A stretch of 64,000 nucleotides of DNA from Escherichia coli (GTDB taxonomy: Bacteria; Pseudomonadota; Gammaproteobacteria; Enterobacterales; Enterobacteriaceae): the NCBI RefSeq assembly GCF_002854065.1, contig NZ_CP024147.1. The stretch is one strand, 5' to 3'. Shown here piece by piece: positions 1 to 64,000 of the stretch. The notes below the pieces were generated by a model. That model was given only the letters and a program-made list of their open reading frames with translations. It was not told the DNA's origin and did not search any database. Within the stretch, counting starts at the first letter, position 1; the number at the start of each line of letters is the position of its first letter. Both the position numbers and the translations under genes were made by a program.

Positions 1-330
1 ACATTATCCGGTGGTAACCAGCAAAAAATCCTGATTGCCAAATGCCTGGAAGCTTCGCCGCAAGTATTGATTGTCGATGAGCCGACGCGCGGCGTGGATG
101 TCTCGGCGCGTAATGATATCTACCAACTGTTGCGCAGCATCGCCGCACAGAATGTGGCTGTGCTGCTTATCTCCTCTGATCTGGAAGAGATCGAACTGAT
201 GGCAGATCGTGTGTATGTGATGCATCAGGGCGAAATTACCCACTCTGCACTGACCGGGCGCGATATTAATGTCGAGACTATTATGCGCGTTGCCTTCGGC
301 GATAGTCAGCGTCAGGAGGCGTCATGCTGA
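1..330 (+). CDS. lsrA: AI-2 ABC transporter ATP-binding subunit, 3' portion only (gene begins upstream of window)
   Basis: Frame 1 is open from base 1; translation begins [33 protein letters not shown] (ABC signature and Walker B); stop TGA 328-330 overlaps the next start; followed by the lsrCDBFG gene order. Confidence 0.85.
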
Positions 331-1352
331 AGTTTATTCAGAACAACCGTGAAATCACGGCACTGCTGGCGGTGGTGCTGCTGTTTGTATTACCCGGTTT
401 TCTCGACCGCCAGTATTTAAGTGTGCAAACGCTGACCATGGTTTATAGCAGCGCGCAAATCCTGATCCTGCTGGCAATGGGCGCGACGCTGGTAATGCTT
501 ACGCGCAATATTGATGTTTCAGTGGGTTCGATTACCGGAATGTGCGCGGTGCTGTTGGGGATGTTACTGAACGCAGGATATTCACTACCTGTTGCCTGTG
601 TCGCGACTTTACTGCTTGGTTTGCTCGCGGGATTTTTCAACGGTGTCCTGGTCGCGTGGCTAAAGATCCCTGCCATTGTTGCCACCCTTGGCACGTTAGG
701 GTTGTACAGAGGCATCATGTTGCTGTGGACTGGCGGTAAATGGATTGAAGGGTTACCCGCCGAACTGAAACAACTCTCCGCCCCGCTACTGTTTGGCGTT
801 TCCGCGATTGGTTGGTTGACGATAATTCTGGTGGCATTTATTGCCTGGCTGCTGGCAAAGACGGCGTTTGGACGCAGTTTTTATGCCACAGGCGATAATT
901 TACAGGGCGCTCGTCAACTGGGCGTTCGTACGGAAGCCATTCGCATTGTGGCATTTTCGTTGAACGGCTGCATGGCGGCACTGGCGGGAATTGTGTTTGC
1001 TTCGCAGATTGGTTTTATCCCCAACCAGACCGGTACCGGGCTGGAGATGAAAGCAATTGCAGCCTGCGTGCTGGGCGGCATTAGTTTGCTCGGCGGTTCC
1101 GGTGCGATCATCGGTGCGGTACTCGGCGCATGGTTCCTGACGCAGATCGATAGTGTACTGGTGCTGTTGCGCATTCCGGCATGGTGGAACGATTTTATCG
1201 CGGGCCTCGTGCTGCTGGCGGTGCTGGTGTTTGATGGACGCCTGCGTTGCGCGCTGGAACGTAATCTGCGGCGGCAAAAATATGCCCGCTTTATGACGCC
1301 ACCGCCATCCGTTAAACCCGCTTCGTCAGGTAAAAAACGGGAGGCTGCATAA
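324..1352 (+). CDS. lsrC: AI-2 ABC transporter permease
   Basis: 342-aa polytopic membrane ORF; ATG overlaps the lsrA stop (ATGCTGA); position in lsr operon. Confidence 0.9.
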
Positions 1353-2344
1353 TGCGTATTCGCTACGGTTGGGAACTGGCTCTTGCCGCACTGCTCGTAA
1401 TTGAGATTGTCGCATTTGGTGCAACTAACCCGCGGATGTTAGACCTCAATATGTTGCTGTTCAGCACCAGTGATTTTATCTGCATTGGCATTGTCGCCCT
1501 ACCGTTGACGATGGTGATTGTCAGTGGCGGGATCGATATTTCGTTTGGTTCGACCATCGGCCTCTGCGCCATTGCATTGGGCGTGCTGTTTCAAAGTGGT
1601 GTGCCGATGCCGCTGGCGATTCTTCTGACCTTACTGCTCGGCGCATTGTGCGGGCTGATCAACGCCGGATTAATTATCTATACCAAAGTTAACCCGCTGG
1701 TGATTACGCTTGGCACGCTGTATCTGTTTGCCGGAAGCGCCCTGCTGCTTTCCGGGATGGCCGGAGCGACGGGGTACGAAGGTATTGGTGGATTCCCGAT
1801 GGCGTTTACAGATTTCGCTAACCTGGATGTGTTGGGGCTCCCCGTTCCGCTGATTATCTTCCTGATATGTCTCCTCGTTTTCTGGCTCTGGCTGCATAAA
1901 ACCCATGCCGGACGTAATGTGTTTTTGATTGGGCAAAGCCCGCGCGTGGCGCTTTATAGCGCGATTCCAGTTAACCGCACCTTATGTGCGCTCTATGCCA
2001 TGACGGGGCTGGCGTCTGCGGTCGCCGCTGTGCTGCTGGTGTCGTATTTTGGTTCAGCACGTTCCGATCTCGGTGCGTCGTTTCTGATGCCCGCCATCAC
2101 CGCCGTGGTGCTTGGCGGTGCCAATATTTATGGTGGTTCCGGTTCCATTATCGGCACCGCCATTGCGGTTTTATTAGTGGGATATTTGCAACAAGGTTTG
2201 CAAATGGCAGGAGTGCCAAATCAGGTGTCCAGCGCCCTTTCCGGTGCGCTACTTATCGTCGTTGTCGTAGGTCGTTCCGTTAGCCTGCATCGCCAGCAAA
2301 TTAAAGAGTGGCTGGCGCGTCGGGCCAATAACCCATTGCCATAA
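1352..2344 (+). CDS. lsrD: AI-2 ABC transporter permease
   Basis: 330-aa membrane ORF; start overlaps lsrC stop by 1 nt (TAATG), consistent with translational coupling. Confidence 0.9.
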
Positions 2345-2355
2345 AGGATATCTTC

Positions 2356-3378
2356 ATGACACTTCATCGCTTTAAGAAAATCGCCTTACTTAGCGCTCTT
2401 GGCATTGCCGCAATCTCTATGAATGTGCAGGCCGCAGAGCGTATTGCATTTATTCCCAAACTGGTTGGCGTGGGATTTTTTACCAGCGGTGGCAACGGCG
2501 CACAACAAGCGGGTAAAGAGCTGGGCGTTGATGTGACCTACGACGGGCCGACAGAACCCAGTGTTTCTAGTCAGGTACAGTTGATTAATAACTTCGTCAA
2601 TCAAGGTTATAACGCCATTATCGTTTCTGCGGTTTCGCCTGATGGCTTGTGTCCGGCACTGAAACGCGCCATGCAACGTGGTGTGAGAGTGCTGACCTGG
2701 GACTCTGATACTAAACCGGAGTGCCGCTCTTACTACATTAATCAGGGAACTCCCGCCCAGTTGGGAGGTATGTTGGTGGATATGGCGGCGCGTCAGGTGA
2801 ATAAAGACAAAGCCAAAGTCGCGTTTTTCTACTCAAGCCCCACCGTTACGGACCAAAACCAGTGGGTGAAAGAAGCGAAAGCGAAAATCGCCAAAGAGCA
2901 TCCTGGCTGGGAAATTGTCACTACGCAGTTTGGCTATAACGATGCCACTAAATCGTTACAAACCGCAGAAGGAATATTAAAAGCGTATAGCGATCTCGAC
3001 GCCATTATCGCCCCCGATGCCAATGCCCTGCCCGCTGCCGCACAAGCCGCAGAAAACCTGAAAAATGACAAAGTTGCGATTGTCGGATTCAGTACGCCAA
3101 ACGTGATGCGTCCATATGTGGAACGCGGCACGGTGAAAGAATTTGGCCTGTGGGATGTGGTTCAGCAAGGCAAAATTTCAGTTTATGTCGCGGATGCATT
3201 ATTGAAAAAAGGATCAATGAAAACGGGCGACAAGCTGGATATTCAGGGCGTAGGTCAGGTGGAAGTCTCGCCAAACAGCGTCCAGGGCTATGACTACGAA
3301 GCGGATGGTAATGGCATCGTACTGTTACCGGAGCGCGTGATATTCAACAAAGAGAATATCGGCAAATACGATTTCTGA
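2356..3378 (+). CDS. lsrB: AI-2 periplasmic binding protein
   Basis: 340-aa ORF with N-terminal signal peptide ([26 protein letters not shown]) and periplasmic sugar-binding-like fold. Confidence 0.9.
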
Positions 3379-3404
3379 TGTGCATTACTTAACCGGAGTA
3401 AGTT

Positions 3405-4280
3405 ATGGCAGATTTAGACGATATTAAAGATGGTAAAGATTTTCGTACCGATCAACCGCAAAAAAATATCCCTTTTACCCTGAAAGGTTGCGGTGCGCTG
3501 GATTGGGGAATGCAGTCACGCTTATCGCGGATATTTAATCCGAAAACGGGTAAAACCGTGATGCTGGCTTTTGACCATGGTTATTTTCAGGGACCGACTA
3601 CCGGACTTGAACGCATTGATATAAATATCGCCCCGCTGTTTGAACATGCCGATGTATTAATGTGTACGCGCGGCATTTTGCGCAGCGTAGTTCCCCCTGC
3701 GACCAATAGGCCGGTGGTACTGCGGGCGTCAGGTGCGAACTCTATTCTGGCGGAATTAAGTAATGAAGCCGTGGCGTTATCGATGGATGACGCCGTGCGC
3801 CTGAACAGTTGCGCGGTGGCGGCGCAGGTTTATATCGGAAGCGAATATGAACATCAGTCGATCAAAAATATTATTCAGCTGGTCGATGCCGGAATGAAAG
3901 TGGGAATGCCGACCATGGCCGTGACAGGCGTGGGCAAAGATATGGTGCGCGATCAGCGTTATTTCTCGCTCGCGACTCGAATAGCCGCTGAAATGGGGGC
4001 GCTAATTATCAAAACCTATTATGTCGAAAAAGGTTTTGAACGGATTGTTGCCGGATGTCCGGTACCCATTGTTATTGCTGGCGGTAAAAAATTACCGGAG
4101 CGCGAGGCGCTGGAAATGTGCTGGCAGGCTATCGATCAGGGCGCTTCTGGTGTGGATATGGGGCGTAATATTTTCCAGTCTGACCATCCGGTGGCAATGA
4201 TGAAAGCCGTACAGGCGGTGGTACACCATAACGAAACGGCTGATCGGGCATATGAACTCTATCTGAGTGAAAAACAGTAA
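3405..4280 (+). CDS. lsrF: aldolase-family enzyme of AI-2 processing (3-hydroxy-2,4-pentadione 5-phosphate thiolase)
   Basis: 291-aa ORF, class I aldolase-like; operon position. Confidence 0.85.
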
Positions 4281-4303
4281 CTGCGGATTTAAGGAGAAGA
4301 ATT

Positions 4304-4594
4304 ATGCACGTCACACTGGTTGAAATTAACGTTCATGAAGACAAGGTTGACGAGTTTATCGAAGTTTTTCGCCAGAACCACCTGGGCTCTGTACAGGAAG
4401 AAGGCAATTTGCGCTTCGATGTCTTACAGGACCCGGAAGTGAATTCGCGCTTTTATATCTACGAAGCCTATAAAGATGAAGACGCAGTGGCATTCCATAA
4501 AACCACGCCTCACTACAAAACCTGTGTCGCGAAACTGGAATCTTTAATGACCGGGCCGCGTAAAAAACGTCTGTTCAATGGGTTGATGCCGTGA
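4304..4594 (+). CDS. lsrG: phospho-AI-2 isomerase, small antibiotic-biosynthesis-monooxygenase-like protein
   Basis: 96-aa ORF with SD-like AAGGAGAA upstream; last gene of lsr cluster. Confidence 0.85.
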
Positions 4595-4650
4595 GGCGAA
4601 TTTATCAGTTTTATCTACAATTGGGGTAACGCGCTGACGGGAGTAAATAA

Positions 4651-5409
4651 ATGTCTGACTGGAACCCCTCTTTATATCTGCACTTTGCCGCTGAACGATC
4701 GCGTCCGGCGGTGGAGCTGCTTGCCAGAGTGCCGCTGGAGAATATCGAATACGTTGCCGATCTTGGCTGTGGCCCAGGTAACAGCACCGCCCTTCTACAA
4801 CAACGTTGGCCTGCTGCCAGGATAACGGGCATCGACTCGTCTCCGGCGATGATTGCCGAAGCGCGCAGTGCTTTGCCAGACTGCCAGTTTGTGGAAGCAG
4901 ATATCCGCAACTGGCAACCGGAACAGACACTCGATCTGATTTTTGCTAATGCCTCACTGCAATGGCTGCCCGACCACTACGAATTGTTTCCTCACTTGGT
5001 TTCTTTACTTAATCCGCAGGGCGTGCTGGCAGTACAGATGCCAGATAACTGGCTGGAGCCGACCCATGTGCTCATGCGCGAAGTTGCCTGGGAACAAAAC
5101 TACCCGGATCGCGGGCGTGAGCCGTTGGCTGGCGTTCATGCTTACTACGATATTTTGAGCGAAGCCGGATGTGAGGTCGATATCTGGCGAACCACCTACT
5201 ATCACCAGATGCCGTCGCACCAGGCGATTATCGATTGGGTGACCGCCACTGGATTACGTCCGTGGTTACAGGATCTGACCGAGAGCGAACAGCAGCTTTT
5301 TCTTACGCGCTACCATCAGATGTTGGAAGAGCAGTATCCACTGCAAGAGAACGGACAGATACTGCTGGCATTTCCGCGTCTGTTTATTGTTGCCCGACGT
5401 ACGGAGTAA
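4651..5409 (+). CDS. tam: trans-aconitate 2-methyltransferase (SAM-dependent)
   Basis: 252-aa ORF with SAM-binding motif [12 protein letters not shown]. Confidence 0.85.
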
Positions 5410-5412
5410 ATA

Positions 5413-6327
5413 TCACGTCAGTTGGTAATGGCGATCGGGAAGAATTTTTGCTGGAATTTCGGCTTCATCGTTCATCTGTAAGAGGTCAATTTCAATAGCG
5501 TTGCAGATGGCATCCAGTGGTAAATCATTGTTTTCAGTACCGAACGGATCTTCCAGTTCTTCCGCCAGACAATCCAGCGAAATAAAAGTGTAGGAAATCA
5601 GCACAGAGATAAAAGGCGTCATGTAATGCAGGTCCACGACCAGTGCGAACGGCAGCATGATACAAAACAGATAAACGGTACGATGCAAAATCAGGGTGTA
5701 GGCAAAGGGAATTGGCGTGTAGGCAATGCGCTCGCAGCCTGCCAGAACCGCTGAAATATCGTTAAGCCGATCGTTGAGGCTAATAAACAGGATATCTGAA
5801 AGCTGTCCATTGCGGCGCTGAACCGCCAACCATTCTCCCATTATTAACAAGATACGGTTAGCTGGAGAGTTCGAAGCCAGTACACGCTGAAGATCTTCAG
5901 TCTTGAGATAATGAGCCAGCACTTCCGCCTGTGGCTGTTTGCGTAATGTCATGCGTAAACAGTGAGCGAAGGCGATTTGCAGCCGGGCAAACTCCCTTAC
6001 ACTTGCCGAATCCGGCAATGTCGTTTTTACCTCGCGCAGTAACGACCGCGAGGCAATCATCAACTGCCCCCAAAGTTTTCGCGCTTCAACGTAACGGGCG
6101 TAACCGGCATTATTACGAAAACCAAGAAAAATGGCGATGGCGACACCGAGAATGCTGAACGGTGCGAGGGTGAATTTAATGCCCAAATGCGTGTACCAGG
6201 GCAGCATGAAAATAACAGCGATAGAAAAGAGAAAATTGAGTAGTAAGCGCGAGGATATCTTGGATAATACTGAACCGTGCCAGACAAAAATACGGCGCAG
6301 CCAGTGTTGTTGTGGACGAACAATCAT
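5413..6327 (-). CDS. yneE: bestrophin-like membrane protein (UPF0187)
   Basis: ORF track gives 321 aa to 6378; I favour the internal ATG at 6327 (MIVRPQQHW..., ~304 aa). Confidence 0.75.
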   Translation of the reverse strand: MIVRPQQHWLRRIFVWHGSVLSKISSRLLLNFLFSIAVIFMLPWYTHLGIKFTLAPFSILGVAIAIFLGFRNNAGYARYVEARKLWGQLMIASRSLLREVKTTLPDSASVREFARLQIAFAHCLRMTLRKQPQAEVLAHYLKTEDLQRVLASNSPANRILLIMGEWLAVQRRNGQLSDILFISLNDRLNDISAVLAGCERIAYTPIPFAYTLILHRTVYLFCIMLPFALVVDLHYMTPFISVLISYTFISLDCLAEELEDPFGTENNDLPLDAICNAIEIDLLQMNDEAEIPAKILPDRHYQLT

Positions 6328-6495
6328 GGTTATCTTCAGGCGTGGAAAAGTCGCCCTATTAAACGTGATTACGATCACATTCTCAAGACGCTACTTACAA
6401 ATCACCTACAAAATTACAACATTAACAGGCGCTGCATGTGGCACCTGTTAATGATAAAGGCTCATAGGATGTTGTAACTAATATAATGAAATAAG

Positions 6496-6517
6496 AAACC
6501 CGGTCGAAACCGGGTTC
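6496..6517. terminator. GC-rich hairpin (AAACCCGGTCGAAACCGGGTT) in the yneE-uxaB intergenic region, likely the intrinsic terminator downstream of uxaB
   Basis: Perfect 8-bp stem around a short loop, T-rich run following on the minus strand. Confidence 0.55.
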
Positions 6518-6523
6518 AGAGTA

Positions 6524-7975
6524 TTAGCACAACGGACGTACAGCTTCGCGCATCCCTTTTTCAAGAATCGCATCCAGGTCATTAGCAACCTGCTCGACCA
6601 GACCAGGCACTTGCGTCAGGTCCTGCTCCCAGTGGTCTTTTTCTGCCAACACAATCGCAACCAGTTCCTGGGTACCGATAACACGGTCACGATGCTGGCT
6701 CCAGAGTTGCTGATAACGTTCCAGCCAGTGTGCATCGTCCTGTACCGGATATGTTTCTCCGTTACGCTCACCGCGATAGAACGCAATCAATGCCGCTAAT
6801 GCGAAAGTAAGGCGCGCCGGAAGTGTGCCGTTTGCCTTCTGCCCTGCCAGTAGCTGCGGCAGGATGCGGGTACGGAACTTGGTCATACCGTTGAGCGCGA
6901 TAGACAGCAGCTGATGCTTGATGTACGGGTTACGGAAACGCCCGGTGACTGCACTGGCGAAAGACTCCAGTTCATCGCGAGGCAAATCCAGAACCGGAAT
7001 AATTTCTTCGTAGATGGCTTTTTCAACGAATGCGCAAATTTCAGCATCGTTCATCGCTTCACCTACGGTATCCAGCCCTGCCTGGAACGCCACCGGCACC
7101 AACGCGGTGTGTGCACCGTTGAGTATTGCCACTTTGCGTTCTTTATACGGTTTAATATCGTCAACAATCAGCACGTTGAGCGGATATTTGTCCAGACGCA
7201 GCTCGGTCGCTAAGGATTTCGGTCCCTGAATCACAAACAGGTAAAAGTGTTCAGCGGTGTCGAGGAAACCATCGTGATAACCCAGTTCTTCTTCCAGTTT
7301 AGCCACTTCATCACGCGGATAACCGGTAACGATACGGTCCACCAGCGTAGAACAGAAGCTGTTAGCCTGATCCAGCCATTGAATAAATGCTTCTGGCAGT
7401 GCCCACTCTTGCGCATAGCGCAGCACCAGTTCACGCAACGCGTCGCCATTGTAGTCGATCAACTCACACGGGATGATGATCCAACCTTTATCCAGCGCAC
7501 CGTTGAAATGGCTAAAACGTTCGAACAGCAGACGGGTCAGTTTTGCCGGATAACTTACCGCTGGCGCGTCATCGAATTTATCGCCCGCATGGTAGCTGAT
7601 ACCCGCTTCGGTGGTGTTAGAGAAAACAAAGCGCATTTCCGGGTTGTGCGCCAGTTTCAGGAATTCATCGTATTCACTGTAGACGCTGATTTCACGATTA
7701 ACAGAGCGAATCAGACGCGCGTCGCTGACCGCTTCCCCCTTTTCATTCAGGCCACGGATAATGGTGGTGTACAGACCATCCTGCGTGCTCAGTGACGGCG
7801 GGAATGAAGTTTCAATCGGACGAACAACGACCACACCAGAATTCAGATCGGTGTGCTCATTCAGGAGATCTATTTGCCAGTCAACAAAGGCGCGCAGGAA
7901 GTTACCTTCACCAAACTGAATGATACGTTCTGGATACTGTGCACCGGGAAAATCGCGACGATTTAGTGTTTTCAC
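6524..7975 (-). CDS. uxaB: altronate oxidoreductase (tagaturonate reductase)
   Basis: 483-aa ORF of the mannitol dehydrogenase family; hexuronate gene context. Confidence 0.9.
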
Positions 7976-8201
7976 AATGGGTTCCCTTCTGATTAGTCAT
8001 ACAACCTGTTTGAATTGGTACGACAGGTTAGCAAACTTTAATACGCCGAACCCCTGTTTTGATCAACTCCTGATGATTAATGAGCAGTTTTATGAGAAAA
8101 GTGTGGCGCGGATCATGGTTTAATCGAGGAAATACGCCTTTTCCTGGATCATAAAGTGGTAGAACACATTGCATTCAAATCGCTCTGAATGAATAAAGAT
8201 G

Positions 8202-9461
8202 TCAGACAACTTCCTCACCGTAACGCATAGTGCTGGTACGGTTGCGCCCATCTTTCTTCGAGCGATACAGACACGTATCGGCTTCGACCATCAATTTATT
8301 AAAGTCATCGGTCAGCGTTCGGTACGATGCGCGACCACTACCGACGCCAATACTTACCGTGAGATAAAGCGTTTTTTGTTGCCAGGTGAATGGTTGCAGT
8401 TCAACGCCTTTACGGATTTTTTCCGCCATTAGCAGACCATCGACAGGATTCACCGACGGCACTGCAACAGCAAATTCTTCGCCGCCCATTCGCGCCACCA
8501 GCCCCTTATCACCGACAATCTTCTGGATATGCCGGGCAAACACGCTTAACACTTTATCGCCACATTCATGTCCATAGTTATCGTTAATACTTTTGAAATA
8601 GTCGATATCAAGCAGCATGACAGTCAGATGTTGTGTCTGTTTCAGCGATGGACTTTTCAGCGCCTCATAAAGACCGGACCGTGAGTAAACCTGAGTCAGA
8701 AAATCAAAGTCGGCTCGCAGCGCAACTTGCTTCATTAGCGAATTGATCGCTGCCACGCTAAAAGAAACCATAATTGGGCATATCGCCATCGTGGCAATAC
8801 CGAGACGTGCGGAGAACATTTCCGGAATGGAGAACGGCGAACCGACCGAGATATCAATCACCGAATTAGCCACCAGTACGATTTCCACCGCACCGGTGAC
8901 AAAGGTCAACAGACATGTTACCTGCGGCGTATAGCGCACTGCACACCAGATTAATGCAGGCAGCGGGAACGCCAGACTCCCCGCTCCACCAATGACTACC
9001 GAGGCAATAACCGACACAATAAGCGCGATGGCGGGCATCATCTGTTCTGCTTTAAAGCGCGGCAGCACTCCAGGAATAGCCAACGTCAGCATACAAGGCA
9101 CGATCAACACGCCCGTTGAGAATTGCTCACTGAACCAGTCCGCAAGCAAAGGCCAGAAATCCAGACTATCAATACTGACCGAACCAATCGCCCCGACAAT
9201 AGCGCATAATAATGCGGCAATCAGACAGTAATTAAATAGCCGTAAGGCACTTACTGGCTCATACTTATTTTTCCCCAGACGCTTATCCCGCACGACCAGT
9301 AAGGCGACGGTAACAATAAACATCATATTGGAGAAATTGATAGCCAGTGAAACCAGTCCCCATTCGGTGGTTATGGCATCATAAACCAGCATCGCCACAT
9401 AACTGATCGCGTAGTAATGCAGTCGATTAAGCCAGACATAGCGGGCAAACACCCCCGCCAT
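8202..9461 (-). CDS. dgcF: membrane-anchored diguanylate cyclase (GGDEF domain)
   Basis: 419-aa ORF; multi-helix hydrophobic N-terminal region followed by a GGDEF domain with RMGGEEF active-site motif; the true start is uncertain (see finding). Confidence 0.8.
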   Translation of the reverse strand: MAGVFARYVWLNRLHYYAISYVAMLVYDAITTEWGLVSLAINFSNMMFIVTVALLVVRDKRLGKNKYEPVSALRLFNYCLIAALLCAIVGAIGSVSIDSLDFWPLLADWFSEQFSTGVLIVPCMLTLAIPGVLPRFKAEQMMPAIALIVSVIASVVIGGAGSLAFPLPALIWCAVRYTPQVTCLLTFVTGAVEIVLVANSVIDISVGSPFSIPEMFSARLGIATMAICPIMVSFSVAAINSLMKQVALRADFDFLTQVYSRSGLYEALKSPSLKQTQHLTVMLLDIDYFKSINDNYGHECGDKVLSVFARHIQKIVGDKGLVARMGGEEFAVAVPSVNPVDGLLMAEKIRKGVELQPFTWQQKTLYLTVSIGVGSGRASYRTLTDDFNKLMVEADTCLYRSKKDGRNRTSTMRYGEEVV

Positions 9462-9757
9462 TACGCCATTCAGGGCCAGAAAAGAGAAAGTTCGTGAACC
9501 AGCCGTAACTCTGCACCAATAAAATAGAACAGCGTGGTTAGCGCAAAAATAGCGATGCTATTACGTAGCAGATGACCTTCCTGGAACAAACGGAAAGTTG
9601 AAATGGGGTGTACATGCATTAATTATCTGTCCATACAATTGCGGGTGGCAATTATCTCAACGTAATAAGTAAATTCTCATAAAGGATAGCATGTTCGCTG
9701 ACAGCGGCGGCAAATAAAGGTACCCTGGGAATGCTATTTTATCGTTTTCCGCAATTC

Positions 9758-10117
9758 TCATAGCTGATTCATCTGTACAACCAGCCAGTGATAGATTACC
9801 GCCACGATATAACGTTGTTGTTCTTCGCTTAACGAAACACCCTGCGGAATGTTATGCCACTTAGCCAGACAACCGCGACAGCAGGTCGCGGTGGCGTGCT
9901 GAGCGATAAACACCGGATGCCCGCGCATGGGGGTTTGCTTACCGTCATTAGCCGGTAATGCCGGAGCAAGACGTTTAGCGACAAAATCCGCCGCATGTTG
10001 TTCGATGACTGGCGCGCCTTTCTCCAGACAATACTGACGCTCTTTCATGCCCAAACGAAAGCGAGATCGAAATTTTGAACGGGATAAACGCGCGAAGAGT
10101 GGATCGAGAGACTGCAT
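9758..10117 (-). CDS. yneG: small conserved protein (DUF4186 family)
   Basis: 119-aa ORF; its ATG overlaps the glsB stop (TTAATG), suggesting translational coupling. Confidence 0.8.
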   Translation of the reverse strand: MQSLDPLFARLSRSKFRSRFRLGMKERQYCLEKGAPVIEQHAADFVAKRLAPALPANDGKQTPMRGHPVFIAQHATATCCRGCLAKWHNIPQGVSLSEEQQRYIVAVIYHWLVVQMNQL

Positions 10118-11043
10118 TAATAAACCGAACGCCCTAACTGTTTCGTCAATTGTTCAAGGACGGCAATGCCCGCAAGCGAGTTACCTGCATCATCCAGTTC
10201 CGGACTCCAGACTGCGATGGCCATTTCATGCGGAACAATCGCCACAATACCGCCCCCAACGCCAGATTTCGCCGGTAGTCCCACCCGCCAGGCAAACTCC
10301 CCCGCGTTCTGGTACATACCACTGGTCGCCATCAGCGCGTTAATTTGCCGCGCCTGCATTGGCGTCACCACTGGTTCATCAATATGAATAGCTTTCCCCT
10401 GATTAGCCAGAAAGACAAACGTCCGGGCCAGCTCTACACAGCTCATTTTCAGAGCGCAGTAATGAAAGTAGTTTTGCAGAACGGTTGTCACGTCATGATG
10501 GAAATTGCCAAACGACTTCATCAGCCAGGCGATAGCCGCATTTCGCGCGGAATGTTCAAATTCGGAACGCGCTACCACCGTATCGTAGGAAATATCAGAC
10601 ACACCGCTTAAGCCGCGCACGACTTCCAGCATACGTTGCCGTGGTGCGCTTAATCGCCCTTGCAACATATCGCAGACCACCAGCGCACCGGCATTAATAA
10701 ACGGATTACGCGGAATACCCTGCTCCATTTCCAGTTGCACTAAAGAATTGAACGGTGATCCAGACGGATCTTTGCCGACGCGTTGCCAGATTTCCTCTTC
10801 GGAGTAATGACGCATGGCGACAACGAGACTCAGCACTTTAGAAATAGACTGAATGGAAAAACGTTCTTGCGCGTCTCCGGCCTGAAAAAGCTGTCCGTCA
10901 ACGGTACAGATAGCAATGCCCAATCGGGAACCGTCTACCGTAGCCAGCGCTGGGATATAATCCGCGACTTTACCCTGACCAATGAGCGGCCGGACTTGCC
11001 GCAAGATGTTTTCTAAAATTGCATTATCCATGGCGACTGCCAC
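10117..11043 (-). CDS. glsB: glutaminase 2
   Basis: 308-aa ORF with serine-dependent glutaminase-type motifs (SISKVLS). Confidence 0.9.
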
Positions 11044-11106
11044 TTTCTACTCCTGGACCGCAGGTCTGAAAAGACCTGCGAGTATATCAGAGCTGAATAT
11101 GTCGCG

Positions 11107-12495
11107 TCAGATCCGGTCTTTCCACACCGTCTGGATATTACAGAATTCGTGTAAGCCGAAATGGGAAAGCTCACGACCAAAGCCACTCTTTTTCACGCCA
11201 CCAAAGGCCACTCGCGCGTCGCTGGCACAATAACCATTGATAAACACCCCACCGCATTCCAGACGTGCCGCCATCTGTCTGGCCTGTGTTTCGTCGGTGG
11301 TAAAAATGGTCGCTGAAAGGCCGAACTCACTATCATTAGCCAGTGCCAGCGCATGTTCTGCATCTTTCGCAATGGTGATTGCCGCAACGGGGCCAAACAT
11401 TTCTTCCCGAAACGCGGTCATTTCTGGGGTAACATTCGCCAGAACCGTTGGCGGATAGTAGTTACCTGCCCCAGCCATCTTTTCCCCGCCCAGTAACAAA
11501 CGCGCACCTTGCGCCAGGGTTTTCTCCACCTGATGATGCAGCTCATCACGTAAATCGAAACGAGCCATTGGTCCGAGAGCGTTATCTTCGTCACGGGGAT
11601 CGCCCATTTTCAAGGCTGCCGCAGCTGCCACAAAACGTTCGGTAAATGCCGAAGCAATTCCCTCTTCGATAATAAAGCGTTTTGCCGCTGCACAAACCTG
11701 TCCGGTATTCTGATAACGTCCGGCTACCGCCGCTTTAACCGCCAGTTCCAGATCGGCATCGTTAAGCACAATAAATGGATCCGAACCGCCCAGTTCCAGT
11801 ACGCATTTTTTCAGTGCCGCTCCAGCCTGTGCACCAATAGCCGCTCCCGCACGAACACTTCCGGTCACCGTGACAGCAGCAATGCGCGAGTCTTTAATCA
11901 TCTGACTGACACCGTCGTTGTGGGCATTCAGCCAGCCATATACGCCTTGTGGGATTCCCGCATCTTTAAACACCTGGGCAATGAGCTGAGCACAGCCCAT
12001 CACATTCGGCGCATGTTTAAGTAAGTAACCGTTACCAGCAAGAATGATGGGAACAGCGCCACGCATCACCTGCCATAACGGAAAATTCCACGGCATAATC
12101 GCCAGAATCGTCCCCAACGGTCGATACTCAATAACTGCCTGCTGATTTTCCACCAGCGTAGGTTCCGCCTTCAGCATTGCCGGACCATGTTCTGCATACC
12201 AGTCACACAAATTCGCCGATTTCGCCACTTCAGCGCGCGCCTGGTTGATTGGTTTGCCCATTTCGCGGGTGATCATTTGCGCCATTTCTTCGCTACGGGC
12301 GCGCAGAGCCTTACCGATATCACGCAGTTTTTCAGCACGATAATCTATATTTGTCTCGCGCCAGTCACGAAAGCCTGCTGCCGCCAGCTGAAGTGCGTTT
12401 TCGATATCATCAGCGCCAGCCCACGGCAACACAGAAAGTTGTTCACCCGTGGCAGGATTTATCGAAATTGCATGAGTTGCCGGAGTAATGGTCAT
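11107..12495 (-). CDS. sad: NAD-dependent succinate-semialdehyde dehydrogenase
   Basis: Aldehyde dehydrogenase motifs ([16 protein letters not shown]); ATG at 12495 gives ~462 aa (ORF track extends 8 codons upstream). Confidence 0.9.
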
Positions 12496-12595
12496 CGGGG
12501 TATCTCCTTTATGAGTCATGGTATGAAGATACGCAGATTTACTCTTGCTTTAAAATGAATAATATTAAGCCACTTATTCACGAATCGAGAATATT

Positions 12596-13477
12596 ATGGA
12601 TCTGACCCAACTGGAGATGTTCAACGCGGTTGCCGAAGCTGGCAGCATTACGCAGGCTGCAGCAATAGTGCATCGCGTGCCGTCGAATCTCACTACCCGT
12701 CTACGCCAGCTGGAAACAGAACTGGGGGTAGATCTGTTTATTCGCGAGAATCAGCGTTTACGTCTATCTCCTGCCGGGCATAACTTTTTACGCTATAGCC
12801 AACAAATTCTCGCGTTAGTGGATGAAGCGCGGAGCGTTGTCGCTGGCGATGAGCCGCAAGGTTTATTTTCTCTGGGTTCGCTGGAAAGCACCGCAGCAGT
12901 TCGCATTCCGGCCACGCTGGCGGAATTCAACCGTCGTTATCCCAAAATTCAGTTTTCACTTTCCACCGGCCCTTCCGGCACTATGCTGGAAGGTGTGCTG
13001 GAGGGAAAACTTAATGCGGCGTTTATTGATGGACCCATTAACCATACTGCCATTGACGGGATACCGGTATACCGCGAGGAGCTGATGATCGTCACGCCAC
13101 AAGGTCATGCGCCAGTAATCCGTGCCAGTCAGGTTAATGGCAGTAACATTTATGCCTTCCGCGCCAATTGTTCGTATCGTCGCCACTTCGAGAGCTGGTT
13201 TCATGCTGACGGTGCCGCTCCGGGAACTATCCATGAGATGGAGTCTTATCACGGAATGTTGGCCTGTGTGGTCGCAGGAGCAGGTATTGCGCTTATTCCG
13301 CGCTCTATGCTGGAAAGTATGCCGGGGCATCACCAGGTTGAAGCGTGGCCGTTAGCTGAGCAATGGCGTTGGCTAACAACCTGGCTGGTCTGGCGTCGTG
13401 GTGCGAAAACGCGTCCGCTCGAGGCATTTATTCAACTACTGGATGTGCCTGACTCGACAAAACAGGGTTACCAATGA
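12596..13477 (+). CDS. yneJ: LysR-family transcriptional regulator
   Basis: 293-aa ORF with N-terminal LysR HTH; divergent from sad with a 76-bp intergenic region carrying an ATTC-N9-GAAT dyad. Confidence 0.85.
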
Positions 13478-13554
13478 GCTATTTTTGATAGTTCTTGCGG
13501 CTAATATGCTCTATATAGTGATGTTCCGATGACTTATGACTATATGGGGCAAAT

Positions 13555-14670
13555 ATGGTTACGCCAGTAAGCATCAGCAATTACATATCTCTTCCTGATG
13601 ATTTTCCCGTTCGTAATATTGCACCGCAGGTAAAAGAAGTTTTAAAGGATTTTATTGATGCACTTAGTACAATAATATGTAATGAAGAGTGGCGCACGTC
13701 TTTAAACATCAACTCAGCCACAAAAAAGATATTTAATAACCTTGACAACTTATCATATATTCAGAGGACTTCTTTTCGGGGTAACGACACGCTATACAAT
13801 GAAAAGGTTCAGTTTAAACTCACTTATCCCGCCAGGAATGGAAGACACAAAGAAAATATTGAATTTCAGGTAGTAATAAATTTAAGTCCTATTTATTTAG
13901 ATAATTTCCGCCATGATGGAGAAATTAATATTTTTTGCGCTCCCAACCCAAAGCCTGTCACTATGGGGCGCGTATTTCAGACCGGCGTCGAGCGTGTGCT
14001 CTTTCTGTTTCTGAATGATTTTATTGAACAATTTCCAATGATAAACCCTGGCGTTCCCATCAAAAGAGCGCATACACCACATATTGAACCCCTGCCTCCG
14101 GATCACCATACCGCTGCAGATTACTTACGCCAGTTTGATTTGCTTGTCCTGAATTTTATCTCTCGCGGTAATTTTGTTATACTCCCCCGATTATGGAATA
14201 ACTCTGAGGTTCACAGATGGTTCGTCAATAAAGATCCTAACTTGATCACCGCCATTCTCGACATAACGGACAGCGAATTAAAAGAGGATTTATTGCAAAG
14301 CCTGATGGATTCATTAGGTTCTAACAAACATGTACTACCCGAAGTCTGCATCTGCTTTTTATCCCTTTTAGCAGAACAAGAATCTCCTCATTTTCAGGAC
14401 TTGTTTTTATTTTTCGCCAGTATGTTATTGCACTATCACCAATTTATGAATCCCAATGAAAGTGATTTGAATAACGTGTTGATGCCAGCATCATTAAGTG
14501 ATGATAAAATTATCAAACATATGGCGCGCAAGACCCTCAAACTTTTTGTAAAAAATAAAACACCGCCAAAAGTTACTCATGAAGACCTGGTGAAAAACAG
14601 GCCTCGCTCCCCTGTCAGACCACCTATACCCGCAACCTCCAAAACGCCAGACATTCCTGATCGTCATTAA
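13555..14670 (+). CDS. yneK: uncharacterized protein, AT-rich gene
   Basis: 371-aa ORF; noticeably lower G+C than neighbours. Confidence 0.7.
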   Translation: MVTPVSISNYISLPDDFPVRNIAPQVKEVLKDFIDALSTIICNEEWRTSLNINSATKKIFNNLDNLSYIQRTSFRGNDTLYNEKVQFKLTYPARNGRHKENIEFQVVINLSPIYLDNFRHDGEINIFCAPNPKPVTMGRVFQTGVERVLFLFLNDFIEQFPMINPGVPIKRAHTPHIEPLPPDHHTAADYLRQFDLLVLNFISRGNFVILPRLWNNSEVHRWFVNKDPNLITAILDITDSELKEDLLQSLMDSLGSNKHVLPEVCICFLSLLAEQESPHFQDLFLFFASMLLHYHQFMNPNESDLNNVLMPASLSDDKIIKHMARKTLKLFVKNKTPPKVTHEDLVKNRPRSPVRPPIPATSKTPDIPDRH

Positions 14671-14820
14671 ACCGTGATGTTTACCGTCTCTCTGACGCGT
14701 GAAAGAATCAGCGTCAGAGAAACGGAAAACGCGATCCAGATCACAAATGCATTGTATTCACATCATTAACCGTTTTAAGATCATTTCATCACTTTTTCGC
14801 AACTCACCCGATAATCTGTT

Positions 14821-16011
14821 ATGACAACAAACACTGTTTCCCGCAAAGTGGCGTGGCTACGGGTCGTTACGCTGGCAGTCGCCGCCTTCATCTTCAACAC
14901 CACCGAATTTGTCCCTGTTGGCCTACTCTCTGACATTGCGCAAAGTTTTCACATGCAAACCGCTCAGGTCGGCATTATGTTGACCATTTACGCATGGGTA
15001 GTAGCGCTAATGTCATTGCCTTTTATGCTAATGACCAGCCAGGTTGAACGGCGCAAATTACTGATCTGCCTGTTTGTGGTGTTTATTGCCAGCCACGTAC
15101 TGTCGTTTTTATCGTGGAGCTTTACCGTTCTGGTGATCAGTCGCATTGGTGTGGCTTTTGCACATGCGATTTTCTGGTCGATTACGGCGTCCCTGGCGAT
15201 CCGTATGGCTCCGGCCGGGAAGCGAGCACAGGCATTGAGTTTAATTGCCACAGGTACAGCACTGGCAATGGTATTAGGATTACCTCTCGGGCGCATTGTG
15301 GGGCAGTATTTCGGTTGGCGAATGACCTTCTTCGCGATTGGTATCGGGGCGCTTGTTACCCTTTTGTGCCTGATTAAGTTACTTCCCTTACTGCCCAGTG
15401 AGCATTCCGGTTCATTGAAAAGCCTCCCGCTATTGTTCCGCCGCCCGGCATTGATGAGCATTTATTTGTTAACTGTGGTGGTTGTCACCGCCCATTACAC
15501 GGCATACAGCTATATTGAGCCTTTTGTGCAAAACATTGCGGGATTCAGCGCCAACTTTGCCACGGCATTACTGTTATTACTCGGTGGTGCGGGCATTATT
15601 GGCAGCGTGATTTTCGGGAAACTGGGTAATCAGTATGCGTCTGCGTTGGTGAGTACGGCGATTGCGCTGTTGCTGGTGTGTCTGGCACTGCTGCTACCTG
15701 CGGCGAACAGTGAAATACACCTCGGGGTGCTGAGTATTTTCTGGGGGATCGCGATGATGATCATCGGGCTTGGTATGCAGGTTAAAGTGCTGGCGCTGGC
15801 ACCAGATGCCACCGACGTCGCGATGGCGCTATTCTCCGGGATATTTAATATTGGAATCGGGGCGGGTGCGTTGGTAGGTAATCAGGTGAGTCTGCACTGG
15901 TCAATGTCGATGATTGGTTATGTGGGCGCGGTGCCTGCTTTTGCCGCGTTAATATGGTCAATCATTATATTTCGCCGCTGGCCAGTGACACTCGAAGAAC
16001 AGACGCAATAG
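14821..16011 (+). CDS. ydeA: MFS sugar efflux transporter
   Basis: 396-aa ORF with ~12 predicted TM helices. Confidence 0.85.
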
Positions 16012-16012
16012 T

Positions 16013-16040
16013 TGAAAGGCCCATTCGGGCCTTTTTTAAT
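16013..16040. terminator. bidirectional intrinsic terminator between convergent ydeA and marC
   Basis: AAAGGCCCATTCGGGCCTTTTTT: GC stem flanked by an A-run and a T-run. Confidence 0.7.
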
Positions 16041-16701
16041 GGTACGTTTTAATGATTTCCAGGATGCCGTTAATAATAAACTGCACACCCATACATACCA
16101 GCAGGAACCCCATCAGGCGGGAGATCGCTTCAATGCCACCCTTGCCCACCAGCCGCATAATTGCGCCAGAGCTGCGTAGACTTCCCCACAAAATAACCGC
16201 CACCAGGAAAAAGATCAGCGGCGGCGCAACCATCAGTACCCAATCAGCGAAGGTTGAACTCTGACGCACTGTGGACGCCGAGCTAATAATCATCGCAATG
16301 GTTCCCGGACCGGCGGTACTTGGCATTGCCAGTGGTACAAAAGCAATATTGGCGCTGGGTTCATCTTCCAGCTCTTCCGACTTGCTTTTCGCTTCCGGTG
16401 AATCAATCGCTTTCTGTTGCGGAAAGAGCATCCGAAAACCGATAAACGCGACGATTAAGCCGCCTGCAATTCGCAGACCGGGAATCGAAATGCCAAATGT
16501 ATCCATCACCAGTTGCCCGGCGTAATACGCCACCATCATGATGGCAAATACGTACACCGAGGCCATCAACGACTGACGATTACGTTCGGCACTGTTCATG
16601 TTGCCTGCCAGGCCAAGAAATAACGCGACAGTTGTTAATGGGTTAGCTAACGGCAGTAACACCACCAGCCCCAGGCCAATTGCTTTAAACAAATCTAACA
16701 T
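16036..16701 (-). CDS. marC: MarC-family inner membrane protein
   Basis: 221-aa membrane ORF divergent from marRAB. Confidence 0.9.
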
Positions 16702-16814
16702 TGGTGGTTGTTATCCTGTGTATCTGGGTTATCAGCGAAAAGTATAAGGGGTAAACAAGGATAAAGTGTCACTCTTTAGCTAACCTTGCATCGCATTGAC
16801 CAAAACTTGAACCG

Positions 16815-16910
16815 ATTTAGCAAAACGTGGCATCGGTCAATTCATTCATTTGACTTATACTTGCCTGGGCAATATTATCATCTGCAACTAATTACTTGCC
16901 AGGGCAACTA
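16815..16910 (+). promoter_or_regulatory. marO: marRAB promoter/operator: marbox-like site (ATTTAGCAAAACGTGGCATC, ~16815-16834), -35 TTGACT (16850-16855), -10 TATTAT (16873-16878, 17-bp spacing), and two TTGCC-N-GGCAA-type palindromes (MarR operator sites) overlapping the -35/-10 and the RBS
   Basis: Hexamers and palindromes TTGCCTGGGCAA / TTGCCAGGGCAA read directly from the sequence; assignment by established mar locus architecture. Confidence 0.75.
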
Positions 16911-16912
16911 AT

Positions 16913-17347
16913 GTGAAAAGTACCAGCGATCTGTTCAATGAAATTATTCCATTGGGTCGCTTAATCCATATGGTTAATCAGAAGAAAGATCGTCTGCTTA
17001 ACGAGTATCTGTCTCCGCTGGATATTACTGCGGCACAGTTTAAGGTGCTCTGCTCTATCCGCTGCGCGGCGTGTATTACTCCGGTTGAACTGAAAAAAGT
17101 GTTGTCGGTCGACCTGGGAGCACTGACCCGTATGCTGGATCGCCTGGTCTGTAAAGGCTGGGTGGAAAGGTTGCCGAACCCGAATGATAAGCGCGGCGTA
17201 CTGGTAAAACTTACCACCAGCGGCGCGGCAATATGTGAACAATGCCATCAATTAGTTGGCCAGGACCTGCATCAAGAATTAACAAAAAACCTGACGGCGG
17301 ACGAAGTGGCAACACTTGAGCATTTGCTTAAGAAAGTCCTGCCGTAA
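16913..17347 (+). CDS. marR: multiple antibiotic resistance repressor (MarR family)
   Basis: 144-aa ORF with GTG start and winged-helix MarR fold. Confidence 0.95.
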   Translation: MKSTSDLFNEIIPLGRLIHMVNQKKDRLLNEYLSPLDITAAQFKVLCSIRCAACITPVELKKVLSVDLGALTRMLDRLVCKGWVERLPNPNDKRGVLVKLTTSGAAICEQCHQLVGQDLHQELTKNLTADEVATLEHLLKKVLP

Positions 17348-17367
17348 ACAAAAAATGAGGTATGACG

Positions 17368-17751
17368 ATGTCCAGACGCAATACTGACGCTATTACCATT
17401 CATAGCATTTTGGACTGGATCGAGGACAACCTGGAATCGCCACTGTCACTGGAGAAAGTGTCAGAGCGTTCGGGTTACTCCAAATGGCACCTGCAACGGA
17501 TGTTTAAAAAAGAAACCGGTCATTCATTAGGCCAATACATCCGCAGCCGTAAGATGACGGAAATCGCGCAAAAGCTGAAGGAAAGTAACGAGCCGATACT
17601 CTATCTGGCAGAACGATATGGCTTCGAGTCGCAACAAACTCTGACCCGAACCTTCAAAAATTACTTTGATGTTCCGCCGCATAAATACCGGATGACCAAT
17701 ATGCAGGGCGAATCGCGCTTTTTACATCCATTAAACCATTACAACAGCTAG
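17368..17751 (+). CDS. marA: AraC/XylS-family transcriptional activator
   Basis: ~127 aa from the ATG at 17368 (ORF track starts 2 codons earlier at 17362); two HTH motifs. Confidence 0.95.
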
Positions 17752-17782
17752 TTGAAAACGTGACAACGTCACTGAGGCAATT

Positions 17783-18001
17783 ATGAAACCGCTTTTATCC
17801 GCAATAGCAGCTGCGCTTATTCTCTTTTCCGCGCAGGGCATTGCGGAACAAACCCAGCAACCGCTCGTTACTTCCTGTGGCGATGTGGTGGTTGTTCCCC
17901 CATCGCAGGAACAACCACCGTTCGATTTAAATCACATGGGTACAGGCAGTGACAAATCGGATGCGCTGGGCGTGCCCTATTATAACCAACAAGCCATGTA
18001 G
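17783..18001 (+). CDS. marB: small periplasmic protein MarB
   Basis: 72-aa ORF with signal peptide, immediately after marA. Confidence 0.9.
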   Translation: MKPLLSAIAAALILFSAQGIAEQTQQPLVTSCGDVVVVPPSQEQPPFDLNHMGTGSDKSDALGVPYYNQQAM

Positions 18002-18031
18002 TATATTCAGGCCCCGGCATATCGGGGCTTG

Positions 18032-18931
18032 TTAACCTCTTACCTTCACCGCTTTACGCCACTGCAAACCAAATACATTGATATACAGTCCGGCCATAAT
18101 GAGCACAGCCCCTAAGAATTGCAGACCTGTTAAGCGTTCATCCAGCAGTAACGCTGCACTTGCCAGACCGACTACTGGCACCAGTAATGATAATGGTGCG
18201 ACACGCCATGTTTCATAGCGTCCAAGCAGCGTACCCCAAATCCCGTAGCCAACTATCGTCGCTACAAATGCCAGATACATCAACGCCAGAATGGTGGTCA
18301 TGTCGATAGTGACCAGACTGTGAATCATTTTTCCGGAGCCATCGAGAATGAGCGAGGCGACAAAAAACGGAATTATTGGGATTAATGCGCTCCAGACGAC
18401 CAGAGACATTACCGCCGGACGGGATGAATGAGACATGATCTTTTTATTGAAGATGTTGCCACACGCCCAACTAAATGCTGCCGCCAGGGTCAACATAAAG
18501 CCGAGCATCGCCACATGCTGACCGTTCAGACTATCTTCGATTAACACCAGTACGCCAAAAATCGCTAACGCAATCCCCGCCAGTTGCTTACCGTGCAGCC
18601 GTTCGCCAAAAGTAAAAGCACCGAGCACGATAGTAAAAAACGCCTGAGCCTGTAACACCAGCGAAGCCAGTCCAGCAGGCATACCAAAGTTAATGGCGCA
18701 GAAGAGAAAGGCAAACTGTGCAAAACTGATGGTTAATCCATACCCCAGCAGCAAATTCAGTGGTACTTTCGGTCGTGCGACAAAAAAGATGGCCGGAAAA
18801 GCGACCAGCATAAAGCGCAAACCGGCCAGCATCAGCGGTGGCATGTTATGAAGCCCCACTTTGATGACCACAAAATTTAGCCCCCATACGACCACTACCA
18901 GTAGCGCCAACACCCCATCTTTTCGCGACAT
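18032..18931 (-). CDS. eamA: O-acetylserine/cysteine exporter (DMT superfamily)
   Basis: ~299 aa from the ATG at 18931; 10-TM EamA-like duplication. Confidence 0.85.
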   Translation of the reverse strand: MSRKDGVLALLVVVVWGLNFVVIKVGLHNMPPLMLAGLRFMLVAFPAIFFVARPKVPLNLLLGYGLTISFAQFAFLFCAINFGMPAGLASLVLQAQAFFTIVLGAFTFGERLHGKQLAGIALAIFGVLVLIEDSLNGQHVAMLGFMLTLAAAFSWACGNIFNKKIMSHSSRPAVMSLVVWSALIPIIPFFVASLILDGSGKMIHSLVTIDMTTILALMYLAFVATIVGYGIWGTLLGRYETWRVAPLSLLVPVVGLASAALLLDERLTGLQFLGAVLIMAGLYINVFGLQWRKAVKVRG

Positions 18932-19125
18932 TCTACCGCCTCTGAATTTCATCTTTTGTAAGCAATCAACTTAGCTGAATTTACTTTTCTTTAACAGTTG
19001 ATTCGTTAGTCGCCGGTTACGACGGCATTAATGCGCAAATAAGTCGCTATACTTCGGATTTTTGCCATGCTATTTCTTTACATCTCTAAAACAAAACATA
19101 ACGAAACGCACTGCCGGACAGACAA

Positions 19126-20337
19126 ATGAACTTATCCCTACGACGCTCTACCAGCGCCCTTCTTGCCTCGTCGTTGTTATTAACCATCGGACGCGGCGCT
19201 ACGCTGCCGTTTATGACCATTTACTTGAGTCGCCAGTACAGCCTGAGTGTCGATCTAATCGGTTATGCGATGACAATTGCGCTCACTATTGGCGTCGTTT
19301 TTAGCCTCGGTTTTGGTATCCTGGCGGATAAGTTCGACAAGAAACGCTATATGTTACTGGCAATTACCGCCTTCGCCAGCGGTTTTATTGCCATTCCTTT
19401 AGTGAATAACGTAGTGAATAACGTAGTGAATAACGTGACGCTGGTGGTGCTATTTTTTGCCCTTATTAACTGCGCCTATTCCGTTTTTGCTACCGTGCTG
19501 AAAGCCTGGTTTGCCGACAATCTTTCGTCCACCAGCAAAACGAAAATCTTCTCAATCAACTACACCATGCTCAACATTGGCTGGACCATCGGTCCGCCGC
19601 TCGGCACGCTGTTGGTGATGCAGAGCATCAATCTGCCCTTCTGGCTGGCAGCTATCTGTTCCGCGTTTCCCATGCTTTTCATTCAAATTTGGGTAAAGCG
19701 CAGCGAGAAAATCATCGCCACGGAAACAGGCAGTGTCTGGTCGCCGAAAGTTTTATTACAAGATAAAGCACTGTTGTGGTTTACCTGCTCTGGCTTTCTA
19801 GCTTCTTTTGTTAGCGGCGCATTTGCTTCATGCATTTCACAATATGTGATGGTGATTGCTGATGGGGATTTTGCCGAAAAGGTGGTCGCGGTTGTTCTTC
19901 CGGTGAATGCTGCCATGGTGGTTACGTTGCAATATTCCGTGGGCCGCCGACTTAACCCGGCTAACATCCGCGCGCTGATGACAGCAGGCACCCTCTGTTT
20001 CGTCATCGGTCTGGTCGGTTTTATTTTTTCCGGCAACAGCCTGCTATTGTGGGGTATGTCAGCTGCGGTATTTACTGTCGGTGAAATCATTTATGCGCCG
20101 GGCGAGTATATGTTGATTGACCATATTGCGCCGCCAGGAATGAAAGCCAGCTATTTTTCTGCCCAGTCTTTAGGCTGGCTTGGTGCCGCGATTAACCCAT
20201 TAGTGAGCGGCGTAGTGCTAACCAGCCTGCCGCCTTCCTCGCTGTTTATCATCTTAGCGTTGGTGATCATTGCTGCGTGGGTGCTGATGTTAAAAGGGAT
20301 TCGTGCAAAACCGTGGGGGCAGCCCGCGCTTTGTTGA
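19126..20337 (+). CDS. ydeE: MFS transporter
   Basis: 403-aa polytopic ORF; contains an in-frame 12-bp x3 tandem repeat (see repeat feature). Confidence 0.85.
   Translation: MNLSLRRSTSALLASSLLLTIGRGATLPFMTIYLSRQYSLSVDLIGYAMTIALTIGVVFSLGFGILADKFDKKRYMLLAITAFASGFIAIPLVNNVVNNVVNNVTLVVLFFALINCAYSVFATVLKAWFADNLSSTSKTKIFSINYTMLNIGWTIGPPLGTLLVMQSINLPFWLAAICSAFPMLFIQIWVKRSEKIIATETGSVWSPKVLLQDKALLWFTCSGFLASFVSGAFASCISQYVMVIADGDFAEKVVAVVLPVNAAMVVTLQYSVGRRLNPANIRALMTAGTLCFVIGLVGFIFSGNSLLLWGMSAAVFTVGEIIYAPGEYMLIDHIAPPGMKASYFSAQSLGWLGAAINPLVSGVVLTSLPPSSLFIILALVIIAAWVLMLKGIRAKPWGQPALC
19402..19437 (+). repeat. in-frame tandem repeat, 3 copies of a 12-bp unit (GTGAATAACGTA; third copy ends GTG) encoding VNNV x3 within ydeE
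   Basis: Direct reading of 19402-19437; repeat is in the ydeE reading frame. Confidence 0.9.
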
Positions 20338-20463
20338 TTTAAGTCGAACACAATAAAAATTTAATTCAGCCTTCGTTTAGGTTACCTCTGCTAATATCTT
20401 TCTCATTGAGATGAAAATTAAGGTAAGCGAGGAAACACACCACACCATAAACGGAGGCAAATA

Positions 20464-20559
20464 ATGCTGGGTAATATGAATGTTTTTATGGCAGTACTGG
20501 GAATAATTTTATTTTCTGGTTTTCTGGCCGCGTATTTCAGCCACAAATGGGATGACTAA
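20464..20559 (+). CDS. mgtS: 31-aa small inner-membrane protein (MgtS/YneM-type)
   Basis: ATG CTG GGT AAT ... GAT GAC TAA translates to MLGNMNVFMAVLGIILFSGFLAAYFSHKWDD; too short for the ORF track. Confidence 0.8.
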   Translation: MLGNMNVFMAVLGIILFSGFLAAYFSHKWDD

Positions 20560-20586
20560 TGAACGGAGATAATCCCTCACCTAACC

Positions 20587-20625
20587 GGCCCCTTGTTACA
20601 GTTGTGTACAAGGGGCCTGATTTTT
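20587..20625 (+). terminator. intrinsic terminator after mgtS
   Basis: Stem GGCCCCTTGT/ACAAGGGGCC followed by TGATTTTT. Confidence 0.7.
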
Positions 20626-20635
20626 ATGACGGCGA

Positions 20636-20738
20636 AAAAAAACCGCCAGTAAACCGGCGGTGAATGCTTGCATGGATAGATTTGTGTTTTGCTTTTACGC
20701 TAACAGGCATTTTCCTGCACTGATAACGGATCGTTGAC
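20636..20738 (-). ncRNA. mgrR: candidate PhoP-dependent small RNA (MgrR-like), ~100 nt; ends approximate
   Basis: Minus-strand intrinsic terminator at 20635-20662 (CCGCCGGTTTACTGGCGG then U8) lies ~100 nt downstream of a PhoP-box-like direct repeat at 20768-20784; no ORF; location between mgtS and dgcZ matches the known mgrR locus. Ends are inferred, not mapped. Confidence 0.5.
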
Positions 20739-20767
20739 ACAGTAGCATCAGTTTTCTCAATGAATGT

Positions 20768-20784
20768 TAAACGGAGCTTAAACT
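20768..20784 (-). promoter_or_regulatory. PhoP-box-like direct repeat (aGTTTA-N5-cGTTTA) on the minus strand, overlapping the dgcZ stop codon
   Basis: Minus-strand reading of 20784-20768 is AGTTTAAGCTCCGTTTA. Confidence 0.55.
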
Positions 20785-21668
20785 CGGTTAATCACATTTT
20801 GTTCGTCAATAAACATGCAGCGATTTCTTCCGGTTTGCTTACCCTCATACATTGCCCGGTCTGCTCTTCCAATGACCACATCCAGAGGCTCTTCAGGAAA
20901 TGCGCGACTGACACCTGCTGTCACGGTAATGTTGATATGCCCTTCGGAATGTGTGATGGCATGGTTATCGACTAACTGGCAAATTCTGACACCTGCACGA
21001 CATGCTTCTTCATCATTAGCCGCTTTAACAATAATGATAAATTCTTCCCCCCCGTAGCGATAAACCGTTTCGTAATCACGCGTCCAACTGGCTAAGTAAG
21101 TTGCCAGGGTGCGTAATACTACATCGCCGATTAAATGCCCGTAGGTATCATTAACCAATTTAAATCGGTCAATATCCAACAACATTAAATAAAGATTCAG
21201 AGGCTCAGCGTTGCGTAACTGATGATCAAAGGATTCATCAAGAACCCGGCGCCCCGGCAATCCCGTCAAAACATCCATATTGCTACGGATCGTCAGTAAA
21301 TAAATTTTGTAATCGGTTAATGCCGCAGTAAAAGAAAGTAACCCTTCCTGAAAAGCGGCGAAATGCGCGTCCTGCCAGTGATTTTCAACAATAGTCAGCA
21401 TTAATTCCCGACCACAGTTATGCATATGTTGATGGGCAGAATCCATTAGCCGAACGTAAGGTAATTCATCGTTATCGAGTGGCCCCAGATGATCAATCCA
21501 CCGACCAAACTGGCACAGTCCATAAGAATGGTTATCCGTTATTTCTGGCTTACTGGCATCTCTCGCGACCACGCTGTGAAACATACTCACCAGCCACTGG
21601 TAGTGGGCATCGATAGCCTTATTGAGATTTAACAAGATGGCATCAATTTCCGTTGTCTTCTTGATCAT
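20778..21668 (-). CDS. dgcZ: zinc-sensing diguanylate cyclase (CZB + GGDEF)
   Basis: ~296 aa from the ATG at 21668; GGEEF motif (RYGGEEF). Confidence 0.9.
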   Translation of the reverse strand: MIKKTTEIDAILLNLNKAIDAHYQWLVSMFHSVVARDASKPEITDNHSYGLCQFGRWIDHLGPLDNDELPYVRLMDSAHQHMHNCGRELMLTIVENHWQDAHFAAFQEGLLSFTAALTDYKIYLLTIRSNMDVLTGLPGRRVLDESFDHQLRNAEPLNLYLMLLDIDRFKLVNDTYGHLIGDVVLRTLATYLASWTRDYETVYRYGGEEFIIIVKAANDEEACRAGVRICQLVDNHAITHSEGHINITVTAGVSRAFPEEPLDVVIGRADRAMYEGKQTGRNRCMFIDEQNVINRV

Positions 21669-21922
21669 TGCCACTCCTTTTTCACAGTTCCTTGTGCGCG
21701 CTATTCTAACGAGAGAAAAGCAAAATTACGTCAATATTTTCATAGAAATCCGAAGTTATGATTCATCTCTGAGATAACATTGTGATTTAAAACAAAATCA
21801 GCGGATAAAAAATTGTTTAATTCTGTAAATTACCTCTGCATTATCGCAAATGAAAGGATGACAAATAGCATAACCCAGTACCCAAATGGCCCGGTAGTTC
21901 AGGCCATCAGGCTAATTTATTT

Positions 21923-22315
21923 TTATTTCTGCAAATGAGTGACCCGAACGACGGCCGGCGCGCTTTTCTTATCCAGACTGCCGCTAATGTTGATCATCTG
22001 GTCCGGCTGAACTTCTCGACCATCAAAAACGGCCGCAGGAATAACAACATTAATTTCACCGCTCTTATCGCGAAAAACGTAACGGTCATCTCCTTTGTGA
22101 GAAATCAAATTACCGCGTAGTGAAACCGAAGCGCCATCGTGCATGGTTTTTGCGAAATCAACGGTCATTTTTTTTGCATCATCGGTTCCGCGATAGCCAT
22201 CTTCTATTGCATGAGGCGGCGGTGGCGCTGCATCCTGTTTTAAACCGCCCTGGTCATCTGCCAACGCATAAGGCATGACAAGAAAACTTGCTAATACAAT
22301 GGCCTGAAATTTCAT
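21923..22315 (-). CDS. ydeI: periplasmic OB-fold (BOF/YgiW-family) stress protein
   Basis: 130-aa ORF with signal peptide [19 protein letters not shown]. Confidence 0.85.
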
Positions 22316-22590
22316 ACTAACTCCTTAATTGCGTTTGGTTTGACTTATTAAGTCTGGTTGCTATTTTTATAATTGCCAAATAAGAATGCTGCCAATTGTT
22401 ATAAGGCATTTAAAATCAGCCAACTAGCTGTCAAATATTCAGAGAATTTAACTCACTAAAGTTAAGAAGATTGAAGAGTCTTAAACATATTTTCAGAATA
22501 ATCGGATTTATATGTTTGAAAATTATTATATTGGACGAGCATACAGAAAAAGCAAATCACCTTTACATATTAAAGCGTGGACAAAAAACA

Positions 22591-23109
22591 GTGAACATTA
22601 ATAAAGATAAAATTGTACAGCTTGCAGATACCGACACTATTGAAAACCTGACATCCGCGTTGAGTCAAAGACTTATCACGGATCAATTACGCTTAACTAC
22701 CGCCGAATCATGCACCGGCGGTAAGTTGGCTAGCGCCCTGTGTGCAGCTGAAGATACACCCAAATTTTACGGTGCAGGCTTTGTTACTTTCACCGATCAG
22801 GCAAAGATGAAAATCCTCAGCGTAAGCCAGCAATCTCTTGAACGATATTCTGCGGTGAGTGAGAAAGTGGCAGCAGAAATGGCAACCGGTGCCATAGAGC
22901 GTGCGGATGCTGATGTCAGTATTGCCATTACCGGCTACGGCGGACCGGAGGGCGGTGAAGATGGTACGCCAGCGGGTACCGTCTGGTTCGCGTGGCATAT
23001 TAAAGGCCAGAACTACACTGCGGTTATGCATTTTGCTGGCGACTGCGAAACGGTATTAGCTTTAGCGGTGAGGTTTGCCCTCGCCCAGCTGCTGCAGTTA
23101 CTGCTATAA
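22591..23109 (+). CDS. ydeJ: CinA C-terminal-domain protein (putative NMN deamidase-like)
   Basis: ORF track starts at an upstream TTG (212 aa); GTG at 22591 gives ~172 aa covering the conserved domain. Confidence 0.7.
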   Translation: MNINKDKIVQLADTDTIENLTSALSQRLITDQLRLTTAESCTGGKLASALCAAEDTPKFYGAGFVTFTDQAKMKILSVSQQSLERYSAVSEKVAAEMATGAIERADADVSIAITGYGGPEGGEDGTPAGTVWFAWHIKGQNYTAVMHFAGDCETVLALAVRFALAQLLQLLL

Positions 23110-23153
23110 CCAGGCTGGCCTGGCGATATCTCCAGGACAGCCATTGGTGGTGT

Positions 23154-25199
23154 TTATATGTTCAAGCCACGATGTTGCAGCATCGGCATAATCTGAGGAG
23201 CCTTACCGCGCCATTGTCGATACAGGCGTTCCAGATCTTCGCTGTTACCTCTGGAAAGGATCGCCTCGCGAAAACGCAGCCCATTTTCACGCGTTAATCC
23301 GCCCTGCTCAACAAACCACTGGTAACCATCATCGGCCAACATTTGCGTCCACAGATAAGCGTAATAACCTGCGGCATATCCGCCACCAAAAATATGGGCA
23401 AAATAACTGCTGCGATAGCGTGGCGGTATAGCAGGAAGATCCATATTTTCTGCCACCAGCGCCCGCAATTCAAAATCATCGACATCCTGCATTGCTTCGT
23501 TTTCTTCCAGGCAATGCCAGCGCATATCGAGAAGTGCGGCGCTAAGCAGTTCGCTCATCTCATACCCTTTGTTGAACAGGCTGGCATTACGCATTTTCTG
23601 TTGCAGTTCGTCAGGCATTGCTGCCCCGCTCTGATAATGCCGGGCGTAGCGAGCGAATACCTGCGGATGCGTTGCCCAGTGTTCGTTGATTTGCGACGGA
23701 AATTCGACAAAATCACGCGGCGTGTTGGTACCGGAAAGCGTGGCAAAACGCTGGCGGGCAAAAAGGCCGTGCAGCGTATGACCAAATTCATGGAATAAGG
23801 TTATGACATCATCCCAGAGTAACAACGCAGGCTCACCGGCAGCGGGTTTCTGATAATTGCAGACGTTATAAATTACCGGATGCGTTTCATTAAGCGTTGA
23901 TTGCTCAACAAAATTGCCCATCCATGCACCGCCGCTTTTTGAATCACGGGCGAAGAAATCACCGTAAAATAACGCCAGCCCCACGCCATTATGATCAAAA
24001 ATTTCCCACACCCGAACGTCAGGATGGTAGACAGGAATATCAAAACGTTCGACAAACCTAATACCGAAGAGCTGATTCGCGGTCCAGAATACACCTTCAT
24101 TCAACACCGTGTTTAATTCAAAATATGGCTTGAGCTGCGCCTCATCAAGATCAAATTTCTCTCGCCGGACCTGTTCGGCATAAAATGCCCAGTCCCACGG
24201 CTGCGCGCTAAACCCGCCCTGCTGCTTATCAATAACCGCCTGTATGGAGGCTAATTCATCGCTCGCACGTTGACGCGCCGCTGGAACAATTTCCCGCATA
24301 AAGTTGAGTGCTGCTTCAGGTGTTTTTGCCATCTGATCGGCGATTTTCCATGCGGCATAATGAGGAAAACCAAGTAATGTTGCCTGTTGTGCACGGATCT
24401 CCACCAGACGTTGAATGATAGCGCGGGTATCATTGGCATCATTTTTTTCCGCTCGCGTCCAGCCCGCAATAAACAGTTTTTCACGCGTCGCACGATCGCG
24501 CATTTCGGCAAGCGCCGGTTGTTGGGTGGTATTCAGCAGCGGAATCAGCCATTTGTTATCCAGACCTTTCTCGCGAGCCGCCTCTGCCGCCAGCGCAATC
24601 TCTTGCTCACTCATTCCTGCCAGCTGCGCGATATCGTTCACAACCAGACCGCCGGATTTATTTGCTGCCAGTAATCGCTGGTTAAACTGGCTGGTCAGGG
24701 TCGCAGCTTCTGTATTCAGTACTTTTAATTTTGCTTTATCAGCATGCGCAAGCTTGGCTCCGGCAAGGACAAAACGTTGATGAATCTCCTCCACCAGGCG
24801 GATGGATTCACTATCAAGCCCCAGAGATTCACGGCGTTGCCAGACAGCATCTACCCGCGCGAATAATTCACCATTCAGATAGATATCATTAGCCAGTTCC
24901 GCCAGTTCAGCGGAAAACTGCTCGTCAAGACGCTGTAATTCATCATTGGTATGCGCCGCAGTCATCGCAAAAAAGACGCTGGTAACGCGGGTAAGTAATT
25001 CTCCACTTTGTTCCAGTGCCAGAATAGTATTGTTGAAATCAGGTGTTTGCGGGTTAAGCGCGATGGCAGCAATTTCTGCCCGCTTTTGCTGTATTCCCTC
25101 ATCGAATGCCGGGCGATAGTGATGATTGGCAATTTGATCAAAATGAGGAGCCAGATACGGCAGTGTGCTTTGCACAAGGAAAGGATTCATTGTTGTCAT
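23154..25199 (-). CDS. dcp: dipeptidyl carboxypeptidase II (M3 metallopeptidase)
   Basis: HEFGH zinc motif (FHEFGHTLH); ATG at 25199 gives ~681 aa. Confidence 0.95.
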   Translation of the reverse strand: MTTMNPFLVQSTLPYLAPHFDQIANHHYRPAFDEGIQQKRAEIAAIALNPQTPDFNNTILALEQSGELLTRVTSVFFAMTAAHTNDELQRLDEQFSAELAELANDIYLNGELFARVDAVWQRRESLGLDSESIRLVEEIHQRFVLAGAKLAHADKAKLKVLNTEAATLTSQFNQRLLAANKSGGLVVNDIAQLAGMSEQEIALAAEAAREKGLDNKWLIPLLNTTQQPALAEMRDRATREKLFIAGWTRAEKNDANDTRAIIQRLVEIRAQQATLLGFPHYAAWKIADQMAKTPEAALNFMREIVPAARQRASDELASIQAVIDKQQGGFSAQPWDWAFYAEQVRREKFDLDEAQLKPYFELNTVLNEGVFWTANQLFGIRFVERFDIPVYHPDVRVWEIFDHNGVGLALFYGDFFARDSKSGGAWMGNFVEQSTLNETHPVIYNVCNYQKPAAGEPALLLWDDVITLFHEFGHTLHGLFARQRFATLSGTNTPRDFVEFPSQINEHWATHPQVFARYARHYQSGAAMPDELQQKMRNASLFNKGYEMSELLSAALLDMRWHCLEENEAMQDVDDFELRALVAENMDLPAIPPRYRSSYFAHIFGGGYAAGYYAYLWTQMLADDGYQWFVEQGGLTRENGLRFREAILSRGNSEDLERLYRQWRGKAPQIMPMLQHRGLNI

Positions 25200-25335
25200 T
25201 TTCTTCTCCTGAACGCGAGGTGTTCCATAGCGTAGGCTTACTGATAACGGAGTGCAATCTTGCAAACCAGTATTACCCGCTCTTAAGCATCACGTGCTAT
25301 GTTATTGACACACAAAAGCGTTGAGGAACAGTGAG

Positions 25336-26082
25336 ATGATCGTTTTAGTAACTGGAGCAACGGCAGGTTTTGGTGAATGCATTACTCGTCGTTTTATTCA
25401 ACAAGGGCATAAAGTTATCGCCACTGGCCGTCGCCAGGAACGGTTGCAGGAGTTAAAAGACGAACTGGGAGATAATCTGTACATCGCCCAACTGGACGTT
25501 CGCAACCGCGCCGCTATTGAAGAGATGCTGGCATCGCTCCCTGCCGAGTGGAGCAATATTGATATCCTGGTAAATAATGCCGGCCTGGCGTTGGGCATGG
25601 AGCCTGCGCATAAAGCCAGCATTGAAGACTGGGAAACGATGATTGATACCAACAACAAAGGCCTGGTATATATGACGCGCGCCGTCTTACCGGGTATGGT
25701 TGAACGTAATCATGGTCATATTATTAACATTGGCTCAACGGCAGGCAGCTGGCCGTATGCCGGTGGTAACGTTTACGGTGCGACGAAAGCCTTTGTTCGT
25801 CAGTTTAGCCTGAATCTGCGTACGGACCTGCATGGTACGGCGGTGCGCGTCACCGACATCGAACCGGGTCTGGTGGGTGGCACCGAGTTTTCCAATGTCC
25901 GCTTTAAAGGCGATGACGGTAAAGCGGAAAAAACCTATCAAAATACCGTTGCATTAACGCCAGAAGATGTCAGCGAAGCCGTCTGGTGGGTGTCAACGCT
26001 GCCTGCTCACGTCAATATCAATACCCTGGAAATGATGCCGGTTACCCAAAGCTATGCCGGGCTGAATGTCCACCGTCAGTAA
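25336..26082 (+). CDS. ydfG: NADP-dependent short-chain dehydrogenase (3-hydroxy acid/malonic semialdehyde reductase)
   Basis: SDR Rossmann motif VLVTGATAGFG; ~248 aa from the ATG at 25336. Confidence 0.9.
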   Translation: MIVLVTGATAGFGECITRRFIQQGHKVIATGRRQERLQELKDELGDNLYIAQLDVRNRAAIEEMLASLPAEWSNIDILVNNAGLALGMEPAHKASIEDWETMIDTNNKGLVYMTRAVLPGMVERNHGHIINIGSTAGSWPYAGGNVYGATKAFVRQFSLNLRTDLHGTAVRVTDIEPGLVGGTEFSNVRFKGDDGKAEKTYQNTVALTPEDVSEAVWWVSTLPAHVNINTLEMMPVTQSYAGLNVHRQ

Positions 26083-26170
26083 TTTTTATACCCGGCGTAA
26101 CTGCCGGGTTATTGCTTGTCATAAAAAAGTGGTAGACTCATGCAGTTAACTCACTCACAAGCAAGAACGA

Positions 26171-26857
26171 ATGACCGTCGAAACGCAACTTAATCCCACA
26201 CAGCCTGTCAATCAGCAGATTTATCGTATCCTTCGTCGCGACATTGTCCATTGCCTGATTGCCCCAGGCACACCGTTGTCGGAAAAAGAAGTTTCTGTTC
26301 GTTTCAATGTGTCTCGCCAGCCGGTTCGTGAAGCCTTTATTAAACTGGCGGAAAACGGCCTGATTCAAATTCGTCCACAGCGTGGCAGCTACGTCAACAA
26401 AATTTCCATGGCCCAGGTGCGCAACGGCAGTTTTATCCGTCAGGCCATTGAGTGCGCGGTGGCGCGTCGGGCGGCGAGCATGATTACCGAAAGCCAGTGC
26501 TACCAACTGGAACAAAATCTTCACCAGCAACGCATTGCCATTGAGCGCAAGCAACTGGATGATTTTTTTGAACTTGATGACAACTTCCATCAACTCCTGA
26601 CGCAGATTGCCGACTGTCAACTGGCGTGGGATACCATTGAGAACCTGAAAGCGACCGTTGATCGCGTGCGCTATATGAGTTTCGACCACGTTTCTCCACC
26701 AGAAATGCTGTTACGCCAGCATCTTGATATTTTCTCTGCCCTGCAAAAACGTGATGGCGATGCGGTAGAACGTGCAATGACGCAACATTTGCAGGAAATC
26801 AGCGAATCCGTGCGCCAGATCCGCCAGGAAAATAGCGACTGGTTTAGCGAAGAGTAA
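26171..26857 (+). CDS. ydfH: GntR/FadR-family transcriptional regulator
   Basis: 228-aa ORF with N-terminal GntR HTH and FCD-like C-terminal domain. Confidence 0.85.
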
Positions 26858-26866
26858 TTCATTTCC

Positions 26867-26896
26867 TCTCATCCCATCCGGGGTGAGAGTCTTTTC
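26867..26896 (+). terminator. intrinsic terminator after ydfH
   Basis: TCTCATCCC-ATCCG-GGGTGAGA hairpin followed by a T-rich run. Confidence 0.6.
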
Positions 26897-26938
26897 CCCC
26901 GCCTTATGGCTCATGCATGCATCAAAAAAGATGTGAGC

Positions 26939-26952
26939 TTGATCAAAAACAA
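26939..26952 (+). promoter_or_regulatory. FNR-like site (TTGAT-CAAA-AACAA, one mismatch to TTGAT-N4-ATCAA) upstream of ydfZ
   Basis: Pattern match ~85 bp upstream of the ydfZ ATG; -10-like TATTTA ~30 bp downstream. Confidence 0.4.
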
Positions 26953-27033
26953 AAAATATTTCACTCGACAGGAGTATTTATATTGCGCCCGTTACGTGGG
27001 CTTCGACTGTAAATCAGAAAGGAGAAAACACCT

Positions 27034-27237
27034 ATGACGACCTACGATCGTAACCGTAACGCAATCACCACTGGCAGCCGTGTTATGGTTAGCGGCACCG
27101 GTCACACTGGCAAGATCCTGTCGATTGATACTGAAGGTCTGACCGCTGAGCAAATCCGCCGCGGAAAAACCGTAGTTGTTGAAGGTTGTGAAGAGAAACT
27201 GGCACCACTGGACCTGATTCGTCTCGGCATGAACTAA
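27034..27237 (+). CDS. ydfZ: small conserved protein YdfZ (putative selenoprotein-binding)
   Basis: 67-aa ORF with strong SD (AGGAGAAAACACCTATG). Confidence 0.85.
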
Positions 27238-27245
27238 GCGTGTGA

Positions 27246-27276
27246 ATGCCGCCGATGGCGGCATTGCTTTTTTTAC
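27246..27276 (+). terminator. intrinsic terminator after ydfZ, overlapping the 3' end of convergent ydfI
   Basis: AATGCCGCC-GATG-GCGGCATT followed by GCTTTTTTT. Confidence 0.7.
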
Positions 27277-28733
27277 TTCACGGAATATTTTGCCACGGTC
27301 GCTTTCGCGCCATGCGCTAATAAAGACAAGTACGCTTCCGTCACTTTTGCAGTAAACAAGCAATTGTCTGGCAAATCATCACCAAAGATTGCCTTAATCG
27401 CCAGCAATGACTGGACGCGCGCTTTCCCTTCGGCACTACTTTGTACAGCCTTCTGAATAACAGGTAACAGTGGGTCACTGATTTCTATCGGATTTCCCTG
27501 TTCATCAACACCACCGACATAACGCATCCAACCCGCGACGCCCAGCGCCAGCAGATCGAACTTGCTGTCATGCGCCAGATGCCAGCGAACAGAATCCAAC
27601 ATCCGCTGTGGCAATTTCTGGCTGCCATCCATCGCAATCTGCCAGGTTCGATGACGTAACGCCGGGTTGCTATAGCGTGCAATTAATCGGTTAGCGTAAT
27701 CTTGCAAATCAACGCCCTGCACTTTCAGCGTCGGCGCTTGTTCCTGCAACATCAAGCCATACGCCGCATAACGATAATGTTCATCTTCCATACAGTCATT
27801 AATGTGCTGATATCCGGCAAGATAACCCAAATACGCCAGGAATGAATGACTGCCGTTGAGCATGCGCAACTTCATCTCTTCATAAGGCAGTACATCGCTA
27901 ACCAGTTCGGCTCCCGCTTTTTCCCATTCCGGACGTCCGGCAACAAAATTATCTTCGATTACCCACTGGCGGAAAGGTTCACAGGCAACGCCAGCAGGAT
28001 CGCGCACACCGGTAAGCTGTTCGATTTTCGCCAGCGTATCCTCTGCCACTGCGGGCACAATACGGTCCACCATTGTTGATGGGAAAGTCACGTTATCTTC
28101 GATCCATTGTGCCAGTTTTACATCAACGGCTTGCGCGTAGGAAGTGACAACGTCACGCATAACATGACCGTTTTCTGGCATGTTGTCACATGACATGACG
28201 GTAAATGCGGGAAGTCCTGCCGCTTTACGGCGGGCCAGCGCCTCAACAATCACCCCTGTTGCTGTTTTCGGCTGGTGGGGATTTTGCACGTCGGCAGCGA
28301 CCATCGGGTGATCGAGCATTAACTGTCCGGTCGCCGGAGAGTGGAAATACCCTTTTTCGGTGATTGTCAGAGAGACAATCGCGATTTGTGGTTCACACAT
28401 CGCAGCCAACACGGTTTCTAAGCCATCTATCTGTACGTGCAAGGCTTTTTTAACGACGCCAACGACGCGAGCCGTCCACGCATCGGCCGACATTTCCGCA
28501 ACGGTATAAAGATTATCTTGCTGTTGTAAATCGGCAATTTGCTGTTCGCCACCGATTAAGTTGACCTCATAATATCCCCAGTCACTGAAATGTTCTGTAG
28601 CAAGAATATCGGCATACACGCCCTGATGCGCACGGTGAAATGCACCAAAGCCTAAATGAACAATTCTTGGGGCCAGGTTATTACGATCATAAACAGGGAG
28701 TGTCGCTTTTGCTGATAACAAATTATTTCCCAT
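27273..28733 (-). CDS. ydfI: mannitol-dehydrogenase-family oxidoreductase
   Basis: 486-aa ORF with N-terminal Rossmann motif ([11 protein letters not shown]). Confidence 0.9.
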
Positions 28734-28782
28734 AACAATTCCTTAAATATAAATATGGCAAGCTACATGTTTTGTTATATGA

Positions 28783-28815
28783 AGAAAAATCCCCTCTCCG
28801 GTAAGAGAAGGGATT
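28783..28815 (-). terminator. intrinsic terminator downstream of ydfJ'
   Basis: Imperfect stem CCCCTCTC/GAGAAGGG with a T-run on the minus strand. Confidence 0.5.
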
Positions 28816-28821
28816 GAGGAT

Positions 28822-30105
28822 TTACAGACTTCTGGAAGGTTGCGCAGCTCTTACAACACGCGGTTGATCTTCCGCAGCGTCTTCCAGTGCACTTAAATCA
28901 CGGTCTTTCACTTCTGGCATTTTCAGCGCAGAGATTAAACCAATCACTGAATATGCCATGATCATAATGGCGATTGGATACCAGGATTCCGTCATGGTGC
29001 AGAAAATACCTGCCAGGATAGGACCAAAACCGGAAGCGATAAGACCACCAATTTCTTTTGAAATAGCCATCCGGGTAAAGCGGTTTTTACAACCGAACAT
29101 TTCTGCCATGGTAATGTTTTCCAGAGCAAATAATCCCAGCACCGCACAGTTATGAATCACAATCAGTGCAACCATAATCGTGCTCGGGGCATAGCTTTTA
29201 TCTACGATGATAGAAAGCATTGGCCATGCCAGCACAATCGCGGAGGTATTCATAATAATATACGGGATCCGGCGACCAATTTTATCGGATAACCAACCAA
29301 GGAACGGAATGGTCATAAAGCCGAGAATCGAACTAATCATCAATGCATCTGTTGGAATTGCTTTGTTAAACAATAACGTCTGCACTAAATAGCCTGCAAG
29401 GAAAGTCTGAATTAACCCGGAGTTACCCGCCTGACCAAAACGCAGCCCTGTTGCCAGCCAGAAGGATTTGCTCTGGAACATGCTACCAGCAGGTGCAGGT
29501 TTTGCTGTCGGTTGGTTGCTGTCATTAACCTTCTCAAAGACCGGGCTTTCTTTCAGATTCATACGTAACCAGATAGCAAAGACCATCACGACAACGCTCG
29601 CCAGGAACGGTATACGCCATCCCCACGCCAGCAGTTCCTCTTTACTGAGAATGAAGAACATAAAGGCCCAGATTGCCGTTGCGCTCAAGGTTCCGCAGTT
29701 AGTTCCCATAGCTACAAATGAGGAGATAATTCCGCGCTTACCTTTTGGCGCATATTCCACCAGCATCGTACCGGCACCGGAAATTTCCGCACCTGCACCC
29801 AACCCCTGAATAATACGCAGCGTCACCAGCAAGATGGGGGCAAAAACACCAATCTGTGCATAGGTCGGTAACACTCCAATTAAGGTGGTACAGATCCCCA
29901 TCATGGTGATGGTAATAAAGAGCACTTTTTTACGCCCTATTCTGTCGCCCATTTTGCCGAAAATAAATGCTCCGACAATACGCGCCACATAACCTGCACC
30001 GTAGGTTCCCATTGCCAGAATTAACGCCATTGCCGTTGATGATTCAGGAAAAAATATTTCATGAAACACTAACGCTGCGCCGAGCGAATATAACTGGAAA
30101 TCCAT
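28822..30105 (-). pseudogene. ydfJ: MFS transporter gene ydfJ, 3' portion (427 codons); first ~28 codons displaced to 44890-44982 by prophage insertion
   Basis: ORF begins MDFQLYSLGAALVF...; the fragment at 44982-44890 encodes MTIEKHERSTKDLVKAAVSGWLGTALEFMDF, which joins in frame across the att core. Confidence 0.85.
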
Positions 30106-30110
30106 AATTC
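30097..30110. repeat. attL core (host-phage junction inside ydfJ)
   Basis: 14 bp matching the 15-bp copy at 44890-44904 apart from a 1-nt indel. Confidence 0.75.
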
Positions 30111-30706
30111 ACAGGTGTTTTTTCCCATCCTGTGGTTTCCTTGGCGTTTTCTAGGTTTTTTCAGATAGTTGCATTTTTTTAAAAGCATCCTAAGTTCGAT
30201 CTCAGTGTCTATCTGGGGCCTATTTCTGTCCCATATATGCCCCAAAAAACTCCCCAACAGATAAGTAGTTTTTTCATGGATTTACGCGTAAAATCAATAA
30301 CGGCTGGAAATCATTCAATACTCGCACTATCGAAAAATTTACCAGCCAACCGCAGCACGTTCTTGCATAAGGTGTGTCTGCGGTTTTTCAACTATTCAGA
30401 TACATCACTCCCATCACATTCATTCCTCCACATCAAAGGCATATAGGCTATATCACCTTGATATTTTTCTTCTTCAGATAAAAACTGTTATCTATGTATA
30501 CTTTTAAACCCAATCCGTGTAGAGTCTCTGCATAAGATAGTTTGCAGTTGCCACTTCAGATTGCGCCATAAACCGCCTGATTTTTGCCGCCACCTGTTAG
30601 CATTCCTGTATACCTGAAACGACAATGTTTATCTACGAACTTTAAGAACACCCAAGATAAAATTGTCAACTATATCATATATAACACATTACTAATTCGA
30701 GGCTAT

Positions 30707-30820
30707 ATGAACAGCATACTGATAATCACTTCTCTCCTTATCATATTCAGCATTTTTAGTCATGCCCTAATAAAATTAGGGATTGGCATATCCAATAACC
30801 CAGACAAAACCGATGTATAA
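30707..30820 (+). CDS. candidate 37-aa hydrophobic small protein ([37 protein letters not shown])
   Basis: ATG at 30707 preceded by GAGG 4 nt upstream; single predicted TM helix; within a longer track ORF (30584..30820). Confidence 0.3.
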
Positions 30821-30888
30821 GTCAACATATCCTGAATCAGACATACAATATCGCAATGAAAATCAATAATATTTTAAGGAATATCTTC

Positions 30889-31122
30889 ATGAAATCAAAA
30901 GACACCCTAAAGTGGTTCCCTGCGCAGCTTCCTGAAGTAAGAATTATCCTAGGGGATGCTGTAGTGGAAGTAGCAAAACAGGGAAGACCTATCAATACCA
31001 GAACATTGCTTGATTACATTGAAGGAAACATAAAGAAAAAATCATGGCTGGATAACAAAGAATTATTACAAACAGCGATATCAGTTCTTAAAGACAACCA
31101 AAATTTAAATGGTAAAATGTAA
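30889..31122 (+). CDS. ydfK: small prophage protein (YdfK/YnaE family, cold-shock associated)
   Basis: ~77 aa from the ATG at 30889 (MKSKDTLKWFPAQLPEV...). Confidence 0.75.
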   Translation: MKSKDTLKWFPAQLPEVRIILGDAVVEVAKQGRPINTRTLLDYIEGNIKKKSWLDNKELLQTAISVLKDNQNLNGKM

Positions 31123-31438
31123 TATAATAAACTTACTTTTTTATCATTTTTCCACTTTAACAACATTTTGCTCCACTTTTCCACGAGCAAACAACTTGAA
31201 ATCTGGTTAAAATAACACGCAACACTATTCTTCTTCCTTGAGTCCGCCCGGAACTCGAAAAACAAACCGAGTTAAAGCCATTTTTCACAAAATCGATTTT
31301 GGGTCTCACCAAAGTTACGGGGTTGCATACGCATTCGTTTATTTTCGAACGTGTACATACAAATATGCACAAAAATAATCAAAATTATTTTCTGAGATGC
31401 ATTATGATATGAACACCAATTTCGTATAGAGTCTCACT

Positions 31439-32029
31439 ATGTCTCGAATTTTTGCTTACTGTCGGATATCAACGCTGGATCAGACCACCGAAAATCAACG
31501 CCGGGAAATCGAAAGTGCAGGTTTTAAAATCAAACCTCAGCAAATAATCGAAGAACACATTAGCGGCTCAGCAGCAACCAGTGAGCGTCCTGGTTTTAAC
31601 CGGTTGCTTGCTCGCCTGAAATGTGGTGATCAATTGATTGTGACAAAACTGGATCGCCTTGGTTGTAATGCAATGGATATCAGGAAAACAGTGGAACAAC
31701 TGACCGAAACAGGTATCAGAGTGCATTGCTTAGCATTGGGGGGCATTGACCTGACCAGTCCAACAGGAAAAATGATGATGCACGTAATTTCAGCAGTCGC
31801 TGAATTTGAACGAGACCTTTTACTTGAACGCACTCATTCCGGGATAGTAAGAGCCCGCGGCGCAGGGAAACGTTTTGGTCGACCACCTGTGTTAAATGAA
31901 GAACAGAAACAGGTGGTATTCGAACGAATTAAGTCAGGTGTAAGTATAAGTGCCATTGCCCGGGAATTCAAAACCTCGCGGCAAACCATTTTAAGAGCCA
32001 AAGCAAAACTTCAGACACCTGACATATAA
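31439..32029 (+). CDS. pinQ: serine-recombinase DNA invertase (Pin/Gin/Hin family)
   Basis: 196-aa ORF; N-terminal catalytic region YCRISTLDQ with the conserved serine; C-terminal HTH. Confidence 0.9.
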
Positions 32030-32126
32030 AAAATAATCTCGGTGTGAGATGCTTTACGTCTTCCAAGCCCCCTTCCTTGCCGTAAATGGAAAGATACATC
32101 TAATTATAGAATTTATATGTTTTACC

Positions 32127-32702
32127 CTACGGCAGTGCTGGCCATTCAATATCCTGTGCAGTTGACGTATCAACACGGTTCAGCAACACCCGATACTTTT
32201 TCCAGGCTTCCAGCAATGAGGTTTCTTCCTCCGTTGCGATTTCCAGATCTACAGCATCCTGAAGTGGCGCAATATGCTCACTGGCTACCTGCATCAGGCT
32301 GTTTTTTGTTTCTTCCGCCTCCCGGATCCGGAACAGTTTTTCTGCTTCTGCATCTTTCACCCAGGCTGTGCCGTTCCACTTCTGAAACTCCCCTTCCGGC
32401 GATAACCAGGTAACATTTTCCGGTAACGGACCGAGTTCAGAAATAAATAACGCGTCCCCTGACGCTACGTCATAAACCGTTTTACCCCGATGGTCTTCAA
32501 CGAGATGCCACGATGCCTCATCACTGTTGAAAACAGCCACAAAGCCAGCAGGAATATCTGGCGGTGCAATATCGGTACTGTTTGCTGGCAGACCTGTATG
32601 AGGCGGAATATATGCATCACCTTCACCAATAAATTCATTAGTTCCGGCCAGCAGATTATAAATTTTTATGGTCCGTGGTTGTTCACTCATTCTGAATGCC
32701 AT
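32127..32702 (-). CDS. tfaQ: tail fibre assembly protein (Tfa)
   Basis: 191-aa ORF of the lambda Tfa/Mu U type; start overlaps the stop of the upstream tail-fibre fragment. Confidence 0.85.
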
Positions 32703-33271
32703 TATGCAAGCCTCACAATATAGTTAAATGCGATGTTTTTGACGGTGTTTTCCGCGTTACCAGCAGCGTTAACGGTGATGGTGTGTCCATGTGAACCAAT
32801 CGCAACGGAGTGCGTATGAGCACCAATACCGACAGTATGTGCGTGTGCACCTGCGCTTGCAGCAGTGCCGGACAGTGAGTGGGTACTGGTATAATCCCAT
32901 TGAATATTTACACCAGTCGCATAATTTCCGATTGCAACGTAAATATCGTAAGTATCACCAGATGTATTGACCCAGGCAAAATTTGTAAACCCTGCCGATG
33001 TGCGCTGCCATAAAGCACCAGTAATCCCCTTCGGATTACCATTACCTGCACGCAAAACAAGTTCAGATATACCTGCCTGTTGAGGTGAACCGACGTTATA
33101 TCCAGCCCCACCAATCAACGTAATTGAAACAACAGAACTCGCCTGCGGCATGGTTACCGTTGCTAATTTGAACCAACCAGCACCACCGCTGAATGACATT
33201 GTTGTTGAGTTAAGCGTACCAATATCTTTCGGTGTCAGTGTTATATCCGCTGAAAGCGCCTTACCATTCAC
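32702..33271 (-). pseudogene. stfQ: side tail fibre, C-terminal fragment only
   Basis: 189-codon ORF with tail-fibre-tip-like C-terminus ([22 protein letters not shown] repeats); no ATG, in-frame stop 6 codons upstream at 33290-33292. Confidence 0.75.
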
Positions 33272-33275
33272 CTTA

Positions 33276-33401
33276 CGGGCAGAAGGTATTCACGCAGGGA
33301 AAATATCTTTCCCCCTCCGGTGTTCTCACCACGAAGCCGCACGACTCCGCTGGCGCACATCGCCGGGCGTGCGCCAGAATCGCTGATTCTGTCTCTGTCA
33401 T
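33276..33401 (-). pseudogene. N-terminal stub (42 codons) of lambda K-like tail assembly protein
   Basis: Minus-strand translation [38 protein letters not shown] then TFCP-stop; near-identical to the lambda K N-terminus as I recall it, then divergent. Confidence 0.7.
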
Positions 33402-33406
33402 GGGAT

Positions 33407-34105
33407 TCACTGCGAAAGTTTGTTAATGGAAAGGAAGCCGCCAAAGTTGCCGACGTTATTGCGAAACTTACAGCCGCTCAGGCATTTGCTGCATTTATCC
33501 TTCGTGATATCGGACGTCGGCTGATCATATTCATCCGCGACCGCCGGACCGTGATAACCGCACTCATCACCGCGATAGGTCCAGGTGCAGGTGTTGGCCA
33601 GCATGATACGTCCCGGAAAAACGGCACCGTCCGTTTCCGTCGGCGTGGACAGTACAAAAGAGGCACTGACCGCGCTCAGTTCGCTGCACTGCTCGATGCG
33701 CCAGCGGCTGATCACCTCCTGCTCCGGATCGGCGTCACTGTTTCCGTTGACGAAGTTCACCGCATCCAGAAAACGGGCGTAAACCTTACGCCGGACCACC
33801 GTTCCTCCGACCAGACTCTGCAGGTCTTCCGCCATCCCGGTGACCATGCCGTGCAGGTTAGAAACCGTCAGTGTCGGACGGGCAGCACTGCCTTTGCCGT
33901 TCAGTTCAAATCCCGTCCCCTGAATGGGATACGCCTGATACTGTCGCCCCTGCCAGGTGACCGGCTCACCTTTATCGTTCTGCTCATTACAGAAAAAGTA
34001 GCGTTCCCCGCCTACCTCGGTCAGGTCGATTTCCCAGAGCACCACCTGGGCTGACTGAGTGAGGCGTGTCGTCTCATGATGTGTTTCCTGTGGAATATCC
34101 TGCAT
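33407..34105 (-). CDS. minor tail protein L (lambda L homologue)
   Basis: 232 aa, same length as lambda L; position between M and K. Confidence 0.85.
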   Translation of the reverse strand: MQDIPQETHHETTRLTQSAQVVLWEIDLTEVGGERYFFCNEQNDKGEPVTWQGRQYQAYPIQGTGFELNGKGSAARPTLTVSNLHGMVTGMAEDLQSLVGGTVVRRKVYARFLDAVNFVNGNSDADPEQEVISRWRIEQCSELSAVSASFVLSTPTETDGAVFPGRIMLANTCTWTYRGDECGYHGPAVADEYDQPTSDITKDKCSKCLSGCKFRNNVGNFGGFLSINKLSQ

Positions 34106-34114
34106 CAGAGACTC

Positions 34115-34444
34115 CTATGCCACGACCTGTTCAAAATCTGCCGTTATGGTTACCCACAACGCCCCCACGCTTGCCGACCATTTACGACAAACCACCCTGA
34201 TCGGCTTCCAGTCATAAGGTGGCGTCCACTGAAATGCGCGGACGCCACCGTGCCGTTCCAGAAAGGCTTTTAAAGATGGGTGTTCACATTTACGAACACG
34301 TATAGTCACGCTGTAAATCGACAACTGGTTATTCAGTCCCGCCGCACGACGCTGTTCATAACCATCGCCCAGCTTCACTGTCACCACTTTCGGCTCTGAT
34401 ACCACATTCATATCCGGGCGCACTTTCCAGTGAAACGTCTCCAT
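34115..34444 (-). CDS. minor tail protein M (lambda M homologue)
   Basis: 109 aa; METFHWKVRPDMNVVSEPKV... closely resembles lambda M. Confidence 0.85.
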   Translation of the reverse strand: METFHWKVRPDMNVVSEPKVVTVKLGDGYEQRRAAGLNNQLSIYSVTIRVRKCEHPSLKAFLERHGGVRAFQWTPPYDWKPIRVVCRKWSASVGALWVTITADFEQVVA

Positions 34445-36618
34445 TACCGATATGCTCCACTTAACCGACCACCATCACGGGCCTGCTGTTGCATAAAGTC
34501 CGCTGCCGCTTTTTTCCCAAGGTCATAAACCACCTTCAGGGCAGCCGGACCTATCTGCCCGTTCGTGCCATCGTTATTGATCTCGATGTTGTACTGCGGG
34601 GCAAACATCGCCATACCTGAACCACCAATATCCGCCACAACCCCCAGCTTACCGTCAGCACCACGACGCAGTGGCAGAATGGCTTCAGGTCCAGCTTCCC
34701 CCATCACACCCGCGCCTTTTGCAAAAGCAAAAAACGTCGGACGGTTAACCACCGTGCCACTGTAACGACTCAAATCAGCAGACTGATAAATCCCCCCATT
34801 GGCATTCAGGGAAAGGCTGCTGAGATCAAATCCCAGTACACTGCCAATCCCTTTTATCGATTTCATCATGGTTGCCTGCGCCAGGATTTTCGCCATATCT
34901 GACAGCACCGAAGAGGTGAAGGATTTGAAGTTGAGTTTGCCGGTAGTGACAAAAGTTGCCAGGCCATTTCCCATGTTGCTGAAGGCTGATGAGAACACCT
35001 GTTCTGCTGTTCCTGCCGTATTGTCTGCATCCACGGTAAAATCCTGAAATGCACGCAGGACTCCGTTTTTCCAGTTACCCTGCACAACTTCAAGCTGTTG
35101 CCAGTAACGGCGATTCTCATTCAGTTGTCGGTTCAGGCTCTCCGTCAGCGCCTGCTCGGCCTTTCTGTAGTCATCCGTGTTATATGTCCCTTTCTGCTCA
35201 CTATCCCGCCTCAACTGCTCCAGCTGTTGCTGGTATTTCTGGCGAAGACTCAGTTGTACCTGATATCGCTGCCGCTGCTGATCACCCATACCCACCGTGG
35301 CGATATCCAGGTCATGTTGCTGACGCTGAGCGCGCTCTTCTTCAGCCAGTTGACTGGTCAGCTGAATTGTTTTTTTCTTCAGATCGTTGAGTGCCGTCTG
35401 TTTCTGAAGCTCCTGCTGTTTTACATCCAGCAGCGTCAGTGCCTGAATCAGTTCATCTTTACGGGCCAGCACACTCTTTTCATCTGCCGTCAGTTTTTTC
35501 CCGTCCAGATCGCTGATGCGCTGCTGCAGAGCCAGAAGCTGTTTATGCGCTTCTGTCATCTTTTCAGTGGCAATGCCTGCTGACTGTCTTGCAGCAGCAA
35601 TCTGTCCTTCCACCTGTGCCTGTTGCTGACTGTACTGCAGCAATAACCGGGTGGCCTCATCATTACGGGGTTCGCGTGTTTTTTTCTTACCGGATGCCAG
35701 GGCTTTCTCGTAACGTTCATTTTCACGTTGTATCGCCGCATCCCTGACAGCCTGATCGGCGTACTGCATGGCATTAATACGCGCAATTTCACGCTGATGT
35801 CGTGCTGCTTCCGTTTCATTCATCCGGTTCAGTGCAGCATTTTCAGCATTACGGCGTTTCTGTTGCTCCTGATAATTCCGCTCTGCCTGCTCTTTTGCAT
35901 CCTGCAAATCCTTCTGGCGTTTTTTCTCCTGAAGCTCGTTAAGACGCTGCTGATCGTACTCAACCTGAGAAGATGATGCCGTCCAGGGGAGTCTTTTCAC
36001 CCGCGACACTTTCTCCTGTAAAGCGGAAATCTGTTCATCCAGCGAGTCTTCACGACCAATATTCATGGCCGCATCCCAGAAACGACTCCATAAATCAGAC
36101 AGATACTTCAGCGTACTGCCCAGCGCATTGAGGTTATTATCAATATCCGCAGTACGCCGACCGGTTTCCTCTGCCAGTGCAGACATGGCTATCCGTGCCG
36201 CATCACTGGACCGCCCCTGTTCCCCAAGGACGCGTATCTGTTCAAGCTGAGTGGCAGTAAGAAAATGCAGCTCATTGTCCAGAGCCTTCGCGGCATTTAC
36301 AGGATCATCCTTCAGCCGCTTAAACTGATTTATGGTATCGCTGACCGACTGGCCAACCGATCGCTCCATCTGTGCGGCAGCTCTCGCCACCATACGGGAT
36401 GGATCATGAACAGAGTCTGCTGCCTCATGCTTCACACTAAACAGGGCTGGCCCGACATGGTGCAGGGCGTAAACGGGGTTCCCCCTGACAGTCGCAGCCA
36501 CAGGAGTGTTGGCCGCGAGGAGCCGTTTTTTTACTGTGTCCCGGTGAAGCCCAAAGGCCTCAGCGATTTTAAAAACACTCCAGTAATAAGCATCACCGAT
36601 CCCGCTCACATTTGACAT
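34444..36618 (-). CDS. chimeric ORF: Nu1-like terminase small-subunit N-terminal DNA-binding region fused to lambda H-like tail tape measure (central and C-terminal parts)
   Basis: C-terminus INNDGTNGQIGPAALKVVYD...RDGGRLSGAYR matches the lambda H C-terminus; glutamine-rich coiled-coil middle; N-terminal ~100 aa has a Nu1-like winged-HTH pattern; ATG at 36618 has GGAG 6 nt upstream (track ORF extends to 36648). Confidence 0.7.
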   Translation of the reverse strand: MSNVSGIGDAYYWSVFKIAEAFGLHRDTVKKRLLAANTPVAATVRGNPVYALHHVGPALFSVKHEAADSVHDPSRMVARAAAQMERSVGQSVSDTINQFKRLKDDPVNAAKALDNELHFLTATQLEQIRVLGEQGRSSDAARIAMSALAEETGRRTADIDNNLNALGSTLKYLSDLWSRFWDAAMNIGREDSLDEQISALQEKVSRVKRLPWTASSSQVEYDQQRLNELQEKKRQKDLQDAKEQAERNYQEQQKRRNAENAALNRMNETEAARHQREIARINAMQYADQAVRDAAIQRENERYEKALASGKKKTREPRNDEATRLLLQYSQQQAQVEGQIAAARQSAGIATEKMTEAHKQLLALQQRISDLDGKKLTADEKSVLARKDELIQALTLLDVKQQELQKQTALNDLKKKTIQLTSQLAEEERAQRQQHDLDIATVGMGDQQRQRYQVQLSLRQKYQQQLEQLRRDSEQKGTYNTDDYRKAEQALTESLNRQLNENRRYWQQLEVVQGNWKNGVLRAFQDFTVDADNTAGTAEQVFSSAFSNMGNGLATFVTTGKLNFKSFTSSVLSDMAKILAQATMMKSIKGIGSVLGFDLSSLSLNANGGIYQSADLSRYSGTVVNRPTFFAFAKGAGVMGEAGPEAILPLRRGADGKLGVVADIGGSGMAMFAPQYNIEINNDGTNGQIGPAALKVVYDLGKKAAADFMQQQARDGGRLSGAYR

Positions 36619-36798
36619 AAGCAACTCCATCTGGCAGGTGAAAATCATGTTTATTTATATATTTCAATTAATTGCAAACTGGTCTAATGACAGGGAGAAA
36701 AAAATATTGTACAGGTGAAAAGAGAAATAACTTTTAATTATCAATAAATTACCAAACATGCTGCCGCCGCCATGGAAATGCAAAAACTAGCCTTTTTC

Positions 36799-36818
36799 CG
36801 CGACGCTCCCGCCCCGTG
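36799..36818 (-). other. lambda-like cos (cosN-like) sequence ~180 bp upstream of the Nu1-like start
   Basis: Minus strand reads ACGGGGCGGGAGCGTCGCGG, close to the lambda cosN region ACGGGGCGGCGACCTCGCGG as I recall it. Confidence 0.55.
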
Positions 36819-37182
36819 GCAGGGGCCCCCACCGGGAGGACCCGACAGCCTGACAGCCGTGACGAGCATCTGATACAGCGCTTTACATAATGGCATAGGA
36901 ATAATTCAGAAGGACATCACAGCATGCCCACACAAATTAGTGTGAGTGTCCTGTTTCTTCCTACGCACAGGACTGACGAGCATGAGGGGAAAATATGCGA
37001 ACCATAAATGCCTCATCTTCAGCAATGCAGCCGGCATCCGAACAGGACGATATTGTAAATTCACCTAATTACGAGGACATTGCAGTAGTTGAATTGCAGC
37101 TCTGTATTAGCCTGACAGTGACAGAATGCGATACTGACTCTGTCACAGGTGAAATAGTTTGAATGATTAGCAGTTATGGTGC

Positions 37183-37389
37183 TCAGTCAACCACCAGGGA
37201 ATAATCCTTCGAATTCTTATCGTGCTTCACCAACGCTGCCTCAATTGCCCTGAATGCTTCCAGAGACACCTGATGTTCTATACATGCAATTACAACATCC
37301 GGGTAACTCATAGAAATGGTGCTATTAAGCATATTTTTTACACGAATCAGATCCAACGAGAGTTCATCAGCAGATTGTTCTTTATTCAT
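37183..37389 (-). CDS. small uncharacterized prophage protein
   Basis: 68-aa ORF in the AT-rich moron region divergent from ydfO. Confidence 0.5.
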
Positions 37390-37689
37390 TTTGTCGCTCC
37401 ATGCGTTTGCTCGTCATCTAGCGGTTAAAATATTACTTCAAATCTTTCTGCATAAAAGAGGAAAAGTATGAAAGTTTGAGTACATCGACCTTACATACAT
37501 CTGTCGGTTGCATATCCCTCCTGGATGCCAGCAAGGCTCAACTTTGTTACGCAATCAACACTATTCATTAAAAACAGGCTTAATATTTGACATAAATCAT
37601 CAACAAAACACAAAGAGGTCAGACCAGATTGAAACAATAAACACGATAATGCAAACTACGCGCCATCGTATCACATGGAAGGTTAACCA

Positions 37690-38100
37690 ATGGCTCAGGC
37701 TGCCATTTTTAAAGAAATATTCGATCAAGTGCGTAAAGATTTAAACTGTGAATTATTTTATTCTGAGCTAAAACGTCACAATGTCTCACTTTATATTTAC
37801 TATTTAGCCACAGATAATATTCACATTGTGTTAGAAAACGACAACATAGTGTTAGTAAAAGGACTCAAAAAGGTTGTAAATGTTAAATTCTCCAGAAACA
37901 AACATCTTATAGAGACCTCCTATAATAAGTTGAAATCAAAAGAAATCACATTTCAACAATACAGGGATAATCTTGCTAAAGCAGGAGTTTTCCGATGGGT
38001 TACAAATATCCAGGAACACCAAAGATATTACTATGCCTTTGATAACTCATTACTATTTACTGAAAGCATCCAGAAAACTACACAGATCTTACCACGCTAA
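37690..38100 (+). CDS. ydfO: uncharacterized prophage protein (DUF1398, YdfO-like)
   Basis: 136-aa ORF. Confidence 0.7.
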
Positions 38101-38251
38101 ACCATAACGTCCGGCTTCTCTCACTCCTGAGCCGGACTGCATTGGTTTAATAAAAACCATCAACAATTGTGATTTAGATATTCGGAACCATTCAAATATA
38201 ACAAAACCCCGTAAAAACGAGGTTTATGGATAAATTTTATTATTGAATACA

Positions 38252-38425
38252 TCAGATTAAATTAATCTTGACATCATAGCTTTCAAGACCCGTCATTTTT
38301 TCCCGTGCGGTAAACTGAATACTGGTAACTTCTTTCCCGGTCTTTTTCTTAAGTTCAATAATTTTTTTTGTTATATATTCAGAAATATCTGCTTCTGCTT
38401 TTGTTTTTAAGTCTTCAATATTCAT
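38252..38425 (-). CDS. gnsB: 57-aa GnsA/GnsB-family small protein
   Basis: Minus-strand translation MNIEDLKTKAEADISEYITKKIIELKKKTGKEVTSIQFTAREKMTGLESYDVKINLI; too short for the ORF track. Confidence 0.75.
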   Translation of the reverse strand: MNIEDLKTKAEADISEYITKKIIELKKKTGKEVTSIQFTAREKMTGLESYDVKINLI

Positions 38426-38596
38426 CATTTCCTCTTTTAGTCTGTTATGACTTTCCAGTTACACAGTAAATCGATTATATGGTGCAAACGTGTAAAAGAT
38501 AAGATGAAAAATCGCAATAATCAACATACGATAGTCTAAATTTTACACAAACAGACAAAGAGAATTTTCCTGAATTATCAATGCAATAGCATCAAA

Positions 38597-38752
38597 TCAA
38601 CTCAAGAGCCTTATTGCTGCTTCCAGAATTTCTTCTGAAGTAACATGTCGATCCGCGGCTACATAAATGACTTTATGATCTCCGGTCAGAGATGGAAACC
38701 CTGCGGCCATTACAGTAAGGTGTGTTTTTTCGCCATTTGGATATTCACGCAT
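38597..38752 (-). CDS. ynfN: small prophage protein (YnfN-like); start uncertain
   Basis: 51 aa from MREYPNGEK...; the same frame stays open upstream to 38869. Confidence 0.6.
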   Translation of the reverse strand: MREYPNGEKTHLTVMAAGFPSLTGDHKVIYVAADRHVTSEEILEAAIRLLS

Positions 38753-38870
38753 GATGGTGTTAACTCCAGTCATCGCTGGCACTACCACTGCTGGTTCAGA
38801 GTTAAAAAAAACTATGATTTTTTTCATGATGTTACCGTAGTATGTGAGTATCCATCGAATAGACACCAAG

Positions 38871-38905
38871 CAAAAAAGCTCCCGAAGGAGCCTTCATTTT
38901 CACTT
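38871..38905. terminator. bidirectional-looking hairpin (GCTCC-CGAA-GGAGC) flanked by A-run and T-run, ~200 bp downstream of cspI
   Basis: AAAAAAGCTCCCGAAGGAGCCTTCATTTTCACTTTTTT. Confidence 0.55.
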
Positions 38906-39098
38906 TTTTAAATCCAACGACAGACGGCTGGCATTTAAGTATTGTGAAATATTATCAAATGTAATCATCATTGATTTACAAAAGATACATTTTGCCCCGA
39001 AAGGATTCATGTCAGAAACATCAAAAGATGATGTTCTATACTGGGAACCATGACAACACGGGCATCTAAAGTGAATATGGTTTGTAATATTGTCTACC

Positions 39099-39311
39099 TC
39101 AAAGCGCCACTACATGAACAGCGGCAGGACCTTTAGGTCCGTTCTCAATACCAAATTCAACTTCCTGATTCTCAGTTAATGTTTTGAAATCGTTGCTCTG
39201 AATTGCTGAGAAATGGACAAACACATCTTTGCTGCCATCTTTCGGCGTGATGAAACCAAAACCTTTTTCAGGGTTAAACCATTTCACTAAACCAGTCATT
39301 TTGTTAGACAT
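39099..39311 (-). CDS. cspI: CspA-family cold shock protein
   Basis: 70 aa, [23 protein letters not shown]... with RNP1/RNP2 motifs. Confidence 0.9.
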
Positions 39312-39673
39312 AATTATTACCTTTTGAAGAAATTAGCCCTTGGGCAGAATGGTCCGAAAAAAAATATCAGAGAGAAAAACCAACAAGGAAATCCCAAGAG
39401 GTACAAATAATAAAATTATAACAATGACTGCTTCAGATAAATTTGTAACAAACCAGAACACCATTAACGCATGATTAACCACCCATAGCAAGGATTACTT
39501 TTGTAAAGAAAAACACAGCAATGAAAGAATAGCTTTATTTATTAATAAAACGTGTCATTCTGATTAAGACCTTTTATCTTACCCTTAAGATTTCAGGAAT
39601 TTTGGCTCATGGAAGAGTCCTTTTTATTTAAATTTTACATTCCGCGATGTAAATGTTCCGATTTAATATTACC

Positions 39674-40698
<1,025 letters not shown>

Positions 40699-40702
<4 letters not shown>

Positions 40703-41010
40703 AGATATTTATGATGAGGACGCTCGTGCTTATTGGCAGGATTTTCAATCTTAAAGGAGTACTGATGCTGCAGATAAGACTCAACTTTTTCTGACAATTT
40801 TTCTGCTACTTCCAGGAAGACTTGCCGGACGCTCCTTCTGGCTGCTGCCTCATAAAACTCCAGCGCAGCTCCTTCAACACGGTCCATGGCGACATCCAGG
40901 TCAAAAATTTCACCGTCAAAGCGTTCTTTGTCCTGTAAGGCTACAGTTACCGTAACTTTGTTCTCAAAATTACGGACTCCTTTCACAACCAGTTCATAGT
41001 CTTGAGTCAT
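40699..41010 (-). CDS. ydfR: uncharacterized protein encoded between holin and endolysin
   Basis: 103-aa ORF overlapping the endolysin start by 4 nt (ATGA). Confidence 0.7.
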
Positions 41011-41014
41011 TGGA

Positions 41015-41230
41015 TTACTCTCCTCTCGCAGCCTTACGCCTGTCTTCTTTAATCTTGAAATAAAGATTTGTCAGATACGTCAGCAGGCCAAAAACCAGGC
41101 TACCCAGCACACCGATTGCAGCCCACTGTGACGGAGTTACTTTATCGAGTAACTGCAATGCCCAGAAACCAGCATTACCCGCCGATGTGCCATAGGCAAC
41201 ACCTGTTGTTAACTTATCCATTGATTTCAT
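41015..41230 (-). CDS. essQ: S21-type holin (pinholin)
   Basis: 71 aa from [28 protein letters not shown]... with two TM segments; track ORF extends upstream to 41305. Confidence 0.85.
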
Positions 41231-41449
41231 ATCCTCACCCCGATGTACACGGATGGTGCAATATGTTTGAAAAGATCGGAGTCTACGGGGTAGTTTTGAC
41301 AGCACACGCTGTTCTCAACGGCGCTAAAGAAACATACACATTAAAAATGTGAGTAATTATTTTGAAAGAAAGTCATATATAAAATAATAATACGAGAAAT
41401 GTTTTCATATTTAGTGTACTGTATACGGCCATTTATACAGGAAAAGCCT

Positions 41450-41620
41450 ATGTCAGAACGTAAAGACTCAAAATCACGCCGTAATTATCTCGTTAAATGT
41501 TCCTGCCCAAACTGCACCCAAGAGTCAGAACACAGTTTTTCAAGAGTACAAAAAGGTGCCCTTTTGATCTGCCCTCATTGCAACAAAGTATTCCAGACAA
41601 ATCTTAAAGCTGCAGCCTGA
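41450..41620 (+). CDS. 56-aa zinc-ribbon small protein (CPNC-x17-CPHC)
   Basis: ATG at 41450 with AGGAAAAG upstream; two CxxC pairs. Confidence 0.6.
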   Translation: MSERKDSKSRRNYLVKCSCPNCTQESEHSFSRVQKGALLICPHCNKVFQTNLKAAA

Positions 41621-41677
41621 TTGATTTTATTAGTAACAAGTATTTTTTATATTTTAATAATATATTTAAAGTAGATA

Positions 41678-41703
41678 ATAAAAAACCCGCCTGAGCGGGT
41701 TTG
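41678..41703 (-). terminator. minus-strand intrinsic terminator ~280 nt downstream of cspB
   Basis: AACCCGC-CTGA-GCGGGTT with a U-run on the minus strand. Confidence 0.6.
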
Positions 41704-41983
41704 AGATTGTGGTGCTTTTTGTGGGAGTCATCCACTTACGCACTTTGTTTTGCCATGCCAGCAGTTAGCTTCTGCTGTAAAACTATTCATGCCGCAAACC
41801 TGCACTTCACCACAATGGTTAGCATACTTTTCCTGATTAAGATTTTGCCAAATATGCTGGCCATTGTTTCATGTATTGGACCTCCTTAATTTTTATTAAA
41901 GAAATCCAATATTCACTACTCTGTCCGTATCTCTACTCAGGCATCAGCCTTCTTCGTTATCGTATACAGACGAGCGATGAATT

Positions 41984-42199
41984 TTAATCAGTAATGATGA
42001 CATTTGCTGCTGCAGGACCTTTAGCACCACTCTCTATAGAGAAGGTAACCTTTTGACCTTCAAATAAGGTTCGATAATTATCATTCTGAATCGCAGAAAA
42101 ATGCACAAACACATCTTTACTACCATCAACAGGAGAAATAAAGCCGAAACCTTTATCAGCGTTAAACCATTTTACTAAACCAGTCATTTTATTTGACAT
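41984..42199 (-). CDS. cspB: CspA-family cold shock protein
   Basis: 71 aa, [23 protein letters not shown]... Confidence 0.9.
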
Positions 42200-42490
42200 T
42201 CTACATTCCTTAACTTGAGCCTTTCGGCATAAATGGTTTGCATAACAGAAACGACTTCGTACTTAATTGGAGAGACTCAAAGAAGGAATAAGTGAATAAC
42301 ACCTGAAATGAGAACTGCTTTAGTAAACTACTTCGTATATCGTCTGTTCTTCAAACCGACGCAGTCATTAACTCATAGTTGAACATATGAAGCAATGTTT
42401 ATTTTAGACATCCAGCCACCTTCAACCCTATCAAAAAAGTAGTTTTCTCCAGGAACGTGTGTATGGTGCACCAGGTTATCAGTATTAAGG

Positions 42491-42724
42491 AGTTTTTCTG
42501 TCCCCTAAAATGACAGGAATTGTCAAAAACTTTGACTACAAAAGCAGCAAAGGTCTTATATCCCCATCCGATGGCGTATCGATGCCCAGCTTCAGGTTTC
42601 AGCTCTCAATCTTCGAGATGCAGAAGAAATTACCACAGGATTACGCGTGGAATTTTGCCGGATAAATGGTTCGCGTGGACCTTCAACTCCCAATGTTTAT
42701 CCTGGGATGAGATTCAATATCTCT
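42491..42724 (+). pseudogene. cspF: cspF-like cold-shock gene, apparently frameshifted
   Basis: Frame A (ATG 42491) encodes [22 protein letters not shown] then leaves the cold-shock-domain pattern; a second frame from ~42556 encodes ...[20 protein letters not shown] (domain C-terminus) and runs on without the expected stop. Confidence 0.5.
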
Positions 42725-42744
42725 ATTGCCCCATTTAAAGCACA

Positions 42745-42777
42745 AAAACCCGCTTATCAGCGGGTTTTCTACTTTTT
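42745..42777 (+). terminator. intrinsic terminator after the cspF-like gene
   Basis: AAACCCGC-TTATCA-GCGGGTTT followed by a T-rich run. Confidence 0.65.
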
Positions 42778-42874
42778 TCTAAACGTCGGATACACAAAGC
42801 CCATCGTTGAGAAAATCTTATCCATGTTTTTTGAAAAATGCAAACATCATGTCGCCATCTTCAGCAAAAATCAT

Positions 42875-44516
<1,642 letters not shown>

Positions 44517-44852
44517 GTTTTTCAACCTGAAGTGTCAGCGAGAGTAAAAAATTATGGTGACCATTTTACCGTTGACTCAATAAGGCAGATGTGGGACGCA
44601 GCGATAAAACGTGCCGGACTCCGCCATTGAAAATCATATCAGTCGAGACATACTTATGCCTGCTGGTCGCTGACAGCTGGTGCTAACCCGGCATTTATAG
44701 CAAACCAGATGGGCCATGCAGATGCGCAAATGGTATTTCAGGTATACGGAAAATGGATGTCTGAAAACAATAATGCACAGGTAGCTTTGTTAAATACACA
44801 GTTAAGCGAGTTTGCCCCAACCATGCCCCATAACGAAGCAATGAAAAATTAA
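44517..44852 (+). pseudogene. intQ: tyrosine integrase C-terminal remnant with an in-frame stop
   Basis: Frame reads ...WDAAIKRAGLRH-stop(TGA 44628-44630)-KSYQSRHTYACWSLTAGANPAFIANQMGHADAQMVFQVYGKWM...; begins at the IS right end, ends 38 bp before attR. Confidence 0.65.
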
Positions 44853-44889
44853 TTTAATATTTATCAAATAGTTGACACGTATGACTCTT

Positions 44890-44904
44890 GAAATCCATAA
44901 ATTC
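44890..44904. repeat. attR core
   Basis: GAAATCCATAAATTC, direct repeat of 30097-30110. Confidence 0.75.
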
Positions 44905-44982
44905 AAGCGCAGTGCCCAGCCATCCCGATACTGCTGCTTTCACCAAATCCTTAGTGCTTCTTTCGTGTTTTTCTATTGTCAT
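44890..44982 (-). pseudogene. ydfJ: ydfJ 5' fragment (first ~28 codons) displaced by the prophage
   Basis: ATG at 44982; MTIEKHERSTKDLVKAAVSGWLGTALEFMDF then phage sequence. Confidence 0.8.
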
Positions 44983-45039
44983 AATGGTTATCTCTAAAAA
45001 AGAGGTAAGATGCGTACTACTTACTCGCCGTTATTGGTA

Positions 45040-46059
45040 TTATTCAGAAAAAGTGAGTAAGACTTTGCAGCAATGTTTTTGATCCTGTTCAAATAAACTA
45101 ATGGCATCAGCAACATGCTGGAAATCAAACGTATGGGTAATTAATTTTTCTGGTTTAATTAACCCTTTACTTAACCAGTCGATAACGACCGGAAATTTAT
45201 TTGCATTTAAGCGTGAAGAGAAAATAGATAGTTCTTTTCCGGTAATTCCTTGCTGAATCACTTCAGAAGGTTCACTGGAGAAGCCCATCAATACAATACG
45301 TGCCGCTGGAGAAGCCAGCGTTACGGCCTCTTTCAGGATAGAAGGATGACAAGCCGCATCAATAATTAATGTCGGCTTTATGCCTTTTTCAGCGAAAATC
45401 TCGCCAAGCGGTGTCTGGCTGTTATTAATCACCCAGTCAGCCCCGCTCTCTTTCGCTTTTTCCAGTCGTTCATCAATGCGATCGGCAACAATCACATTTT
45501 TAACGTTATAGACGCCTTTTAATACCTGAACGATCGTCAGGCCGATTGGACCGGCACCGTAAACCAGAACGGTATCATTTTCAGTCGGTTGACCATGACC
45601 GGTTACGTTAGCCGCAATGGTAAAAGGTTCGATCATCACCGCATATTGATCGGCCACTGCTTCAGGAATTTTCCACGCATTTTTTGCCGGAACCACAGCA
45701 TATTCACTGAAACCACCGTCAGCGTGCACACCTAATACAGCGAGTGTCGTACAAACGTTCGGCTTACCTATAGAGCACGGATAGCAATGACCACAGCTGA
45801 CCACCGGATCGACAGCAACACGTTCACCGACTCTGGCGCTTTCCACACCTTCACCCACCACATCAATGACGCCAAAGAATTCATGTCCAATGACGCGCGG
45901 ATATTTCGCAAAAGGATTATGCCCACGATAAATATGGCTATCTGAACCACAAATTCCGGCAAGTTTCACTTTTACTCGTACTTCACCCGCTGACGGGGTG
46001 GGTATTTCACGTTCGACAATCGCCAGTTGATTCGGTTTTTCAATTAATATGCTTTTCAT
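45040..46059 (-). CDS. rspB: zinc-dependent alcohol-dehydrogenase-family protein (starvation-sensing operon)
   Basis: MDR motifs (GHEFFGVI, GAGPIGL); ~339 aa from the ATG at 46059. Confidence 0.9.
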   Translation of the reverse strand: MKSILIEKPNQLAIVEREIPTPSAGEVRVKVKLAGICGSDSHIYRGHNPFAKYPRVIGHEFFGVIDVVGEGVESARVGERVAVDPVVSCGHCYPCSIGKPNVCTTLAVLGVHADGGFSEYAVVPAKNAWKIPEAVADQYAVMIEPFTIAANVTGHGQPTENDTVLVYGAGPIGLTIVQVLKGVYNVKNVIVADRIDERLEKAKESGADWVINNSQTPLGEIFAEKGIKPTLIIDAACHPSILKEAVTLASPAARIVLMGFSSEPSEVIQQGITGKELSIFSSRLNANKFPVVIDWLSKGLIKPEKLITHTFDFQHVADAISLFEQDQKHCCKVLLTFSE

Positions 46060-46070
46060 TATCTTACTCC

Positions 46071-47285
46071 TTACCAGTTCCACAGCGTGCCATCTTCCAG
46101 ACGTGCGACTGGTAGATAAGCAGGTTCATAGGGATATTTCGCCGCCAGCTTTTCATCGAATTCGATGCCAAGACCCGGTTTGTCTCCCGGATGCATATAG
46201 CCGTTATCGAAAGTCCAGTTGTGCGGGAAGACTTCGAGCATTTGTTCGGAATAACCCATGTATTCCTGGACACCGAAATTGGGGACCCACAGATCAAAGT
46301 GCAGCGCTGCAGCCATGCAGACTGGTGACAAATCGGAAGGACCGTGTGAGCCAGTACGTACCTGATACAGCGAAGCAAAATCGGCAATCCGGCGCATACC
46401 GGTAATTCCGCCTGCATGGGTCAGCGTGGTGCGGATATAATCGATGAGTTGCTCTTCAATCAGTTGTTTGCAGTCCCAGATGCTGTTGAAGACTTCACCC
46501 ACTGCGATGGGTGTGACGGTATGTTGGCGAATGAGACGGAAGCATTCCTGGTTTTCCGCAGGCGTCGGGTCTTCCATCCAGAACATGCGATAATCTTCAA
46601 TGCTTTTACCAAAGCGCGCCGCTTCAATAGGCGTTAAGCGATGGTGCATGTCATGCAGCAAATGTTCATTAAAACCAAACTTGTTACGTACCGCGTCAAA
46701 CAATTTCGGCATGAAATCGAGGTATTTCTCCGTCGACCACAGCTGCTCTTCCGGCCACTGTCCTTTGGTTGCGGGTTCATAAGCCAGACCTTTACCTTTC
46801 GACATGCCGTAGGTGGTTTTCATACCAGGGATTCCGCACTGCACGCGGATGGCTTTGAATCCCAGCTCCTGATGACGGGCATAATCATCCAGAGCTTCAT
46901 CAATACTGTGACCGGTGGTATGGCAATAAACCATCACCCCTTCACGAGACGCGCCGCCGAGTAACTGGTAAAGCGGCATGTTGGCAGCTTTGGCTTTAAT
47001 ATCCCACAGCGCCATATCAACCGCTGAAATAGCCGACATCGTAACCGGACCGCGACGCCAGTAAGCACCTTTATAGAAAAACTGCCAGATATCTTCGATA
47101 CGGTGCGCATCGCGACCAATAAGCTGCGGACAAAGGTGATCCTGCAAATAAGAGGCCACGGAAAGCTCACGTCCATTGAGGGTGGCATCCCCAAGGCCCG
47201 TAATACCGTCCTCAGTGGTGATTTTTAATGTGACGAAATTACGCCCCGGACAGGTAACAAAAACTTCAGCCTTTACGATCTTCAT
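46071..47285 (-). CDS. rspA: enolase-superfamily mannonate-dehydratase-like protein
   Basis: ~404 aa from the ATG at 47285; overlaps or abuts rspB. Confidence 0.9.
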
Positions 47286-47491
47286 GTTCGATTCCTTGCA
47301 TCGCTTGTCGTGATGCATGAAATCTACGCAACTGAGCTACTACCATACAAGTATGAGGATCAAAAAAAGCCGGAGTGATCACAAAAAAAAGGCGTATATT
47401 TTCGCCATGAATGGTTGACAAAAGATGAAATAGAGTACCTTTTATCAGCTGACGCTTCCTCGTATCTTATTGATAAAATAGATTTATGTCC

Positions 47492-47818
47492 TTACGTGCG
47501 CCCCCAGCCGGCAACAATGATCAACATGCCGCAAAGCGCAATCAACGCCCCCGTCCAGTCATAAAGACTCAGTTTCACGCCATCCACAACGCGCAGCCAC
47601 ATCAACGCCGTGCAGACATAAACGCCACCATAAGCCGCGTAAACACGCCCACTCGCCGCAGGATGCAACGTTAACAACCAGACAAACAGCGCCAGTGAAA
47701 TCCCCGCCGGAAGCAACAGCCAGATACTGGCGTTTCGTTTTAACCACAACCAGGGCAGAAAGCATCCAATAATTTCACACAGCGCAGTAGCAAAAAATAG
47801 TAACGTTGTTTTAATCAT
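47492..47818 (-). CDS. ynfA: UPF0060 small membrane protein
   Basis: 108-aa ORF with four predicted TM helices. Confidence 0.85.
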
Positions 47819-47952
47819 CTTTGTCTCTTATTGACATCATGTATAGTTATAGGGCGACATAATATCATCAATATAAACACCCTCCTGGTACGTTTTGCGT
47901 CCGCAGTGGATGGTGTAGAATCACCTTTAATCATTCATACAGGGAATGAATT

Positions 47953-48294
47953 ATGAAAATCACTCTCAGCAAACGAATCGGCCTGCTCGCTTTTCTGCTG
48001 CCTTGCGCACTGGCATTGAGCACAACTGTTCATGCCGAAACTAACAAACTGGTGATTGAGTCTGGCGACAGTGCACAAAGCCGCCAGCACGCCGCTATGG
48101 AAAAAGAGCAATGGAATGACACGCGCAATCTGCGCCAGAAAGTGAATAAACGCACTGAAAAAGAGTGGGATAAAGCCGACGCCGCTTTTGATAACCGCGA
48201 TAAATGTGAGCAAAGCGCCAACATCAATGCCTACTGGGAGCCAAATACTTTGCGCTGCCTGGACCGTCGAACTGGCCGCGTTATTACCCCCTAA
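47953..48294 (+). CDS. ynfB: secreted DUF1283 protein
   Basis: 113-aa ORF with signal peptide. Confidence 0.85.
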
Positions 48295-48328
48295 CCTGTT
48301 ATTGATTTAAGGAATGTAAGGACACGTT

Positions 48329-48889
48329 ATGCCAAGCGCCCACAGTGTTAAGCTACGCCCGCTGGAGCGTGAAGATTTACGCTATGTACATCAACTCGAC
48401 AATAACGCCAGTGTGATGCGTTACTGGTTTGAGGAACCCTACGAAGCCTTTGTTGAACTCTCTGATCTGTATGATAAGCATATTCACGATCAGAGCGAAC
48501 GACGCTTTGTGGTGGAATGTGACGGCGAAAAAGCCGGTCTGGTGGAGTTGGTGGAAATTAACCATGTACATCGCCGCGCAGAATTTCAGATAATTATCTC
48601 CCCGGAGTATCAGGGGAAAGGTCTGGCAACCCGTGCCGCCAAATTAGCAATGGACTATGGCTTCACCGTTCTCAATCTCTATAAGCTGTATCTGATCGTC
48701 GATAAAGAGAATGAAAAAGCGATTCACATTTACCGCAAGCTTGGCTTTACGGTTGAAGGTGAATTGATGCATGAGTTCTTTATTAATGGTCAATATCGTA
48801 ATGCTATTCGCATGTGTATATTCCAGCATCAGTATCTGGCAGAGCACAAAACACCGGGTCAGACTCTCCTGAAGCCGACCGCACAATAG
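48329..48889 (+). CDS. speG: spermidine N1-acetyltransferase (GNAT)
   Basis: 186-aa ORF with GNAT fold motifs. Confidence 0.9.
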
Positions 48890-49174
48890 CATTAATAATA
48901 ATCGATCGTATTTTTGATGGTGTAAACCCGTTCGACGGCGGGTTTTACTCCTTCATCAACAATGATCAGCTGACAGTCCACTGGATTGGCGTGACTGTCA
49001 TATTCACAGCTCTGTTTTACATTACCAACCCGTTGATTGTTCAGTAAAGTAACCGCTGTGTAATCTAATTTTTTGATCGGATCCGTTGATGGCGTGGCGC
49101 TGACAGATAATGTTTTGTCGTTACTTTTCGTGGTTTTACCCAGCGGATACCCCTGATCATCATTGGATTTGCCC

Positions 49175-50080
49175 CTATATTTCCAGACATCTGTTATCAC
49201 TTAACCCATTACAAGCCCGCTGCCGCAGATATTCCCGTGGCGAGCGATAACCCAGCGCACTATGCGGATGCCATTCGTTATAATGCTCGAACGCCTCTGC
49301 AAGGTTCTTTGCTGCCGTTAACCCGTCTGGTTTGGGCATGATACTGATGTAGTCACGCTTTATCGTTTTCACGAAGCTCTCTGCTATTCCGTTACTCTCC
49401 GGACTCCGCACCGCCGTGTTCTTCGGTTCAAGTCCCAACATCCGGGCGAACTGGCGTGTTTCATTAGCCCGGTAGCATGAACCATTATCCGTCAGCCACT
49501 CCACTGGAGACGACGGAAGATCGTTGCCGAAGCGGCGTTCCACCGCTCCCAGCATGACGTCCTGTACTGTTTCACTGTTGAAGCCGCCGGTAGTGACCGC
49601 CCAGTGCAGTGCCTCACGATCACAGCAGTCCAGCGCGAACGTGACACGCAGTCTCTCTCCGTTATCACAGCAGAACTCGAACCCGTCAGAGCACCATCGC
49701 TGATTGCTTTCTTTCACGGCCACTCTGCCTGTATGTGCCCGTTTCGATGGCGGTACAGCAGGTTTTCGCTCAAGCAACAGCGCATTCTGGCGCATGATCC
49801 GGTAAACACGTTTGGCATTGATCGCAGGCATACCATCAAGTTCTGCCTGTCTGCGAAGCAGCGCCCATACCCGACGATAACCATACGTGGGCAGCTCTCC
49901 GATAACATGGTGTATACGGAGAAGCACATCCGTATCATCAGTGTGACGACTGCGGCGGCCATCCATCCAGTCATCGGTTCGTCTGAGAATGACGTGCAAC
50001 TGCGCACGCGACACCCGGAGACAACGGCTGACTAAGCTTACTCCCCATCCCCGGGCAATAAGGGCGCGTGCGCTATCCAC
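49175..50080 (-). CDS. insD: IS2 transposase OrfB (InsD-type)
   Basis: 301-aa DDE transposase ORF overlapping insC. Confidence 0.9.
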
Positions 50081-50403
50081 TTTTTTGCCCGTCCATATTC
50101 AACGGCTTCTTTGAGGAGTTCATTTTCCATCGTTTTCTTGCCGAGCAGGCGCTGGAGTTCTTTAATCTGCTTCATGGCGGCAGCAAGTTCAGAGGCAGGA
50201 ACAACCTGTTCTCCGGCGGCGACAGCAGTAAGACTTCCTTCCTGGTATTGCTTACGCCAGAGAAATAACTGGCTGGCTGCTACACCATGTTGCCGGGCAA
50301 CGAGGGAGACCGTCATCCCCGGTTCAAAGCTCTGCTGAACAATTGCGATCTTTTCCTGTGTGGTACGCCGTCTGCGTTTCTCCGGCCCTAAGACATCAAT
50401 CAT
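50038..50403 (-). CDS. insC: IS2 OrfA (InsC-type)
   Basis: [56 protein letters not shown]... Confidence 0.9.
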
Positions 50404-51045
50404 CTGTTCTCCAATGACTAGTCTAAAAACTAGTATTAAGACTATCACTTATTTAAGTGATATTGGTTGTCTGGAGATTCAGGGGGCCAGTCTAATCATA
50501 GCGATATTCCATCTGCATCTGTTTGCTGCTGGCTTTAATCACGAAGCCATTATCATCGGTTTCCCAACTCACCCCGGCAGAAGGTAATTCTGCTAGCTGG
50601 CATTTTCCCTGTAAACGTACTCTCTTCTCCAGCGTCTCGGCATCACGGTAATAATTGGCGTCCAGTACCAGAGCGACCACGGTATTATTTTCCAGATCCA
50701 GTAATTCGAGTGAATCAAAACAGCCTTCTTCCGACAAAGTCCCCGAAACACGTTTCGTCACTTCACCTTGCTCATCCATTAATGTCTGAGTGAAATCTTT
50801 TACCGGACCACGCAGCGGATCAAAATCGAATTCATTAGAGAAACTGGCCATCTCAGGAGTAAATGAAAGTGTTACCTCTGTGCGGTCACATCCTGTGAGT
50901 AATATCGCGAGTAAGCATGGCAGTAATTTGTATTTCACATCAGTCACCAGAGAGTAGAGATGATTCTCAATCATAGTAGCAAATACAGTACTTTACACGT
51001 TAAATGCTATGCTTAAAGAAGTTATCTTCGCGTAAGGAGCTTATG

Positions 51046-51351
51046 ATGAAACTCTCAACCTGCTGTGCCGCGCTTCTGCTCGCCCTCGCCTCACCCGCGG
51101 TACTCGCCGCGCCGGGATCCTGTGAGTGCATACAGAGCGATATATCACAGCGCATTATCAATAATGGCGTACCCGAAAGCAGCTTCACGTTAAGTATTGC
51201 ACCCAATGACCAGGTTGATCAGCCTGATTCCCAGGTCGTCGGGCATTGTGCTAATGATACGCATAAAATTCTCTACACCCGCACCACCAGCGGTAACGTC
51301 TCTGCTCCCGCGCAGTCTACCCAGGATGGCGCGCCTGCCGAACTGCAGTAA
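51046..51351 (+). CDS. ynfD: secreted DUF1161 protein
   Basis: ~101 aa from the ATG at 51046, signal peptide MKLSTCCAALLLALASPAVLA. Confidence 0.8.
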   Translation: MKLSTCCAALLLALASPAVLAAPGSCECIQSDISQRIINNGVPESSFTLSIAPNDQVDQPDSQVVGHCANDTHKILYTRTTSGNVSAPAQSTQDGAPAELQ

Positions 51352-51435
51352 TACATTATCGACTGAACGCCGGATACGACGCATCCGGCGATTTGAACAT
51401 ATAACATAACCCACCTTATTACTCATACCCTTCTA

Positions 51436-51449
51436 TTGATATGGATTAA
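51436..51449 (+). promoter_or_regulatory. FNR-like site (TTGAT-ATGG-ATTAA) ~100 bp upstream of ynfE
   Basis: One mismatch to TTGAT-N4-ATCAA; fits an anaerobic respiratory operon. Confidence 0.4.
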
Positions 51450-51548
51450 TAATTCTTAACCCAAAATGGGTAGACCCCCTCTATTGTTAGCGCGCTAAAT
51501 ATTCAATATATAAACTTTTATATAACGATAAAGAACAGGGAGTGAGTT

Positions 51549-53975
51549 ATGTCCAAAAATGAACAAATGGTGGGCATCAGCCGCAGAACACTCGTTAAAT
51601 CTACCGCGATAGGTTCTCTGGCGCTGGCTGCAGGCGGTTTTTCTTTACCGTTTACCCTGCACAGTGCAGCAGCAGCGGTACAACAGGCCCGCGAAAAAGT
51701 GGTCTGGGGTGCCTGTTCTGTCAACTGTGGTAGCCGCTGTGCACTTCGTCTACATGTTAAAGATAATGAAGTGACCTGGGTGGAAACTGACAATACCGGC
51801 AGCGATGAGTACGGCAACCATCAGGTACGCGCCTGTTTGCGCGGTCGCTCCATCCGCCGGCGTATTAATCATCCCGATCGCTTGAATTACCCAATGAAAC
51901 GCGTGGGCAAACGCGGCGAAGGCAAATTCGAACGGATTAGCTGGGATGAAGCCCTGGATACTATCGCCAGTAGCCTGAAGAAAACCGTCGAACAATATGG
52001 CAATGAGGCTGTATATATTCAGTACTCTTCGGGGATCGTTGGCGGCAATATGACCCGCTCTTCGCCATCAGCCTCGGCGGTCAAACGCCTGATGAACTGC
52101 TACGGCGGTTCACTCAACCAGTATGGCTCCTACAGCACTGCGCAAATTTCCTGTGCCATGCCCTACACCTACGGCAGTAATGATGGCAACAGCACCACGG
52201 ATATTGAAAACAGCAAGCTGGTCGTGATGTTTGGTAACAACCCGGCAGAAACCCGCATGAGCGGCGGTGGCATCACTTATCTTCTTGAAAAAGCCCGCGA
52301 AAAATCGAACGCAAAAATGATTGTTATCGATCCGCGATATACCGATACGGCTGCCGGTCGTGAAGACGAATGGCTTCCTATTCGCCCGGGCACCGATGCC
52401 GCGCTGGTTGCGGGTATTGCCTGGGTATTGATTAACGAAAATCTCGTTGATCAACCTTTTCTCGATAAATACTGCGTCGGCTATGACGAAAAAACCTTAC
52501 CCGCAGATGCACCCAAAAATGGTCACTATAAAGCCTATATTCTTGGTGAAGGTGACGATAAAACAGCGAAAACGCCGCAGTGGGCTTCGCAAATTACCGG
52601 TATCCCGGTGGACCGTATCATCAAACTGGCGCGTGAAATTGGCACAGCAAAACCCGCTTATATCTGCCAGGGCTGGGGGCCGCAACGCCAGGCAAACGGC
52701 GAGCTGACCGCACGCGCTATTGCTATGTTGCCTATTCTGACGGGCAATGTCGGCATCAGCGGCGGAAATAGTGGCGCGCGTGAATCGACCTATACCATTA
52801 CCATAGAGCGCCTGCCGGTGCTGGATAATCCGGTCAAAACGTCAATTTCCTGCTTCAGCTGGACAGATGCTATCGATCATGGCCCACAAATGACGGCAAT
52901 CCGCGACGGTGTCCGGGGCAAAGATAAACTGGATGTGCCCATTAAGTTCATCTGGAACTACGCGGGAAATACCCTGGTTAATCAGCATTCTGACATCAAC
53001 AAAACGCATGAAATTCTGCAGGACGAATCGAAATGCGAAATGATTGTGGTCATCGAAAACTTTATGACCTCATCGGCAAAATATGCCGACATTCTGCTGC
53101 CAGACCTGATGACCGTTGAGCAGGAAGATATTATTCCTAACGACTACGCCGGTAACATGGGATATCTCATTTTCCTCCAGCCAGTCACCAGCGAAAAATT
53201 CGAACGTAAACCGATTTACTGGATCCTGAGTGAGGTCGCGAAACGTCTTGGACCTGACGTCTATCAAAAGTTCACTGAAGGTCGCACGCAGGAACAATGG
53301 TTACAACATCTGTACGCCAAAATGCTTGCCAAAGATCCGGCGTTACCGTCTTACGACGAACTGAAAAAAATGGGTATCTATAAGCGTAAAGATCCCAATG
53401 GTCATTTTGTCGCCTACAAAGCATTTCGTGACGACCCCGAGGCAAATCCACTTAAAACACCTTCCGGTAAGATTGAAATTTATTCCAGCAAGCTGGCGGA
53501 AATTGCCCGTACCTGGGAACTGGAAAAAGATGAAGTGATAAGCCCACTGCCAGTTTATGCCTCAACCTTTGAAGGCTGGGACTCCCCTGAACGTAGTACC
53601 TTTCCACTGCAACTGTTTGGTTTCCATTACAAATCCCGTACTCACTCGACCTACGGCAATATTGATCTCCTGAAGGCTGCCTGCCGTCAGGAGGTGTGGA
53701 TCAACCCTATAGATGCGCAGAAACGTGGGATTGCCAACGGCGATATGGTGCGGGTGTTTAACCATCGTGGCGAAGTTCGGCTACCAGCCAAAGTGACACC
53801 ACGTATTCTCCCTGGAGTTAGCGCTATGGGCCAGGGAGCCTGGCACGAGGCCAATATGTCTGGCGATAAAATCGACCATGGAGGCTGTGTGAATACGCTA
53901 ACCACTCTGCGCCCTTCACCACTGGCGAAGGGAAACCCGCAGCATACGAATCTGGTCGAGATCGAAAAAATATAA
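51549..53975 (+). CDS. ynfE: molybdopterin oxidoreductase catalytic subunit (DmsA paralogue; putative selenate reductase), Tat-exported
   Basis: 808-aa ORF; twin-arginine signal (SRRTLVKS); CSVNCGSRC FeS motif. Confidence 0.95.
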   Translation: MSKNEQMVGISRRTLVKSTAIGSLALAAGGFSLPFTLHSAAAAVQQAREKVVWGACSVNCGSRCALRLHVKDNEVTWVETDNTGSDEYGNHQVRACLRGRSIRRRINHPDRLNYPMKRVGKRGEGKFERISWDEALDTIASSLKKTVEQYGNEAVYIQYSSGIVGGNMTRSSPSASAVKRLMNCYGGSLNQYGSYSTAQISCAMPYTYGSNDGNSTTDIENSKLVVMFGNNPAETRMSGGGITYLLEKAREKSNAKMIVIDPRYTDTAAGREDEWLPIRPGTDAALVAGIAWVLINENLVDQPFLDKYCVGYDEKTLPADAPKNGHYKAYILGEGDDKTAKTPQWASQITGIPVDRIIKLAREIGTAKPAYICQGWGPQRQANGELTARAIAMLPILTGNVGISGGNSGARESTYTITIERLPVLDNPVKTSISCFSWTDAIDHGPQMTAIRDGVRGKDKLDVPIKFIWNYAGNTLVNQHSDINKTHEILQDESKCEMIVVIENFMTSSAKYADILLPDLMTVEQEDIIPNDYAGNMGYLIFLQPVTSEKFERKPIYWILSEVAKRLGPDVYQKFTEGRTQEQWLQHLYAKMLAKDPALPSYDELKKMGIYKRKDPNGHFVAYKAFRDDPEANPLKTPSGKIEIYSSKLAEIARTWELEKDEVISPLPVYASTFEGWDSPERSTFPLQLFGFHYKSRTHSTYGNIDLLKAACRQEVWINPIDAQKRGIANGDMVRVFNHRGEVRLPAKVTPRILPGVSAMGQGAWHEANMSGDKIDHGGCVNTLTTLRPSPLAKGNPQHTNLVEIEKI

Positions 53976-54032
53976 CCCACTACAACCATAAATTCTGGCA
54001 TGACATTTTGTTTGAAAAGCAATAAGTGAGTA

Positions 54033-56459
54033 ATGATGAAAATCCATACCACAGAGGCGCTCATGAAGGCTGAAATCAGCCGTAGAAGTCTGATGAAAAC
54101 CTCCGCACTTGGCAGTCTTGCGCTGGCAAGCAGTGCTTTCACTCTGCCATTTTCCCAAATGGTCCGGGCGGCAGAGGCTCCGGTAGAAGAGAAAGCGGTC
54201 TGGAGTTCCTGTACCGTTAACTGCGGGAGCCGCTGTCTGTTACGTTTGCATGTGAAAGATGACACCGTGTACTGGGTGGAGTCTGATACGACAGGTGACG
54301 ACGTCTACGGTAATCATCAGGTTCGAGCGTGTTTACGCGGGCGCTCTATCCGCCGACGGATGAATCATCCTGATAGGTTGAAATATCCCATGAAGCGCGT
54401 CGGCAAGCGCGGTGAAGGTAAATTTGAACGGATAAGTTGGGACGAAGCCCTGGATACCATCAGTGATAATCTTCGGCGGATCCTAAAAGATTACGGCAAT
54501 GAGGCTGTACATGTCCTGTACGGAACAGGTGTAGATGGCGGAAACATCACCAACTCAAACGTCCCGTACCGTCTGATGAACTCTTGCGGTGGTTTTCTCA
54601 GTCGCTATGGCAGCTACAGTACCGCACAGATCAGTGCCGCAATGAGTTATATGTTCGGTGCCAATGATGGCAACAGCCCGGATGATATCGCCAATACGAA
54701 ACTGGTCGTTATGTTCGGAAATAACCCGGCAGAAACGCGGATGAGCGGTGGTGGTGTCACTTACTACGTCGAGCAAGCCCGCGAACGTTCAAACGCACGC
54801 ATGATCGTCATCGATCCACGTTATAACGACACAGCTGCCGGGCGTGAAGATGAATGGCTGCCCATTCGCCCTGGCACCGATGGCGCACTGGCCTGTGCGA
54901 TTGCCTGGGTACTGATTACTGAAAACATGGTCGATCAGCCATTTCTCGACAAATATTGTGTTGGTTACGATGAAAAAACGCTGCCCGCCAACGCACCACG
55001 TAACGCGCATTATAAAGCCTATATTCTGGGCGAAGGGCCTGACGGCATAGCTAAAACGCCGGAATGGGCAGCAAAAATCACCTGCATCCCGGCAGAAAAA
55101 ATTATCCAGTTGGCACGAGAGATCGGTTCAGCAAAACCTGCTTATATTTGTCAGGGTTGGGGGCCACAACGACATTCCAACGGCGAGCAAACATCCCGCG
55201 CTATTGCCATGCTTTCCGTTCTCATCGGTAACGTCGGCATAAACGGCGGCAACTCAGGCGTACGCGAAGGTAGCTGGGATCTGGGGGTAGAATGGTTCCC
55301 GATGCTCGAGAATCCTGTTAAAACGCAGATTTCCGTCTTTACATGGACAGATGCCATCGATCATGGTACGGAAATGACCGCGACCCGTGATGGTGTTCGT
55401 GGAAAAGAAAAACTGGATGTCCCCATCAAGTTTTTATGGTGCTACGCCAGTAACACATTGATCAATCAACATGGCGACATCAATCACACCCATGAGGTGC
55501 TTCAGGATGACAGCAAGTGCGAGATGATTGTTGGCATTGACCACTTCATGACGGCCTCGGCTAAGTATTGCGATATCCTGTTGCCCGACCTGATGCCAAC
55601 AGAGCAAGAAGACCTTATCTCTCATGAATCTGCAGGGAATATGGGCTATGTGATCCTCGCCCAACCCGCAACCTCAGCAAAATTTGAACGCAAACCCATC
55701 TACTGGATGCTGAGTGAAGTCGCCAAACGCTTAGGACCGGACGTTTATCAAACCTTTACTGAAGGTCGCAGTCAGCATGAATGGATCAAATATCTCCATG
55801 CGAAAACGAAGGAACGTAACCCTGAGATGCCCGACTACGAGGAGATGAAAACGACCGGGATCTTTAAGAAAAAATGCCCGGAAGAACACTACGTCGCTTT
55901 CCGCGCATTCCGTGAAGATCCACAGGCAAACCCGTTGAAAACACCTTCGGGGAAAATCGAAATTTATTCTGAACGACTGGCGAAGATTGCAGATACCTGG
56001 GAATTGAAAAAAGATGAAGTTATTCATCCCCTTCCAGCTTATACGCCAGGTTTTGATGGCTGGGACGATCCCCTGCGGAAAACCTATCCACTGCAGTTAA
56101 CGGGCTTCCACTACAAAGCGCGTACCCACTCCAGCTACGGCAATATTGATGTGTTACAGCAGGCCTGCCCACAAGAGGTGTGGATCAACCCCATTGATGC
56201 TCAGGCACGCGGTATCCGTCATGGCGATACCGTGCGGGTATTTAACAATAATGGAGAAATGCTGATTGCCGCAAAAGTGACTCCGCGTATTCTGCCTGGC
56301 GTTACCGCCATCGGGCAAGGTGCGTGGCTTAAAGCGGATATGTTTGGTGACCGGGTCGATCACGGCGGCAGTATTAATATTCTGACCTCTCACCGCCCTT
56401 CACCGCTGGCAAAGGGAAACCCGTCGCACAGCAATCTTGTCCAGATCGAAAAGGTTTAA
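54033..56459 (+). CDS. ynfF: molybdopterin oxidoreductase catalytic subunit, tandem paralogue of ynfE, Tat-exported
   Basis: 808-codon ORF (start may be the second ATG at 54036); twin-arginine signal (SRRSLMKT); CTVNCGSRC. Confidence 0.95.
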   Translation: MMKIHTTEALMKAEISRRSLMKTSALGSLALASSAFTLPFSQMVRAAEAPVEEKAVWSSCTVNCGSRCLLRLHVKDDTVYWVESDTTGDDVYGNHQVRACLRGRSIRRRMNHPDRLKYPMKRVGKRGEGKFERISWDEALDTISDNLRRILKDYGNEAVHVLYGTGVDGGNITNSNVPYRLMNSCGGFLSRYGSYSTAQISAAMSYMFGANDGNSPDDIANTKLVVMFGNNPAETRMSGGGVTYYVEQARERSNARMIVIDPRYNDTAAGREDEWLPIRPGTDGALACAIAWVLITENMVDQPFLDKYCVGYDEKTLPANAPRNAHYKAYILGEGPDGIAKTPEWAAKITCIPAEKIIQLAREIGSAKPAYICQGWGPQRHSNGEQTSRAIAMLSVLIGNVGINGGNSGVREGSWDLGVEWFPMLENPVKTQISVFTWTDAIDHGTEMTATRDGVRGKEKLDVPIKFLWCYASNTLINQHGDINHTHEVLQDDSKCEMIVGIDHFMTASAKYCDILLPDLMPTEQEDLISHESAGNMGYVILAQPATSAKFERKPIYWMLSEVAKRLGPDVYQTFTEGRSQHEWIKYLHAKTKERNPEMPDYEEMKTTGIFKKKCPEEHYVAFRAFREDPQANPLKTPSGKIEIYSERLAKIADTWELKKDEVIHPLPAYTPGFDGWDDPLRKTYPLQLTGFHYKARTHSSYGNIDVLQQACPQEVWINPIDAQARGIRHGDTVRVFNNNGEMLIAAKVTPRILPGVTAIGQGAWLKADMFGDRVDHGGSINILTSHRPSPLAKGNPSHSNLVQIEKV

Positions 56460-56469
56460 GGAGTAGCCC

Positions 56470-57087
56470 ATGACCACACAATATGGATTTTTTATCGATT
56501 CCAGCCGCTGTACTGGCTGTAAAACCTGCGAACTGGCGTGCAAAGATTTTAAAGATCTTGGCCCGGAAGTCAGTTTCCGCCGTATTTATGAATATGCTGG
56601 CGGCGACTGGCAGGAAGATAATGGCGTCTGGCACCAGAACGTGTTCGCTTATTATCTCTCCATCTCCTGTAACCATTGCGATGACCCCGCATGTACAAAA
56701 GTCTGCCCCAGCGGCGCAATGCATAAGCGTGAAGATGGCTTTGTGGTGGTTGATGAAGATGTTTGTATCGGCTGCCGCTACTGCCACATGGCTTGTCCGT
56801 ACGGCGCGCCACAGTACAATGCTGAAAAAGGGCACATGACGAAGTGCGATGGTTGTTATTCGCGCGTCGCCGAGGGGAAACAACCCATATGTGTCGAATC
56901 CTGCCCGCTGCGTGCACTTGAGTTCGGTCCAATTGAAGAGCTGCGCCAGAAGCACGGCACTCTGGCTGCCGTCGCGCCACTGCCGCGCGCGCATTTCACA
57001 AAACCCAATATCGTTATCAAACCTAACGCCAACAGCCGCCCGACCGGCGATACCACTGGTTATCTGGCTAATCCGGAGGAAGTTTAA
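56470..57087 (+). CDS. ynfG: 4Fe-4S ferredoxin-type electron-transfer subunit (DmsB-like)
   Basis: 205-aa ORF with four Cys clusters. Confidence 0.95.
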   Translation: MTTQYGFFIDSSRCTGCKTCELACKDFKDLGPEVSFRRIYEYAGGDWQEDNGVWHQNVFAYYLSISCNHCDDPACTKVCPSGAMHKREDGFVVVDEDVCIGCRYCHMACPYGAPQYNAEKGHMTKCDGCYSRVAEGKQPICVESCPLRALEFGPIEELRQKHGTLAAVAPLPRAHFTKPNIVIKPNANSRPTGDTTGYLANPEEV

Positions 57088-57088
57088 A

Positions 57089-57943
57089 ATGGGAAATGGA
57101 TGGCATGAATGGCCACTGGTTATCTTTACCGTATTGGGTCAATGCATAGTAGGCGCGCTGATTGTTAGCGGAATTGGCTGGTTCGCCGCCAAAAATGACG
57201 CAGACCGTCAGCACATTGTTCGTGGCATGTTTTTCCTCTGGCTGTTGATGGGCATCGGGTTTATTGCCTCTGTCATGCACCTGGGATCGCCACTGCGGGC
57301 GTTTAACTCGCTGAATCGAATCGGAGCTTCTGGTCTGAGTAACGAGATTGCTGCCGGTTCCATATTTTTTGCCGTTGGCGGACTATGGTGGCTGGTGGCG
57401 GTCATCGGTAAAATGCCGCAAGCGTTGGGGAAACTCTGGTTACTTGTCAGCATGGCGCTCGGCGTCATTTTCGTCTGGATGATGACCTGCGTGTATCAAA
57501 TCGACACTGTGCCCACCTGGCATAACGGTTACACTACGCTGGCTTTCTTCCTGACGGTATTGTTGAGTGGTCCAATACTTGCTGCCGCAATTCTGCGGGC
57601 AGCCCGCGTTACATTTAATACCACACCATTTGCCATCATTAGCGTTCTAGCGCTGATCGCTTGTGCCGGGGTGATTGTGCTGCAAGGTTTGTCTCTGTCG
57701 TCTATTCACTCATCCGTGCAACAAGCCAGCGCACTAGTACCAGATTACGCCTCCTTACAGGTCTGGCGTGTGGTATTGTTATGCGCAGGTCTAGGATGCT
57801 GGCTTTGTCCGCTCATACGTCGCCGTGAACCTCACGTTGCCGGACTTATTCTGGGGTTAATCCTCATTCTTGGCGGTGAGATGATCGGGCGTGTGCTCTT
57901 TTATGGCCTGCACATGACGGTAGGAATGGCTATTGCAGGTTAA
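57089..57943 (+). CDS. ynfH: membrane anchor subunit (DmsC-like)
   Basis: ATG at 57089 (MGNGWHEWPLVIFTVLG...), ~284 aa, 8 TM helices; track ORF is an upstream extension. Confidence 0.9.
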   Translation: MGNGWHEWPLVIFTVLGQCIVGALIVSGIGWFAAKNDADRQHIVRGMFFLWLLMGIGFIASVMHLGSPLRAFNSLNRIGASGLSNEIAAGSIFFAVGGLWWLVAVIGKMPQALGKLWLLVSMALGVIFVWMMTCVYQIDTVPTWHNGYTTLAFFLTVLLSGPILAAAILRAARVTFNTTPFAIISVLALIACAGVIVLQGLSLSSIHSSVQQASALVPDYASLQVWRVVLLCAGLGCWLCPLIRRREPHVAGLILGLILILGGEMIGRVLFYGLHMTVGMAIAG

Positions 57944-57985
57944 CAAATTGGTGCGGGGCAACCCGCACATTTCAGGATGTTAGGA

Positions 57986-58600
57986 ATGACCCATTTTTCA
58001 CAGCAAGATAATTTTTCTGTCGCGGCGCGCGTGTTGGGCGCGCTGTTTTATTACGCTCCAGAGAGTGCTGAAGCCGCACCTCTGGTTGCGGTACTCACCA
58101 GTGACGGCTGGGAAACTCAGTGGCCTCTACCAGAAGCGTCATTAGCGCCGCTGGTGACGGCTTTTCAGACACAGTGTGAAGAGACTCACGCCCAGGCCTG
58201 GCAGCGTTTGTTTGTCGGCCCGTGGGCACTGCCGTCTCCGCCGTGGGGGTCGGTCTGGCTGGATCGCGAATCTGTGCTGTTTGGCGATTCAACATTGGCA
58301 CTTCGTCAGTGGATGCGCGAGAAAGGCATTCAGTTTGAAATGAAGCAAAACGAACCGGAAGATCATTTTGGTTCACTGCTGTTGATGGCTGCGTGGTTGG
58401 CGGAGAATGGTCGCCAGACAGAATGCGAAGAATTGCTGGCATGGCACCTTTTTCCGTGGTCAACACGTTTTCTTGACGTTTTTATCGAAAAAGCAGAACA
58501 CCCTTTCTACCGCGCACTGGGTGAACTGGCTCGCTTAACGCTGGCGCAATGGCAATCACAACTGTTAATTCCTGTCGCGGTTAAACCGCTGTTTCGATAG
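57986..58600 (+). CDS. dmsD: Tat proofreading chaperone (TorD/DmsD family)
   Basis: ~204 aa from the ATG at 57986. Confidence 0.9.
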   Translation: MTHFSQQDNFSVAARVLGALFYYAPESAEAAPLVAVLTSDGWETQWPLPEASLAPLVTAFQTQCEETHAQAWQRLFVGPWALPSPPWGSVWLDRESVLFGDSTLALRQWMREKGIQFEMKQNEPEDHFGSLLLMAAWLAENGRQTECEELLAWHLFPWSTRFLDVFIEKAEHPFYRALGELARLTLAQWQSQLLIPVAVKPLFR

Positions 58601-58613
58601 GATCACCGTAATA

Positions 58614-58650
58614 TTGCCGGATGGTGACGATTACGCGCAATCCGGCAATA
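58614..58650. repeat. REP-like inverted repeat/hairpin (ATTGCCGGAT ... ATCCGGCAAT) after dmsD
   Basis: 10-bp perfect inverted arms with a 17-nt loop. Confidence 0.5.
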
Positions 58651-58793
58651 ATAGGTTACAGTGTCACGTTTTTTATCTCTTAAAGCACGCACTGCTTTTG
58701 CGGCTGGCCTCTTTTGCCGCAAAATAGTCGCCCGTGTTTCATTGCCCATTTCTGCTCATGCATCATCTACACATCTATCCGGATCTGCGCACT

Positions 58794-60050
58794 ATGTTCC
58801 GCCGTCTGCTTATCGAAACAGTCGTCGGTATTCTCGCGGCCTTTGCCGTTGCCGGGTTTCGTCATGCGATGCTGCTACTGGAGTGGTTGTTCCTCAATAA
58901 TGACTCGGGCAGTCTGGTCAATGCAGCGACAAATCTTTCCCCCTGGCGACGGCTGCTAACTCCGGCGCTCGGCGGACTGGCGGCGGGTTTGTTGTTGATG
59001 GGCTGGCAGAAATTTACCCAGCAACGCCCTCATGCGCCGACCGATTACATGGAAGCGTTGCAAACCGATGGTCAGTTTGATTACGCAGCAAGCCTGGTTA
59101 AATCGCTTGCCTCTCTGCTGGTAGTAACCAGCGGCAGCGCAATTGGTCGCGAAGGTGCGATGATTCTTTTAGCTGCCCTTGCCGCCTCCTGTTTTGCCCA
59201 ACGTTTTACGCCACGCCAGGAGTGGAAATTATGGATCGCCTGTGGGGCCGCGGCGGGAATGGCTGCGGCCTATCGTGCCCCGCTTGCTGGCAGTTTATTT
59301 ATAGCCGAAGTGCTGTTTGGCACTATGATGTTGGCCTCTCTCGGCCCGGTGATTATTTCCGCCGTCGTGGCATTGCTGGTTAGCAATCTGATTAATCATA
59401 GCGACGCGTTACTCTACAGCGTACAACTCTCAGTGACGGTTCAGGCTCGTGACTATGCGCTGATTATCAGTACAGGTGTGCTGGCAGGTCGGTGCGGACC
59501 ACTGTTGTTAACGTTAATGAACGCCTGTCATCGTGGATTTGTGAGTCTCAAACTTGCGCCGCCCTGGCAACTGGCACTAGGCGGGTTGATCGTGGGTCTG
59601 CTTTCCCTGTTCACACCTGCAGTGTGGGGCAACGGCTATAGCACCGTACAATCCTTTTTAACCGCCCCGCCACTGTTAATGATCATTGCCGGGATCTTCC
59701 TTTGTAAACTGTGTGCCGTGCTGGCGAGTAGCGGTTCCGGCGCACCCGGTGGTGTCTTTACACCGACGCTATTTATCGGTCTTGCCATTGGCATGTTGTA
59801 TGGTCGTAGCCTGGGATTATGGTTCCCTGATGGCGAAGAAATTACGCTTTTACTCGGATTGACCGGGATGGCGACACTGTTGGCGGCAACCACGCACGCG
59901 CCGATTATGTCGACGTTGATGATATGTGAAATGACCGGGGAGTATCAGCTACTCCCCGGTTTATTGATTGCCTGCGTAATTGCGTCGGTAATCTCGCGGA
60001 CGTTACACCGTGACTCTATCTACCGCCAGCACACTGCGCAGCATAGCTAA
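58794..60050 (+). CDS. clcB: ClC-family voltage-gated chloride channel
   Basis: ATG at 58794 gives ~418 aa (track ORF starts at GTG 58734); GSAIGREGA selectivity-filter-like motif. Confidence 0.9.
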
Positions 60051-60698
60051 GCGGATGTATTGCCCCAGTTCACGCTGTTCGGCGCGCGGCAGATAAGGCA
60101 GTTCACCAATGAGCGGTGCCGGAAGTTTTTTACCGAGCACATCAATGATTTCCGCATAATGCGCCAGTCCTGGGTTGATTCGGTTAGCCACCCAGCCAAT
60201 GAGCGGCAGCCCGTCGTTGGCAATCGCCTGAGCTGTTAGCAGTGCATGGTTAATGCAACCTTCCTGAATACCGACAACCATCAACACCGGCAGTTGTTCC
60301 TGCACCACCCATTCAGAGAGTGGACGCAAATCATTCATCAGACTACGCCAGCCGCCAGTCCCTTCTACCACGACATGATCGACTTTTTCGGTCAGGTTTG
60401 CCAGGCCGTTTGAAATGAGGGTGTAATTGATTGGGCAACTGTGCGCCACGCTACTTTCTTCTTCGCTTAACGCGATAGGATTAACTGCTTCATAAGGCAG
60501 TTCGATGGTTGAAACACTCTGCAACACCAGGGCATCTTTATTACGCAGCCCTTCGGGTGTCTCTTTGCTCCCCTTCGCTACGGGTTTATATCCCGCAACC
60601 GTTTTTCCCTGGGAGGCTAACGCTTGTAGCAATGCGCGGGAAACCACCGTTTTCCCTACAGAAGTGTCTGTACCGGTAATAAAGAAACGCTTCAGCAT
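60003..60698 (-). CDS. ynfK: dethiobiotin-synthetase paralogue (BioD-like ATPase)
   Basis: P-loop GTDTSVGKT; ~231 aa; 3' end overlaps the clcB 3' end by 48 bp on the opposite strand. Confidence 0.85.
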
Positions 60699-60822
60699 CA
60701 CTAACTCCACCGTTATGCTTCACAAATATAAACCAGGAAAATAATTAACCTTGAAAGTCTAAGTTATGCTTTCCTGGCCCAAATTGAGATAGCGCAAATT
60801 TTGGTAGAACAGTTAAAAAATG

Positions 60823-62043
60823 TTAACCCTGCAACAGACGAATCAACAAAGAACCGTTATACATCGCGTCTTTTACCAGCGCAGCCCCTGCCATCGTGCC
60901 CTGGTTAGAAAACTGAGTACTCTCAACGCTAATGTGCTGACTATACGCAGGAAGGGCCTGCTGACGGATGCTATCTGAGATGACCGGGAAGAGGATATCT
61001 GCCGCTTTACTTAACGGTGAGCCAATCAGTATTTTTTGTGGGTTAAATAAATTCACCATGATGGCAAGAATGCGCCCTACATGCGCGCCCACCCCGGTAA
61101 TGATGTCTTTTGCCAGCAGATCGCCGCGCAATGCCGCCTGACACAATGAGTCCACGGTTAACGGTTGCCCATGTAACATCGAGCTCATGGATTGATTGAG
61201 ACGCAGCTGTGCCAGCTCAAGAATACTGTCCACACTGGCGATGGTTTCGAGGCAGCCGTGGTTCCCGCAATAACAGCGTTTACCATATGGGTCTACCTGT
61301 GTGTGACCTATTTCCACGAGGCTACTGCTGCCTGCGTGTAGCAGATGACCATCGGTAATGACGCCCGCCCCCACGTTGTGATCGATAACCACCTGGATCA
61401 CATCGCGCGCCCCGCGTGAGGCACCAAACAAGGCCTCTGCCATCGTCCATGCGCTGATATCATGCTGAATATAAACCGGAACGCCGGTATGCTGCTCCAG
61501 AGCCTCGCCGAGCGGCATCTCTTTTACATCCTCGTAGAACGGCATGCGATGTACAATGCCATTTTCCGTATCAATAATTCCCGGCAGGGTTATGGCAATC
61601 GAAGTTAGACGCTCAAGTTTTTTCTGGTGGCGGATAAAAAACTGATCGATATGGGAAATGATACGATCCAGCAATGGCGAGTCATCTTTTAACGCCAGTT
61701 CCTGCGACTCTTCCACCACCAGTTTGCTGCTCAGATCGCGCAGAGCAAGGAAAATCTCCCCGCGACTAATGCGCAGAGAAAGATAGTGCCAGGCTTCAGT
61801 TTCAACCACCAGCCCCACCGCCGGACGGCCACGGTTCCCCGCTTCTTTGATTTCCAGCTCTTGTACCAAGTGTGCTTCGAGCATCTCACGGACAATTTTA
61901 GTGATACTGGCAGGAGCCAGCTGCGCCAGACGGGAAAGATCGATACGCGAGACTGGACCAAGCTGATCAATCAGGCGATAAACCGCGCCCGCGTTGGTCT
62001 GCTTTATTTGATCAATGTGCCCAGGCTGGTTTTCAGCAACCAC
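60823..62043 (-). CDS. mlc: ROK-family global regulator of sugar uptake (Mlc/DgsA)
   Basis: 406-aa ORF with N-terminal HTH and ROK sugar-kinase-like domain. Confidence 0.9.
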   Translation of the reverse strand: MVAENQPGHIDQIKQTNAGAVYRLIDQLGPVSRIDLSRLAQLAPASITKIVREMLEAHLVQELEIKEAGNRGRPAVGLVVETEAWHYLSLRISRGEIFLALRDLSSKLVVEESQELALKDDSPLLDRIISHIDQFFIRHQKKLERLTSIAITLPGIIDTENGIVHRMPFYEDVKEMPLGEALEQHTGVPVYIQHDISAWTMAEALFGASRGARDVIQVVIDHNVGAGVITDGHLLHAGSSSLVEIGHTQVDPYGKRCYCGNHGCLETIASVDSILELAQLRLNQSMSSMLHGQPLTVDSLCQAALRGDLLAKDIITGVGAHVGRILAIMVNLFNPQKILIGSPLSKAADILFPVISDSIRQQALPAYSQHISVESTQFSNQGTMAGAALVKDAMYNGSLLIRLLQG

Positions 62044-62177
62044 CGCATACTCCCTATATTTTCGCGCTCCGAAATAATCTGTAGGCTATGGTGAAGCACT
62101 TCAATACGTGTCGTCAAATTTTTACTTAGGCATGTGATTAACAGCACATTTTTCGGGCTTTTTCGCTGAAATTTCCC

Positions 62178-63071
62178 TCACCTGAGAGCATTCAGCAGAT
62201 GAATACGAAAGTTACGCGCAGCTGGACTTTGTTCATGATGTTTCGGCCAGACCAACCACATTTCAGAAACCGCATCCTCTTCAGCAATCGGCACCCAGCG
62301 CATTTCGTTGAGCTGAACACGTTTAAATGACGCAGGCAAAATTGAAACACCCAGACCGGCGGAAACCAGACCGATGATGGTCATTGCCTCGCCCACCTCC
62401 TGAGTGATGACGGGCGTCAAATGGTAACGTCGCATCAGCCCGAGAATATCGTCATACAGCCCTGTCCCGACGTGCGGATCAAAAAAGACAAAGGGTTCTT
62501 TCGCCAGTTCAGCCAGTTTTACACTCGAATTATTTGCCAGGGGATGATCGTGCGGGATCATCGCCATAAGCGGTTCATGGACGATGACTGCGTGTTCAAG
62601 CGTCTCCGGTAACGCTGTGTTACGCAGCAATCCCATATCCAGCGTTCCTTCAATGAGCGGAGCGATTTGCTCGCGAGTGTTCATTTCGCGGGTTTGTAAA
62701 TGGACATCGGGATAATCTCGGCGAAACAGCGATAACGTATCGGACACCGCCCGAATAAAAGGAGCCGACGAAGTAAAACCAATGCGCAACTCCCCCGCTT
62801 CACCCTGATGCAGTCTTTCAGCGCGAGCGGCAGCGTCATCCACCATAGACAGGATTTGCCGACTATCTGCAAGAAACTGTTTTCCTGCTGCCGTCAGCAA
62901 TACACTGCGATTGGTTCGTGCCAGCAGTCGGGCACCAATTTGTTGCTCCAGCGCCTGAATCTGCTGACTTAGCGGCGGTTGCGAAATATTCAGGCGGGCA
63001 GCGGCGCGCCCGAAATGCAGCTCTTCCGCAACAGCAACAAAGTAACGCAGATGACGAAGTTCAATATTCAT
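62178..63071 (-). CDS. ynfL: LysR-family transcriptional regulator
   Basis: 297-aa ORF with LysR HTH (MNIELRHLRYFVAVAEELHFGRAAARLNISQPPLSQQIQALE). Confidence 0.85.
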   Translation of the reverse strand: MNIELRHLRYFVAVAEELHFGRAAARLNISQPPLSQQIQALEQQIGARLLARTNRSVLLTAAGKQFLADSRQILSMVDDAAARAERLHQGEAGELRIGFTSSAPFIRAVSDTLSLFRRDYPDVHLQTREMNTREQIAPLIEGTLDMGLLRNTALPETLEHAVIVHEPLMAMIPHDHPLANNSSVKLAELAKEPFVFFDPHVGTGLYDDILGLMRRYHLTPVITQEVGEAMTIIGLVSAGLGVSILPASFKRVQLNEMRWVPIAEEDAVSEMWLVWPKHHEQSPAARNFRIHLLNALR

Positions 63072-63177
63072 ATTTAAAACATCTTATTTGAGATTATTAA
63101 TATATTAGACAGAACAATTCGATTTTCCTACCCTATGTATAAGCCTGATCCACAGGCATATTTAGCAAGGATTTCAA

Positions 63178-64000
63178 GTGAGCCGTACTACAACTGTTGA
63201 TGGCGCTCCGGCAAGCGACACTGACAAGCAAAGCATTTCTCAGCCAAATCAATTTATTAAACGCGGTACGCCGCAATTTATGCGCGTCACCCTGGCGCTG
63301 TTCTCTGCCGGACTGGCAACATTTGCACTTCTCTATTGTGTGCAGCCTATCCTTCCGGTGCTTTCGCAGGAGTTTGGCTTAACGCCCGCGAACAGTAGTA
63401 TTTCACTGTCCATTTCCACGGCGATGTTGGCTATTGGTTTGCTGTTTACTGGCCCCCTATCCGATGCCATTGGTCGCAAACCAGTGATGGTCACGGCGCT
63501 ACTGTTGGCCTCCATTTGTACGTTACTTTCGACAATGATGACCAGCTGGCACGGCATTTTGATTATGCGCGCCTTGATTGGGCTTTCGTTAAGTGGCGTG
63601 GCAGCTGTTGGCATGACTTATCTTAGCGAGGAAATCCACCCCAGTTTCGTGGCCTTTTCGATGGGGTTGTATATCAGCGGCAACTCAATTGGCGGCATGA
63701 GCGGACGCTTAATTAGTGGTGTCTTCACGGACTTTTTCAACTGGCGAATTGCTCTGGCGGCTATCGGTTGTTTCGCGCTAGCCTCGGCGTTGATGTTCTG
63801 GAAAATCCTCCCGGAATCACGCCATTTTCGCCCGACTTCGCTGCGACCTAAGTCGTTGTTTATCAACTTTCGTCTGCACTGGCGTGACCGGGGATTACCG
63901 TTATTGTTCGCAGAAGGCTTTTTGCTGATGGGGTCGTTCGTCACGCTGTTTAATTACATCGGCTATCGGTTGATGCTCTCCCCCTGGCATGTCAGTCAGG
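63178..64000 (+). CDS. ynfM: MFS transporter, 5' portion (continues beyond window end)
   Basis: GTG start at 63178 (VSRTTTVDGAPASDTDK...), open to the window end; divergent from ynfL; absent from ORF track. Confidence 0.75.
   Translation, partial: MSRTTTVDGAPASDTDKQSISQPNQFIKRGTPQFMRVTLALFSAGLATFALLYCVQPILPVLSQEFGLTPANSSISLSISTAMLAIGLLFTGPLSDAIGRKPVMVTALLLASICTLLSTMMTSWHGILIMRALIGLSLSGVAAVGMTYLSEEIHPSFVAFSMGLYISGNSIGGMSGRLISGVFTDFFNWRIALAAIGCFALASALMFWKILPESRHFRPTSLRPKSLFINFRLHWRDRGLPLLFAEGFLLMGSFVTLFNYIGYRLMLSPWHVSQ

Follow-up and report, generated by a model that had tools for sequence, protein, structure and literature searches.

A single-base deletion divides the diguanylate cyclase gene dgcF in one clonal lineage of Escherichia coli

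In the Escherichia coli sequence analysed here (64,000 nucleotides of NZ_CP024147.1, assembly GCF_002854065.1; hereafter the window), the gene for the diguanylate cyclase DgcF (YneF) carries a real, vertically inherited deletion of a single G and is very probably a recent loss-of-function pseudogene of one clonal lineage, one of many independent inactivations of dgcF. The missing base belongs to the codon of Pro49, the deletion is shared by descent among closely related strains, the region that it interrupts is conserved across genera, and the encoded protein is otherwise unaltered at the amino-acid level.

The locus lies on the minus strand, as do all dgcF features described below, in the E. 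coli order sad-glsB-yneG-dgcF-uxaB, with gene names taken from matching RefSeq records. In the window, dgcF is flanked by uxaB (6524-7975) and yneG (DUF4186; 9758-10117), and glsB (10117-11043) lies beyond yneG; according to the window ORFs and the annotation of matching records, this position between yneG and uxaB, downstream of glsB, is kept as in the DgcF (YneF) orthologue group. The whole pseudogene occupies 8202-9619 (1418 nt, one fewer than the 1419 nt of intact alleles). Within it we confirm the two ORFs reported in the earlier note: a 49-codon ORF from the ATG at 9619 to the TGA at 9472-9470, whose product is MHVHPISTFRLFQEGHLLRNSIAIFALTTLFYFIGAELRLVHELSLFWP, and a 419-codon GGDEF ORF at 8202-9461, with its stop at 8202-8204. 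The first (9470-9619) corresponds to native DgcF residues 1-49 followed by a premature stop, and the second to residues 54-472, read from an internal methionine, Met54, that lacks a Shine-Dalgarno sequence. The two had been described as overlapping, which holds when the frame of the 419-codon ORF is followed from stop to stop, since it is open back to 9557 and so runs into the stub, but not for the ATG-to-stop ORFs, which are separated by 8 nt between the TGA and ATG 9461. Upstream, ~25-30 nt before the native ATG, a candidate promoter assigned purely by consensus match (ATGAGA, an 18-nt spacer and TG-GATAAT) spans 9651-9680.

The lesion itself was located by DNA alignment to intact alleles, further carriers and non-carriers. 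Intact alleles such as those of UMNK88, O157:H7 7409 and FDAARGOS_536 are 1419 bp long, encode 472 amino acids and start at the ATG that corresponds to window position 9619; relative to these three, the window gene is exactly one base shorter, with a single gap, which bears out the earlier proposal of a 1-nt indel in an originally longer membrane sensor. Where the intact alleles read TGG CCG CTG AAT GGC GTA ATG, the window has TGG CC- CTG AAT and thus TGG CCC TGA AT: a G has been deleted from the Pro49 codon between 9474 and 9473, Pro49 itself is kept (CCG to CCC), with a TGA now following it directly. Across the lesion, the deleted allele (delG) reads TGGCCCTGA. In the three intact strains the 472-residue protein begins MHVHPISTFRLFQEGH and continues LSLFWPLNGVMAGVFARY in one frame, so that MHVHPIS...LSLFWPLNGVMAGVF is read without interruption; a single ORF of ~472 amino acids beginning MHVHPIS... 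is absent from the window, where the frame breaks after codon 49.

This position differs from the one first suspected, an A4/T4 tract at 9521-9524 (A4 on the plus strand, T4 on the coding strand). The stretch 9500-9540 is unchanged in intact alleles, window positions 9476-9619 are identical to the intact UMNK88 allele, and the deletion site lies ~48 nt downstream of the T4 tract, directly before the TGA. Its ancestral context, CCGC, is no homopolymer. The two frames do both read L-F-Y near the tract, as had been remarked, but from offset rather than identical nucleotides (9532-9524, CTG TTC TAT, and 9527-9519, CTA TTT TAT); the coincidence is a matter of chance that follows from the local T-rich sequence and does not mark the indel.

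Once the G is restored, the 472-residue protein matches exactly an intact allele that at least 1000 contigs carry in a collection of 15 billion proteins. The deletion is thus the sole amino-acid-level difference from a common intact allele, which points to a recent event. Of 5,426 complete E. coli genomes surveyed by megablast with window positions 9800-8150, 5,414 contain the locus; a full-length match is mostly 1652 bases long, one more than the 1651 of the query, and the intact gene in these matches is annotated as a "sensor domain-containing diguanylate cyclase". The window gene is a pseudogene of the DgcF (YneF) orthologue group.

The part of the protein that the deletion interrupts is conserved well beyond E. 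coli. A search with the repaired N-terminal 304 residues returned 612 relatives, among them single-ORF orthologues of 472-484 amino acids from E. fergusonii, Citrobacter, Enterobacter and Lelliottia that cover 97-100% of the query, with identities to it of 86-88% in E. fergusonii, 76-84% in Citrobacter and 71-75% in Enterobacter and Lelliottia. In a ten-sequence alignment the start methionines share one column, residues 18-53 are nearly invariant, and the motif L44-S-L-F-W-P-L-N-G-V53, which contains the lesion, is invariant. Even among 76 family proteins with 26-40% identity, conservation of W48, P49 and N51 reaches at least 90%, with the consensus FWPANA. An ORF of 49 codons would by itself attract no notice, but since its protein sequence is conserved across genera, the stub is more than a chance ORF. 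Rather than starting at the downstream ATG with an unconserved sequence before it, orthologues have their start methionine at the equivalent of 9619, and the frames part at Pro49; the suggestion in the earlier note of a mis-started N-terminus accordingly finds no support. Met54, for its part, is replaced by Ile in Citrobacter and by Leu in the family consensus.

An AlphaFold2 (AF2) model built on the 76-sequence alignment (mean pLDDT 91.9, pTM 0.85) places these residues in a structural context; an earlier model from a ten-sequence alignment, with pLDDT below 50 in the membrane domain, was set aside. Hydropathy and the AF2 model together outline a polytopic helical membrane domain from about residue 17 to residue 300 (8721-9571), which the lesion splits, and in the model a long helix (residues 265-304) links this domain to the GGDEF domain. 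Helix 1 is modelled at residues 17-37 (9509-9571), in agreement with a hydropathy peak at residues 22-40, and helix 2 begins at Pro49, so that the stub holds the first transmembrane helix (TM1) only and strands it from the rest of the bundle. Met54 lies within helix 2, and this placement, together with the Ile and Leu found in relatives, argues that it is no ancestral start.

The DgcF N-terminal domain has no Pfam match, even at E <= 10, and no NCBIfam name. Among the 76 family members at 26-40% identity, however, 48 match the MASE1 profile (PF05231; best E = 3e-11), most of them below the gathering score of 29.8 bits, and the matches span profile positions ~5-270, starting at the first helix. 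By this transitive, sub-threshold sequence evidence, the sensor domain of DgcF appears MASE1-like, at best as a divergent subfamily rather than an established member. The GGDEF domain (residues 303-461 of the full-length protein; 8238-8714; PF00990, E = 1.9e-40) is intact, and so is its active-site motif GGEEF (G379-F383; 8472-8486), identified from the sequence, from invariant alignment columns and from the family consensus. The I-site motif RxxD is absent: VGDKGLVARM precedes GGEEF where the family consensus has LRxxDLxGRxGGEEF, in keeping with the published description of full-length YneF as having an intact A-site and no I-site (PMC4287979).

Two other proteins in the searches, of 514 and 460 residues (P0008 and P0009), combine the N-terminal ~300 amino acids of DgcF (97% identity) with a C-terminal domain of HipA (PF07804). 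In the genome of strain CUWW06, hipA lies ~19 kb downstream of dgcF on the same strand, and the fusions therefore probably arose through a large deletion in which uxaB and the lsr operon were lost.

The loss of a G from the Pro49 codon has thus been inherited vertically. Translation from ATG 9619 stops at the TGA right after Pro49 and yields a 49-residue stub with TM1 only; residues 54-472 stay open in another frame behind an internal methionine without a ribosome-binding site, and the 419 codons encode what remains of the MASE1-like sensor together with the intact GGDEF domain. With a stop directly after Pro49 and a different frame downstream, full-length DgcF cannot be made, and loss of DgcF function in the delG lineage is most likely. 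Read-through of the stop was considered as a way around this and rejected, given that a ribosome passing the TGA meets a TAA two codons later.

It is unlikely, but worth weighing, that the gene is split and still active, with ribosomes reinitiating at ATG 9461 after the stub and producing DgcF without residues 1-53. They might do so directly, across the 8 nt, or by way of a relay, ATG-GCG-TAATG: the mRNA reads UGA-AUG-GCG-UAAUG, in which a mini-ORF, ATG GCG TAA (9461-9469, read from the sequence), abuts the TGA at 9472-9470 with its ATG at 9469, and its TAA overlaps the next ATG (TAATG, 9463-9459). Such a product would keep its GGDEF domain and make c-di-GMP, possibly uncoupled from the sensor, and the TM1 peptide might be made separately. 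The stop/start geometry of a coupled pair, the integrity of the GGDEF domain and of GGEEF, and the finding that, a noisy NCTC assembly excepted, all complete carrier loci have kept the 419-codon ORF open are all consistent with this; moreover, Shigella diguanylate cyclase pseudogenes with stops ahead of GGDEF still raised c-di-GMP when expressed (PMC11327459). Yet the resemblance to a coupled pair is one of geometry, and the motif consists of native in-frame codons (AAT GGC GTA ATG) read out of frame. No Shine-Dalgarno sequence precedes ATG 9461, where pairing with the anti-Shine-Dalgarno sequence reaches -1.5 kcal/mol at best, against -5.3 to -6.9 kcal/mol for uxaB and glsB, and expression of the native gene is very low to begin with, and mainly RpoS-dependent (PMC4287979). 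As described above, Met54 is a non-conserved residue inside helix 2, and to judge from the model, what is predicted to be a bundle of 8-10 helices would probably have its topology upset by the loss of TM1 and of the invariant FWPxN motif. Nor does the open reading frame speak for selection, the carriers being too closely related; conversely, since the ORF shows no further decay in them beyond delG, the noisy NCTC assembly aside, there is no decay to prove neutrality either.

Inactivation of dgcF by other routes is common in E. coli. K-12 lacks the equivalent of window positions 9188-9684 (497 bp), comprising the promoter-proximal region, the start codon and ~144 codons, and with them the candidate promoter at 9651-9680; this 5' deletion of K-12 dgcF (yneF, b1522) has been reported to have caused misannotation of the start codon and absence of expression (PMC4287979, PMC5635695). 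Coverage of the locus falls below 80% in about 23% of complete genomes, and those sampled, K-12 strains included, show the same two-piece match of 70%. At least four other independent lesions leave the same 419-residue ORF as the window: W48* (AP021894), Q13*, a 29-bp deletion and the loss of an A from the Tyr32 codon. Two more lesions come from database entries for N-terminal fragments: a 10-nt deletion, deduced from the fragment sequence and likewise predicted to leave the ORF from Met54, and a G inserted into a run of five G. The four lesions and the 10-nt deletion stand on different haplotypes, 33-50 substitutions per 4 kb away from the window. Frameshifted tails and in-frame deletions also occur farther downstream, from about residue 169 to residue 334. 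The Tyr32 lesion, which is absent from the window, removes an A from TAT at about window position 9525 and adjoins the T4 tract; it was found in a Logan assembly (SRR24224901, locus L012) on an O157-like haplotype.

That W48*, the 10-nt deletion and the Tyr32 deletion all stop translation just before Met54 could be taken to favour reinitiation there, and one might go further and see in such recurrent stops a route to a sensor-decoupled DgcF without residues 1-53, formed by termination-reinitiation at the UGAAUG...UAAUG relay. From the analysis of these alleles we consider that route improbable. The N-terminal cluster arises because the search used the exact 419-residue product, an ascertainment effect, and lesions are spread over the whole length of dgcF. 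A hotspot of mutation or selection before Met54 was likewise rejected as unsupported, with truncations and internal deletions found elsewhere in the gene.

The inheritance of the deletion also speaks for a pseudogene. With a 70-nt probe across the lesion, 4,193 complete genomes gave a match, only two of them at 100%: CUWW06, from wastewater in Thailand, and strain 100416, from human stool in The Gambia. In both, PGAP annotates a single "frameshifted" CDS equal to 9619-8202, and over the first 25 kb of the window these two also resemble it most closely (100% and 99.9% identity, respectively, the next best being 98.9%). In the 15-billion-protein collection the exact 49-residue product occurs on 195 contigs and the exact 419-residue product on 139, and the contigs with the deletion stem from NCBI drafts, Logan assemblies of SRA runs, ENA gut metagenomes and one NCTC genome. 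All eleven carrier loci lie within 1-4 substitutions per 4-5 kb of the window, whereas non-carriers show 33-112; one of the eleven (L021), cut by a contig end and with its ORF unreadable for that reason, shows one substitution in 2.7 kb. The allele is thus an indel relative to intact orthologues that has been inherited across independent assemblies of related strains, as in a frameshift pseudogene, and delG is one inherited event marking a tight clone, not an artefact.

An error of sequencing or assembly, with an intact dgcF in the source and the missing G a slip of base calling, has accordingly very little to commend it. No type of assembly error is commoner than the single-base indel, few complete genomes have the allele (2 of ~4,190), and the NCTC carrier (L019) has extra indels nearby; but the ancestral CCGC is not a homopolymer, the same deletion recurs in at least 11 loci from different sources and pipelines (RefSeq genomes from Thailand and The Gambia, NCBI drafts, Logan, ENA gut metagenomes and NCTC), it is confined to the haplotype closest to the window, and 195 contigs encode the exact 49-residue product.

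Individual carriers show further peculiarities. Compared with the window, the NCTC locus (UGBN01000001.1) shows three additional single-base gaps within 5.1 kb, which truncate glsB (284 aa) and split the 419-residue ORF into 141 and 279 residues; they are probably long-read assembly noise rather than further decay. CUWW06 has ~776 extra bases within the first 25 kb of the window, most likely the IS1 annotated inside its ydeE, a gene that is an open 403-codon ORF in the window (19126-20337, plus strand) and carries an "internal stop" in strain 100416. The gene lsrA, for the ATPase of the autoinducer-2 ABC transporter, is annotated as "frameshifted" in both sister genomes (13028-14562 in locus L007 and 33711-35245 in locus L008); window positions 1-330 hold just its last ~330 nt, the 3' end.

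There is next to no likelihood that the gene truly starts at ATG 9461 behind a chance or unrelated small ORF, as those GenBank records imply that call the 419-residue ORF a "GGDEF domain-containing protein" and the 49-residue one a "hypothetical protein", or that a programmed frameshift joins the two frames: orthologues are single in-frame ORFs of 472-484 residues with the stub sequence conserved, restoring the frame would take a -1 shift at CCC-UGA where no X XXY YYZ heptamer stands in frame, a +1 shift enters the third frame and stops after 17 codons, and the arrangement is confined to one clone rather than conserved.

The dgcF allele of the window is thus an unexceptional frameshift pseudogene, specific to one lineage, of a gene whose full-length and truncated forms were known before, and the identical sequence has already been labelled as frameshifted by PGAP. 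The allele extends a known pattern in which dgcF is dispensable and has been lost repeatedly in E. coli. The "hypothetical protein" of 49 residues and the "GGDEF domain-containing protein" of 419 residues found in some GenBank records are, in the delG lineage, the halves of one broken gene, and this lineage is most likely without one of E. coli's accessory diguanylate cyclases. The sensor of DgcF, which a 2014 description set apart from every other E. coli protein, appears to be of a divergent MASE1 type, and the deletion strikes its most conserved motif, FWPxN.

Set beside known systems, the window allele is closest to the intact DgcF (YneF) of EAEC 55989 (O104:H4), EHEC O157:H7 and Shigella flexneri (Richter et al. 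2014, PMC4287979; Ojha et al. 2024, PMC11327459), with the same locus, the same 472 amino acids once the G is restored, and the same architecture of a ~300-residue hydrophobic N-terminus followed by GGDEF; it differs in that the frame breaks after codon 49. Like MASE1 (PF05231, as in DgcE), the sensor of DgcF is a multi-helix integral membrane domain N-terminally fused to GGDEF, although DgcF itself gives no Pfam match at E <= 10 and most of its relatives stay below threshold. The degenerate dgcE, dgcQ and dgcN of Shigella flexneri (PMC11327459) resemble the window in that an intact GGDEF domain is preceded by a premature stop, with an in-frame start nearby, and the stop-312/AUG-314 pattern of dgcQ in EAEC and Shigella would parallel reinitiation at Met54 of DgcF; in contrast, residual c-di-GMP synthesis was measured for the Shigella genes, whereas the window allele is known from its sequence, and the sensor domains differ. 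The K-12 allele is likewise a natural inactivation that leaves a GGDEF remainder, but it lacks 497 bp where the window lacks a single base. The other N-terminal lesions of dgcF in E. coli and Shigella fit, as does the window, a recurrent loss of this gene, reached through different mutations on different haplotypes.

Follow-up and report, generated by a model that had tools for sequence, protein, structure and literature searches.

yneK, an AT-rich orphan gene and probable old piece of foreign DNA between ptrR and ydeA in Escherichia coli

The yneK locus and its product

The DNA analysed, here called the window, is a stretch of 64,000 nucleotides of Escherichia coli contig NZ_CP024147.1. The yneK gene lies in an AT-rich segment between a conserved regulator gene and a conserved transporter gene, and the locus contains the following features:

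12596..13444, + strand: ptrR (yneJ), LysR-type regulator and conserved left flank (81-98% protein identity across 80 Enterobacteriaceae loci)
13445..14705, no strand assigned: inserted AT-rich segment (the islet), ~1.26 kb, with an uncertain right edge, from ~14705 to ~14722
13445..13477, + strand: end of ptrR (10 codons plus the stop), supplied by the inserted DNA and not by ancestral ptrR sequence
13478..13554, + strand: ptrR-yneK spacer of 77 bp, presumed to hold the yneK promoter and ribosome-binding region
13555..14670, + strand: yneK coding sequence (371 aa, 42.8 kDa, pI 6.7)
14679..14730, + strand: 20-nt inverted repeat forming a strong hairpin, directly past the yneK stop and at the right junction
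14722..14820, + strand: ancestral ydeA upstream region, intact past the insert and alignable in E. coli, E. albertii, other Escherichia, Salmonella, Citrobacter and Trabulsiella
14821..16011, + strand: ydeA, MFS transporter and conserved right flank in the locus comparison

The open reading frame at 13555-14670 (+) is named yneK in the near-identical record NZ_CP182139. Its product matches the NCBIfam equivalog NF033404 (YneK) from end to end, with profile positions 1-371 aligned to residues 1-371 (E = 1e-243; 807.9 bits, against a cutoff of 40), and the gene sits between ptrR and ydeA, as the synteny test for YneK demands. It is the same gene as yneK of E. coli K-12 (b1527, UniProt P76150), which also encodes 371 aa at the same ptrR/yneJ-ydeA position, at K-12 coordinates ~1,613.7-1,615.0 kb as used in PMC5493296. 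The window differs from the K-12 type in having a rarer form of the sequence: over 13400-14800, no more than 26 records reach 99% identity to it, and the majority are 95-99% identical. In the literature yneK is described as uncharacterised, with no Pfam or KEGG annotation, and as prevalent in E. coli and Shigella alone (PMC12757027, PMC11540155); both its annotation and its restriction to these bacteria were already known.

No signal peptide-like or transmembrane segment was found in the YneK protein. Ser, Thr, Ile, Asn and Pro are abundant in its first 25 residues, which contain no Sec signal, and its C-terminal tail, rich in proline, contains an invariant RPRSPV motif. No significant internal duplication was detected in YneK.

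Base composition and codon usage

An earlier note on this DNA had described yneK as visibly AT-rich compared with its neighbours, which the whole-gene value bears out: its G+C content is 39.2%, outside the range of the flanking genes sad (52.7%), ptrR (53.4%), ydeA (51.4%) and marC (50.6%). Against the 39 other intact non-prophage genes within the window, used as the reference set (mean 50.7%, sd 2.7%), it ranks lowest of 40 (z = -4.2), and against its 10 nearest genes the deviation is larger (z = -5.3). Both 60-nt counts given in the note for the 5' part of the gene, 25/60 and 18/60 G+C, were exact.

The third-position G+C content (GC3) of yneK is 38.4% (z = -3.05 versus the same 39 genes), and its codon adaptation, measured against the window's own genes, is 0.616, the lowest of 40 (z = -2.9), indicating that the skew is not merely a matter of amino-acid content. 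The gene is an outlier at codon positions 1, 2 and 3. The sliding G+C and codon-adaptation analyses proposed in the note both place yneK low; in 1116-nt sliding steps of G+C it ranks at the 6.9th percentile for the window as a whole. Kilobase-scale segments of lower G+C lie mostly inside the 30-45 kb prophage region, and a second stretch as G+C-poor as yneK is found at ~21.3-22.9 kb, in the dgcZ/ydeI region.

The protein had also been called Asn/Ile/Lys/Phe-rich. This holds for Asn, Phe and Lys (2.2x, 1.7x and 1.45x the window level, respectively), but Ile is raised only 1.2x, and the description missed the excess of Pro (1.8x) and the scarcity of Gly (0.29x) and Ala (0.37x).

The interval 13448-14704 has 39.5% G+C and 60.5% A+T, which makes it a kilobase-scale AT-rich tract of the kind targeted by H-NS. 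The H-NS nucleation motif used for scanning was a tCGATAAATT-like consensus. This high-affinity motif was not enriched, with 20 matches in the window versus 20.4 expected, and one match with a single mismatch lies inside yneK.

Homology, domain and fold searches

An exhaustive phmmer search of 1.84 billion representative proteins returned no homologue outside the YneK family. The 47 matches at E <= 0.001 were all at least 55% identical and all members of this family, many of them fragments or frameshifted. In a word-indexed search of 5.8 billion proteins, every named match was from Escherichia or Shigella. Apparent low-identity homologues (47-64%) were rejected as frameshifted calls from error-rich assemblies, for example at locus L008. 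With tblastn, no yneK match was found in phages, and plasmids yielded only misfiled E. coli chromosomes and short remnants, such as one of 102 bp. No identifiable donor of yneK, and no relatives in other taxa or mobile elements, were found in these searches. The orphan-like character ascribed to the gene therefore stands across 1.84 billion proteins, phages and plasmids.

The statement that YneK has no recognisable domain was likewise confirmed: Pfam gave nothing above threshold, PADLOC matched none of its families, PHROGs showed no significant match, and sequence and profile searches of the PDB gave nothing significant, while NCBIfam returned only the protein's own family. Two AlphaFold runs produced no confident fold (pLDDT 38 and 49).

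Distribution and the empty site

The sad-ptrR-ydeA-marC backbone is conserved across Enterobacteriaceae. Among 80 Enterobacteriaceae loci retrieved via PtrR, none of which was returned under the names E. fergusonii, E. marmotae or E. ruysiae, yneK was found in E. coli (L009) and E. albertii (L014) alone; this is the phylogenetic distribution that the note had proposed to determine. Where yneK is missing, as in Salmonella, many Citrobacter, Trabulsiella, E. whittamii and three other Escherichia species, the gap between ptrR and ydeA is 97-320 bp long, and no yneK remnant was detected in these gaps beyond chance matches and one 13-nt extension. The gene thus shows the patchy distribution, with an empty site between conserved flanks, that characterises an islet.

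Flanking-gene protein identity to the window is 89-91% in E. albertii and 93-97% in the Escherichia species without yneK. E. albertii is therefore the most distant Escherichia at the flanks, yet it has the insert in common with E. coli, an awkward phyletic pattern. It may reflect clean losses in several lineages, or early movement between lineages, or an ancestral polymorphism.

Junctions of the insert

In an alignment from the 3' end of ptrR to the start of ydeA, covering E. coli, E. albertii, four further Escherichia species, Salmonella, Citrobacter and Trabulsiella, homology with the empty sites ends after 13444 and returns clearly at ~14722, perhaps already at ~14705, and the resulting insert interval, 13445..14705, coincides with the composition trough. 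E. coli and E. albertii are the only species in which matches to PtrR reach residue 293. In nearly all species with a short ptrR-ydeA gap and no yneK they stop at residues 282-286, with a few Citrobacter reaching up to 292. In Escherichia without yneK, the PtrR tail (LLDTSLEQ...) is similar to those of Citrobacter and Salmonella (LLNPQLSQ.., LLNAQLAS..). Since the tails without yneK are alike, and the insert itself encodes those of E. coli and E. albertii, the polarity of the event is that of an insertion.

No mobility signature was found at yneK: the search for a tRNA gene, integrase, IS element, target-site duplication or terminal repeat was negative, no mobility gene occurs among its neighbours, and neither direct nor terminal inverted repeats flank it.

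The 77-bp spacer is 84% identical to that of E. albertii, compared with 74% for the yneK coding sequence. A consensus scan of the spacer found no sigma-70-like site. Binding of RNA polymerase holoenzyme in the K-12 yneJ/yneK spacer has been reported by genomic SELEX, in vitro only (PMC5493296, PMC8743547). A dyad in the spacer, CTAT-N5-ATAG, was discarded as being at chance level (36/100 shuffles), and inspection by eye of the sad-ptrR operator region revealed none like it. At the other end of the insert, the hairpin at 14679..14730 has a predicted RNA fold of -30.4 kcal/mol (z = -6.7 versus shuffles) with no U-tract after the stem, and a terminator scan found no intrinsic terminator at the 3' end of yneK. 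E. albertii and the B2 deletion allele both retain the stem. An Rfam scan of 12500-15000 detected no RNA family.

Age and coding constraint

Between the window and E. albertii, dS is 1.15 for yneK and 0.80-1.20 for sad, ptrR, ydeA and marC; this match with the flanking genes indicates that the acquisition was ancient and not recent. Three comparisons gave a dN/dS of 0.15-0.18 for yneK, the upper 95% bootstrap bound never exceeding 0.25, and alignments of its alleles are gap-free over 371 residues at 68-84% identity and up to 26% nucleotide divergence. These values and the lack of indels point to a real coding gene under moderate purifying selection. Polarised AT-to-GC versus GC-to-AT substitutions gave an implied equilibrium G+C of ~0.39 for yneK and 0.37-0.41 for ydeA, a similarity that does not discriminate between maintained low G+C and amelioration.

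Gene loss and allele classes

At least 80% of the yneK region is present in 4233 of 5426 complete E. coli genomes. One internal deletion junction is common to 1116 of the 5426, and the B2 strain CFT073 fits it at 340/341 bases. In a second type of deletion ptrR is fused to a truncated ydeA. A cluster of truncated YneK proteins carries Shigella sonnei labels, and in the E. albertii type strain yneK is interrupted by a stop at codon 86. The gene is dispensable.

A divergent allele, at least 95% identical to that of locus L007, was found in about 93 genomes. Across yneK this allele is 10-24% different from the window, against 1-5% in the flanks, with a dS of 0.58 for yneK versus 0.20 for ydeA. 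E. coli therefore has two deeply diverged yneK allele classes.

Discussion

In the account that we consider probable, yneK is foreign DNA acquired long ago as a single gene: some 1.26 kb of AT-rich sequence entered the 3' end of ptrR by illegitimate recombination in an early Escherichia lineage, replacing the last ptrR codons and landing upstream of an intact ydeA promoter. Both E. coli and E. albertii have kept the insert approximately since those species parted, and it is still at ~36-39% G+C. The word foreign rests on the empty site and the composition, because no donor was found. The reading of yneK as a horizontally acquired islet, put forward in the earlier note, is thus upheld by the conserved backbone and the empty site, but needs to be amended: the acquisition was ancient, neither donor nor mobility signature was found, and the gene is selectively maintained.

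That yneK is a native gene, inherited vertically and lost from all other Enterobacteriaceae, with a low G+C content due to some local or selective peculiarity, is very doubtful and was already disfavoured. The equality of its dS with that of its neighbours between E. coli and E. albertii speaks for long vertical descent, and the lack of donor and mobility signature would fit, but this reading demands many independent clean losses across genera, each restoring a short ptrR-ydeA gap, and it is at odds with the insert-encoded PtrR tails, with the mutual likeness of the tails in species without yneK, and with a composition and codon use that are outlying at every codon position. Birth of yneK de novo from local non-coding Escherichia sequence would explain a gene with no homologue anywhere and a very narrow taxonomic range. 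This origin is exceedingly unlikely and already disfavoured by the junction alignment, as the empty site measures only ~100-300 bp and the 1.26 kb insert is dissimilar to it; purifying selection on a 371-codon frame in both E. coli and E. albertii is also unlike what would be seen in a young de novo gene. It is improbable, too, that the frame is a non-functional chance or decaying one in foreign junk DNA, shaped by drift alone. Repeated loss, truncation or interruption of yneK, the lowest codon adaptation in the window, a product without homologues, domain or confident fold, and a Keio yneK knockout with no significant effect in one follow-up screen (PMC12757027) all agree with such a frame. 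Against it stand the low dN/dS with its bootstrap upper limits of at most 0.25, the absence of any indel over 371 codons at up to 26% nucleotide divergence, and an upstream spacer better conserved than the coding sequence.

A further alternative concerns function: YneK could be a 'fossil' or orphan substrate of type III secretion, or another host-interaction protein, of the kind of IcaR (YjgL) and IcaT (YfdF). The latter are AT-rich chromosomal orphans of E. coli that are secreted by the Shigella type III apparatus and have been called 'ancient chromosome genes'; with 35-36% G+C, icaR and icaT are single insertions adjoining core genes; they occur in phylogroups A, B1, D and E but are mostly missing in B2 and truncated in Shigella, and icaR is also found in E. 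albertii while both are seemingly absent from E. marmotae and E. fergusonii (PMC9241512). In the same way, yneK is a single AT-rich orphan next to core genes that also occurs in E. albertii, is missing from several other Escherichia species, has been deleted in B2 strain CFT073 and is decaying in Shigella, as in the S. sonnei-labelled truncated cluster. The Ser/Thr/Ile/Asn/Pro-rich first 25 residues without a Sec signal, a qualitative argument, and the proline-rich tail with its invariant RPRSPV point in the same direction. However, yneK has ~39% G+C and not 35-36%, and YneK has no sequence similarity to YjgL or YfdF, given that phmmer finds the YneK family alone. The consensus used to scan for the MxiE box was GTATCGTTTTTTTANAG, which had 0 matches at up to 3 mismatches in the whole window, and a common phyletic pattern can merely mirror a common phylogeny. 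Such a function is quite unlikely, and it is just as doubtful that, by analogy, YneK, IcaR/YjgL and IcaT/YfdF would form a small class of ancient AT-rich Escherichia orphans left over as substrates or partners of type III secretion, either of ETT2 or of an ancestral pINV-like system. If true, this class would account for the presence of yneK in non-B2 E. coli and E. albertii and its decay in Shigella and B2, and a host-exposed YneK would account for the deep allelic dimorphism.

As an ordinary old xenogeneic orphan, yneK resembles the AT-rich islets of enterobacteria that are silenced by H-NS: its G+C lies ~11 points under that of its neighbours, its codons are atypical, and it is lineage-restricted, with no Salmonella orthologue. 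About 46% of H-NS-bound E. coli genes are without Salmonella orthologues (PMC3064808). It differs from typical H-NS-target islets in being an old single-gene islet without integrase, tRNA gene or IS element. By analogy with other AT-rich lineage-specific genes, yneK would probably be bound by H-NS/StpA and quiet in ordinary culture, with transcription from its own conserved spacer only under a particular condition. The protein might combine an N-terminal part of mixed alpha/beta structure with a C-terminal half resembling helical repeats and a tail rich in proline. It could perhaps serve as an accessory factor that binds other proteins and is not an enzyme, with a benefit limited to some niches.

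Many AT-rich, lineage-restricted genes of unassigned function are found in E. coli, and taken alone yneK is of little importance. What is added here are the exact boundaries of the insertion, with a ptrR C-terminus supplied by the insert; a gene that is ancient yet AT-rich, and under purifying selection yet repeatedly lost; and its patchy spread within Escherichia, together with two deep allele classes. The parallel with icaR and icaT provides one cheap functional lead that is open to testing, and yneK offers a clean small case of two wider questions, namely why old foreign genes remain AT-rich and what sustains orphan proteins.

Identity and base composition of yneK

The window is E. coli chromosome. 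The annotated yneK coding sequence occupies exactly 13555-14670 on the forward strand (371 aa), within the local gene order glsB-sad-ptrR(yneJ)-yneK-ydeA-marC-marRAB. The region 13400-14800 was 100% identical to E. coli CUWW06 (NZ_CP182139), the best-matching genome, and the NCBIfam equivalog model 'YneK' covered the protein end to end (E = 1e-243); both the annotation and this match confirm the gene name. The window diverges from CUWW06 beyond ~19 kb, and the coordinates in our gene table, from which prophage genes were left out, were verified within the window itself.

The earlier note regarded yneK as AT-rich from two 60-nt samples near its 5' end, and its counts of 25 and 18 G+C were exact on recount. 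This observation stands, because the G+C content of the whole gene (39.2%) falls outside the range of the four flanking genes (50.6-53.4%). Among 40 non-prophage genes yneK had the lowest G+C (others 50.7 ± 2.7%, z = -4.2), its GC3 was 38.4% (z = -3.05), and it was the least adapted to the codon usage of the window's genes (z = -2.9). The low-G+C trough spans ~13.45-14.8 kb. The protein had been described as rich in Asn, Ile, Lys and Phe, which held for Asn, Phe and Lys, while Ile was barely enriched; the enrichment extended to Pro (1.8x), with strong depletion of Gly and Ala. Searches of Pfam, PADLOC, PHROGs and PDB sequences yielded no recognisable domain, as the note had stated.

Most of the window's lower-G+C kb-scale segments lie elsewhere, at ~30100-45000, where ~15 kb of extra DNA is found between ydfJ and rspB; in CUWW06 this place holds ~4 kb of Qin-type prophage genes in a degraded state. 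By its position, this segment is probably a Qin-type prophage. Other differences were an IS3-family element (HTH_Tnp_1 ORF and rve integrase-core ORF) that splits ynfC at ~48900-50500, a gene intact in CUWW06, and the absence from the window of the IS1 located in ydeE of CUWW06.

Insertion site and its edges

Eighty loci from species-representative genomes were gathered via PtrR, and the flanking genes were located in each. The sad-ptrR backbone was present in every locus extending far enough, and in about two thirds of the loci ydeA-marC came next inside the retrieved flanking sequence. Only the loci of E. coli (L009) and E. albertii had yneK between ptrR and ydeA. The ptrR-ydeA gap was just 97-320 bp in two Salmonella enterica subspecies (diarizonae and arizonae), many Citrobacter, Trabulsiella and four Escherichia species representatives, one of them E. 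whittamii. The junction is a variable spot, since Enterobacter, Klebsiella, Kluyvera and Kosakonia hold 1-5 kb of other, G+C-rich ordinary genes there, encoding, where checked, a GNAT acetyltransferase and PhzF-like proteins. In Enterobacter and Klebsiella (for example L056, 6860-9190, and L064, 6860-9760) the junction carries a GNAT acetyltransferase gene together with one or two PhzF-like genes, at 53-63% G+C, in contrast to Escherichia, Salmonella and many Citrobacter, which have almost nothing at this junction.

In the junction alignment, homology to the empty sites stops after 13444 (ptrR codon 283) and is clearly back at ~14722, possibly from ~14705, which gives an insert of ~1.26 kb. 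The features of the insert are:

Insert, after 13444 to ~14705-14722, G+C 39.5%: the last ten PtrR residues and stop codon, a 77-bp spacer, yneK (13555-14670, forward strand) and the 5' arm of a hairpin
14679-14730: strong hairpin, a 20-nt inverted repeat exactly at the right junction of the insert (-30.4 kcal/mol, z = -6.7)

The hairpin is not a classical terminator, since it has no U-tract. Its 3' arm overlaps sequence weakly alignable with the ancestral ptrR tail of yneK-less Escherichia.

In yneK-less Escherichia PtrR has a tail (LLDTSLEQ...) similar to the Citrobacter and Salmonella ones (LLNPQLSQ.., LLNAQLAS..), and the tails of E. coli and E. albertii are unlike all of these. Since the yneK-less tails are alike and no yneK remnant was found in the short ptrR-ydeA gaps, the sequence comparison indicates that the empty site is the ancestral state and yneK the insertion. 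The upstream region of ydeA, 3' of the insert, is conserved and intact. The insert showed neither a duplicated target site nor terminal repeats, and no integrase, IS element or tRNA gene was found with it.

Distribution and history of the insert

At the flanking genes E. albertii is the most distant Escherichia, yet it carries the same insert as E. coli, while four nearer species representatives have an ancestral-looking empty site (the PtrR-based set had no entries named E. fergusonii, E. marmotae or E. ruysiae). This distribution could reflect a single gain long ago with several later clean losses, a polymorphism already present in the ancestor, or the early passage of the insert-bearing haplotype from one lineage to another. 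The yneK-less locus of one of these four, Escherichia sp. MOD1-EC7003 (L010, ~6846-7030), retains 13 nt of E. coli-type ptrR tail, with PtrR ending in ...LLDVPD*, followed by ~50 nt of unmatched sequence and then an ancestral-type tail remnant, which looks more like a secondary loss of the insert than a site that was never occupied.

Between the window and E. albertii, dS was 1.15 for yneK and 0.80-1.20 for sad, ptrR, ydeA and marC; the copies have therefore been separated for about as long as the species. The G+C content is still 36-39% in all yneK alleles. Three pairwise comparisons gave dN/dS values of 0.15-0.18 for yneK (bootstrap upper limits ≤0.25), far below 1, yet several-fold to 30-fold above the neighbouring genes (0.005-0.06). 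Five full-length YneK sequences, down to 68% identity, aligned without gaps over 371 residues, with the C-terminal third evolving fastest.

Loss, truncation and a second allele class

Of 5426 complete E. coli genomes, 4233 hold 80% or more of the region. One internal deletion, in which 102 bp at the 5' end and ~30 bp at the 3' end survive, was common to 1116 genomes, and its junction is carried by the B2 reference strain CFT073 (340/341 bases identical); a second deletion type joins ptrR to a truncated ydeA. A 258-aa truncated YneK forms a cluster of 3818 sequences with source labels naming Shigella sonnei. The E. albertii type strain NBRC 107761 (L014, 6961-8076) has a premature stop at codon 86, and the gene is intact in three E. 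albertii contigs (L004-L006) with 99.5% DNA identity to that strain. In laboratory strains selected to tolerate butanol, yneK-ydeA-marC is deleted, which the authors ascribe to marC (10.1101/143792; see also PMC11187965).

A second allele class was found in about 93 complete E. coli genomes. It has at least 95% identity to a metagenome locus (L007), and its YneK shares 84% protein identity with that of the window. In a sliding comparison, divergence rose from 1-5% in the flanks to ~10% in the 3' half of ptrR and 10-24% across yneK, returning to 1-5% directly after the stop codon, and dS was 0.58 for yneK vs 0.20 for ydeA. The divergent haplotype (loci L007 and L090) begins mid-ptrR and ends at the yneK stop (window ~12900-14670), suggesting an old introgression or long-kept alleles.

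The marB gene (17711-18001) is also hypervariable, with 10-16% nucleotide difference from L090 and another E. coli locus, L009, vs 0-3% in the surrounding mar genes. A pangenome association jointly linked marB and yneK to bovine-cell adherence (PMC11540155), which may merely reflect linked haplotypes.

Search for a donor

An exhaustive phmmer search of 1.84 billion representative proteins returned 47 matches, all with at least 55% identity and all of the YneK family, the lower-identity ones being fragments or frameshifted calls from error-rich assemblies. A 5.8-billion-sequence search found only sequences named Escherichia or Shigella, or unnamed. By tblastn, yneK had zero matches in 50,697 phage records; the matches in 72,556 'plasmid' records were all either E. 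coli chromosomes filed there by mistake or the short remnant left by the deletion. The view of yneK as an acquired islet among core genes is supported by an AT-rich insert between conserved flanks with an empty site in relatives; neither a mobility signature nor a donor was found.

Some public records of this locus were unusual. The L008 locus (CP182552.1) has 89-94% DNA but 47-69% protein identity to the window owing to many small indels, lacks ptrR and part of sad, and accounts for several low-identity 'YneK' fragments found in protein databases; it is probably an error-rich assembly. Two records look mislabelled: a 'Caldithrix sp.' MAG contig (L009, SMXE01000224.1), with proteins 98-100% identical to those of E. 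coli across sad-marR, and a 'Chryseobacterium sp. 18061' contig (L041, CACSKA010000003.1), with an enterobacterial sad-ptrR...ydeA locus.

Putative expression and function

The 77-bp ptrR-yneK spacer is 84% identical to that of E. albertii, vs 74% for the coding sequence. No consensus sigma-70 site was found in it; binding of RNA polymerase holoenzyme at this spacer has been reported by in vitro genomic SELEX (PMC5493296, PMC8743547). The xenogeneic silencing raised by the earlier note is plausible in the form of H-NS silencing, given the base composition and the general result that ~46% of the E. coli genes bound by H-NS have no orthologue in Salmonella (PMC3064808). Matches to the high-affinity H-NS motif were not enriched in the window (20, vs 20.4 expected), and one of them, with a single mismatch, falls within yneK.

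YneK has a predicted mass of 42.8 kDa and a pI of 6.7, and the sequence scan detected no Sec-type signal and no hydrophobic segment of membrane-helix length. Two low-confidence AlphaFold models (pLDDT 38 and 49) have just three features in common: an N-terminal part of alpha/beta type, a C-terminal half made of helices, and a disordered proline-rich tail, in which an RPRSPV motif is invariant. Structure searches yielded nothing more specific than ARM/HEAT-like repeat proteins, which superposed poorly. Together this is no more than a hint that YneK could be a protein-binding scaffold.

The closest known gene is yneK itself, which is already annotated; published work calls it uncharacterised and restricts it to E. 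coli and Shigella (PMC12757027, PMC11540155). Its most instructive analogues are icaR (yjgL) and icaT (yfdF), which are likewise single AT-rich genes inserted into the chromosome and closely resemble yneK in phyletic pattern: they occur in most non-B2 E. coli, icaR also in E. albertii, are seemingly missing from E. marmotae and E. fergusonii, and show decay in Shigella; their products were shown to be type III secretion substrates (PMC9241512). However, no MxiE box was found for yneK, and the exhaustive phmmer search showed no similarity of YneK to IcaR or IcaT. A kinship with these substrates is very improbable and should be taken as a lead, not a classification.

The islet reading is supported and can be refined to an ancient and precise insertion of a coding, dispensable gene. 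In kind, yneK is an ordinary feature, a typical old xenogeneic orphan.

Follow-up and report, generated by a model that had tools for sequence, protein, structure and literature searches.

One-, two- and three-copy alleles of an in-frame 12-bp tandem repeat in the ydeE gene of Escherichia coli

The ydeE locus and its product

In this study, we describe a coding tandem repeat in a stretch of Escherichia coli DNA of 64,000 nucleotides (contig NZ_CP024147.1; hereafter the window), which carries genes in the order marRAB - eamA - ydeE - mgtS - dgcZ. The ORFs of the window are colinear with the annotated loci L001, L002 and L032, and the RefSeq annotation of the matching genomes also gives the repeat-bearing gene as ydeE. 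Features of the locus are listed in Table 1.

The translated product matches the NCBIfam equivalog NF007472 (YdeE) with 786 bits, above the cut-off of 582. Residues 1-403 align to profile positions 1-395, and at 403 aa the product is 8 residues longer than the usual 395-aa form. The ORF is ydeE, encoding a dipeptide exporter of the major facilitator superfamily (MFS, DHA1-type). The consensus of MFS motif A is G-x-L-a-D-r/k-x-G-r/k-r/k, located in the cytoplasmic TM2-TM3 loop; the translation of the window gene carries this motif at G64-I-L-A-D-K-F-D-K-K-R74, where it aligns to GTLADKLGKK of NorA. YdeE has been described as a DHA-type MFS dipeptide exporter with a very low basal level of translation, repressed by the small RNA GcvB (PMC9299463). 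The gene is also regulated by CpxR, and deletion of ydeE lowered survival in acid and raised survival under protamine (PMC9600279).

Elsewhere in the window, the gene for a sensor-domain diguanylate cyclase (8202-9619, minus strand) has a 1-nt deletion near position 9474 relative to strain GPEC1446, leaving an ORF of 419 aa and not 472 aa. In strain 100416 the annotation likewise gives this gene as 'frameshifted', and its frameshift in both the window and 100416 marks it as a lineage-specific pseudogene.

Table 1. Features of the ydeE gene and its repeat array (positions in the window)
Feature	Position	Strand	Basis or remark
ydeE CDS, 403 codons and stop	19126..20337	+	ORF list, NCBIfam NF007472, RefSeq homologous loci, AlphaFold/Foldseek
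Codons 72-92, conserved TM3 portion leading into the repeat (...GFIAIPL)	19339..19401	+	AlphaFold helix 72-96, hydropathy
Perfect tandem array, unit TAGTGAATAACG, 3.1 copies	19400..19436	+	Tandem Repeats Finder and direct reading
Repeat unit 1	19400..19411	+	Gapped in 2-copy relatives (multiple alignment)
Repeat unit 2	19412..19423	+	Direct reading and Tandem Repeats Finder
Repeat unit 3	19424..19435	+	Followed by TGAC, as after the single unit in ordinary E. coli
Codons 105-132, TM4 after the repeat (TLVVLFFALINCAYSVF...)	19438..19521	+	AlphaFold helix 100-132, hydropathy, NorA TM4 alignment

Sequence of the repeat array

Direct reading of window positions 19402-19437 gave GTGAATAACGTA GTGAATAACGTA GTGAATAACGTG, which lies in frame within ydeE and encodes residues 93-104, VNNVVNNVVNNV, that is, VNNV three times. 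An in-frame 12-bp repeat with three copies of VNNV had been proposed in a preliminary description of this DNA, and was confirmed here by reading of the sequence, by Tandem Repeats Finder and by translation of the ORF. Tandem Repeats Finder placed the array at 19400-19436, with a period of 12, 3.1 copies, 100% matches, no indels and a score of 74, the unit in the phase of the program being TAGTGAATAACG. In its maximal phase the array is a perfect periodic run of 37 nt; the differing last base of the third copy that had been pointed out earlier is due to the codon phase chosen for that first reading.

Across the 64-kb window, the ydeE array had the top tandem-repeat score and was the sole perfect array. 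By our own arithmetic, about 6e-11 runs of 25 consecutive period-12 matches would be expected by chance per 64 kb of random sequence, and the array is therefore non-random. Its units are identical at the DNA level, including the synonymous positions, which fits a recent origin. In an alignment of the window, CUWW06, 100416, two SRA assemblies and a 1-copy outgroup, units 1 and 2 are both gapped in the 1-copy genomes; no one physical unit can be singled out as the 'extra' one.

A role of the repeat as a regulatory or structural DNA element was also considered and rejected. No promoter-like site was found within the repeat and the terminator-like sites lie outside the array; no DNA hairpin was found in the repeat, and its single-stranded fold energy was weaker than that of shuffled controls.

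Position of the repeat in the YdeE fold

Hydropathy analysis gave two hydrophobic segments, at about residues 76-92 and 96-118 (1-copy numbering), which are split by two asparagines alone. Clusters of lysine and arginine are located in the flanking loops (KFDKKR at 69-74; K118, K130 and K132). The TM3-TM4 turn was oriented using the canonical topology of MFS proteins, and under the positive-inside rule the turn with the repeat would face the periplasm.

An AlphaFold model built from 84 diverse homologues (pLDDT 92.1, pTM 0.89) has 12 long helices with short breaks, among them helices spanning residues 72-96 and 100-132, which are interrupted at 97-99. In this model the inserted residues extend both TM3 and TM4 by about one helical turn, and the hairpin turn falls within the middle copy. 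A first AlphaFold run, made with a shallow alignment of 25 orthologues (pLDDT 45), was discarded. The best Foldseek matches to the model were MdfA, NorA, LmrP and SotB (probability 1.00), which have the same 12-helix fold as YdeE (TM 0.7-0.8) but share just 14-20% identity with it. By phmmer, the repeat segment aligned to the TM3-TM4 turn of NorA, so that the YdeE repeat maps to the equivalent short turn before the motif-B helix. The loop location suggested in the preliminary description is borne out by the hydropathy and positive-inside pattern, the NorA alignment and the AlphaFold model (pLDDT 92), and mapping of the repeat onto the predicted structure, which had been proposed as a check, puts the break between the two helices inside the repeat run.

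In 22 of 22 orthologues outside the repeat-bearing clade, drawn from Escherichia, Citrobacter and relatives, the TM3-TM4 turn is four residues long (V-[NHD]-[NS]-V) and free of indels, and P91 and L92 just before it are invariant among YdeE orthologues. The orthologues have a very tight four-residue turn where the window allele has twelve residues. Across a wider set of 83 homologues (23-100% identity), the length of the turn is unchanged in 78 and is increased by 2 to 8 residues in the other five; these five indicate that the fold can accommodate a longer hairpin. On these alignments, the length of the turn is strongly conserved in the YdeE orthologue group.

Copy number across genomes and proteins

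A set of 5,426 complete E. coli genomes was surveyed. A full ydeE was matched in 5,414 of them, and nearly all of the matches listed span 1188 nt, corresponding to the 395-aa form. With short repeat queries, approximately 5,340 complete genomes were matched, two of them with more than one copy. The 136-nt 3-copy query gave a full ungapped match in CUWW06 only, the other matches listed spanning 112 nt, that is, one copy, and a synthetic 2-copy query matched at 100% solely in strain 100416. For a synthetic 4-copy query, no complete E. coli genome gave a match spanning 148 nt. The tally for complete genomes is one with three copies (CUWW06), one with two (100416) and essentially all others with one.

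We also looked up exact sequences among about 15 billion collected proteins. On the window's own background, the 1-copy protein was present on 619 contigs and the intact 2-copy protein (P0016, 399 aa) on 39 contigs in 70 index blocks; exact look-ups of 3-, 4-, 5- and 6-copy proteins found none in this collection. Neither were there 2- or 3-copy derivatives of the three YdeE backgrounds that are most common, with at least 1000 contigs each, nor any exact match to the IS1-truncated CUWW06 product, to A84V variants or to 3-copy forms starting at M30 or L34. The long or high-scoring YdeE-like proteins P0031-P0040 and P0145 contain no extra VNNV units, their surplus length being made up of other duplications or frameshifted tails. 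Among JGI metagenome contigs, none had two or more copies, in a scan whose control turned up just 27 one-copy contigs, too few to make it informative.

Assemblers sometimes miscount tandem repeats, and the extra copies could in principle be an artefact of sequencing or assembly. We regard this as barely credible, since the whole array of 37 nt is below any modern read length, the 3-copy form was seen again in the independent complete genome CUWW06, and the 2-copy form is present both in one complete genome and across dozens of SRA assemblies produced independently.

The preliminary description had taken the repeat for a length-polymorphic site, to be abandoned if all alleles had exactly three copies. 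Alleles with one, two and three whole units were found, and this part of the proposal stands; a species-wide VNTR is not what was seen, as the multi-copy genomes found all belong to one narrow clade.

History of the array within one clade

Multi-copy loci were recovered from CUWW06, 100416 and the SRA assemblies L003, L004 and L033-L036. Over 4-20 kb, they all match the window at 99.7-99.98% identity, whereas one-copy loci are 2-6% divergent. Between the 3-copy (window, CUWW06) and 2-copy (100416, L003, L004, L033-L036) alleles the gaps are exactly 12 nt, with a flank divergence of 0.03-0.3%.

To examine the nesting of the alleles, 7.2 kb were aligned with the 1-copy strain GPEC1446 as the root, and three sites in this alignment were informative. 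The 2-copy assembly SRR28779497 keeps the outgroup base at window positions 17840 and 21893 and is therefore basal in the clade, while a derived G at 21249 is common to the window and CUWW06 alone. The 3-copy genomes are nested inside the 2-copy clade. Monophyly of the two 3-copy genomes is given by one shared SNP in 7.2 kb, and recombination, or two independent events from two to three copies, might also have produced them. The most parsimonious history looks like one duplication from one to two copies at the base of the clade, followed by one gain from two to three in the ancestor that the window strain shares with CUWW06, and each of these steps probably had a single origin. Copy number follows the SNP phylogeny, which argues for rare inherited steps and not for frequent switching.

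These data also bear on whether the array could be a contingency locus, switching rapidly so that copy number tunes or varies an exposed loop of the transporter. Such a locus might well look like a perfect array in a surface-exposed periplasmic turn with three allele sizes among very close relatives; yet a unit of 12 bp is four codons, so that no on/off switching of the frame would result, copy number tracks the SNP tree and is fixed at two in dozens of isolates, and no allele with more than three copies was found in the complete E. coli genomes or the protein collection. A periplasmic turn of a few residues in an inner-membrane protein would, moreover, not be an evident target for selection by phages or the immune system. 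We consider a contingency function very improbable. Assignment to the phase-variable class was rejected, the array being located inside the CDS, with no frame shift, no promoter-like site and few allele sizes.

The basal assembly SRR28779497 (L004) additionally has a 5-nt insertion (GATGT) in marB, at window-equivalent position 17881, by which the called product is cut to 50 aa.

Probable origin and expansion of the repeat

The ydeE array very probably arose recently, within one clade, by in-frame tandem expansion of a 12-bp segment. The ancestral and near-universal state in E. coli would be the single unit, ...CCTT TAGTGAATAACG TGAC..., encoding the four-residue turn V-N-N-V (TM3-TM4), predicted to be periplasmic. 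In the ancestor of the narrow clade, this unit would have been duplicated once, giving two copies and a protein of 399 aa. At the junction of this founding duplication, microhomology is limited to 1 nt (T), and to label the step from one to two copies as 'slippage' is an assumption on our part. Two adjacent identical 12-nt units would then form a substrate for slipped-strand mispairing, by which whole units may be gained or lost at replication, a mechanism that we infer from established knowledge. One slippage step from two to three copies would have given rise to the 403-aa allele of the window strain and CUWW06, subsequently inherited clonally. Since the length of the unit is a multiple of three, the reading frame is kept through changes in copy number, and the TM3-TM4 hairpin gains 4 or 8 residues. 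For an exporter that is weakly expressed and dispensable, such a change was probably neutral or mildly deleterious.

Inactivation of ydeE in the clade

A search at the DNA level, without the requirement for an intact protein, recovered three members of the clade (the window, CUWW06 and 100416), and in two of the three ydeE has been independently inactivated. In CUWW06 the gene is split by IS1 (L001 4982-5748) with a 9-bp target duplication at window positions 20098-20106, and both halves are annotated by RefSeq as pseudogene fragments. In 100416 the 2-copy allele carries a GGA to TGA nonsense mutation at codon 22 (G22*; window-equivalent 19189; L002 9838; also L033-L036). This 2-copy G22* allele was found on at least 17 SRA contigs, where it is called as a product of 370 aa starting at M30 (P0302), and its presence in both 100416 and the SRA contigs points to a subclade with an inactivated ydeE. 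The two independent knockouts hint that the allele may not be selectively indifferent.

Expansion of the loop could itself impair or abolish YdeE in a setting where loss of the exporter is favoured or tolerated, the repeat then being one of several hits on a decaying or counter-selected gene. Besides the two further knockouts on repeat-bearing alleles (IS1 in CUWW06; G22* in 100416 and on at least 17 SRA contigs), the invariant turn length among YdeE orthologues speaks for this, as do the survival of the ydeE deletion mutant beyond that of the wild type under protamine (PMC9600279), the very low basal translation of YdeE (PMC9299463) and the presence of another frameshifted gene, that of the diguanylate cyclase, in the same lineage. 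We nevertheless consider it unlikely, given that at least 39 contigs have an intact 2-copy ORF and that the window has an intact 3-copy ORF, that five distant homologues naturally have 2-8 extra residues at the turn, that AlphaFold, although an unreliable judge of the effects of insertions, still predicts a confident MFS fold, and that the unbiased sample amounts to three genomes only.

A stronger form of this idea, in which stepwise lengthening of the hairpin progressively attenuates dipeptide export by YdeE and, together with the knockouts, records selection against the exporter in the niche of the lineage, seems more doubtful still. If it were true, cationic-peptide stress, where ydeE deletion mutants survive better, would be an example of such a niche, and the repeat would act as a reversible 'rheostat' of transporter activity.

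Comparison with known repeat systems

The favoured explanation, a young clade-restricted expansion, places the ydeE array close to the short coding VNTRs used in bacterial MLVA typing, with which it shares identical head-to-tail units, whole-unit alleles among close relatives and a preserved frame. As in a VNTR, at least two identical units are arranged head to tail, and alleles differ by whole units among near-identical genomes. Compared with VNTRs of the MLVA type, however, ydeE has only 1-3 copies, and more than 99.9% of E. coli carry the single unit and thus no repeat; its variation is also confined to one clade and tracks the phylogeny.

Repeat-mediated slippage is the presumed mechanism also for the phase-variable simple-sequence repeats of Neisseria, Haemophilus and Helicobacter. 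Unlike those loci, the 12-bp unit of ydeE comes without frameshift switching, an effect on promoter spacing or evidence of high-frequency variation.

Other in-frame internal tandem duplications are present in rare YdeE proteins, namely P0022 (+2 aa), P0034 (+11), P0033 (+22), P0032 (+43) and P0031 (about +200). They belong to the same class of spontaneous mutation as the VNNV duplication, but are singletons or near-singletons located inside helices or whole domains, none of which involves the VNNV turn; some of these duplications may have arisen in assembly. The VNNV duplication, in contrast, is found in dozens of isolates and was followed by a second expansion.

A literature search for ydeE together with tandem repeat, VNTR or MLVA found nothing relevant. 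The locus appears to be undescribed, while its kind, a coding-repeat polymorphism generated by duplication and slippage, is well known; the ydeE repeat is an ordinary young repeat polymorphism, and the finding leaves the understanding of YdeE and of repeat biology unchanged. It does provide a worked example of an in-frame coding repeat that was born from non-repetitive sequence and then expanded, with the 1-, 2- and 3-copy intermediates all preserved in relatives. By PCR product size, the 12-bp steps could offer a simple means of recognising one clade of E. coli and the subclade within it. The alleles also form a natural series of insertions in an MFS exporter, adding 4 and 8 residues at its TM3-TM4 turn, and could be used to probe the tolerance of the hairpin.

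Other tandem repeats in the window

Two further tandem repeats were noted in the window. An imperfect 21-bp repeat at 16775-16826, in the marC-marR intergenic region, has 2.5 copies with 71% matches and presumably corresponds to the direct repeats already known from the mar operator (marO). Another 21-bp repeat, at 37823-37864 (2.0 copies, 85% matches), is located inside a stretch of short ORFs at about 36.7-43.4 kb that has the look of a prophage remnant.

What the first reader, a model, noticed from the sequence alone, without database searches (positions are those of the whole stretch)
20464..20784. Compact PhoP-type small-gene locus: 31-aa membrane protein gene, a terminator-defined candidate sRNA, and a PhoP-box-like repeat overlapping the dgcZ stop codon
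Between ydeE and dgcZ there is a 31-codon ORF (MLGNMNVFMAVLGIILFSGFLAAYFSHKWDD) with its own terminator. On the opposite strand a strong intrinsic terminator (20635-20662) lies ~100 nt downstream of a direct repeat AGTTTA-N5-CGTTTA (20768-20784), which overlaps the last codons and stop of dgcZ. This matches the known mgtS/mgrR arrangement, but the sRNA ends are inferred, and I could not find a convincing PhoP box upstream of the small ORF.
Basis: partly seen in the sequence, partly recalled or inferred. Interest (0 to 1): 0.35.

Follow-up and report, generated by a model that had tools for sequence, protein, structure and literature searches.

The report
Known E. coli mgtS-mgtT/mgrR locus
This is the already well-studied low-magnesium (PhoP-controlled) locus of E. 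coli, which holds the 31-residue membrane protein MgtS, the overlapping small protein MgtT and the convergent small RNA MgrR.

Summary
The locus is the annotated E. coli ydeE / mgtS-mgtT / mgrR / dgcZ region: 100% identical to several E. coli genomes, and 5 SNPs with no indels over 551 bp versus K-12.

Mapping the K-12 annotation onto the window gives:
- mgtS 20464-20559 (+)
- MgrR 20732-20635 (-), 98 nt
- dgcZ stop codon 20780-20778

The Rfam model for MgrR (RF01407) scores 281.9 bits. The Pfam and NCBIfam MgtS and Pfam MgtT models match far above their cut-offs.

The repeat AGTTTA-N5-CGTTTA (20784-20768) is real and overlaps the dgcZ stop. The annotated MgrR 5' end lies 36 nt downstream of it.

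Comparison of 13 enterobacterial loci changes the promoter picture. The conserved element is (C/T)GTTTA-N5-NATTG(A/G) (20773-20757), exactly 12 nt upstream of a TAnnnT -10 hexamer. That is the canonical PhoP class-II layout.

Verdict: already known, low interest.

Side notes:
- The mgtT sequence shows no sign of selection on its amino-acid sequence and is largely built from two terminator hairpins.
- dgcZ has no terminator of its own before mgrR.

The parts
20363..20379 (+). Predicted PhoP box of the mgtS promoter: AATTCA-GCCTT-CGTTTA. The distal half-site is weak (3/6) and the proximal one good (5/6).
   Evidence: RRTTMA-N5-YGTTTA lies 12 nt upstream of the -10 in most of the 13 mgtS-bearing loci, with a variant proximal hexamer in three. 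The derived pattern occurs once in the 64-kb window against 0.03 expected. The 12-nt spacing is architecture I of Zwir 2012 (PMC3335776). PhoP binding was not tested here.
20392..20397 (+). mgtS -10 hexamer TAATAT. The transcription start is inferred at about 20404-20405, giving a 5'UTR of about 60 nt.
   Evidence: Sequence and conservation of TAnTAT-like hexamers. The start site is an inference. It is consistent with the published yneM-lacZ fusion that reaches +91 (PMC3536696).
20464..20559 (+). mgtS (yneM), a 31-aa single-pass membrane protein.
   Evidence: ORF. Pfam PF22865 88.2 bits against a cut-off of 27, and NCBIfam NF033842 equivalog 80.6 bits against 35. Protein identical to K-12 b4599, with one synonymous SNP.
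20559..20663 (+). mgtT, a 34-aa ORF whose start overlaps the mgtS stop in TAATGA.
   Evidence: ORF. K-12 b4775. Pfam PF23498 96.3 bits. Described as an mgtS-mgtT operon, PhoQP-dependent and validated by epitope tagging, with no deletion or overexpression phenotype (PMC11429745).
20587..20627 (+). Hairpin after mgtS (stem 20587-20617) plus UGAUUUUUAU. It is a probable leaky intrinsic terminator and lies inside the mgtT ORF (codons 10-20).
   Evidence: Fold -22.6 kcal/mol, z = -3.6. The stem GGCCCCTTG/CAAGGGGCC is conserved, with variable loop-proximal bases, in most of the loci. That it terminates transcription is inferred.
20635..20732 (-). mgrR, the 98-nt Hfq-dependent small RNA MgrR.
   Evidence: K-12 ncRNA b4698 maps exactly and is 97/98 identical, with C instead of T at +4. 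Rfam RF01407 STnc560 scores 281.9 bits against a gathering score of 55 over 20553-20766. Fold -25.9 kcal/mol, z = -2.9, with 5' and 3' stem-loops and an open centre, as found by structure probing (PMC6239178).
20665..20678 (-). MgrR target-pairing region UAUCCAUGCAAGCA (nt 55-68).
   Evidence: The pairing region is given as U55-A68 in PMC6239178. CTATCCATGCAAGC is invariant in all 12 aligned species.
20681..20696 (-). A-rich (ARN)n Hfq distal-face motif of MgrR (nt 37-52).
   Evidence: Sequence. Described as an (ARN)5 motif in PMC6239178.
20635..20661 (-). MgrR intrinsic terminator: an 8-bp stem, loop UUUA and U8.
   Evidence: Terminator scan. Fold -13.7 kcal/mol. The helix is 96.9% paired across 12 species, with 2 covarying pairs.
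20739..20744 (-). mgrR -10 hexamer TACTGT, placed 6 nt before the annotated +1.
   Evidence: Sequence. A TAnnnT hexamer sits at the same offset in 12 of 13 loci.
20757..20773 (-). Conserved PhoP box of mgrR: CGTTTA-ACATT-CATTGA, 12 nt upstream of the -10, covering -41 to -25.
   Evidence: (C/T)GTTTA-N5-NATTG(A/G)-N12-TAnnnT is present in 12 of the 13 loci and with a CATGAT -10 in the thirteenth, across Escherichia, Salmonella, Citrobacter and other Enterobacteriaceae. It occurs once in the window against 0.01 expected. The layout is architecture I (PMC3335776). PhoP binding was not tested here.
20779..20784 (-). It covers the last dgcZ codons and the first two bases of the stop.
   Evidence: It matches the consensus 5/6 only in E. 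coli, E. whittamii and Escherichia sp. MOD1. It matches 4/6 in Salmonella and Citrobacter and 0-2/6 elsewhere. Together with 20773-20768 it forms a box 23 nt from the -10, the architecture III spacing.
20778..21668 (-). dgcZ (ydeH), a zinc-sensing diguanylate cyclase. Its stop codon is 45 nt upstream of MgrR +1 on the same strand.
   Evidence: NCBIfam NF007380 518.7 bits, plus GGDEF and CZB domains. K-12 b1535. No intrinsic terminator was found between the stop and mgrR.

Best explanation
The region is the E. coli PhoP/PhoQ-controlled mgtS-mgtT / mgrR locus.

Under low Mg2+, phosphorylated PhoP binds a direct-repeat box that takes the place of the -35 element in two convergent promoters.

On the + strand, the box at 20363-20379 drives the mgtS-mgtT mRNA. 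MgtS is a 31-aa inner-membrane protein that, according to the literature, stabilises the MgtA Mg2+ importer and modulates PitA. MgtT is a 34-aa protein translated from an ATGA-overlapping start.

On the - strand, the box at 20773-20757 drives the 98-nt RNA MgrR, possibly helped in Escherichia by a third in-phase hexamer at 20784-20779 inside the dgcZ stop region. MgrR binds Hfq through its A-rich stretch and its U8 terminator tail. It uses the invariant single-stranded seed UAUCCAUGCAAGCA to pair with targets such as eptB, ygdQ and pitA.

The two transcripts converge. mgtT extends 29 nt into the MgrR 3' end, so read-through mgtS-mgtT mRNA and MgrR can form a duplex.

Shown here: gene identities, coordinates, structures, and conservation of the boxes and their spacing. 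Taken from the literature: PhoP dependence, Hfq dependence, targets and MgtS function. Inferred: which hexamer pair PhoP occupies, the mgtS start site, and duplex formation.
For: - Identity with annotated E. coli genomes: 5409 of 20,395 records cover at least 80% of the query, and the features under the match are mgtS, mgtT, dgcZ and ydeE.
- K-12 coordinates map without indels.
- Rfam RF01407 scores 281.9 bits.
- Pfam MgtS-like and MgtT, and the NCBIfam MgtS equivalog, all match.
- Terminator scan and folds.
- mgrR lies convergent with mgtS in every enterobacterial locus fetched, whatever the flanking genes.
- PhoP-box hexamers and the 12-nt spacing to the -10 are conserved in both promoters. 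This matches architecture I of PhoP promoters (PMC3335776).
- The seed is invariant and the terminator covaries.
- Literature on PhoP activation and convergent transcription.
- An RNase III-dependent site is reported at K-12 1622816, which is window 20634 and adjacent to the MgrR 3' end (PMC5371410).
Against: - Nothing contradicts the identification.
- The conserved downstream half-site CATTGA matches the strict (T/G)GTTTA consensus at only 3/6.
- The original mapping paper (Moon & Gottesman 2009) could not be read. I therefore cannot say which register was published or footprinted.
- The mgtS distal half-site is weak (3/6).
Confidence: 0.97

Rival explanations
1. The functional PhoP site of mgrR is the first reader's box AGTTTA-N5-CGTTTA (20784-20768). 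It would act from two helical turns upstream of the -10, as a class I / architecture III promoter like rstA. The downstream CATTGA hexamer would be irrelevant.
For: - It is closest to the strict consensus: 5/6 plus 5/6, 2 mismatches.
- Its 23-nt distance to the -10 equals that of the rstA promoter (PMC3335776).
- It is identical in 13 of 14 sampled E. coli sequences.
Against: - The upstream hexamer is not conserved outside Escherichia. It scores 0-2/6 in six loci that still carry mgrR.
- In contrast, CGTTTA-N5-NATTGA-N12-TAnnnT is present in 12 of 13 loci, and with a variant -10 in the thirteenth.
- In E. albertii an 11-bp insertion displaces that hexamer.
- In E. coli the GTTTA letters are also forced by the dgcZ Val-stop codons GTT TAA.
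Confidence: 0.2
2. PhoP uses all three in-phase hexamers in E. coli (20784-20779, 20773-20768, 20762-20757). This could be through two overlapping dimer registers or through cooperative binding. The Escherichia-specific third hexamer would boost or retune mgrR expression.
For: - The three hexamers repeat with an exact 11-bp period.
- A second upstream PhoP box increases output in architecture II and IV promoters (PMC3335776).
Against: - No binding data are available.
- The third hexamer could be a by-product of the dgcZ C-terminal codons.
- Overlapping registers cannot be occupied by two dimers at once.
Confidence: 0.25
3. The small ORF and hairpins are chance features of an intergenic region, and no dedicated genes exist here.
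For: Sixty-two ORFs of at least 20 codons lie in a 4-kb stretch, so a 31-codon ORF alone means little.
Against: - Curated family models match at E 2e-25 and 6e-28.
- The covariance model matches at E 1.7e-65.
- The region is annotated in K-12.
- mgtS changes are mostly synonymous, for example 8 synonymous to 1 non-synonymous versus Citrobacter.
Confidence: 0.01

Closest known systems
E. coli K-12 mgtS (yneM, b4599) / mgtT (b4775) / mgrR (b4698) locus between ydeE and dgcZ
   Same: Same genes, order, strands and spacing. There are 5 SNPs in 551 bp and no indels. The MgtS and MgtT proteins are identical, and MgrR is 97/98 identical.
   Different: One synonymous change in mgtS (GCA instead of GCC). 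MgrR has C instead of T at +4, and C is the commoner E. coli allele, found in 10 of the 14 sequences sampled. The neighbouring ydeE carries a 24-bp in-frame repeat expansion.
Rfam RF01407 STnc560 (Salmonella Hfq-bound RNA, the MgrR family)
   Same: Full-length match to the model, positions 1-214, 281.9 bits.
   Different: The Rfam model is 214 nt. It includes 34 nt of promoter upstream of the E. coli +1, and downstream it covers the antisense of the mgtS hairpin and the mgtS stop. The annotated E. coli RNA is only the central 98 nt.
Architecture I PhoP-activated promoters (mgtA, phoP, slyB, pmrD; Zwir et al. 2012, PMC3335776)
   Same: A single direct-orientation box sits 12 nt upstream of the -10 and no -35 element is present. 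The sigma-70 consensus scan found no promoter at either site.
   Different: One half-site in each box is degenerate: CATTGA in mgrR and AATTCA in mgtS. E. coli mgrR has an additional in-phase hexamer one turn upstream.
3'UTR-type sRNAs with their own promoter at the end of an upstream ORF (for example DapZ and MicL; recalled from my own knowledge)
   Same: In E. coli the mgrR promoter overlaps the dgcZ stop codon. dgcZ has no separate terminator, so the two would share the MgrR terminator.
   Different: In Salmonella and most other genera mgrR is free-standing, with no dgcZ upstream. The arrangement in E. coli is therefore secondary, and co-transcription has not been demonstrated.

Membership tests
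MgtS small protein (Pfam PF22865, NCBIfam NF033842 equivalog) | Sequence scores above the curated family cut-off over the full length of 31 residues | tested here: met
   88.2 bits against 27. 80.6 bits against 35. Identical to K-12 MgtS.
MgtS small protein (Pfam PF22865, NCBIfam NF033842 equivalog) | PhoP-dependent promoter | tested here: inconclusive
   A conserved box-like element lies at the canonical 12-nt spacing, and published lacZ-fusion data exist for K-12 (PMC3536696; PMC11429745). Regulation in this strain cannot be measured with these tools.
MgtS small protein (Pfam PF22865, NCBIfam NF033842 equivalog) | Membrane insertion and stabilisation of MgtA, and interaction with PitA | not testable with these tools
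   Taken from the literature only (bioRxiv 10.1101/2021.06.30.450655).
MgrR sRNA (Rfam RF01407) | Covariance-model score above the gathering threshold | tested here: met
   281.9 bits against 55, E 1.7e-65.
MgrR sRNA (Rfam RF01407) | Hfq class II anatomy: an internal ARN-rich stretch, a single-stranded seed, and a Rho-independent terminator with a long U tail | tested here: met
   Fold. Terminator. Invariant seed and covarying terminator. This matches the probing data in PMC6239178.
MgrR sRNA (Rfam RF01407) | Convergent linkage to mgtS | tested here: met
   Present in the window and in all 16 mgtS-bearing loci scanned from other taxa. One Escherichia strain has lost mgtS but kept mgrR.
MgrR sRNA (Rfam RF01407) | PhoP/PhoQ- and Hfq-dependent accumulation, and repression of eptB and ygdQ | not testable with these tools
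   Literature only (PMC6239178; PMC3536696).
PhoP box (T/G)GTTTA-N5-(T/G)GTTTA | Direct hexamer repeat with 5-nt spacer and at most 2 mismatches to the consensus | tested here: met
The criterion is the one quoted in PMC7667037. The conserved register CGTTTA-ACATT-CATTGA has 4 mismatches and fails this strict criterion.
PhoP box (T/G)GTTTA-N5-(T/G)GTTTA | Position replacing the -35 element, 12 nt upstream of the -10 (architecture I) | tested here: met
Met by the conserved register 20773-20757 and by the mgtS box 20363-20379.
PhoP box (T/G)GTTTA-N5-(T/G)GTTTA | Physical binding of phosphorylated PhoP | not testable with these tools
   Needs a footprint, EMSA or ChIP.
MgtT small protein (Pfam PF23498) | Sequence above the family cut-off | tested here: met
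   96.3 bits against 27. Identical to K-12 b4775.
MgtT small protein (Pfam PF23498) | Conservation as a protein (purifying selection) across species | tested here: not met
   ORF length ranges from 8 to 65 codons, and the C-termini are unrelated outside E. coli and E. albertii. Substitutions are mostly non-synonymous: 4:11, 2:11, 1:4 and 0:3 synonymous to non-synonymous.

The most novel reading that the evidence does not exclude
Two readings remain open that I did not find in the literature I could search.

(i) In Escherichia, dgcZ has no terminator of its own. dgcZ mRNA would then end at the MgrR terminator and carry the whole MgrR sequence, seed included, as its 3'UTR. The mgrR promoter, including a lineage-specific third PhoP hexamer, is built partly from the dgcZ Val-stop codons. 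This would link c-di-GMP and zinc signalling to the PhoP sRNA output.

(ii) MgtT is not a protein under sequence selection. It would be an ORF that exists because two conserved terminator hairpins happen to be open in one frame. What is actually conserved is only the ATGA-coupled start plus about 6 codons. That mini-ORF might serve to modulate termination or mgtS mRNA stability by bringing ribosomes into the hairpin.
Probability: 0.3. Interest if true: 0.4.

Novelty: already known. Interest (0 to 1): 0.08.

Why it matters
The locus is a textbook example of a two-component system (PhoQ/PhoP) that deploys a small protein and a small RNA side by side to raise intracellular Mg2+ and remodel LPS. 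Finding it here only confirms that the window is an ordinary E. coli chromosome segment and that the first-stage reader can recognise such loci from raw sequence. The modest added value is comparative:

- the register of the conserved PhoP box in the mgrR promoter;
- the location of the mgtS PhoP box;
- the observation that mgtT behaves evolutionarily like a by-product of overlapping RNA structures.

Tried and rejected
- The original mapping papers were not in the library. These were Moon & Gottesman 2009 (PMC2841474), Wang 2017 (PMC5465934), Yin 2019 (PMC6351178) and Weaver 2019 (PMC6401488). The published PhoP-box register and TSS mapping could therefore not be quoted.
- A search for 'mgrR promoter' found nothing.
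- A 20-nt exact pattern from the MgrR centre, scanned against one genome per species, returned only Escherichia plus four chance hits.
- The search for homologous proteins refuses queries under 40 aa.
- Other genera were reached instead through MgtS sequence variants: cluster members, an exhaustive HMMER search and exact-sequence contig look-ups.
- The RNAalifold consensus recovered only the terminator, because the 5' hairpin is misaligned between clades. A manual structure gave 72.7% pairing for that helix.
- The very divergent locus L034 (Rfam 54.4 bits, just under the gathering score) did not fit the promoter pattern and was left out.
- The chance-ORF reading was considered and rejected (see rival explanations).

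Full report
**Observation**

- The 31-codon ORF MLGNMNVFMAVLGIILFSGFLAAYFSHKWDD is at 20464-20559 (+).
- A 13-bp hairpin follows it (20587-20617; -22.6 kcal/mol, z = -3.6), then UGAUUUUUAU.
- On the - strand there is a classical intrinsic terminator: stem 20661-20642, loop UUUA, and eight U ending at 20635 (-13.7 kcal/mol).
- On the - strand the sequence AGTTTA-AGCTC-CGTTTA occupies 20784-20768. It overlaps the last codons of dgcZ (…AAC CGA GTT TAA, stop at 20780-20778).
- The core GTTTA-N6-GTTTA occurs once in the 64-kb window against 0.11 expected. Ten of 100 shuffles have at least one, so the repeat by itself is only mildly improbable. With one mismatch allowed it is not enriched: 6 found against 4.3 expected.

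**Identity**

- The 551-bp region 20300-20850 is 100% identical to several E. coli chromosomes and is present in 5416 of 5426 complete E. coli genomes. The annotated features under the match are YdeE, MgtS, MgtT and DgcZ.
- Against K-12 MG1655 there are 5 substitutions and no indels, so the K-12 annotation transfers directly:
  - mgtS (b4599) at 20464-20559
  - mgtT (b4775) at 20559-20663
  - the ncRNA mgrR (b4698) at 20635-20732 on the - strand
  - dgcZ (b1535) at 20778-21668
- The Rfam family for this RNA (RF01407, STnc560) matches at 281.9 bits, E 1.7e-65, over 20553-20766.
- MgtS matches Pfam PF22865 (88.2 bits) and the NCBIfam equivalog NF033842 (80.6 bits).
- The 34-residue ORF matches Pfam PF23498 MgtT (96.3 bits).
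- DgcZ and YdeE match their equivalog models.

The window's MgrR differs from K-12 at one base (C rather than T at +4). C is the commoner allele among 14 sampled E. coli sequences.

**What the literature says**

- mgrR and yneM (mgtS) are directly activated by PhoP, and this is measured with promoter-lacZ fusions (PMC3536696).
[quoted passage not shown] MgtS raises MgtA levels. MgrR carries an ARN Hfq motif, a seed and a poly-U terminator (bioRxiv 10.1101/2021.06.30.450655).
- MgrR is 98 nt long, with 5' and 3' stem-loops and an unstructured centre. That centre holds an (ARN)5 motif and the pairing region U55-A68 (PMC6239178).
- mgtT overlaps mgtS out of frame in one operon. It is PhoQP-dependent and was validated by epitope tagging. 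It is not membrane-associated and shows no deletion or overexpression phenotype (PMC11429745).

My fold of 20732-20635 reproduces the published architecture. U55-A68 maps to 20678-20665.

**Comparative analysis**

I collected loci from the following sources:
- three other Escherichia species
- Citrobacter
- Salmonella (MgtS begins MLGSINLF…)
- several other Enterobacteriaceae with different flanking genes

In every one the Rfam MgrR model hits convergent to, and immediately downstream of, mgtS. This holds even where dgcZ is absent, so the mgtS/mgrR pair is the conserved unit. The dgcZ overlap is a feature of Escherichia, and more loosely of Citrobacter.

Across 12 species the seed CTATCCATGCAAGC is invariant. 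The terminator helix is 96.9% paired with two covarying pairs. The 5' hairpin is 72.7% paired, with some double changes on an imperfect alignment.

**The mgrR promoter**

When 13 loci are anchored on the invariant GTTTA, all show the hexamer pair (C/T)GTTTA - N5 - NATTG(A/G) followed by a 12-nt spacer. The -10 after the spacer is TAnnnT in 12 loci and CATGAT in L036. In the window this is CGTTTA-ACATT-CATTGA (20773-20757), then 12 nt, then TACTGT (20744-20739), then 6 nt, then +1 G (20732).

This is the layout that Zwir et al. call architecture I: a single direct PhoP box 12 nt upstream of the -10, overlapping the -35 position, as in mgtA, phoP, slyB and pmrD (PMC3335776). The composite pattern occurs once in the window against 0.01 expected. 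That pattern was derived from the alignment, so the count is descriptive only.

- 5/6 in E. coli, E. whittamii and Escherichia sp. MOD1
- 4/6 in Salmonella and Citrobacter
- 0-2/6 in six other loci

In E. albertii it is displaced by an 11-bp insertion.

E. coli therefore has three in-phase hexamers. The deeply conserved pair is the downstream one, while the pair closest to the strict consensus is the upstream one. Which pair PhoP occupies cannot be decided here. I favour the conserved register, at about 0.55-0.6, with simultaneous or alternative use of the third hexamer as the next option.

**The mgtS promoter**

The alignment of 13 upstream regions shows RRTTMA-N5-YGTTTA exactly 12 nt upstream of a TAnTAT-type -10 in most of them; the proximal hexamer is a variant in three loci.

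In the window this is AATTCA-GCCTT-CGTTTA (20363-20379), then 12 nt, then TAATAT (20392-20397). That predicts a start near 20404-20405 and a 5'UTR of about 60 nt. The distal half-site is weak in this strain (3/6), which explains why it was overlooked. The pattern is unique in the window, with 0.03 expected.

The sigma-70 consensus scan finds no -35/-10 promoter at either site, as expected for activator-dependent promoters.

**mgtT and the convergent overlap**

mgtT starts at the A of the mgtS stop (TAATGA). It runs through the mgtS hairpin: codons 9-20, NRPLVTVVYKGP, are essentially the hairpin. It ends at 20663, and its last ten codons are the antisense of the MgrR terminator.

Full-length translation therefore needs transcription through the first hairpin, and such transcripts overlap MgrR by at least 29 nt. 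An RNase III-dependent site reported at K-12 1622816 maps to window 20634, next to the MgrR 3' end. It was attributed to sense/antisense pairing (PMC5371410).

Across species the ATGA junction and the first six codons (MN-G/D/T/S-DNP) are widely conserved, but the ORF is not:
- 34 codons in E. coli and E. albertii
- 30 codons, frameshifted, in E. whittamii
- 41 codons in Salmonella
- 34 or 65 codons, with unrelated C-termini, in Citrobacter
- 8 codons in five other loci

Substitutions in codons 1-20 are mostly non-synonymous, with synonymous to non-synonymous counts of 0:3, 1:4, 4:11 and 2:11. In mgtS they are mostly synonymous (8:1 versus Citrobacter, 13:8 versus Salmonella). The conserved letters coincide with the hairpin stems. 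The counts are small and untested statistically, but they give no sign of selection on the MgtT amino-acid sequence.

**dgcZ**

dgcZ and mgrR are on the same strand, 45 nt apart. The scan finds no intrinsic terminator between them. By inference, dgcZ transcripts that are not stopped by Rho end at the MgrR terminator and contain MgrR. I found no paper that discusses this.

**Verdict**

The locus is already known in detail. Interest is low. The corrections are the missed mgtT gene, the location of the mgtS PhoP box, and the register of the conserved mgrR PhoP box.

Noticed in passing
window 19400-19436 (inside ydeE, 19126-20337 +): A 12-bp unit TAGTGAATAACG is present in 3.1 tandem copies, where K-12 has one. 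This gives an in-frame 8-residue expansion (…NNVVNNVVNNV…), so YdeE is 403 aa instead of 395.
   Followed up: partly
window 20559-20663 (+): mgtT looks evolutionarily unstable. The ORF is 8 to 65 codons long in other species, and its substitutions are mostly non-synonymous. Its conserved letters coincide with the mgtS hairpin and the antisense of the MgrR terminator. Even so, the ATGA overlap and the first ~18 nt (ATGAAyGGnGAyAATCCC) are conserved in distant genera where the ORF is only 8 codons. The reason is unexplained.
   Followed up: partly
window 20732-20780 (-): There is no intrinsic terminator between the dgcZ stop and MgrR +1. dgcZ transcripts probably end at the MgrR terminator and would carry MgrR as a 3'UTR. 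I found nothing in the searchable literature on this.
   Followed up: partly
L009:10200-10600 (Escherichia sp. MOD1-EC7003): This strain lacks ydeE and mgtS. The eamA start abuts a remnant of the mgtS hairpin, yet mgrR and its promoter are kept (Rfam 180.6 bits).
   Followed up: partly
hits H5 and H6 (E. coli NCTC10444 and KV7); hit H1 / L001:1587-2284: Some E. coli strains carry an IS1 inside the 551-bp mgtS/mgrR region. The strain that is 100% identical to the window across this region (CUWW06) has an IS1B inserted in ydeE, which the window does not have.
   Followed up: no
window 32161-32359 (-), 39072-39457 (-), 41968-42360 (-), 43327-43449 (+): Other Rfam matches above the gathering score in the window are IS009, two cspA-thermoregulator-like 5'UTRs, and the isrC Hfq-binding RNA.
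   Followed up: no
L003:8700-8810 (E. albertii): An 11-bp insertion, one helical turn, lies just after the dgcZ stop. It keeps the stop-codon GTTTAA in phase with the mgrR PhoP hexamers, giving four in-phase hexamer-like units.
   Followed up: no

Follow-up and report, generated by a model that had tools for sequence, protein, structure and literature searches.

ynfT, a conserved and translated small gene for a predicted membrane peptide at a prophage end of Escherichia coli

Introduction

Is a short ORF in AT-rich prophage DNA a gene, and if so, does selection act on its peptide or on the RNA? This question is raised by a locus within a 64,000-nucleotide stretch of the Escherichia coli contig NZ_CP024147.1 (assembly GCF_002854065.1), here referred to as the window. 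The locus carries an ATG-initiated ORF for a hydrophobic peptide of 37 amino acids. An initial annotation made from the letters alone had likened the product to type I toxins or small membrane regulators, and had conceded that it could equally be a chance ORF. We therefore analyzed the identity of the ORF, its genomic surroundings, the constraint on its codons and the published expression data, and weighed the possible explanations for its function.

Results and discussion

Identity of the ORF

The ORF is a known gene, ynfT, which is named and annotated in RefSeq, is covered by curated family models and has a detected product. A megablast search of the region 30400-31200 against complete E. 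coli genomes gave matches in 2808 of 5426 genomes, and each of the matches listed annotates 'ynfT: YnaM/YnfT family protein' together with 'ydfK'. In a RefSeq genome that is 100% identical over the 801-nt region the ynfT CDS maps exactly onto 30707-30820. Thus, the initially claimed ATG at 30707, the GAGG 4 nt upstream of it and the length of 37 aa are exactly those of the RefSeq gene. The spacer between GAGG and ATG reads CTAT, and the stop codon TAA occupies 30818-30820. Position 30584, from which the feature had initially been drawn, marks a TTG further upstream, at which the longest open frame (78 codons) begins, and is not the start of ynfT. In one strain (NZ_CP145662.1, 2125531-2127108) an IS1 element is inserted inside the 801-nt ynfT-ydfK region. 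The coordinates of all features are given in Table 1.

Table 1. Features of the ynfT locus and of the prophage ends in the window
Feature	Position	Strand	Remarks
Left att core copy GAAATCCATAA	30097..30107	.	prophage/ydfJ junction; exact 11-bp repeat with 44890-44900
Terminator-like hairpin AACCGCAG ... CTGCGGTT + T run	30348..30389	+	inverted repeat; 22-nt loop, rejected by terminator scanner
Conserved upstream block, left cassette edge	30646..30706	+	contains TTGTCA 30663-30668
Shine-Dalgarno GAGG of ynfT	30699..30702	+	4 nt 5' of ATG; direct sequence reading
ynfT CDS	30707..30820	+	37 codons + TAA; YnaM/YnfT family small hydrophobic protein
ynfT-ydfK spacer, 68 nt	30821..30888	+	holds ydfK RBS AAGGA
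ydfK	30889..31122	+	RefSeq annotation; dN/dS 0.08
Right att core copy GAAATCCATAA	44890..44900	.	within ydfJ N-terminal stub

In K-12 MG1655 the equivalent ORF is ynfT (b4748, 1632890-1633003), located within the annotated 'cryptic prophage Qin' and flanked by a truncated ydfJ on one side and by ydfK, pinQ and tfaQ on the other. A paralogue in the Rac prophage, ynaM (b4744), lies upstream of ynaE and pinR and encodes a protein identical to YnfT. The product scored 63.9 bits against the family model NCBIfam NF041477 (cutoff 35) and 96.2 bits against Pfam PF23676 'YnaM' (cutoff 27), the latter covering residues 1-37 of 37. It also matched phrog_35882 with E = 3e-20.

The hydropathy of YnfT (Kyte-Doolittle, 19-residue window) peaks at 2.52 at residues 4-22, and the GRAVY value is 0.99. 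This is consistent with one transmembrane helix of about residues 3-28 followed by a short polar tail, as had been described initially.

The caution regarding a chance ORF was a fair one, since shuffled DNA often yields an ORF of this kind. In shuffles of the 500-nt segment an ATG-initiated ORF of at least 37 aa occurred in 51%, and one with a Shine-Dalgarno sequence as well in 3.5%. From the sequence alone ynfT is only mildly unusual, and it is the comparative evidence that is decisive.

The prophage end and the ynfT-ydfK cassette

The gene ydfJ is split in the window. Its C-terminal 427 codons are found at 28822-30105 (minus strand) and its N-terminal stub at 44875-44982 (minus strand). Since the att repeat separates the two parts, the start of ynfT is located 600 bp inside the left prophage junction, and the K-12 annotation places the Qin boundary at the position equivalent to 30097-30107. 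The initial annotation had located the ORF in an AT-rich stretch at a prophage end next to attL. The AT-rich stretch was confirmed (34.6% G+C from 30390 to 30889, with the att core 600 bp away), and the prophage end is real according to the 11-bp repeat and the split ydfJ. The term attL, however, is correct only insofar as this is the left end of the prophage in the numbering of the window: this end is the tail-fibre/b-region end and not the int side, and corresponds to the attR side by the lambda convention.

The window holds a prophage remnant of about 14.8 kb, as compared with 20.5 kb for Qin of K-12. It includes tail genes (minor tail protein L) which are not shown in the K-12 annotation at the equivalent place beyond the side-tail-fibre gene. 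The order of genes at the left end is ydfJ', ynfT, ydfK, pinQ and tfaQ.

Upstream of ynfT a terminator-like hairpin is present, which would represent the terminator ending the upstream unit. Homology to Rac and to active lambdoid phages (Turner, mEp460, Tritos, 2H10 and others) starts at approximately 30334-30346, just 5' of this hairpin. Comparison of three unrelated upstream contexts, namely those of E. coli, of the Salmonella phage 118970_sal3 and of the viral loci of the L027 type, revealed a closer boundary, as these align only from about 60-65 nt before the ATG. Because similarity begins only there in all contexts, ynfT and ydfK form a compact mobile cassette. The conserved block at its left edge may hold a promoter or a short leader.

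The 68-nt spacer between both genes contained no terminator-like site according to the terminator scan. In the Salmonella copy it measures 74 nt and thus differs by 6 nt. A ydfK gene follows ynfT at a distance of about 70 nt in 22 of 24 viral loci. In the remaining two (L027 and L028) ydfK is missing and an intact ynfT abuts a convergent tail-fibre assembly gene. Conversely, no YnfT-like ORF was found upstream of distant YdfK homologues of Enterobacter, Limnobaculum and E. coli, even when hidden ORFs were included. The pairing is therefore frequent and not obligatory. Taken together, the cassette is located between tail-fibre/invertase genes and the att site in lambdoid and some Salmonella prophages, and it moves between phage backgrounds.

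About 600 bp upstream of ynfT the Salmonella-type locus L027 also carries, in the region 886-2348, a gene for an S-type pyocin domain protein (PF06958, 106 bits) and a 90-aa ORF which may encode the corresponding immunity protein. The 90-aa ORF ends at 2351, and the ATG of ynfT is at 2944. These genes suggest that this prophage end collects cargo genes.

Coding constraint and distribution

The initial annotation had proposed that conservation of the ORF, and not just of the DNA, be sought in related prophages. Such conservation was found. The Salmonella phage 118970_sal3 carries an annotated 114-nt CDS of 37 codons, which has the GAGG, the spacer of 4 nt and the ATG in common with ynfT of the window and is followed by a ydfK homologue. 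The two ynfT copies share 81% nucleotide identity and differ at 22 sites, 14 of which are third codon positions. The dN/dS ratio in this comparison was 0.09 for ynfT and 0.08 for ydfK, with dS values of 1.08 and 0.91, respectively. Among 31 copies, which represent 11 different alleles, third positions accounted for 18 of the 32 variable sites. Between types, the dN/dS ratio of the ynfT frame was 0.085, compared with 0.34-4.4 for the five other frames. In the tail, residues 25-36 do not differ between the E. coli and Salmonella types, and the helix shows conservative substitutions. Judged from these alignments, purifying selection acts on the peptide itself and matches that on ydfK in strength.

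A scan of viral contigs (IMG/VR) yielded 24 ynfT loci, all of them with an intact 37-codon ORF. GAGG, the 4-nt spacer and ATG were present in every viral-contig copy with upstream sequence, including the Salmonella types of about 80% DNA identity. Likewise, an annotated intact ynfT CDS was present in 60 of 60 E. coli records sampled evenly from 2804. Frameshifts and premature stop codons, which had been named as evidence against a gene, were thus found in none of the 24 viral loci and 60 sampled records.

The gene is very widespread, being found in 2803 of 5426 complete genomes and therefore in about half of all complete E. coli genomes. A search of a phage collection with the DNA of the ynfT region gave 13 phage records. 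The family nevertheless is very narrow. A HMMER search of 1.84 billion representative proteins returned only the cluster of YnfT itself (one 50%-identity cluster), and sequence searches of the PDB with YnfT and YdfK gave nothing significant. The YnaM/YnfT family is hence real and confined to prophages of E. coli and Salmonella. Due to its small size there are no distant homologues from which a function could be borrowed.

Published evidence for translation

Most of the checks proposed initially, namely start-site profiling and evidence for translation, have largely been published already. VanOrsdel et al. 2018 (PMC6001520) list the YnfT sequence twice, as ynaM and as 'ynfQ', the latter with the coordinates of the present ynfT. 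Both loci are among 36 chromosomally SPA-tagged small ORFs with immunoblot bands in LB. Furthermore, both ynaM and ynfT were positive in tetracycline-arrested ribosome profiling of K-12. In the study of Weaver et al. (10.1101/511675) YnaM-SPA exceeded most of the newly found small proteins in abundance, but YnaM was without ribosome density at its start codon.

Weaver et al. used only reads with a unique match and tolerated two mismatches. Relative to the ATG, positions -51 to +23 do not differ between the Qin and Rac copies of K-12 (L002, 2391-2504 and L003, 2294-2407). The missing initiation peak of YnaM is thus probably a multi-mapping artefact, since reads from identical copies would be lost under unique-only mapping. 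This also calls for general caution with paralogous prophage genes.

With these data the possibility of a chance ORF in AT-rich DNA can be assessed. The high share of shuffles with a comparable ORF and the missing YnaM peak would agree with it. However, the peak is explained by the mapping of identical K-12 copies, and conservation, dN/dS, the frame-specific constraint, the curated family models and the detection by immunoblot are all in conflict with a chance origin. The alternative raised by the initial annotation is refuted by the conservation of the ORF, its dN/dS and its frame-specific constraint, and we assign it practically no probability.

In a 2024 survey of the y-ome ynfT is listed as uncharacterized. 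The uncharacterized Qin genes in this survey include both ynfT and ynfQ, so that ynfQ now denotes a different Qin gene than the ynfQ of VanOrsdel et al. (1632890-1633003).

Regulation and possible co-transcription with ydfK

Transcripts of ydfK and ynaE are linked to cold shock. In an RNA-seq experiment on overexpression of yaiX (PMC13058169) ynfT was up 5.7-fold and ydfK 5.3-fold, and both rose alongside cspI, cspG, cspB, ymcE, deaD and rhlE. This supports co-regulation of ynfT and ydfK. That both are also co-transcribed would follow from their spacing, their synteny and this one RNA-seq table.

For ydfK and ynaE, older studies describe short and prematurely terminated 5'-leader RNAs which are bound by Hfq, and riboswitch-like elements were proposed for them. 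These leader RNAs are probably the ynfT and ynaM message. Given these reports of Hfq-bound leaders, an additional role of the ynfT region at the RNA level is conceivable.

A consensus promoter scan of either strand gave 7 promoter-like sites where 5.3 +/- 2.0 were expected, which corresponds to chance level, and the terminator scan was at chance level as well. At the canonical spacing from the conserved TTGTCA at 30663-30668 no -10 hexamer could be assigned. None of the four genes ynfT, ynaM, ydfK and ynaE appears in Term-seq supplements, possibly due to loss of multi-mapping reads. Two published SELEX candidates were considered and rejected as uninformative. The 'constitutive promoter' of ydfK (TTCCCA-16-GATAAT) sits inside ydfJ at 29703-29730, and the hexamers reported for ynaE are absent from the window.

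Could ynfT then be a regulatory upstream ORF in a long ydfK leader, acting on mRNA stability, Rho access or exposure of the RBS, with a dispensable peptide? ynfT precedes ydfK in the same orientation, a spacer of 68 nt without a terminator separates the two genes, and the pair is kept in 22 of 24 viral loci. Moreover, both mRNAs change in step in the RNA-seq data, and short 5'-leader transcripts of ydfK and ynaE are described in the literature. On the other hand, purifying selection on the peptide is as strong as on ydfK (dN/dS 0.09) and its tail is invariant, while distant ydfK homologues lack a ynfT-like upstream ORF. Tagged protein is stable and abundant in the case of YnaM-SPA. A predicted pairing of ynfT codons 10-11 with the RBS of ydfK is broken without compensation in the phage 2H10 and Salmonella copies. 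Folding and comparison across copies revealed no conserved RNA switch that would link translation of ynfT to the RBS of ydfK or to a terminator. Since the peptide is conserved, and since an intact ynfT is retained in L027 and L028 where ydfK is absent, a role purely as a leader ORF is quite unlikely. The comparative data indicate instead that selection acts on the peptide itself and not on an RNA element or on the regulation of ydfK.

The product of ydfK

An 88-aa reading of ydfK from the ATG at 30856 (30856-31122; L006, 3297-3563) is annotated in phage Turner. A 2-nt insertion upstream of the ydfK start in the Salmonella copy breaks this 88-aa frame, and the 77-aa start at 30889 is therefore the real one.

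YdfK matched the NCBIfam model YcgZ with E = 0.011, which is below the cutoff. A profile-profile alignment (hhalign) with the YcgZ/YmgA/AriR group extended over 36 columns with a probability of 27%. The AlphaFold (AF2) model of YdfK had a pLDDT of 75.5, and its top PDB match was YmgB/AriR (2OXL) with TM values of 0.61/0.74, a probability of 1.00 and E = 0.11. Three weak but convergent signals, one of them from a structural model, are thus suggestive of YdfK being a distant relative of the small 'connector' regulators YcgZ, YmgA and AriR.

Distant genes of the YdfK/YnaE family were also seen in other arrangements. In Limnobaculum and some E. coli (L035, 2218-2379; L037/L038, 2170-2370) they are divergent to a gene of the YnfU family (zinc-knuckle), YnfU being another small protein of Qin. 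Others adjoin a GH94 glucan synthase gene.

The alternative of a type I toxin with an antisense RNA

The initial annotation had compared the product to type I toxins. Under this explanation YnfT would be a membrane-damaging toxin whose translation is blocked by an antisense RNA in cis or in trans. The protein is indeed short, hydrophobic, single-helix and prophage-borne, and the toxin model PepG1 showed a faint similarity to it (E = 0.055). This was, however, the sole toxin model touched. It reached 13.1 bits against a cutoff of 70, the exhaustive protein search gave only the cluster of YnfT itself, and PADLOC had no match for ynfT.

The RNA side of such a system was analyzed as well. An antisense RNA might in principle start from a promoter-like site at 30898-30871 (minus strand), and a leader RNA from the ynfT region is Hfq-bound according to the older reports. 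Nevertheless, promoter-like sites are at chance level on both strands, Rfam has no RNA family at ynfT, and the K-12 annotation shows no ncRNA at the ynfT or the ynaM locus. At 30351-30488 (minus strand) Rfam gave a weak match to CssrB, an sRNA from the Shigella chromosome, whose 22.8 bits (E = 0.058) fall far short of the gathering score of 76. The mRNA folded no better than shuffled sequences (z = -1.0 for windows of 396 nt and 221 nt). Its RBS is not predicted to be sequestered, as the only pairing of the GAGG is in a weak helix which the centroid structure lacks. A hairpin within the ORF (30766-30782) is not kept in the copies of phage 2H10 and Salmonella. The synonymous sites of ynfT are saturated (dS 1.08-1.37, as in ydfK), which argues against an overlapping functional RNA that constrains the gene. 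Hence, the proposed search for an antisense RNA gave no signal in this computational evidence from Rfam, the promoter scan, dS and the annotation.

Finally, according to the literature tagged YnfT and YnaM expressed from their native loci are easily detected in LB cultures, in contrast to what is expected of a repressed toxin. The resemblance to type I toxins did not hold up in view of 13 against 70 bits for PepG1, the missing RNA family, the unstructured mRNA and the detectable protein. We regard a toxin as very unlikely, and the comparative data steer hypotheses away from it.

Proposed role of YnfT

Identity, coding constraint and synteny of ynfT are established by the analysis above, as are, from the literature, the detection of the protein and the co-variation of its mRNA with ydfK and the cold-shock regulon. 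We conclude that ynfT is a bona fide translated gene and the first of its cassette, and that it probably encodes an inner-membrane peptide which would modulate a larger membrane protein and be made in the cold together with YdfK. According to its hydropathy, the peptide would insert into the inner membrane as a single-pass protein. The invariant tail and the retention of the ORF without ydfK in L027 and L028 suggest that it acts at the peptide level. Other small membrane proteins of E. coli bind and modulate larger membrane proteins. By analogy, the most likely mode of action would be that the helix and the conserved tail of YnfT bind and modulate a partner of this kind, with YnfT presumably produced together with YdfK in cold cells.

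The beneficiary of such a peptide could also be the prophage. In this case YnfT would serve superinfection exclusion or modulate a receptor or DNA injection and not the cold physiology of the host. ynfT occupies a moron position, as it lies between att and the tail-fibre genes, where lambdoid phages carry genes for lysogenic conversion and exclusion (such as lom, bor and cor). It is further found in the active temperate phages mEp460, Tritos, 2H10 and Turner and moves between unrelated phage backbones. PADLOC, however, gave no match, YnfT is without a lipobox or signal peptide, and no experiment connects it with resistance to phages. Point 'mutations' in ydfK and pinQ, including ambiguous bases, were reported for phage-resistant mutants at 1633223-1633629 of K-12 (PMC12844343). 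As they fall into the segment duplicated between Rac and Qin, they more likely stem from mis-mapped paralogues or gene conversion than from selection, and on this reading the ydfK changes lend no weight to a role in resistance. A function on behalf of the phage is considered unlikely. It is a sub-case of the membrane peptide proposed above, with the same class of protein and a different beneficiary.

An extension of the proposed role includes YdfK. YnfT and an AriR/YcgZ-like YdfK might form a cold-triggered, phage-borne module which retunes a host envelope sensor, such as a kinase of the Rcs or PhoQ type, or a transporter. This idea is based on the synteny of the cassette, the co-variation with cold shock, the invariant tail of YnfT and the AriR/YmgB-fold signals of YdfK, and in this complete form it is rather improbable. 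If true, YnfT and YdfK would benefit the lysogen at low temperature.

Comparison with known systems

The closest relatives are YnfT (b4748) and YnaM (b4744) of K-12. Amino acid sequence, start codon, RBS and length are all the same as in the window, and so are the neighbours (ydfK or ynaE, pin and tfa) and the prophage end. Compared with ynfT of Qin the DNA of the window differs at a single synonymous site of the ORF, and nothing of substance is different.

Type I toxins such as Hok, Ldr, TisB, Ibs and PepG1 are, like YnfT, short proteins with one hydrophobic helix and are sometimes prophage-borne. In contrast to them, YnfT shows no homology, no signal of an antitoxin RNA and no structured mRNA, and its synonymous sites are free to vary. 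It is also detectable without derepression and has a neutral to acidic tail instead of a basic one.

YnfR and YmcE are small proteins associated with cold shock that belong to the same prophage and regulon and are likewise encoded beside cold-shock genes. Cold shock induces YnfR-SPA, and ymcE is up in the same RNA-seq table as ynfT, where the evidence for ynfT is at the transcript level. The sequences of YnfR and YmcE are unrelated to YnfT.

In size, in the single transmembrane helix and in the short conserved tail outside the membrane YnfT resembles MgrB, AcrZ, MgtS and SafA. Members of this class show condition-linked expression beside a stress gene, as is the case for ynfT. There is no sequence relationship to any of the four and the resemblance is by class only. 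By this analogy, a small membrane regulator, the second of the two possibilities named initially, would be the best functional guess for YnfT.

Follow-up and report, generated by a model that had tools for sequence, protein, structure and literature searches.

A Qin-type lambdoid prophage remnant at ydfJ of Escherichia coli with deleted tail genes and an intact pinQ

The P segment of e14 and its invertase Pin, with their relatives G/Gin of phage Mu and C/Cin of phage P1, place a small serine invertase beside tail-fibre and tfa genes. In e14, two inverted 26-bp pix sites, CTCTCGAAAACC TT GGTTTGGGAGAA and TTTTCATAAACG TT GGTTTGGGAGAA, flank two opposed cassettes, each of an stf end and a tfa gene, and the start of pinE adjoins the segment. 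A pix-type site has the form TTCTCCCAAACC NN GGTTT... In E. coli K-12, the invertase PinQ acts in trans to invert the P segment of e14, and the chimeric tail fibre that PinQ produces there blocks adsorption of T2; PinR is reported to be 99% identical to PinQ (PMC12529663).

Qin- and Rac-type elements also have invertase genes beside their tail-fibre genes. In the Rac prophage of K-12, stfR-tfaR-pinR has the same module and orientation as the locus described here; stfR is full-length at 1120 codons, and the loss of tail genes upstream falls at another point (ynaA/lomR with IS5). In the Qin prophage of K-12 (ydfJ'-ynfT-ydfK-pinQ-tfaQ-stfQ-nohA...), stf is truncated: a fragment of 320 codons is joined to nohA, and H, M, L and K' are all gone. 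Intact versions exist as well. The prophage of NCTC8623, at the Qin locus, and the viable phages 2H10, mEp460_ev081, Turner and PhiR42_1 have pin, tfa and the 3'-end of stf at 98-99.5% identity to ours and the same convergent layout of pin and tfa. In NCTC8623 and 2H10, the two analysed closely, K, I, J and lom are complete and stf has its full length of 986-1117 codons.

Here we describe a related locus in a 64,000-nucleotide stretch of E. coli DNA (contig NZ_CP024147.1), which we call the window. The order of genes at 31439-34105 is pinQ(+), tfaQ(-), a start-less 3' fragment of stf (32702-33288), a stub of K (33287-33401) and L (Table 1). This stretch is 100% identical to the RefSeq chromosome of E. 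coli strain 100416 (NZ_CM128593.1), where PGAP already annotates K' and stf' as pseudogenes. The window is not strain 100416 throughout: BLAST with the whole window found differences in an IS2 and in the rspAB/intron region, the part where strain 100416 has a group II intron.

Table 1. Features of the Qin-type element in the window (strand as in the sequence analysed;. denotes no strand)
Feature	Position	Strand	Basis or remark
ydfJ', host transporter gene cut by the prophage; left edge of the Qin-type element	28822..30105	-	PGAP 'missing N-terminus'; same gene borders K-12 Qin
ydfK (cold-shock protein), cargo gene upstream of pin	30889..31122	+	order ynfT-ydfK-pinQ also in K-12 Qin and phage 2H10
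pinQ, intact serine DNA invertase, 196 aa	31439..32029	+	phrog_125 'DNA invertase', E = 2e-69
pin-tfa intergenic spacer, contains first proposed arm (32072-32095)	32030..32126	.	crossover site: none found
tfaQ, intact tail-fibre assembly gene, 191 aa	32127..32702	-	phrog_105, E = 4e-100, full length; WP_000885595.1
Rfam IS009 (RF02111), within tfaQ 3' half	32161-32359		227 bits
stf', side-tail-fibre 3' fragment, no start codon	32702..33288	-	PGAP pseudogene 'missing N-terminus'
Internal stf' deletion scar (approximate), in-frame 612 bp	32884..32885	.	BLAST block boundaries
K'/stf' deletion joint, dinucleotide TA	33287..33288	.	parent and junction sequences side by side
K', lambda-K-type tail-tip gene, 38 codons + 4 out-of-frame codons + stop	33273..33401	-	PGAP pseudogene 'missing C-terminus'
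Gene L, minor tail protein, intact	33407..34105	-	TIGR01600, 329 bits (cut-off 70.75)
Gene M, minor tail protein, intact	34115..34444	-	phrog_14, E = 7e-40
Terminase-small::tape-measure fusion ORF	34444..36648	-	phrog_141, residues 6-88; phrog_24, residues 85-734

The insertion in ydfJ, with a 5'-truncated ydfJ adjoining ynfT-ydfK-pinQ-tfaQ, matches K-12 Qin in gene order and in the PGAP notes. Site, order and orientation from ydfJ' through tfaQ are the same in both, and the PinQ proteins are 98% identical (193 of 196 residues). On the right side, a fragment of quuQ lies beside an IS3-family transposase and rspB comes next; no integrase was seen there. The element lacks I, J, lom and the head genes, retains K', stf' and H' only as pseudogenes, and is defective for particle formation and excision. 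We read the region as an ordinary part of a Qin-type lambdoid prophage in decay at ydfJ.

An earlier note on this DNA, made from the sequence alone, had described the tail-fibre module as a remnant, and in this it was right. The peptide encoded at 33401-33288(-) resembles the N-terminus of lambda K, as the note had it (minor-tail-protein PHROGs, E = 3e-23 to 1e-15), and its DNA is 98.7% identical to the intact K-L-M-H block of strain 120899. It ends four codons past the similarity, with TFCP followed by TAA at 33275-33273. The K tail-tip protein ('C40 family peptidase', MPN/JAB plus NlpC/P60) has about 247 aa in full and two catalytic domains; here only residues 1-38 are present, homology ending at K nt 115, whereas intact relatives reach 744 nt. 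The stf reading frame at 32702-33271(-), for which the note saw no plausible start, opens with GTG and has no usable ribosome-binding site; the in-frame stop seen upstream is a TGA (33290-33292) separated from the GTG by six codons. Against the stf of NCTC8623, stf' aligns as two blocks of 98.5-98.6% identity, which cover codons 588-722 and 927-986 of the 986 codons in the intact allele. The N-terminal tail-attachment domain and long shaft are accordingly missing (codons 1-587 of 986 are absent). The His-rich C-terminal end beside tfa is retained: over its last 60 codons and the stop, stf' is 98.6% identical to the intact allele, and the end matches phrog_295 at profile positions 740-794 of 794.

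Relative to the intact elements, 7.2 kb are missing: everything in K after codon 38, all of I, J and lom, and codons 1-587 of stf. The loss of K(3'), I, J and most of stf had been anticipated; that of lom is additional. The junction, placed earlier at about 33276-33290, maps to 33287/33288, within that range. The TA at the joint occurs in both parents, at nt 114-115 of K and nt 1761-1762 of stf, a clean 2-nt overlap. Judged from these alignments, K'/stf' is evidently a remnant made by deletion. A single deletion of about 7.2 kb removed the whole block, probably by short-homology illegitimate recombination, and joined the ends out of frame at the common TA. Because of this frame, K' stops after four foreign codons and stf' is left start-less. 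Neither a tail fibre nor a tail tip can be made. An adjacent deletion mediated by an IS was considered and rejected, there being no IS at any joint.

Two further deletions, absent from the earlier note, were found in the neighborhood. The first is an in-frame gap of 612 bp within stf' at about 32885. BLAST blocks 32000-32885 and 32884-33288 map to 12601-13486 and 14097-14501 of the compared locus L004, respectively. The part lost contains ...PIPWPSDTVPSGYALMQGQ..., and in L004 a 9-nt direct repeat, ATACCAGTA, flanks the part that stf' lacks. The gap leaves stf' without the 204 codons that precede its last 60, and only strain 100416 gives a match in one piece across about 32885. A second loss took an internal part of what remained of stf. 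The other is at about 36395, where the N-terminus of the terminase small subunit is fused to the tape measure: the terminase part (residues 6-88 of the fusion ORF) is in frame with the tape measure from about profile position 400 to its end. The alignment with an intact H gene breaks off at 36395, and PGAP flags the tape measure as 'missing N-terminus'. A third deletion fused the two genes.

With the losses set out, the window and K-12 Qin can be compared directly. The window, unlike K-12 Qin, keeps terS'::H'-M-L-K', and K' is joined to a shorter, internally deleted stf'; against NCTC8623 and 2H10 it lacks the 7.2 kb and the further 612 bp. The window and K-12 Qin carry independent deletion alleles of one element. 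Other independent alleles are the stfQ'::nohA of K-12 itself, I'::stf' (EC21Z-048, CFSAN004176) and K'::stf (PEC41, 101EVA, FCI56, EC596). The many independent deletion alleles of the tail-fibre module mean that its decay is common. We are confident that the locus is the late-operon end of a Qin-type prophage at ydfJ decaying by deletions, with pinQ and tfaQ intact and pinQ devoid of a local substrate. Nothing in the evidence contradicts the deletion reading.

Could the remnant have been kept for a function? By analogy with StfE2, Stf', made through stop-start coupling, might form with TfaQ and PinQ a module for phage defence or receptor masking. The TAA that stops K' is followed, 1 nt on, by the GTG of the 189-aa stf' frame, so the fragment could be made by reinitiation; tfaQ and pinQ are intact, and the T2-blocking chimera of K-12 (PMC12529663) offers a precedent. 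On the other hand, the exact joint is present in only one of 5426 complete genomes, and the fragment has neither its N-terminal part nor the internal 204-codon stretch. Breakpoints and reading frames differ in neighboring alleles, and promoter and ribosome-binding-site signals are not above background. We regard such a retained function as very unlikely.

The position of a serine invertase next to tail-fibre genes raises another question, namely, whether pin-tfa-stf' is an invertible switch like those of e14, Mu and P1, either degenerate or still working. The earlier note had offered as possible crossover sites a short inverted similarity between 32072-32095 and 33268-33290; both arms contain TTACGG..GAAGG and the second abuts the deletion joint. 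The recombinase itself is of the right kind, a small invertase-type serine recombinase (phrog_125, 38% identity to PinE, N-terminal motif present), and pin at 31439-32029 does adjoin tfa and so directly flanks the tfa/stf' segment, as had been noted. The proposed arms did not hold up. Their local alignment scores 14 against 12.4 +/- 2.0 for shuffled sequence, 510 of 2000 shuffles scoring as high, and a repeat search of the same 1.6 kb gave many chance pairs that are equally good. They match e14 pix at only 11-13 of 26 positions, and the best match of the pin-tfa spacer to e14 pix is 12-13, below the best of 16-18 of 26 reached by chance in shuffled copies of the 64-kb window. A search with the gix/hix/pix consensus, a check that the note had recommended, found no match with up to three mismatches in the 64-kb window, and no pair of inverted 26-bp sites flanks the segment. 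By inspection, the peptide that a true pix site encodes, ...NLGLGEG..., is absent from intact Qin-type Stf.

The arrangement of the genes also speaks against a switch. A single tfa and a single stf end are present here, in the intact locus and in 2H10, without an inverted alternative cassette. In switches of the Din family a Fis-dependent enhancer sits within the 5'-part of the invertase gene, near a crossover site. The 5'-end of pinQ points away from tfa/stf' and its 3'-end faces the segment, the opposite of e14; the window has none of the e14 arrangement of sites, opposed cassettes and adjoining invertase start. Among the 3357 complete genomes that matched a chimeric query for the flipped state, none covered it fully, the best matches being to its pin-flank half. 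Since the convergent layout, with a single tfa and stf end, is normal in viable phages, the adjacency of pin and tfa is ancestral and not a product of decay, and the suggestion that it is a relic of an invertible switch is not supported. We consider a local switch close to refuted and extremely improbable.

Two other readings of the joint fare no better. One is that the assembly collapsed repeated prophage sequences into each other, which comes to mind since K, L and stf recur from prophage to prophage and draft contigs are often interrupted within K. But the joint recurs base for base in the chromosome of strain 100416, which appears to be a separate genome sequence because it differs from the window in IS2 and rspAB/intron, and the joint has unique sequence on either side with its clean overlap; there is hardly any chance that it is an artefact. 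That the K stub and stf meet at an ancestral gene boundary or at a mosaic joint of functional phages is the least credible of all. Although K ends at the same nucleotide in several unrelated prophage remnants, the order in the intact ydfJ-site prophage of NCTC8623 and in phage 2H10 is K-I-J-lom-stf-tfa and then pin, every viable or intact relative examined has the complete genes K, I, J, lom and stf between the two points, both parents run past the joint in relatives at 98-99% identity, and the exact joint is as rare as stated above.

If the locus is a deletion remnant, what can its intact invertase do? Its tail-to-tail position with tfa is the normal one in this phage family. PinQ has no local substrate here. 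Any activity in the present strain would probably be in trans, on pix-type sites at other places in the genome, in the way K-12 PinQ acts on the e14 P segment. When the chromosome of the near-identical strain 100416 was searched with e14 pix flanks for an e14-type P segment as trans substrate, no further match appeared; that strain is only a proxy here, the window differing from it in places. PinQ may thus be without any substrate in the present lineage.

Finally, the K endpoint recurs. Rare deletion alleles end in K at nt 115 (three), nt 117 (one) and nt 124-125 (two), each with a different partner, up to 7 kb away, and an overlap of 0-4 nt. Two of the three nt-115 events are in-frame K(1-38)::Stf fusions, one of them an ORF of 662 aa. 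The spot lies in an unpaired spacer between two predicted DNA hairpins. These alleles suggest a deletion-prone spot near K nt 115. That K nt 115-125 of lambdoid prophages is a genuine hot spot, directed by sequence or structure, is a tentative proposal that we consider somewhat unlikely; stalled replication with a subsequent template switch, or a nick at a specific site, would agree with it. Scans of metagenomes and IMG/VR for sequences that match K over nt 94-115 and depart from it at the next base returned two chance matches and one copy of the EC596 type only. Draft contigs that end at K codon 39 (P0002, 66 contigs) were not counted in support, because they reflect SNP forks between co-resident prophages and contigs also end at many other K positions. 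Two candidate causes were set aside: recombination by Pin at quasi-sites, rejected by eye, the 12 nt on each side of the TA being unlike pix half-sites; and a Chi-like octamer, TCTGGTGA, just 3' of the joint, which is an imperfect match and, on that side, could not protect the end that was kept.

Alone, the region matters little: it adds a further deletion allele to those of a cryptic prophage that is already well known. For annotation, pinQ beside tfa should not be taken as a local invertible switch. The PinQ-type invertases of Qin- and Rac-type elements would have no substrate in cis and, where active, would work in trans. The series of alleles at ydfJ (intact, the present one, FCI56, PEC41, 101EVA and K-12) gives a stepwise picture of Qin decay. 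Should the repeated K endpoint prove real, it would show in nature how a deletion hot spot shapes the decay of prophages.

The feature is an ordinary scar, left by a deletion in a Qin-type prophage that is decaying. It is real and correctly located, and its fragments are already marked as pseudogenes in RefSeq. The region is the left end of the cryptic prophage Qin, as in K-12. In a megablast search of 5426 complete E. coli genomes, 31400-34200 and likewise 30800-37200 were found with 100% identity in a single record, NZ_CM128593.1, which is strain 100416. Its annotation there reads ydfI, ydfJ (N-terminus missing), ynfT, ydfK, pinQ and tfaQ, then a hypothetical protein missing its N-terminus and another missing its C-terminus, and finally L, a phage tail protein and a tape measure protein (N-terminus missing). 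The window is a close relative of 100416, differing from it in places (44030-47846 and 49164-50494): where the window has rspA and rspB, 100416 has a group II intron maturase flanked by pieces of IS3, and the window's IS2 is missing from 100416. Because of these differences, the joint at 33287/33288, where the K stub (K') meets the stf fragment (stf'), is present in seemingly two separate genome sequences, which counts against an assembly artefact.

On its right (42875-44508), the Qin remnant closes with a fragment of the antiterminator gene quuQ that abuts an IS3-family element, with rspB directly after it. As the prophage ends in this way (quuQ', IS3-family transposase, rspB), its early region and integrase are gone. 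The two thermoregulator leaders inside the remnant correspond in position to cspI and cspB.

Coordinates of features in and around the Qin remnant
Feature	Position	Strand	Remarks
sRNA STnc560	20553-20766	-	upstream, core sequence
pin	31439-32029	+	196 aa; sequence reading and ORF listing of 31200-34200
pin-tfa spacer	between 32029 and 32127		97 nt
tfa	32127-32702	-	191 aa; ORF listing
Rfam IS009 (RF02111)	32161-32359	-	227 bits, gathering score 117
stf-frame ORF (stf')	32702-33271	-	GTG start; ORF listing
45-codon ORF (K')	33273-33410	-	38 K-like residues, then TFCP and stop
L	33407-34105	-	ORF listing
M	34115-34444	-	ORF listing
734-codon ORF	34444-36648	-	ORF listing
cspA-type thermoregulator leader	39072-39457	-	inside Qin remnant
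cspA-type thermoregulator leader	41968-42360	-	inside Qin remnant
Rfam isrC match	43327-43449		within IS3-family element
IS3-family transposase	43462-44508
rspB	45040-46083
rspA	46071-47318
IS2 tnpB	49175-50080
IS2 tnpA	50038-50448

The earlier note had described a truncated K-like gene beside a start-less stf end, and the ORFs, the GTG and the in-frame TGA (33290-33292, six codons from the GTG) agree with that account. Family searches class pin as a DNA invertase and tfa as a tail-fibre assembly protein of full length, and L scores above the TIGR01600 cut-off; stf' matches the middle and C-terminal parts alone of tail-fibre profiles, and K' matches minor-tail profiles over positions 1-38 only. 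At 33269-33275 (- strand) the sequence is TAAGGTG, with one base between the K' stop TAA and the GTG opening the 189-codon stf' ORF; translation of stf' by termination-reinitiation from the K' stop is conceivable. The IS009 match is entirely contained in the 3' half of tfaQ, RF02111 being a catalogued candidate RNA that overlaps this coding sequence.

The size of the loss is given by strain NCTC8623 (L004), whose prophage occupies the same site in ydfJ, is intact and runs pinQ, tfaQ, stf (986 codons), lom, J, I, K (744 nt), L, M, H, T, G, V. Three blocks align to it: 32000-32885 to L004 12601-13486 (98.6%), 32884-33288 to 14097-14501 (98.5%) and 33284-34141 to 21730-22577. Hence the window lacks L004 14502-21732 (7.2 kb), which carries codons 1-587 of stf, the genes lom, J and I, and the part of K that begins at codon 39. 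The reading of the module as a remnant is thus borne out; beyond the deletion envisaged in the earlier note, lom is also gone. For the K-L-M-H block, strain 120899 is a closer relative (98.7% identity, 33284 to 36395). With the parents compared side by side, the joint reads ...CCCTGCGTGAA-TA-CCTTCTGCC..., the TA at 33288-33287 being common to K (nt 114-115) and stf (nt 1761-1762). Since the fusion is out of frame, K' runs on into four foreign codons and stf' is left without a start. An exact 22-nt K match from beside the joint (TATTCACGCAGGGAAAATATC) also occurs in two JGI metagenome contigs (L009 3846-3867, L010 2259-2280) with no other tail-gene similarity, and was taken as a chance match in a very large collection.

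Two further scars are present. A further 612 bp is missing in frame from stf' at ~32884-32885, corresponding to L004 codons 723-926 (204 codons, distal part). In the long allele this part is flanked by a 9-nt direct repeat, ATACCAGTA; among the 5426 genomes only strain 100416 matches across ~32885 in one piece. The start of the 734-codon ORF (residues 6-88) matches the terminase small subunit; the rest (residues 85-734) matches the tape measure, beginning near position 400 of the profile, and homology to an intact H gene ends at 36395. This ORF is an in-frame terminase-small/tape-measure fusion, the scar of a second large deletion (joint ~36395) that removed the head genes and proximal tail genes.

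The alternative, that pin acts on degenerate crossover sites at ~32072-32095 and ~33268-33290, found no support. The alignment of the two arms scores 14, where shuffled sequences give 12.4 +/- 2.0 (510 of 2000 equal or exceed it), and a repeat search gave many pairs as good. The K-12 e14 crossover (pix) sites, CTCTCGAAAACC-TT-GGTTTGGGAGAA and TTTTCATAAACG-TT-GGTTTGGGAGAA, lie 1797 nt apart and encode ...NLGLGEG... in stfP. The arms agree with pix at 11-13 of 26 positions, where the best in shuffled 64-kb sequences is 16-18, and the gix/hix/pix consensus has no match at <=3 mismatches within the 64 kb. A chimeric query for the flipped state, in which the inverted stf' end follows the 3' flank of pin, reached 80% coverage in none of the 3357 genomes with any match to it; the best-scoring matches fall in the pin-flank half. 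In e14 the pix sites flank two opposed stf-end/tfa cassettes and the pinE start adjoins the segment. Phage 2H10 has one tfa and one stf end, in the order K-I-J-lom-stf-tfa followed by convergent pin, ydfK, dinI, int and xis. Phages Turner, PhiR42_1 and mEp460_ev081 share the pin-tfa-stf stretch (98-99.5% identity). From these layouts, the pin/tfa adjacency is the normal arrangement of the phage family. On all these points together, pin belongs to no local switch.

The window PinQ is identical to K-12 PinQ at 193 of 196 residues and 38% identical to PinE. According to Kirigo et al. (Nucleic Acids Res 2025, PMC12529663), K-12 PinQ acts in trans to invert the e14 P segment of 1797 bp, creating StfE2, which blocks T2 adsorption; they also find PinR, PinE and PinQ all active on this segment. 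A query extended with the two e14 pix flanks matched 6 places in the 100416 chromosome, the same as without them, so that no e14-type substrate is detectable there at megablast sensitivity.

One of the 5426 genomes carries this exact joint, but other broken forms of the module are numerous: nohA joined to stfQ' (K-12), I'::stf' (EC21Z-048 and CFSAN004176), a K' of 657 nt adjoining the stf N-terminal part (PEC41), K' (nt 87)::stf (101EVA), K'::stf' (FCI56) and, at the DLP12 locus, K'::stfR' (EC596 and two sheep strains). In the last type, the K stub and StfR codons 512-1120 form an intact in-frame ORF of 662 codons (L003 11310-13289, L024 3747-5735), carried by EC596, two sheep isolates and one IMG/VR contig.

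Three joints end K at nt 115, with different partners: stf nt 1763 in the window (overlap TA, out of frame), stf nt 1620 in FCI56 (TA, in frame) and stfR nt 1532 in the EC596 type (ATA, in frame, the 662-codon ORF). A protein search with the stub yielded three more near-identical endpoints: K nt 117 with gene I nt 178 in HVH 101 (overlap TATC), K nt 125 with a J fragment in one contig and ~K nt 124 in another; the sample is small, and its protein-based part is biased towards short stubs. Overlaps across the joints are 0-4 nt. Those outside the window lie at L002 8642-8643, L003 13175-13177, L022 ~1838-1840, L027 ~4125 and L028 ~4124 (comparison sequences). Draft contigs ending at K codon 39 were excluded, since such ends are SNP forks and occur all along K. 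Between any two of the nt-115 and nt-117 alleles, the L+K' blocks differ at 19-44 of 817 positions, and that of the window is one base from the block of a contig whose K runs past nt 115; independent events are therefore favoured over shared descent. In the predicted ssDNA fold (MFE -17.5 kcal/mol, z -2.9) the joint falls within 11 unpaired nt that separate a GGGAAA/TTTCCC hairpin from the foot of a larger stem-loop, and a stall-and-switch origin of the endpoint would be plausible. K nt 115-125 may be a deletion hot spot, and this recurrent endpoint is the sole item that might merit a proper census.
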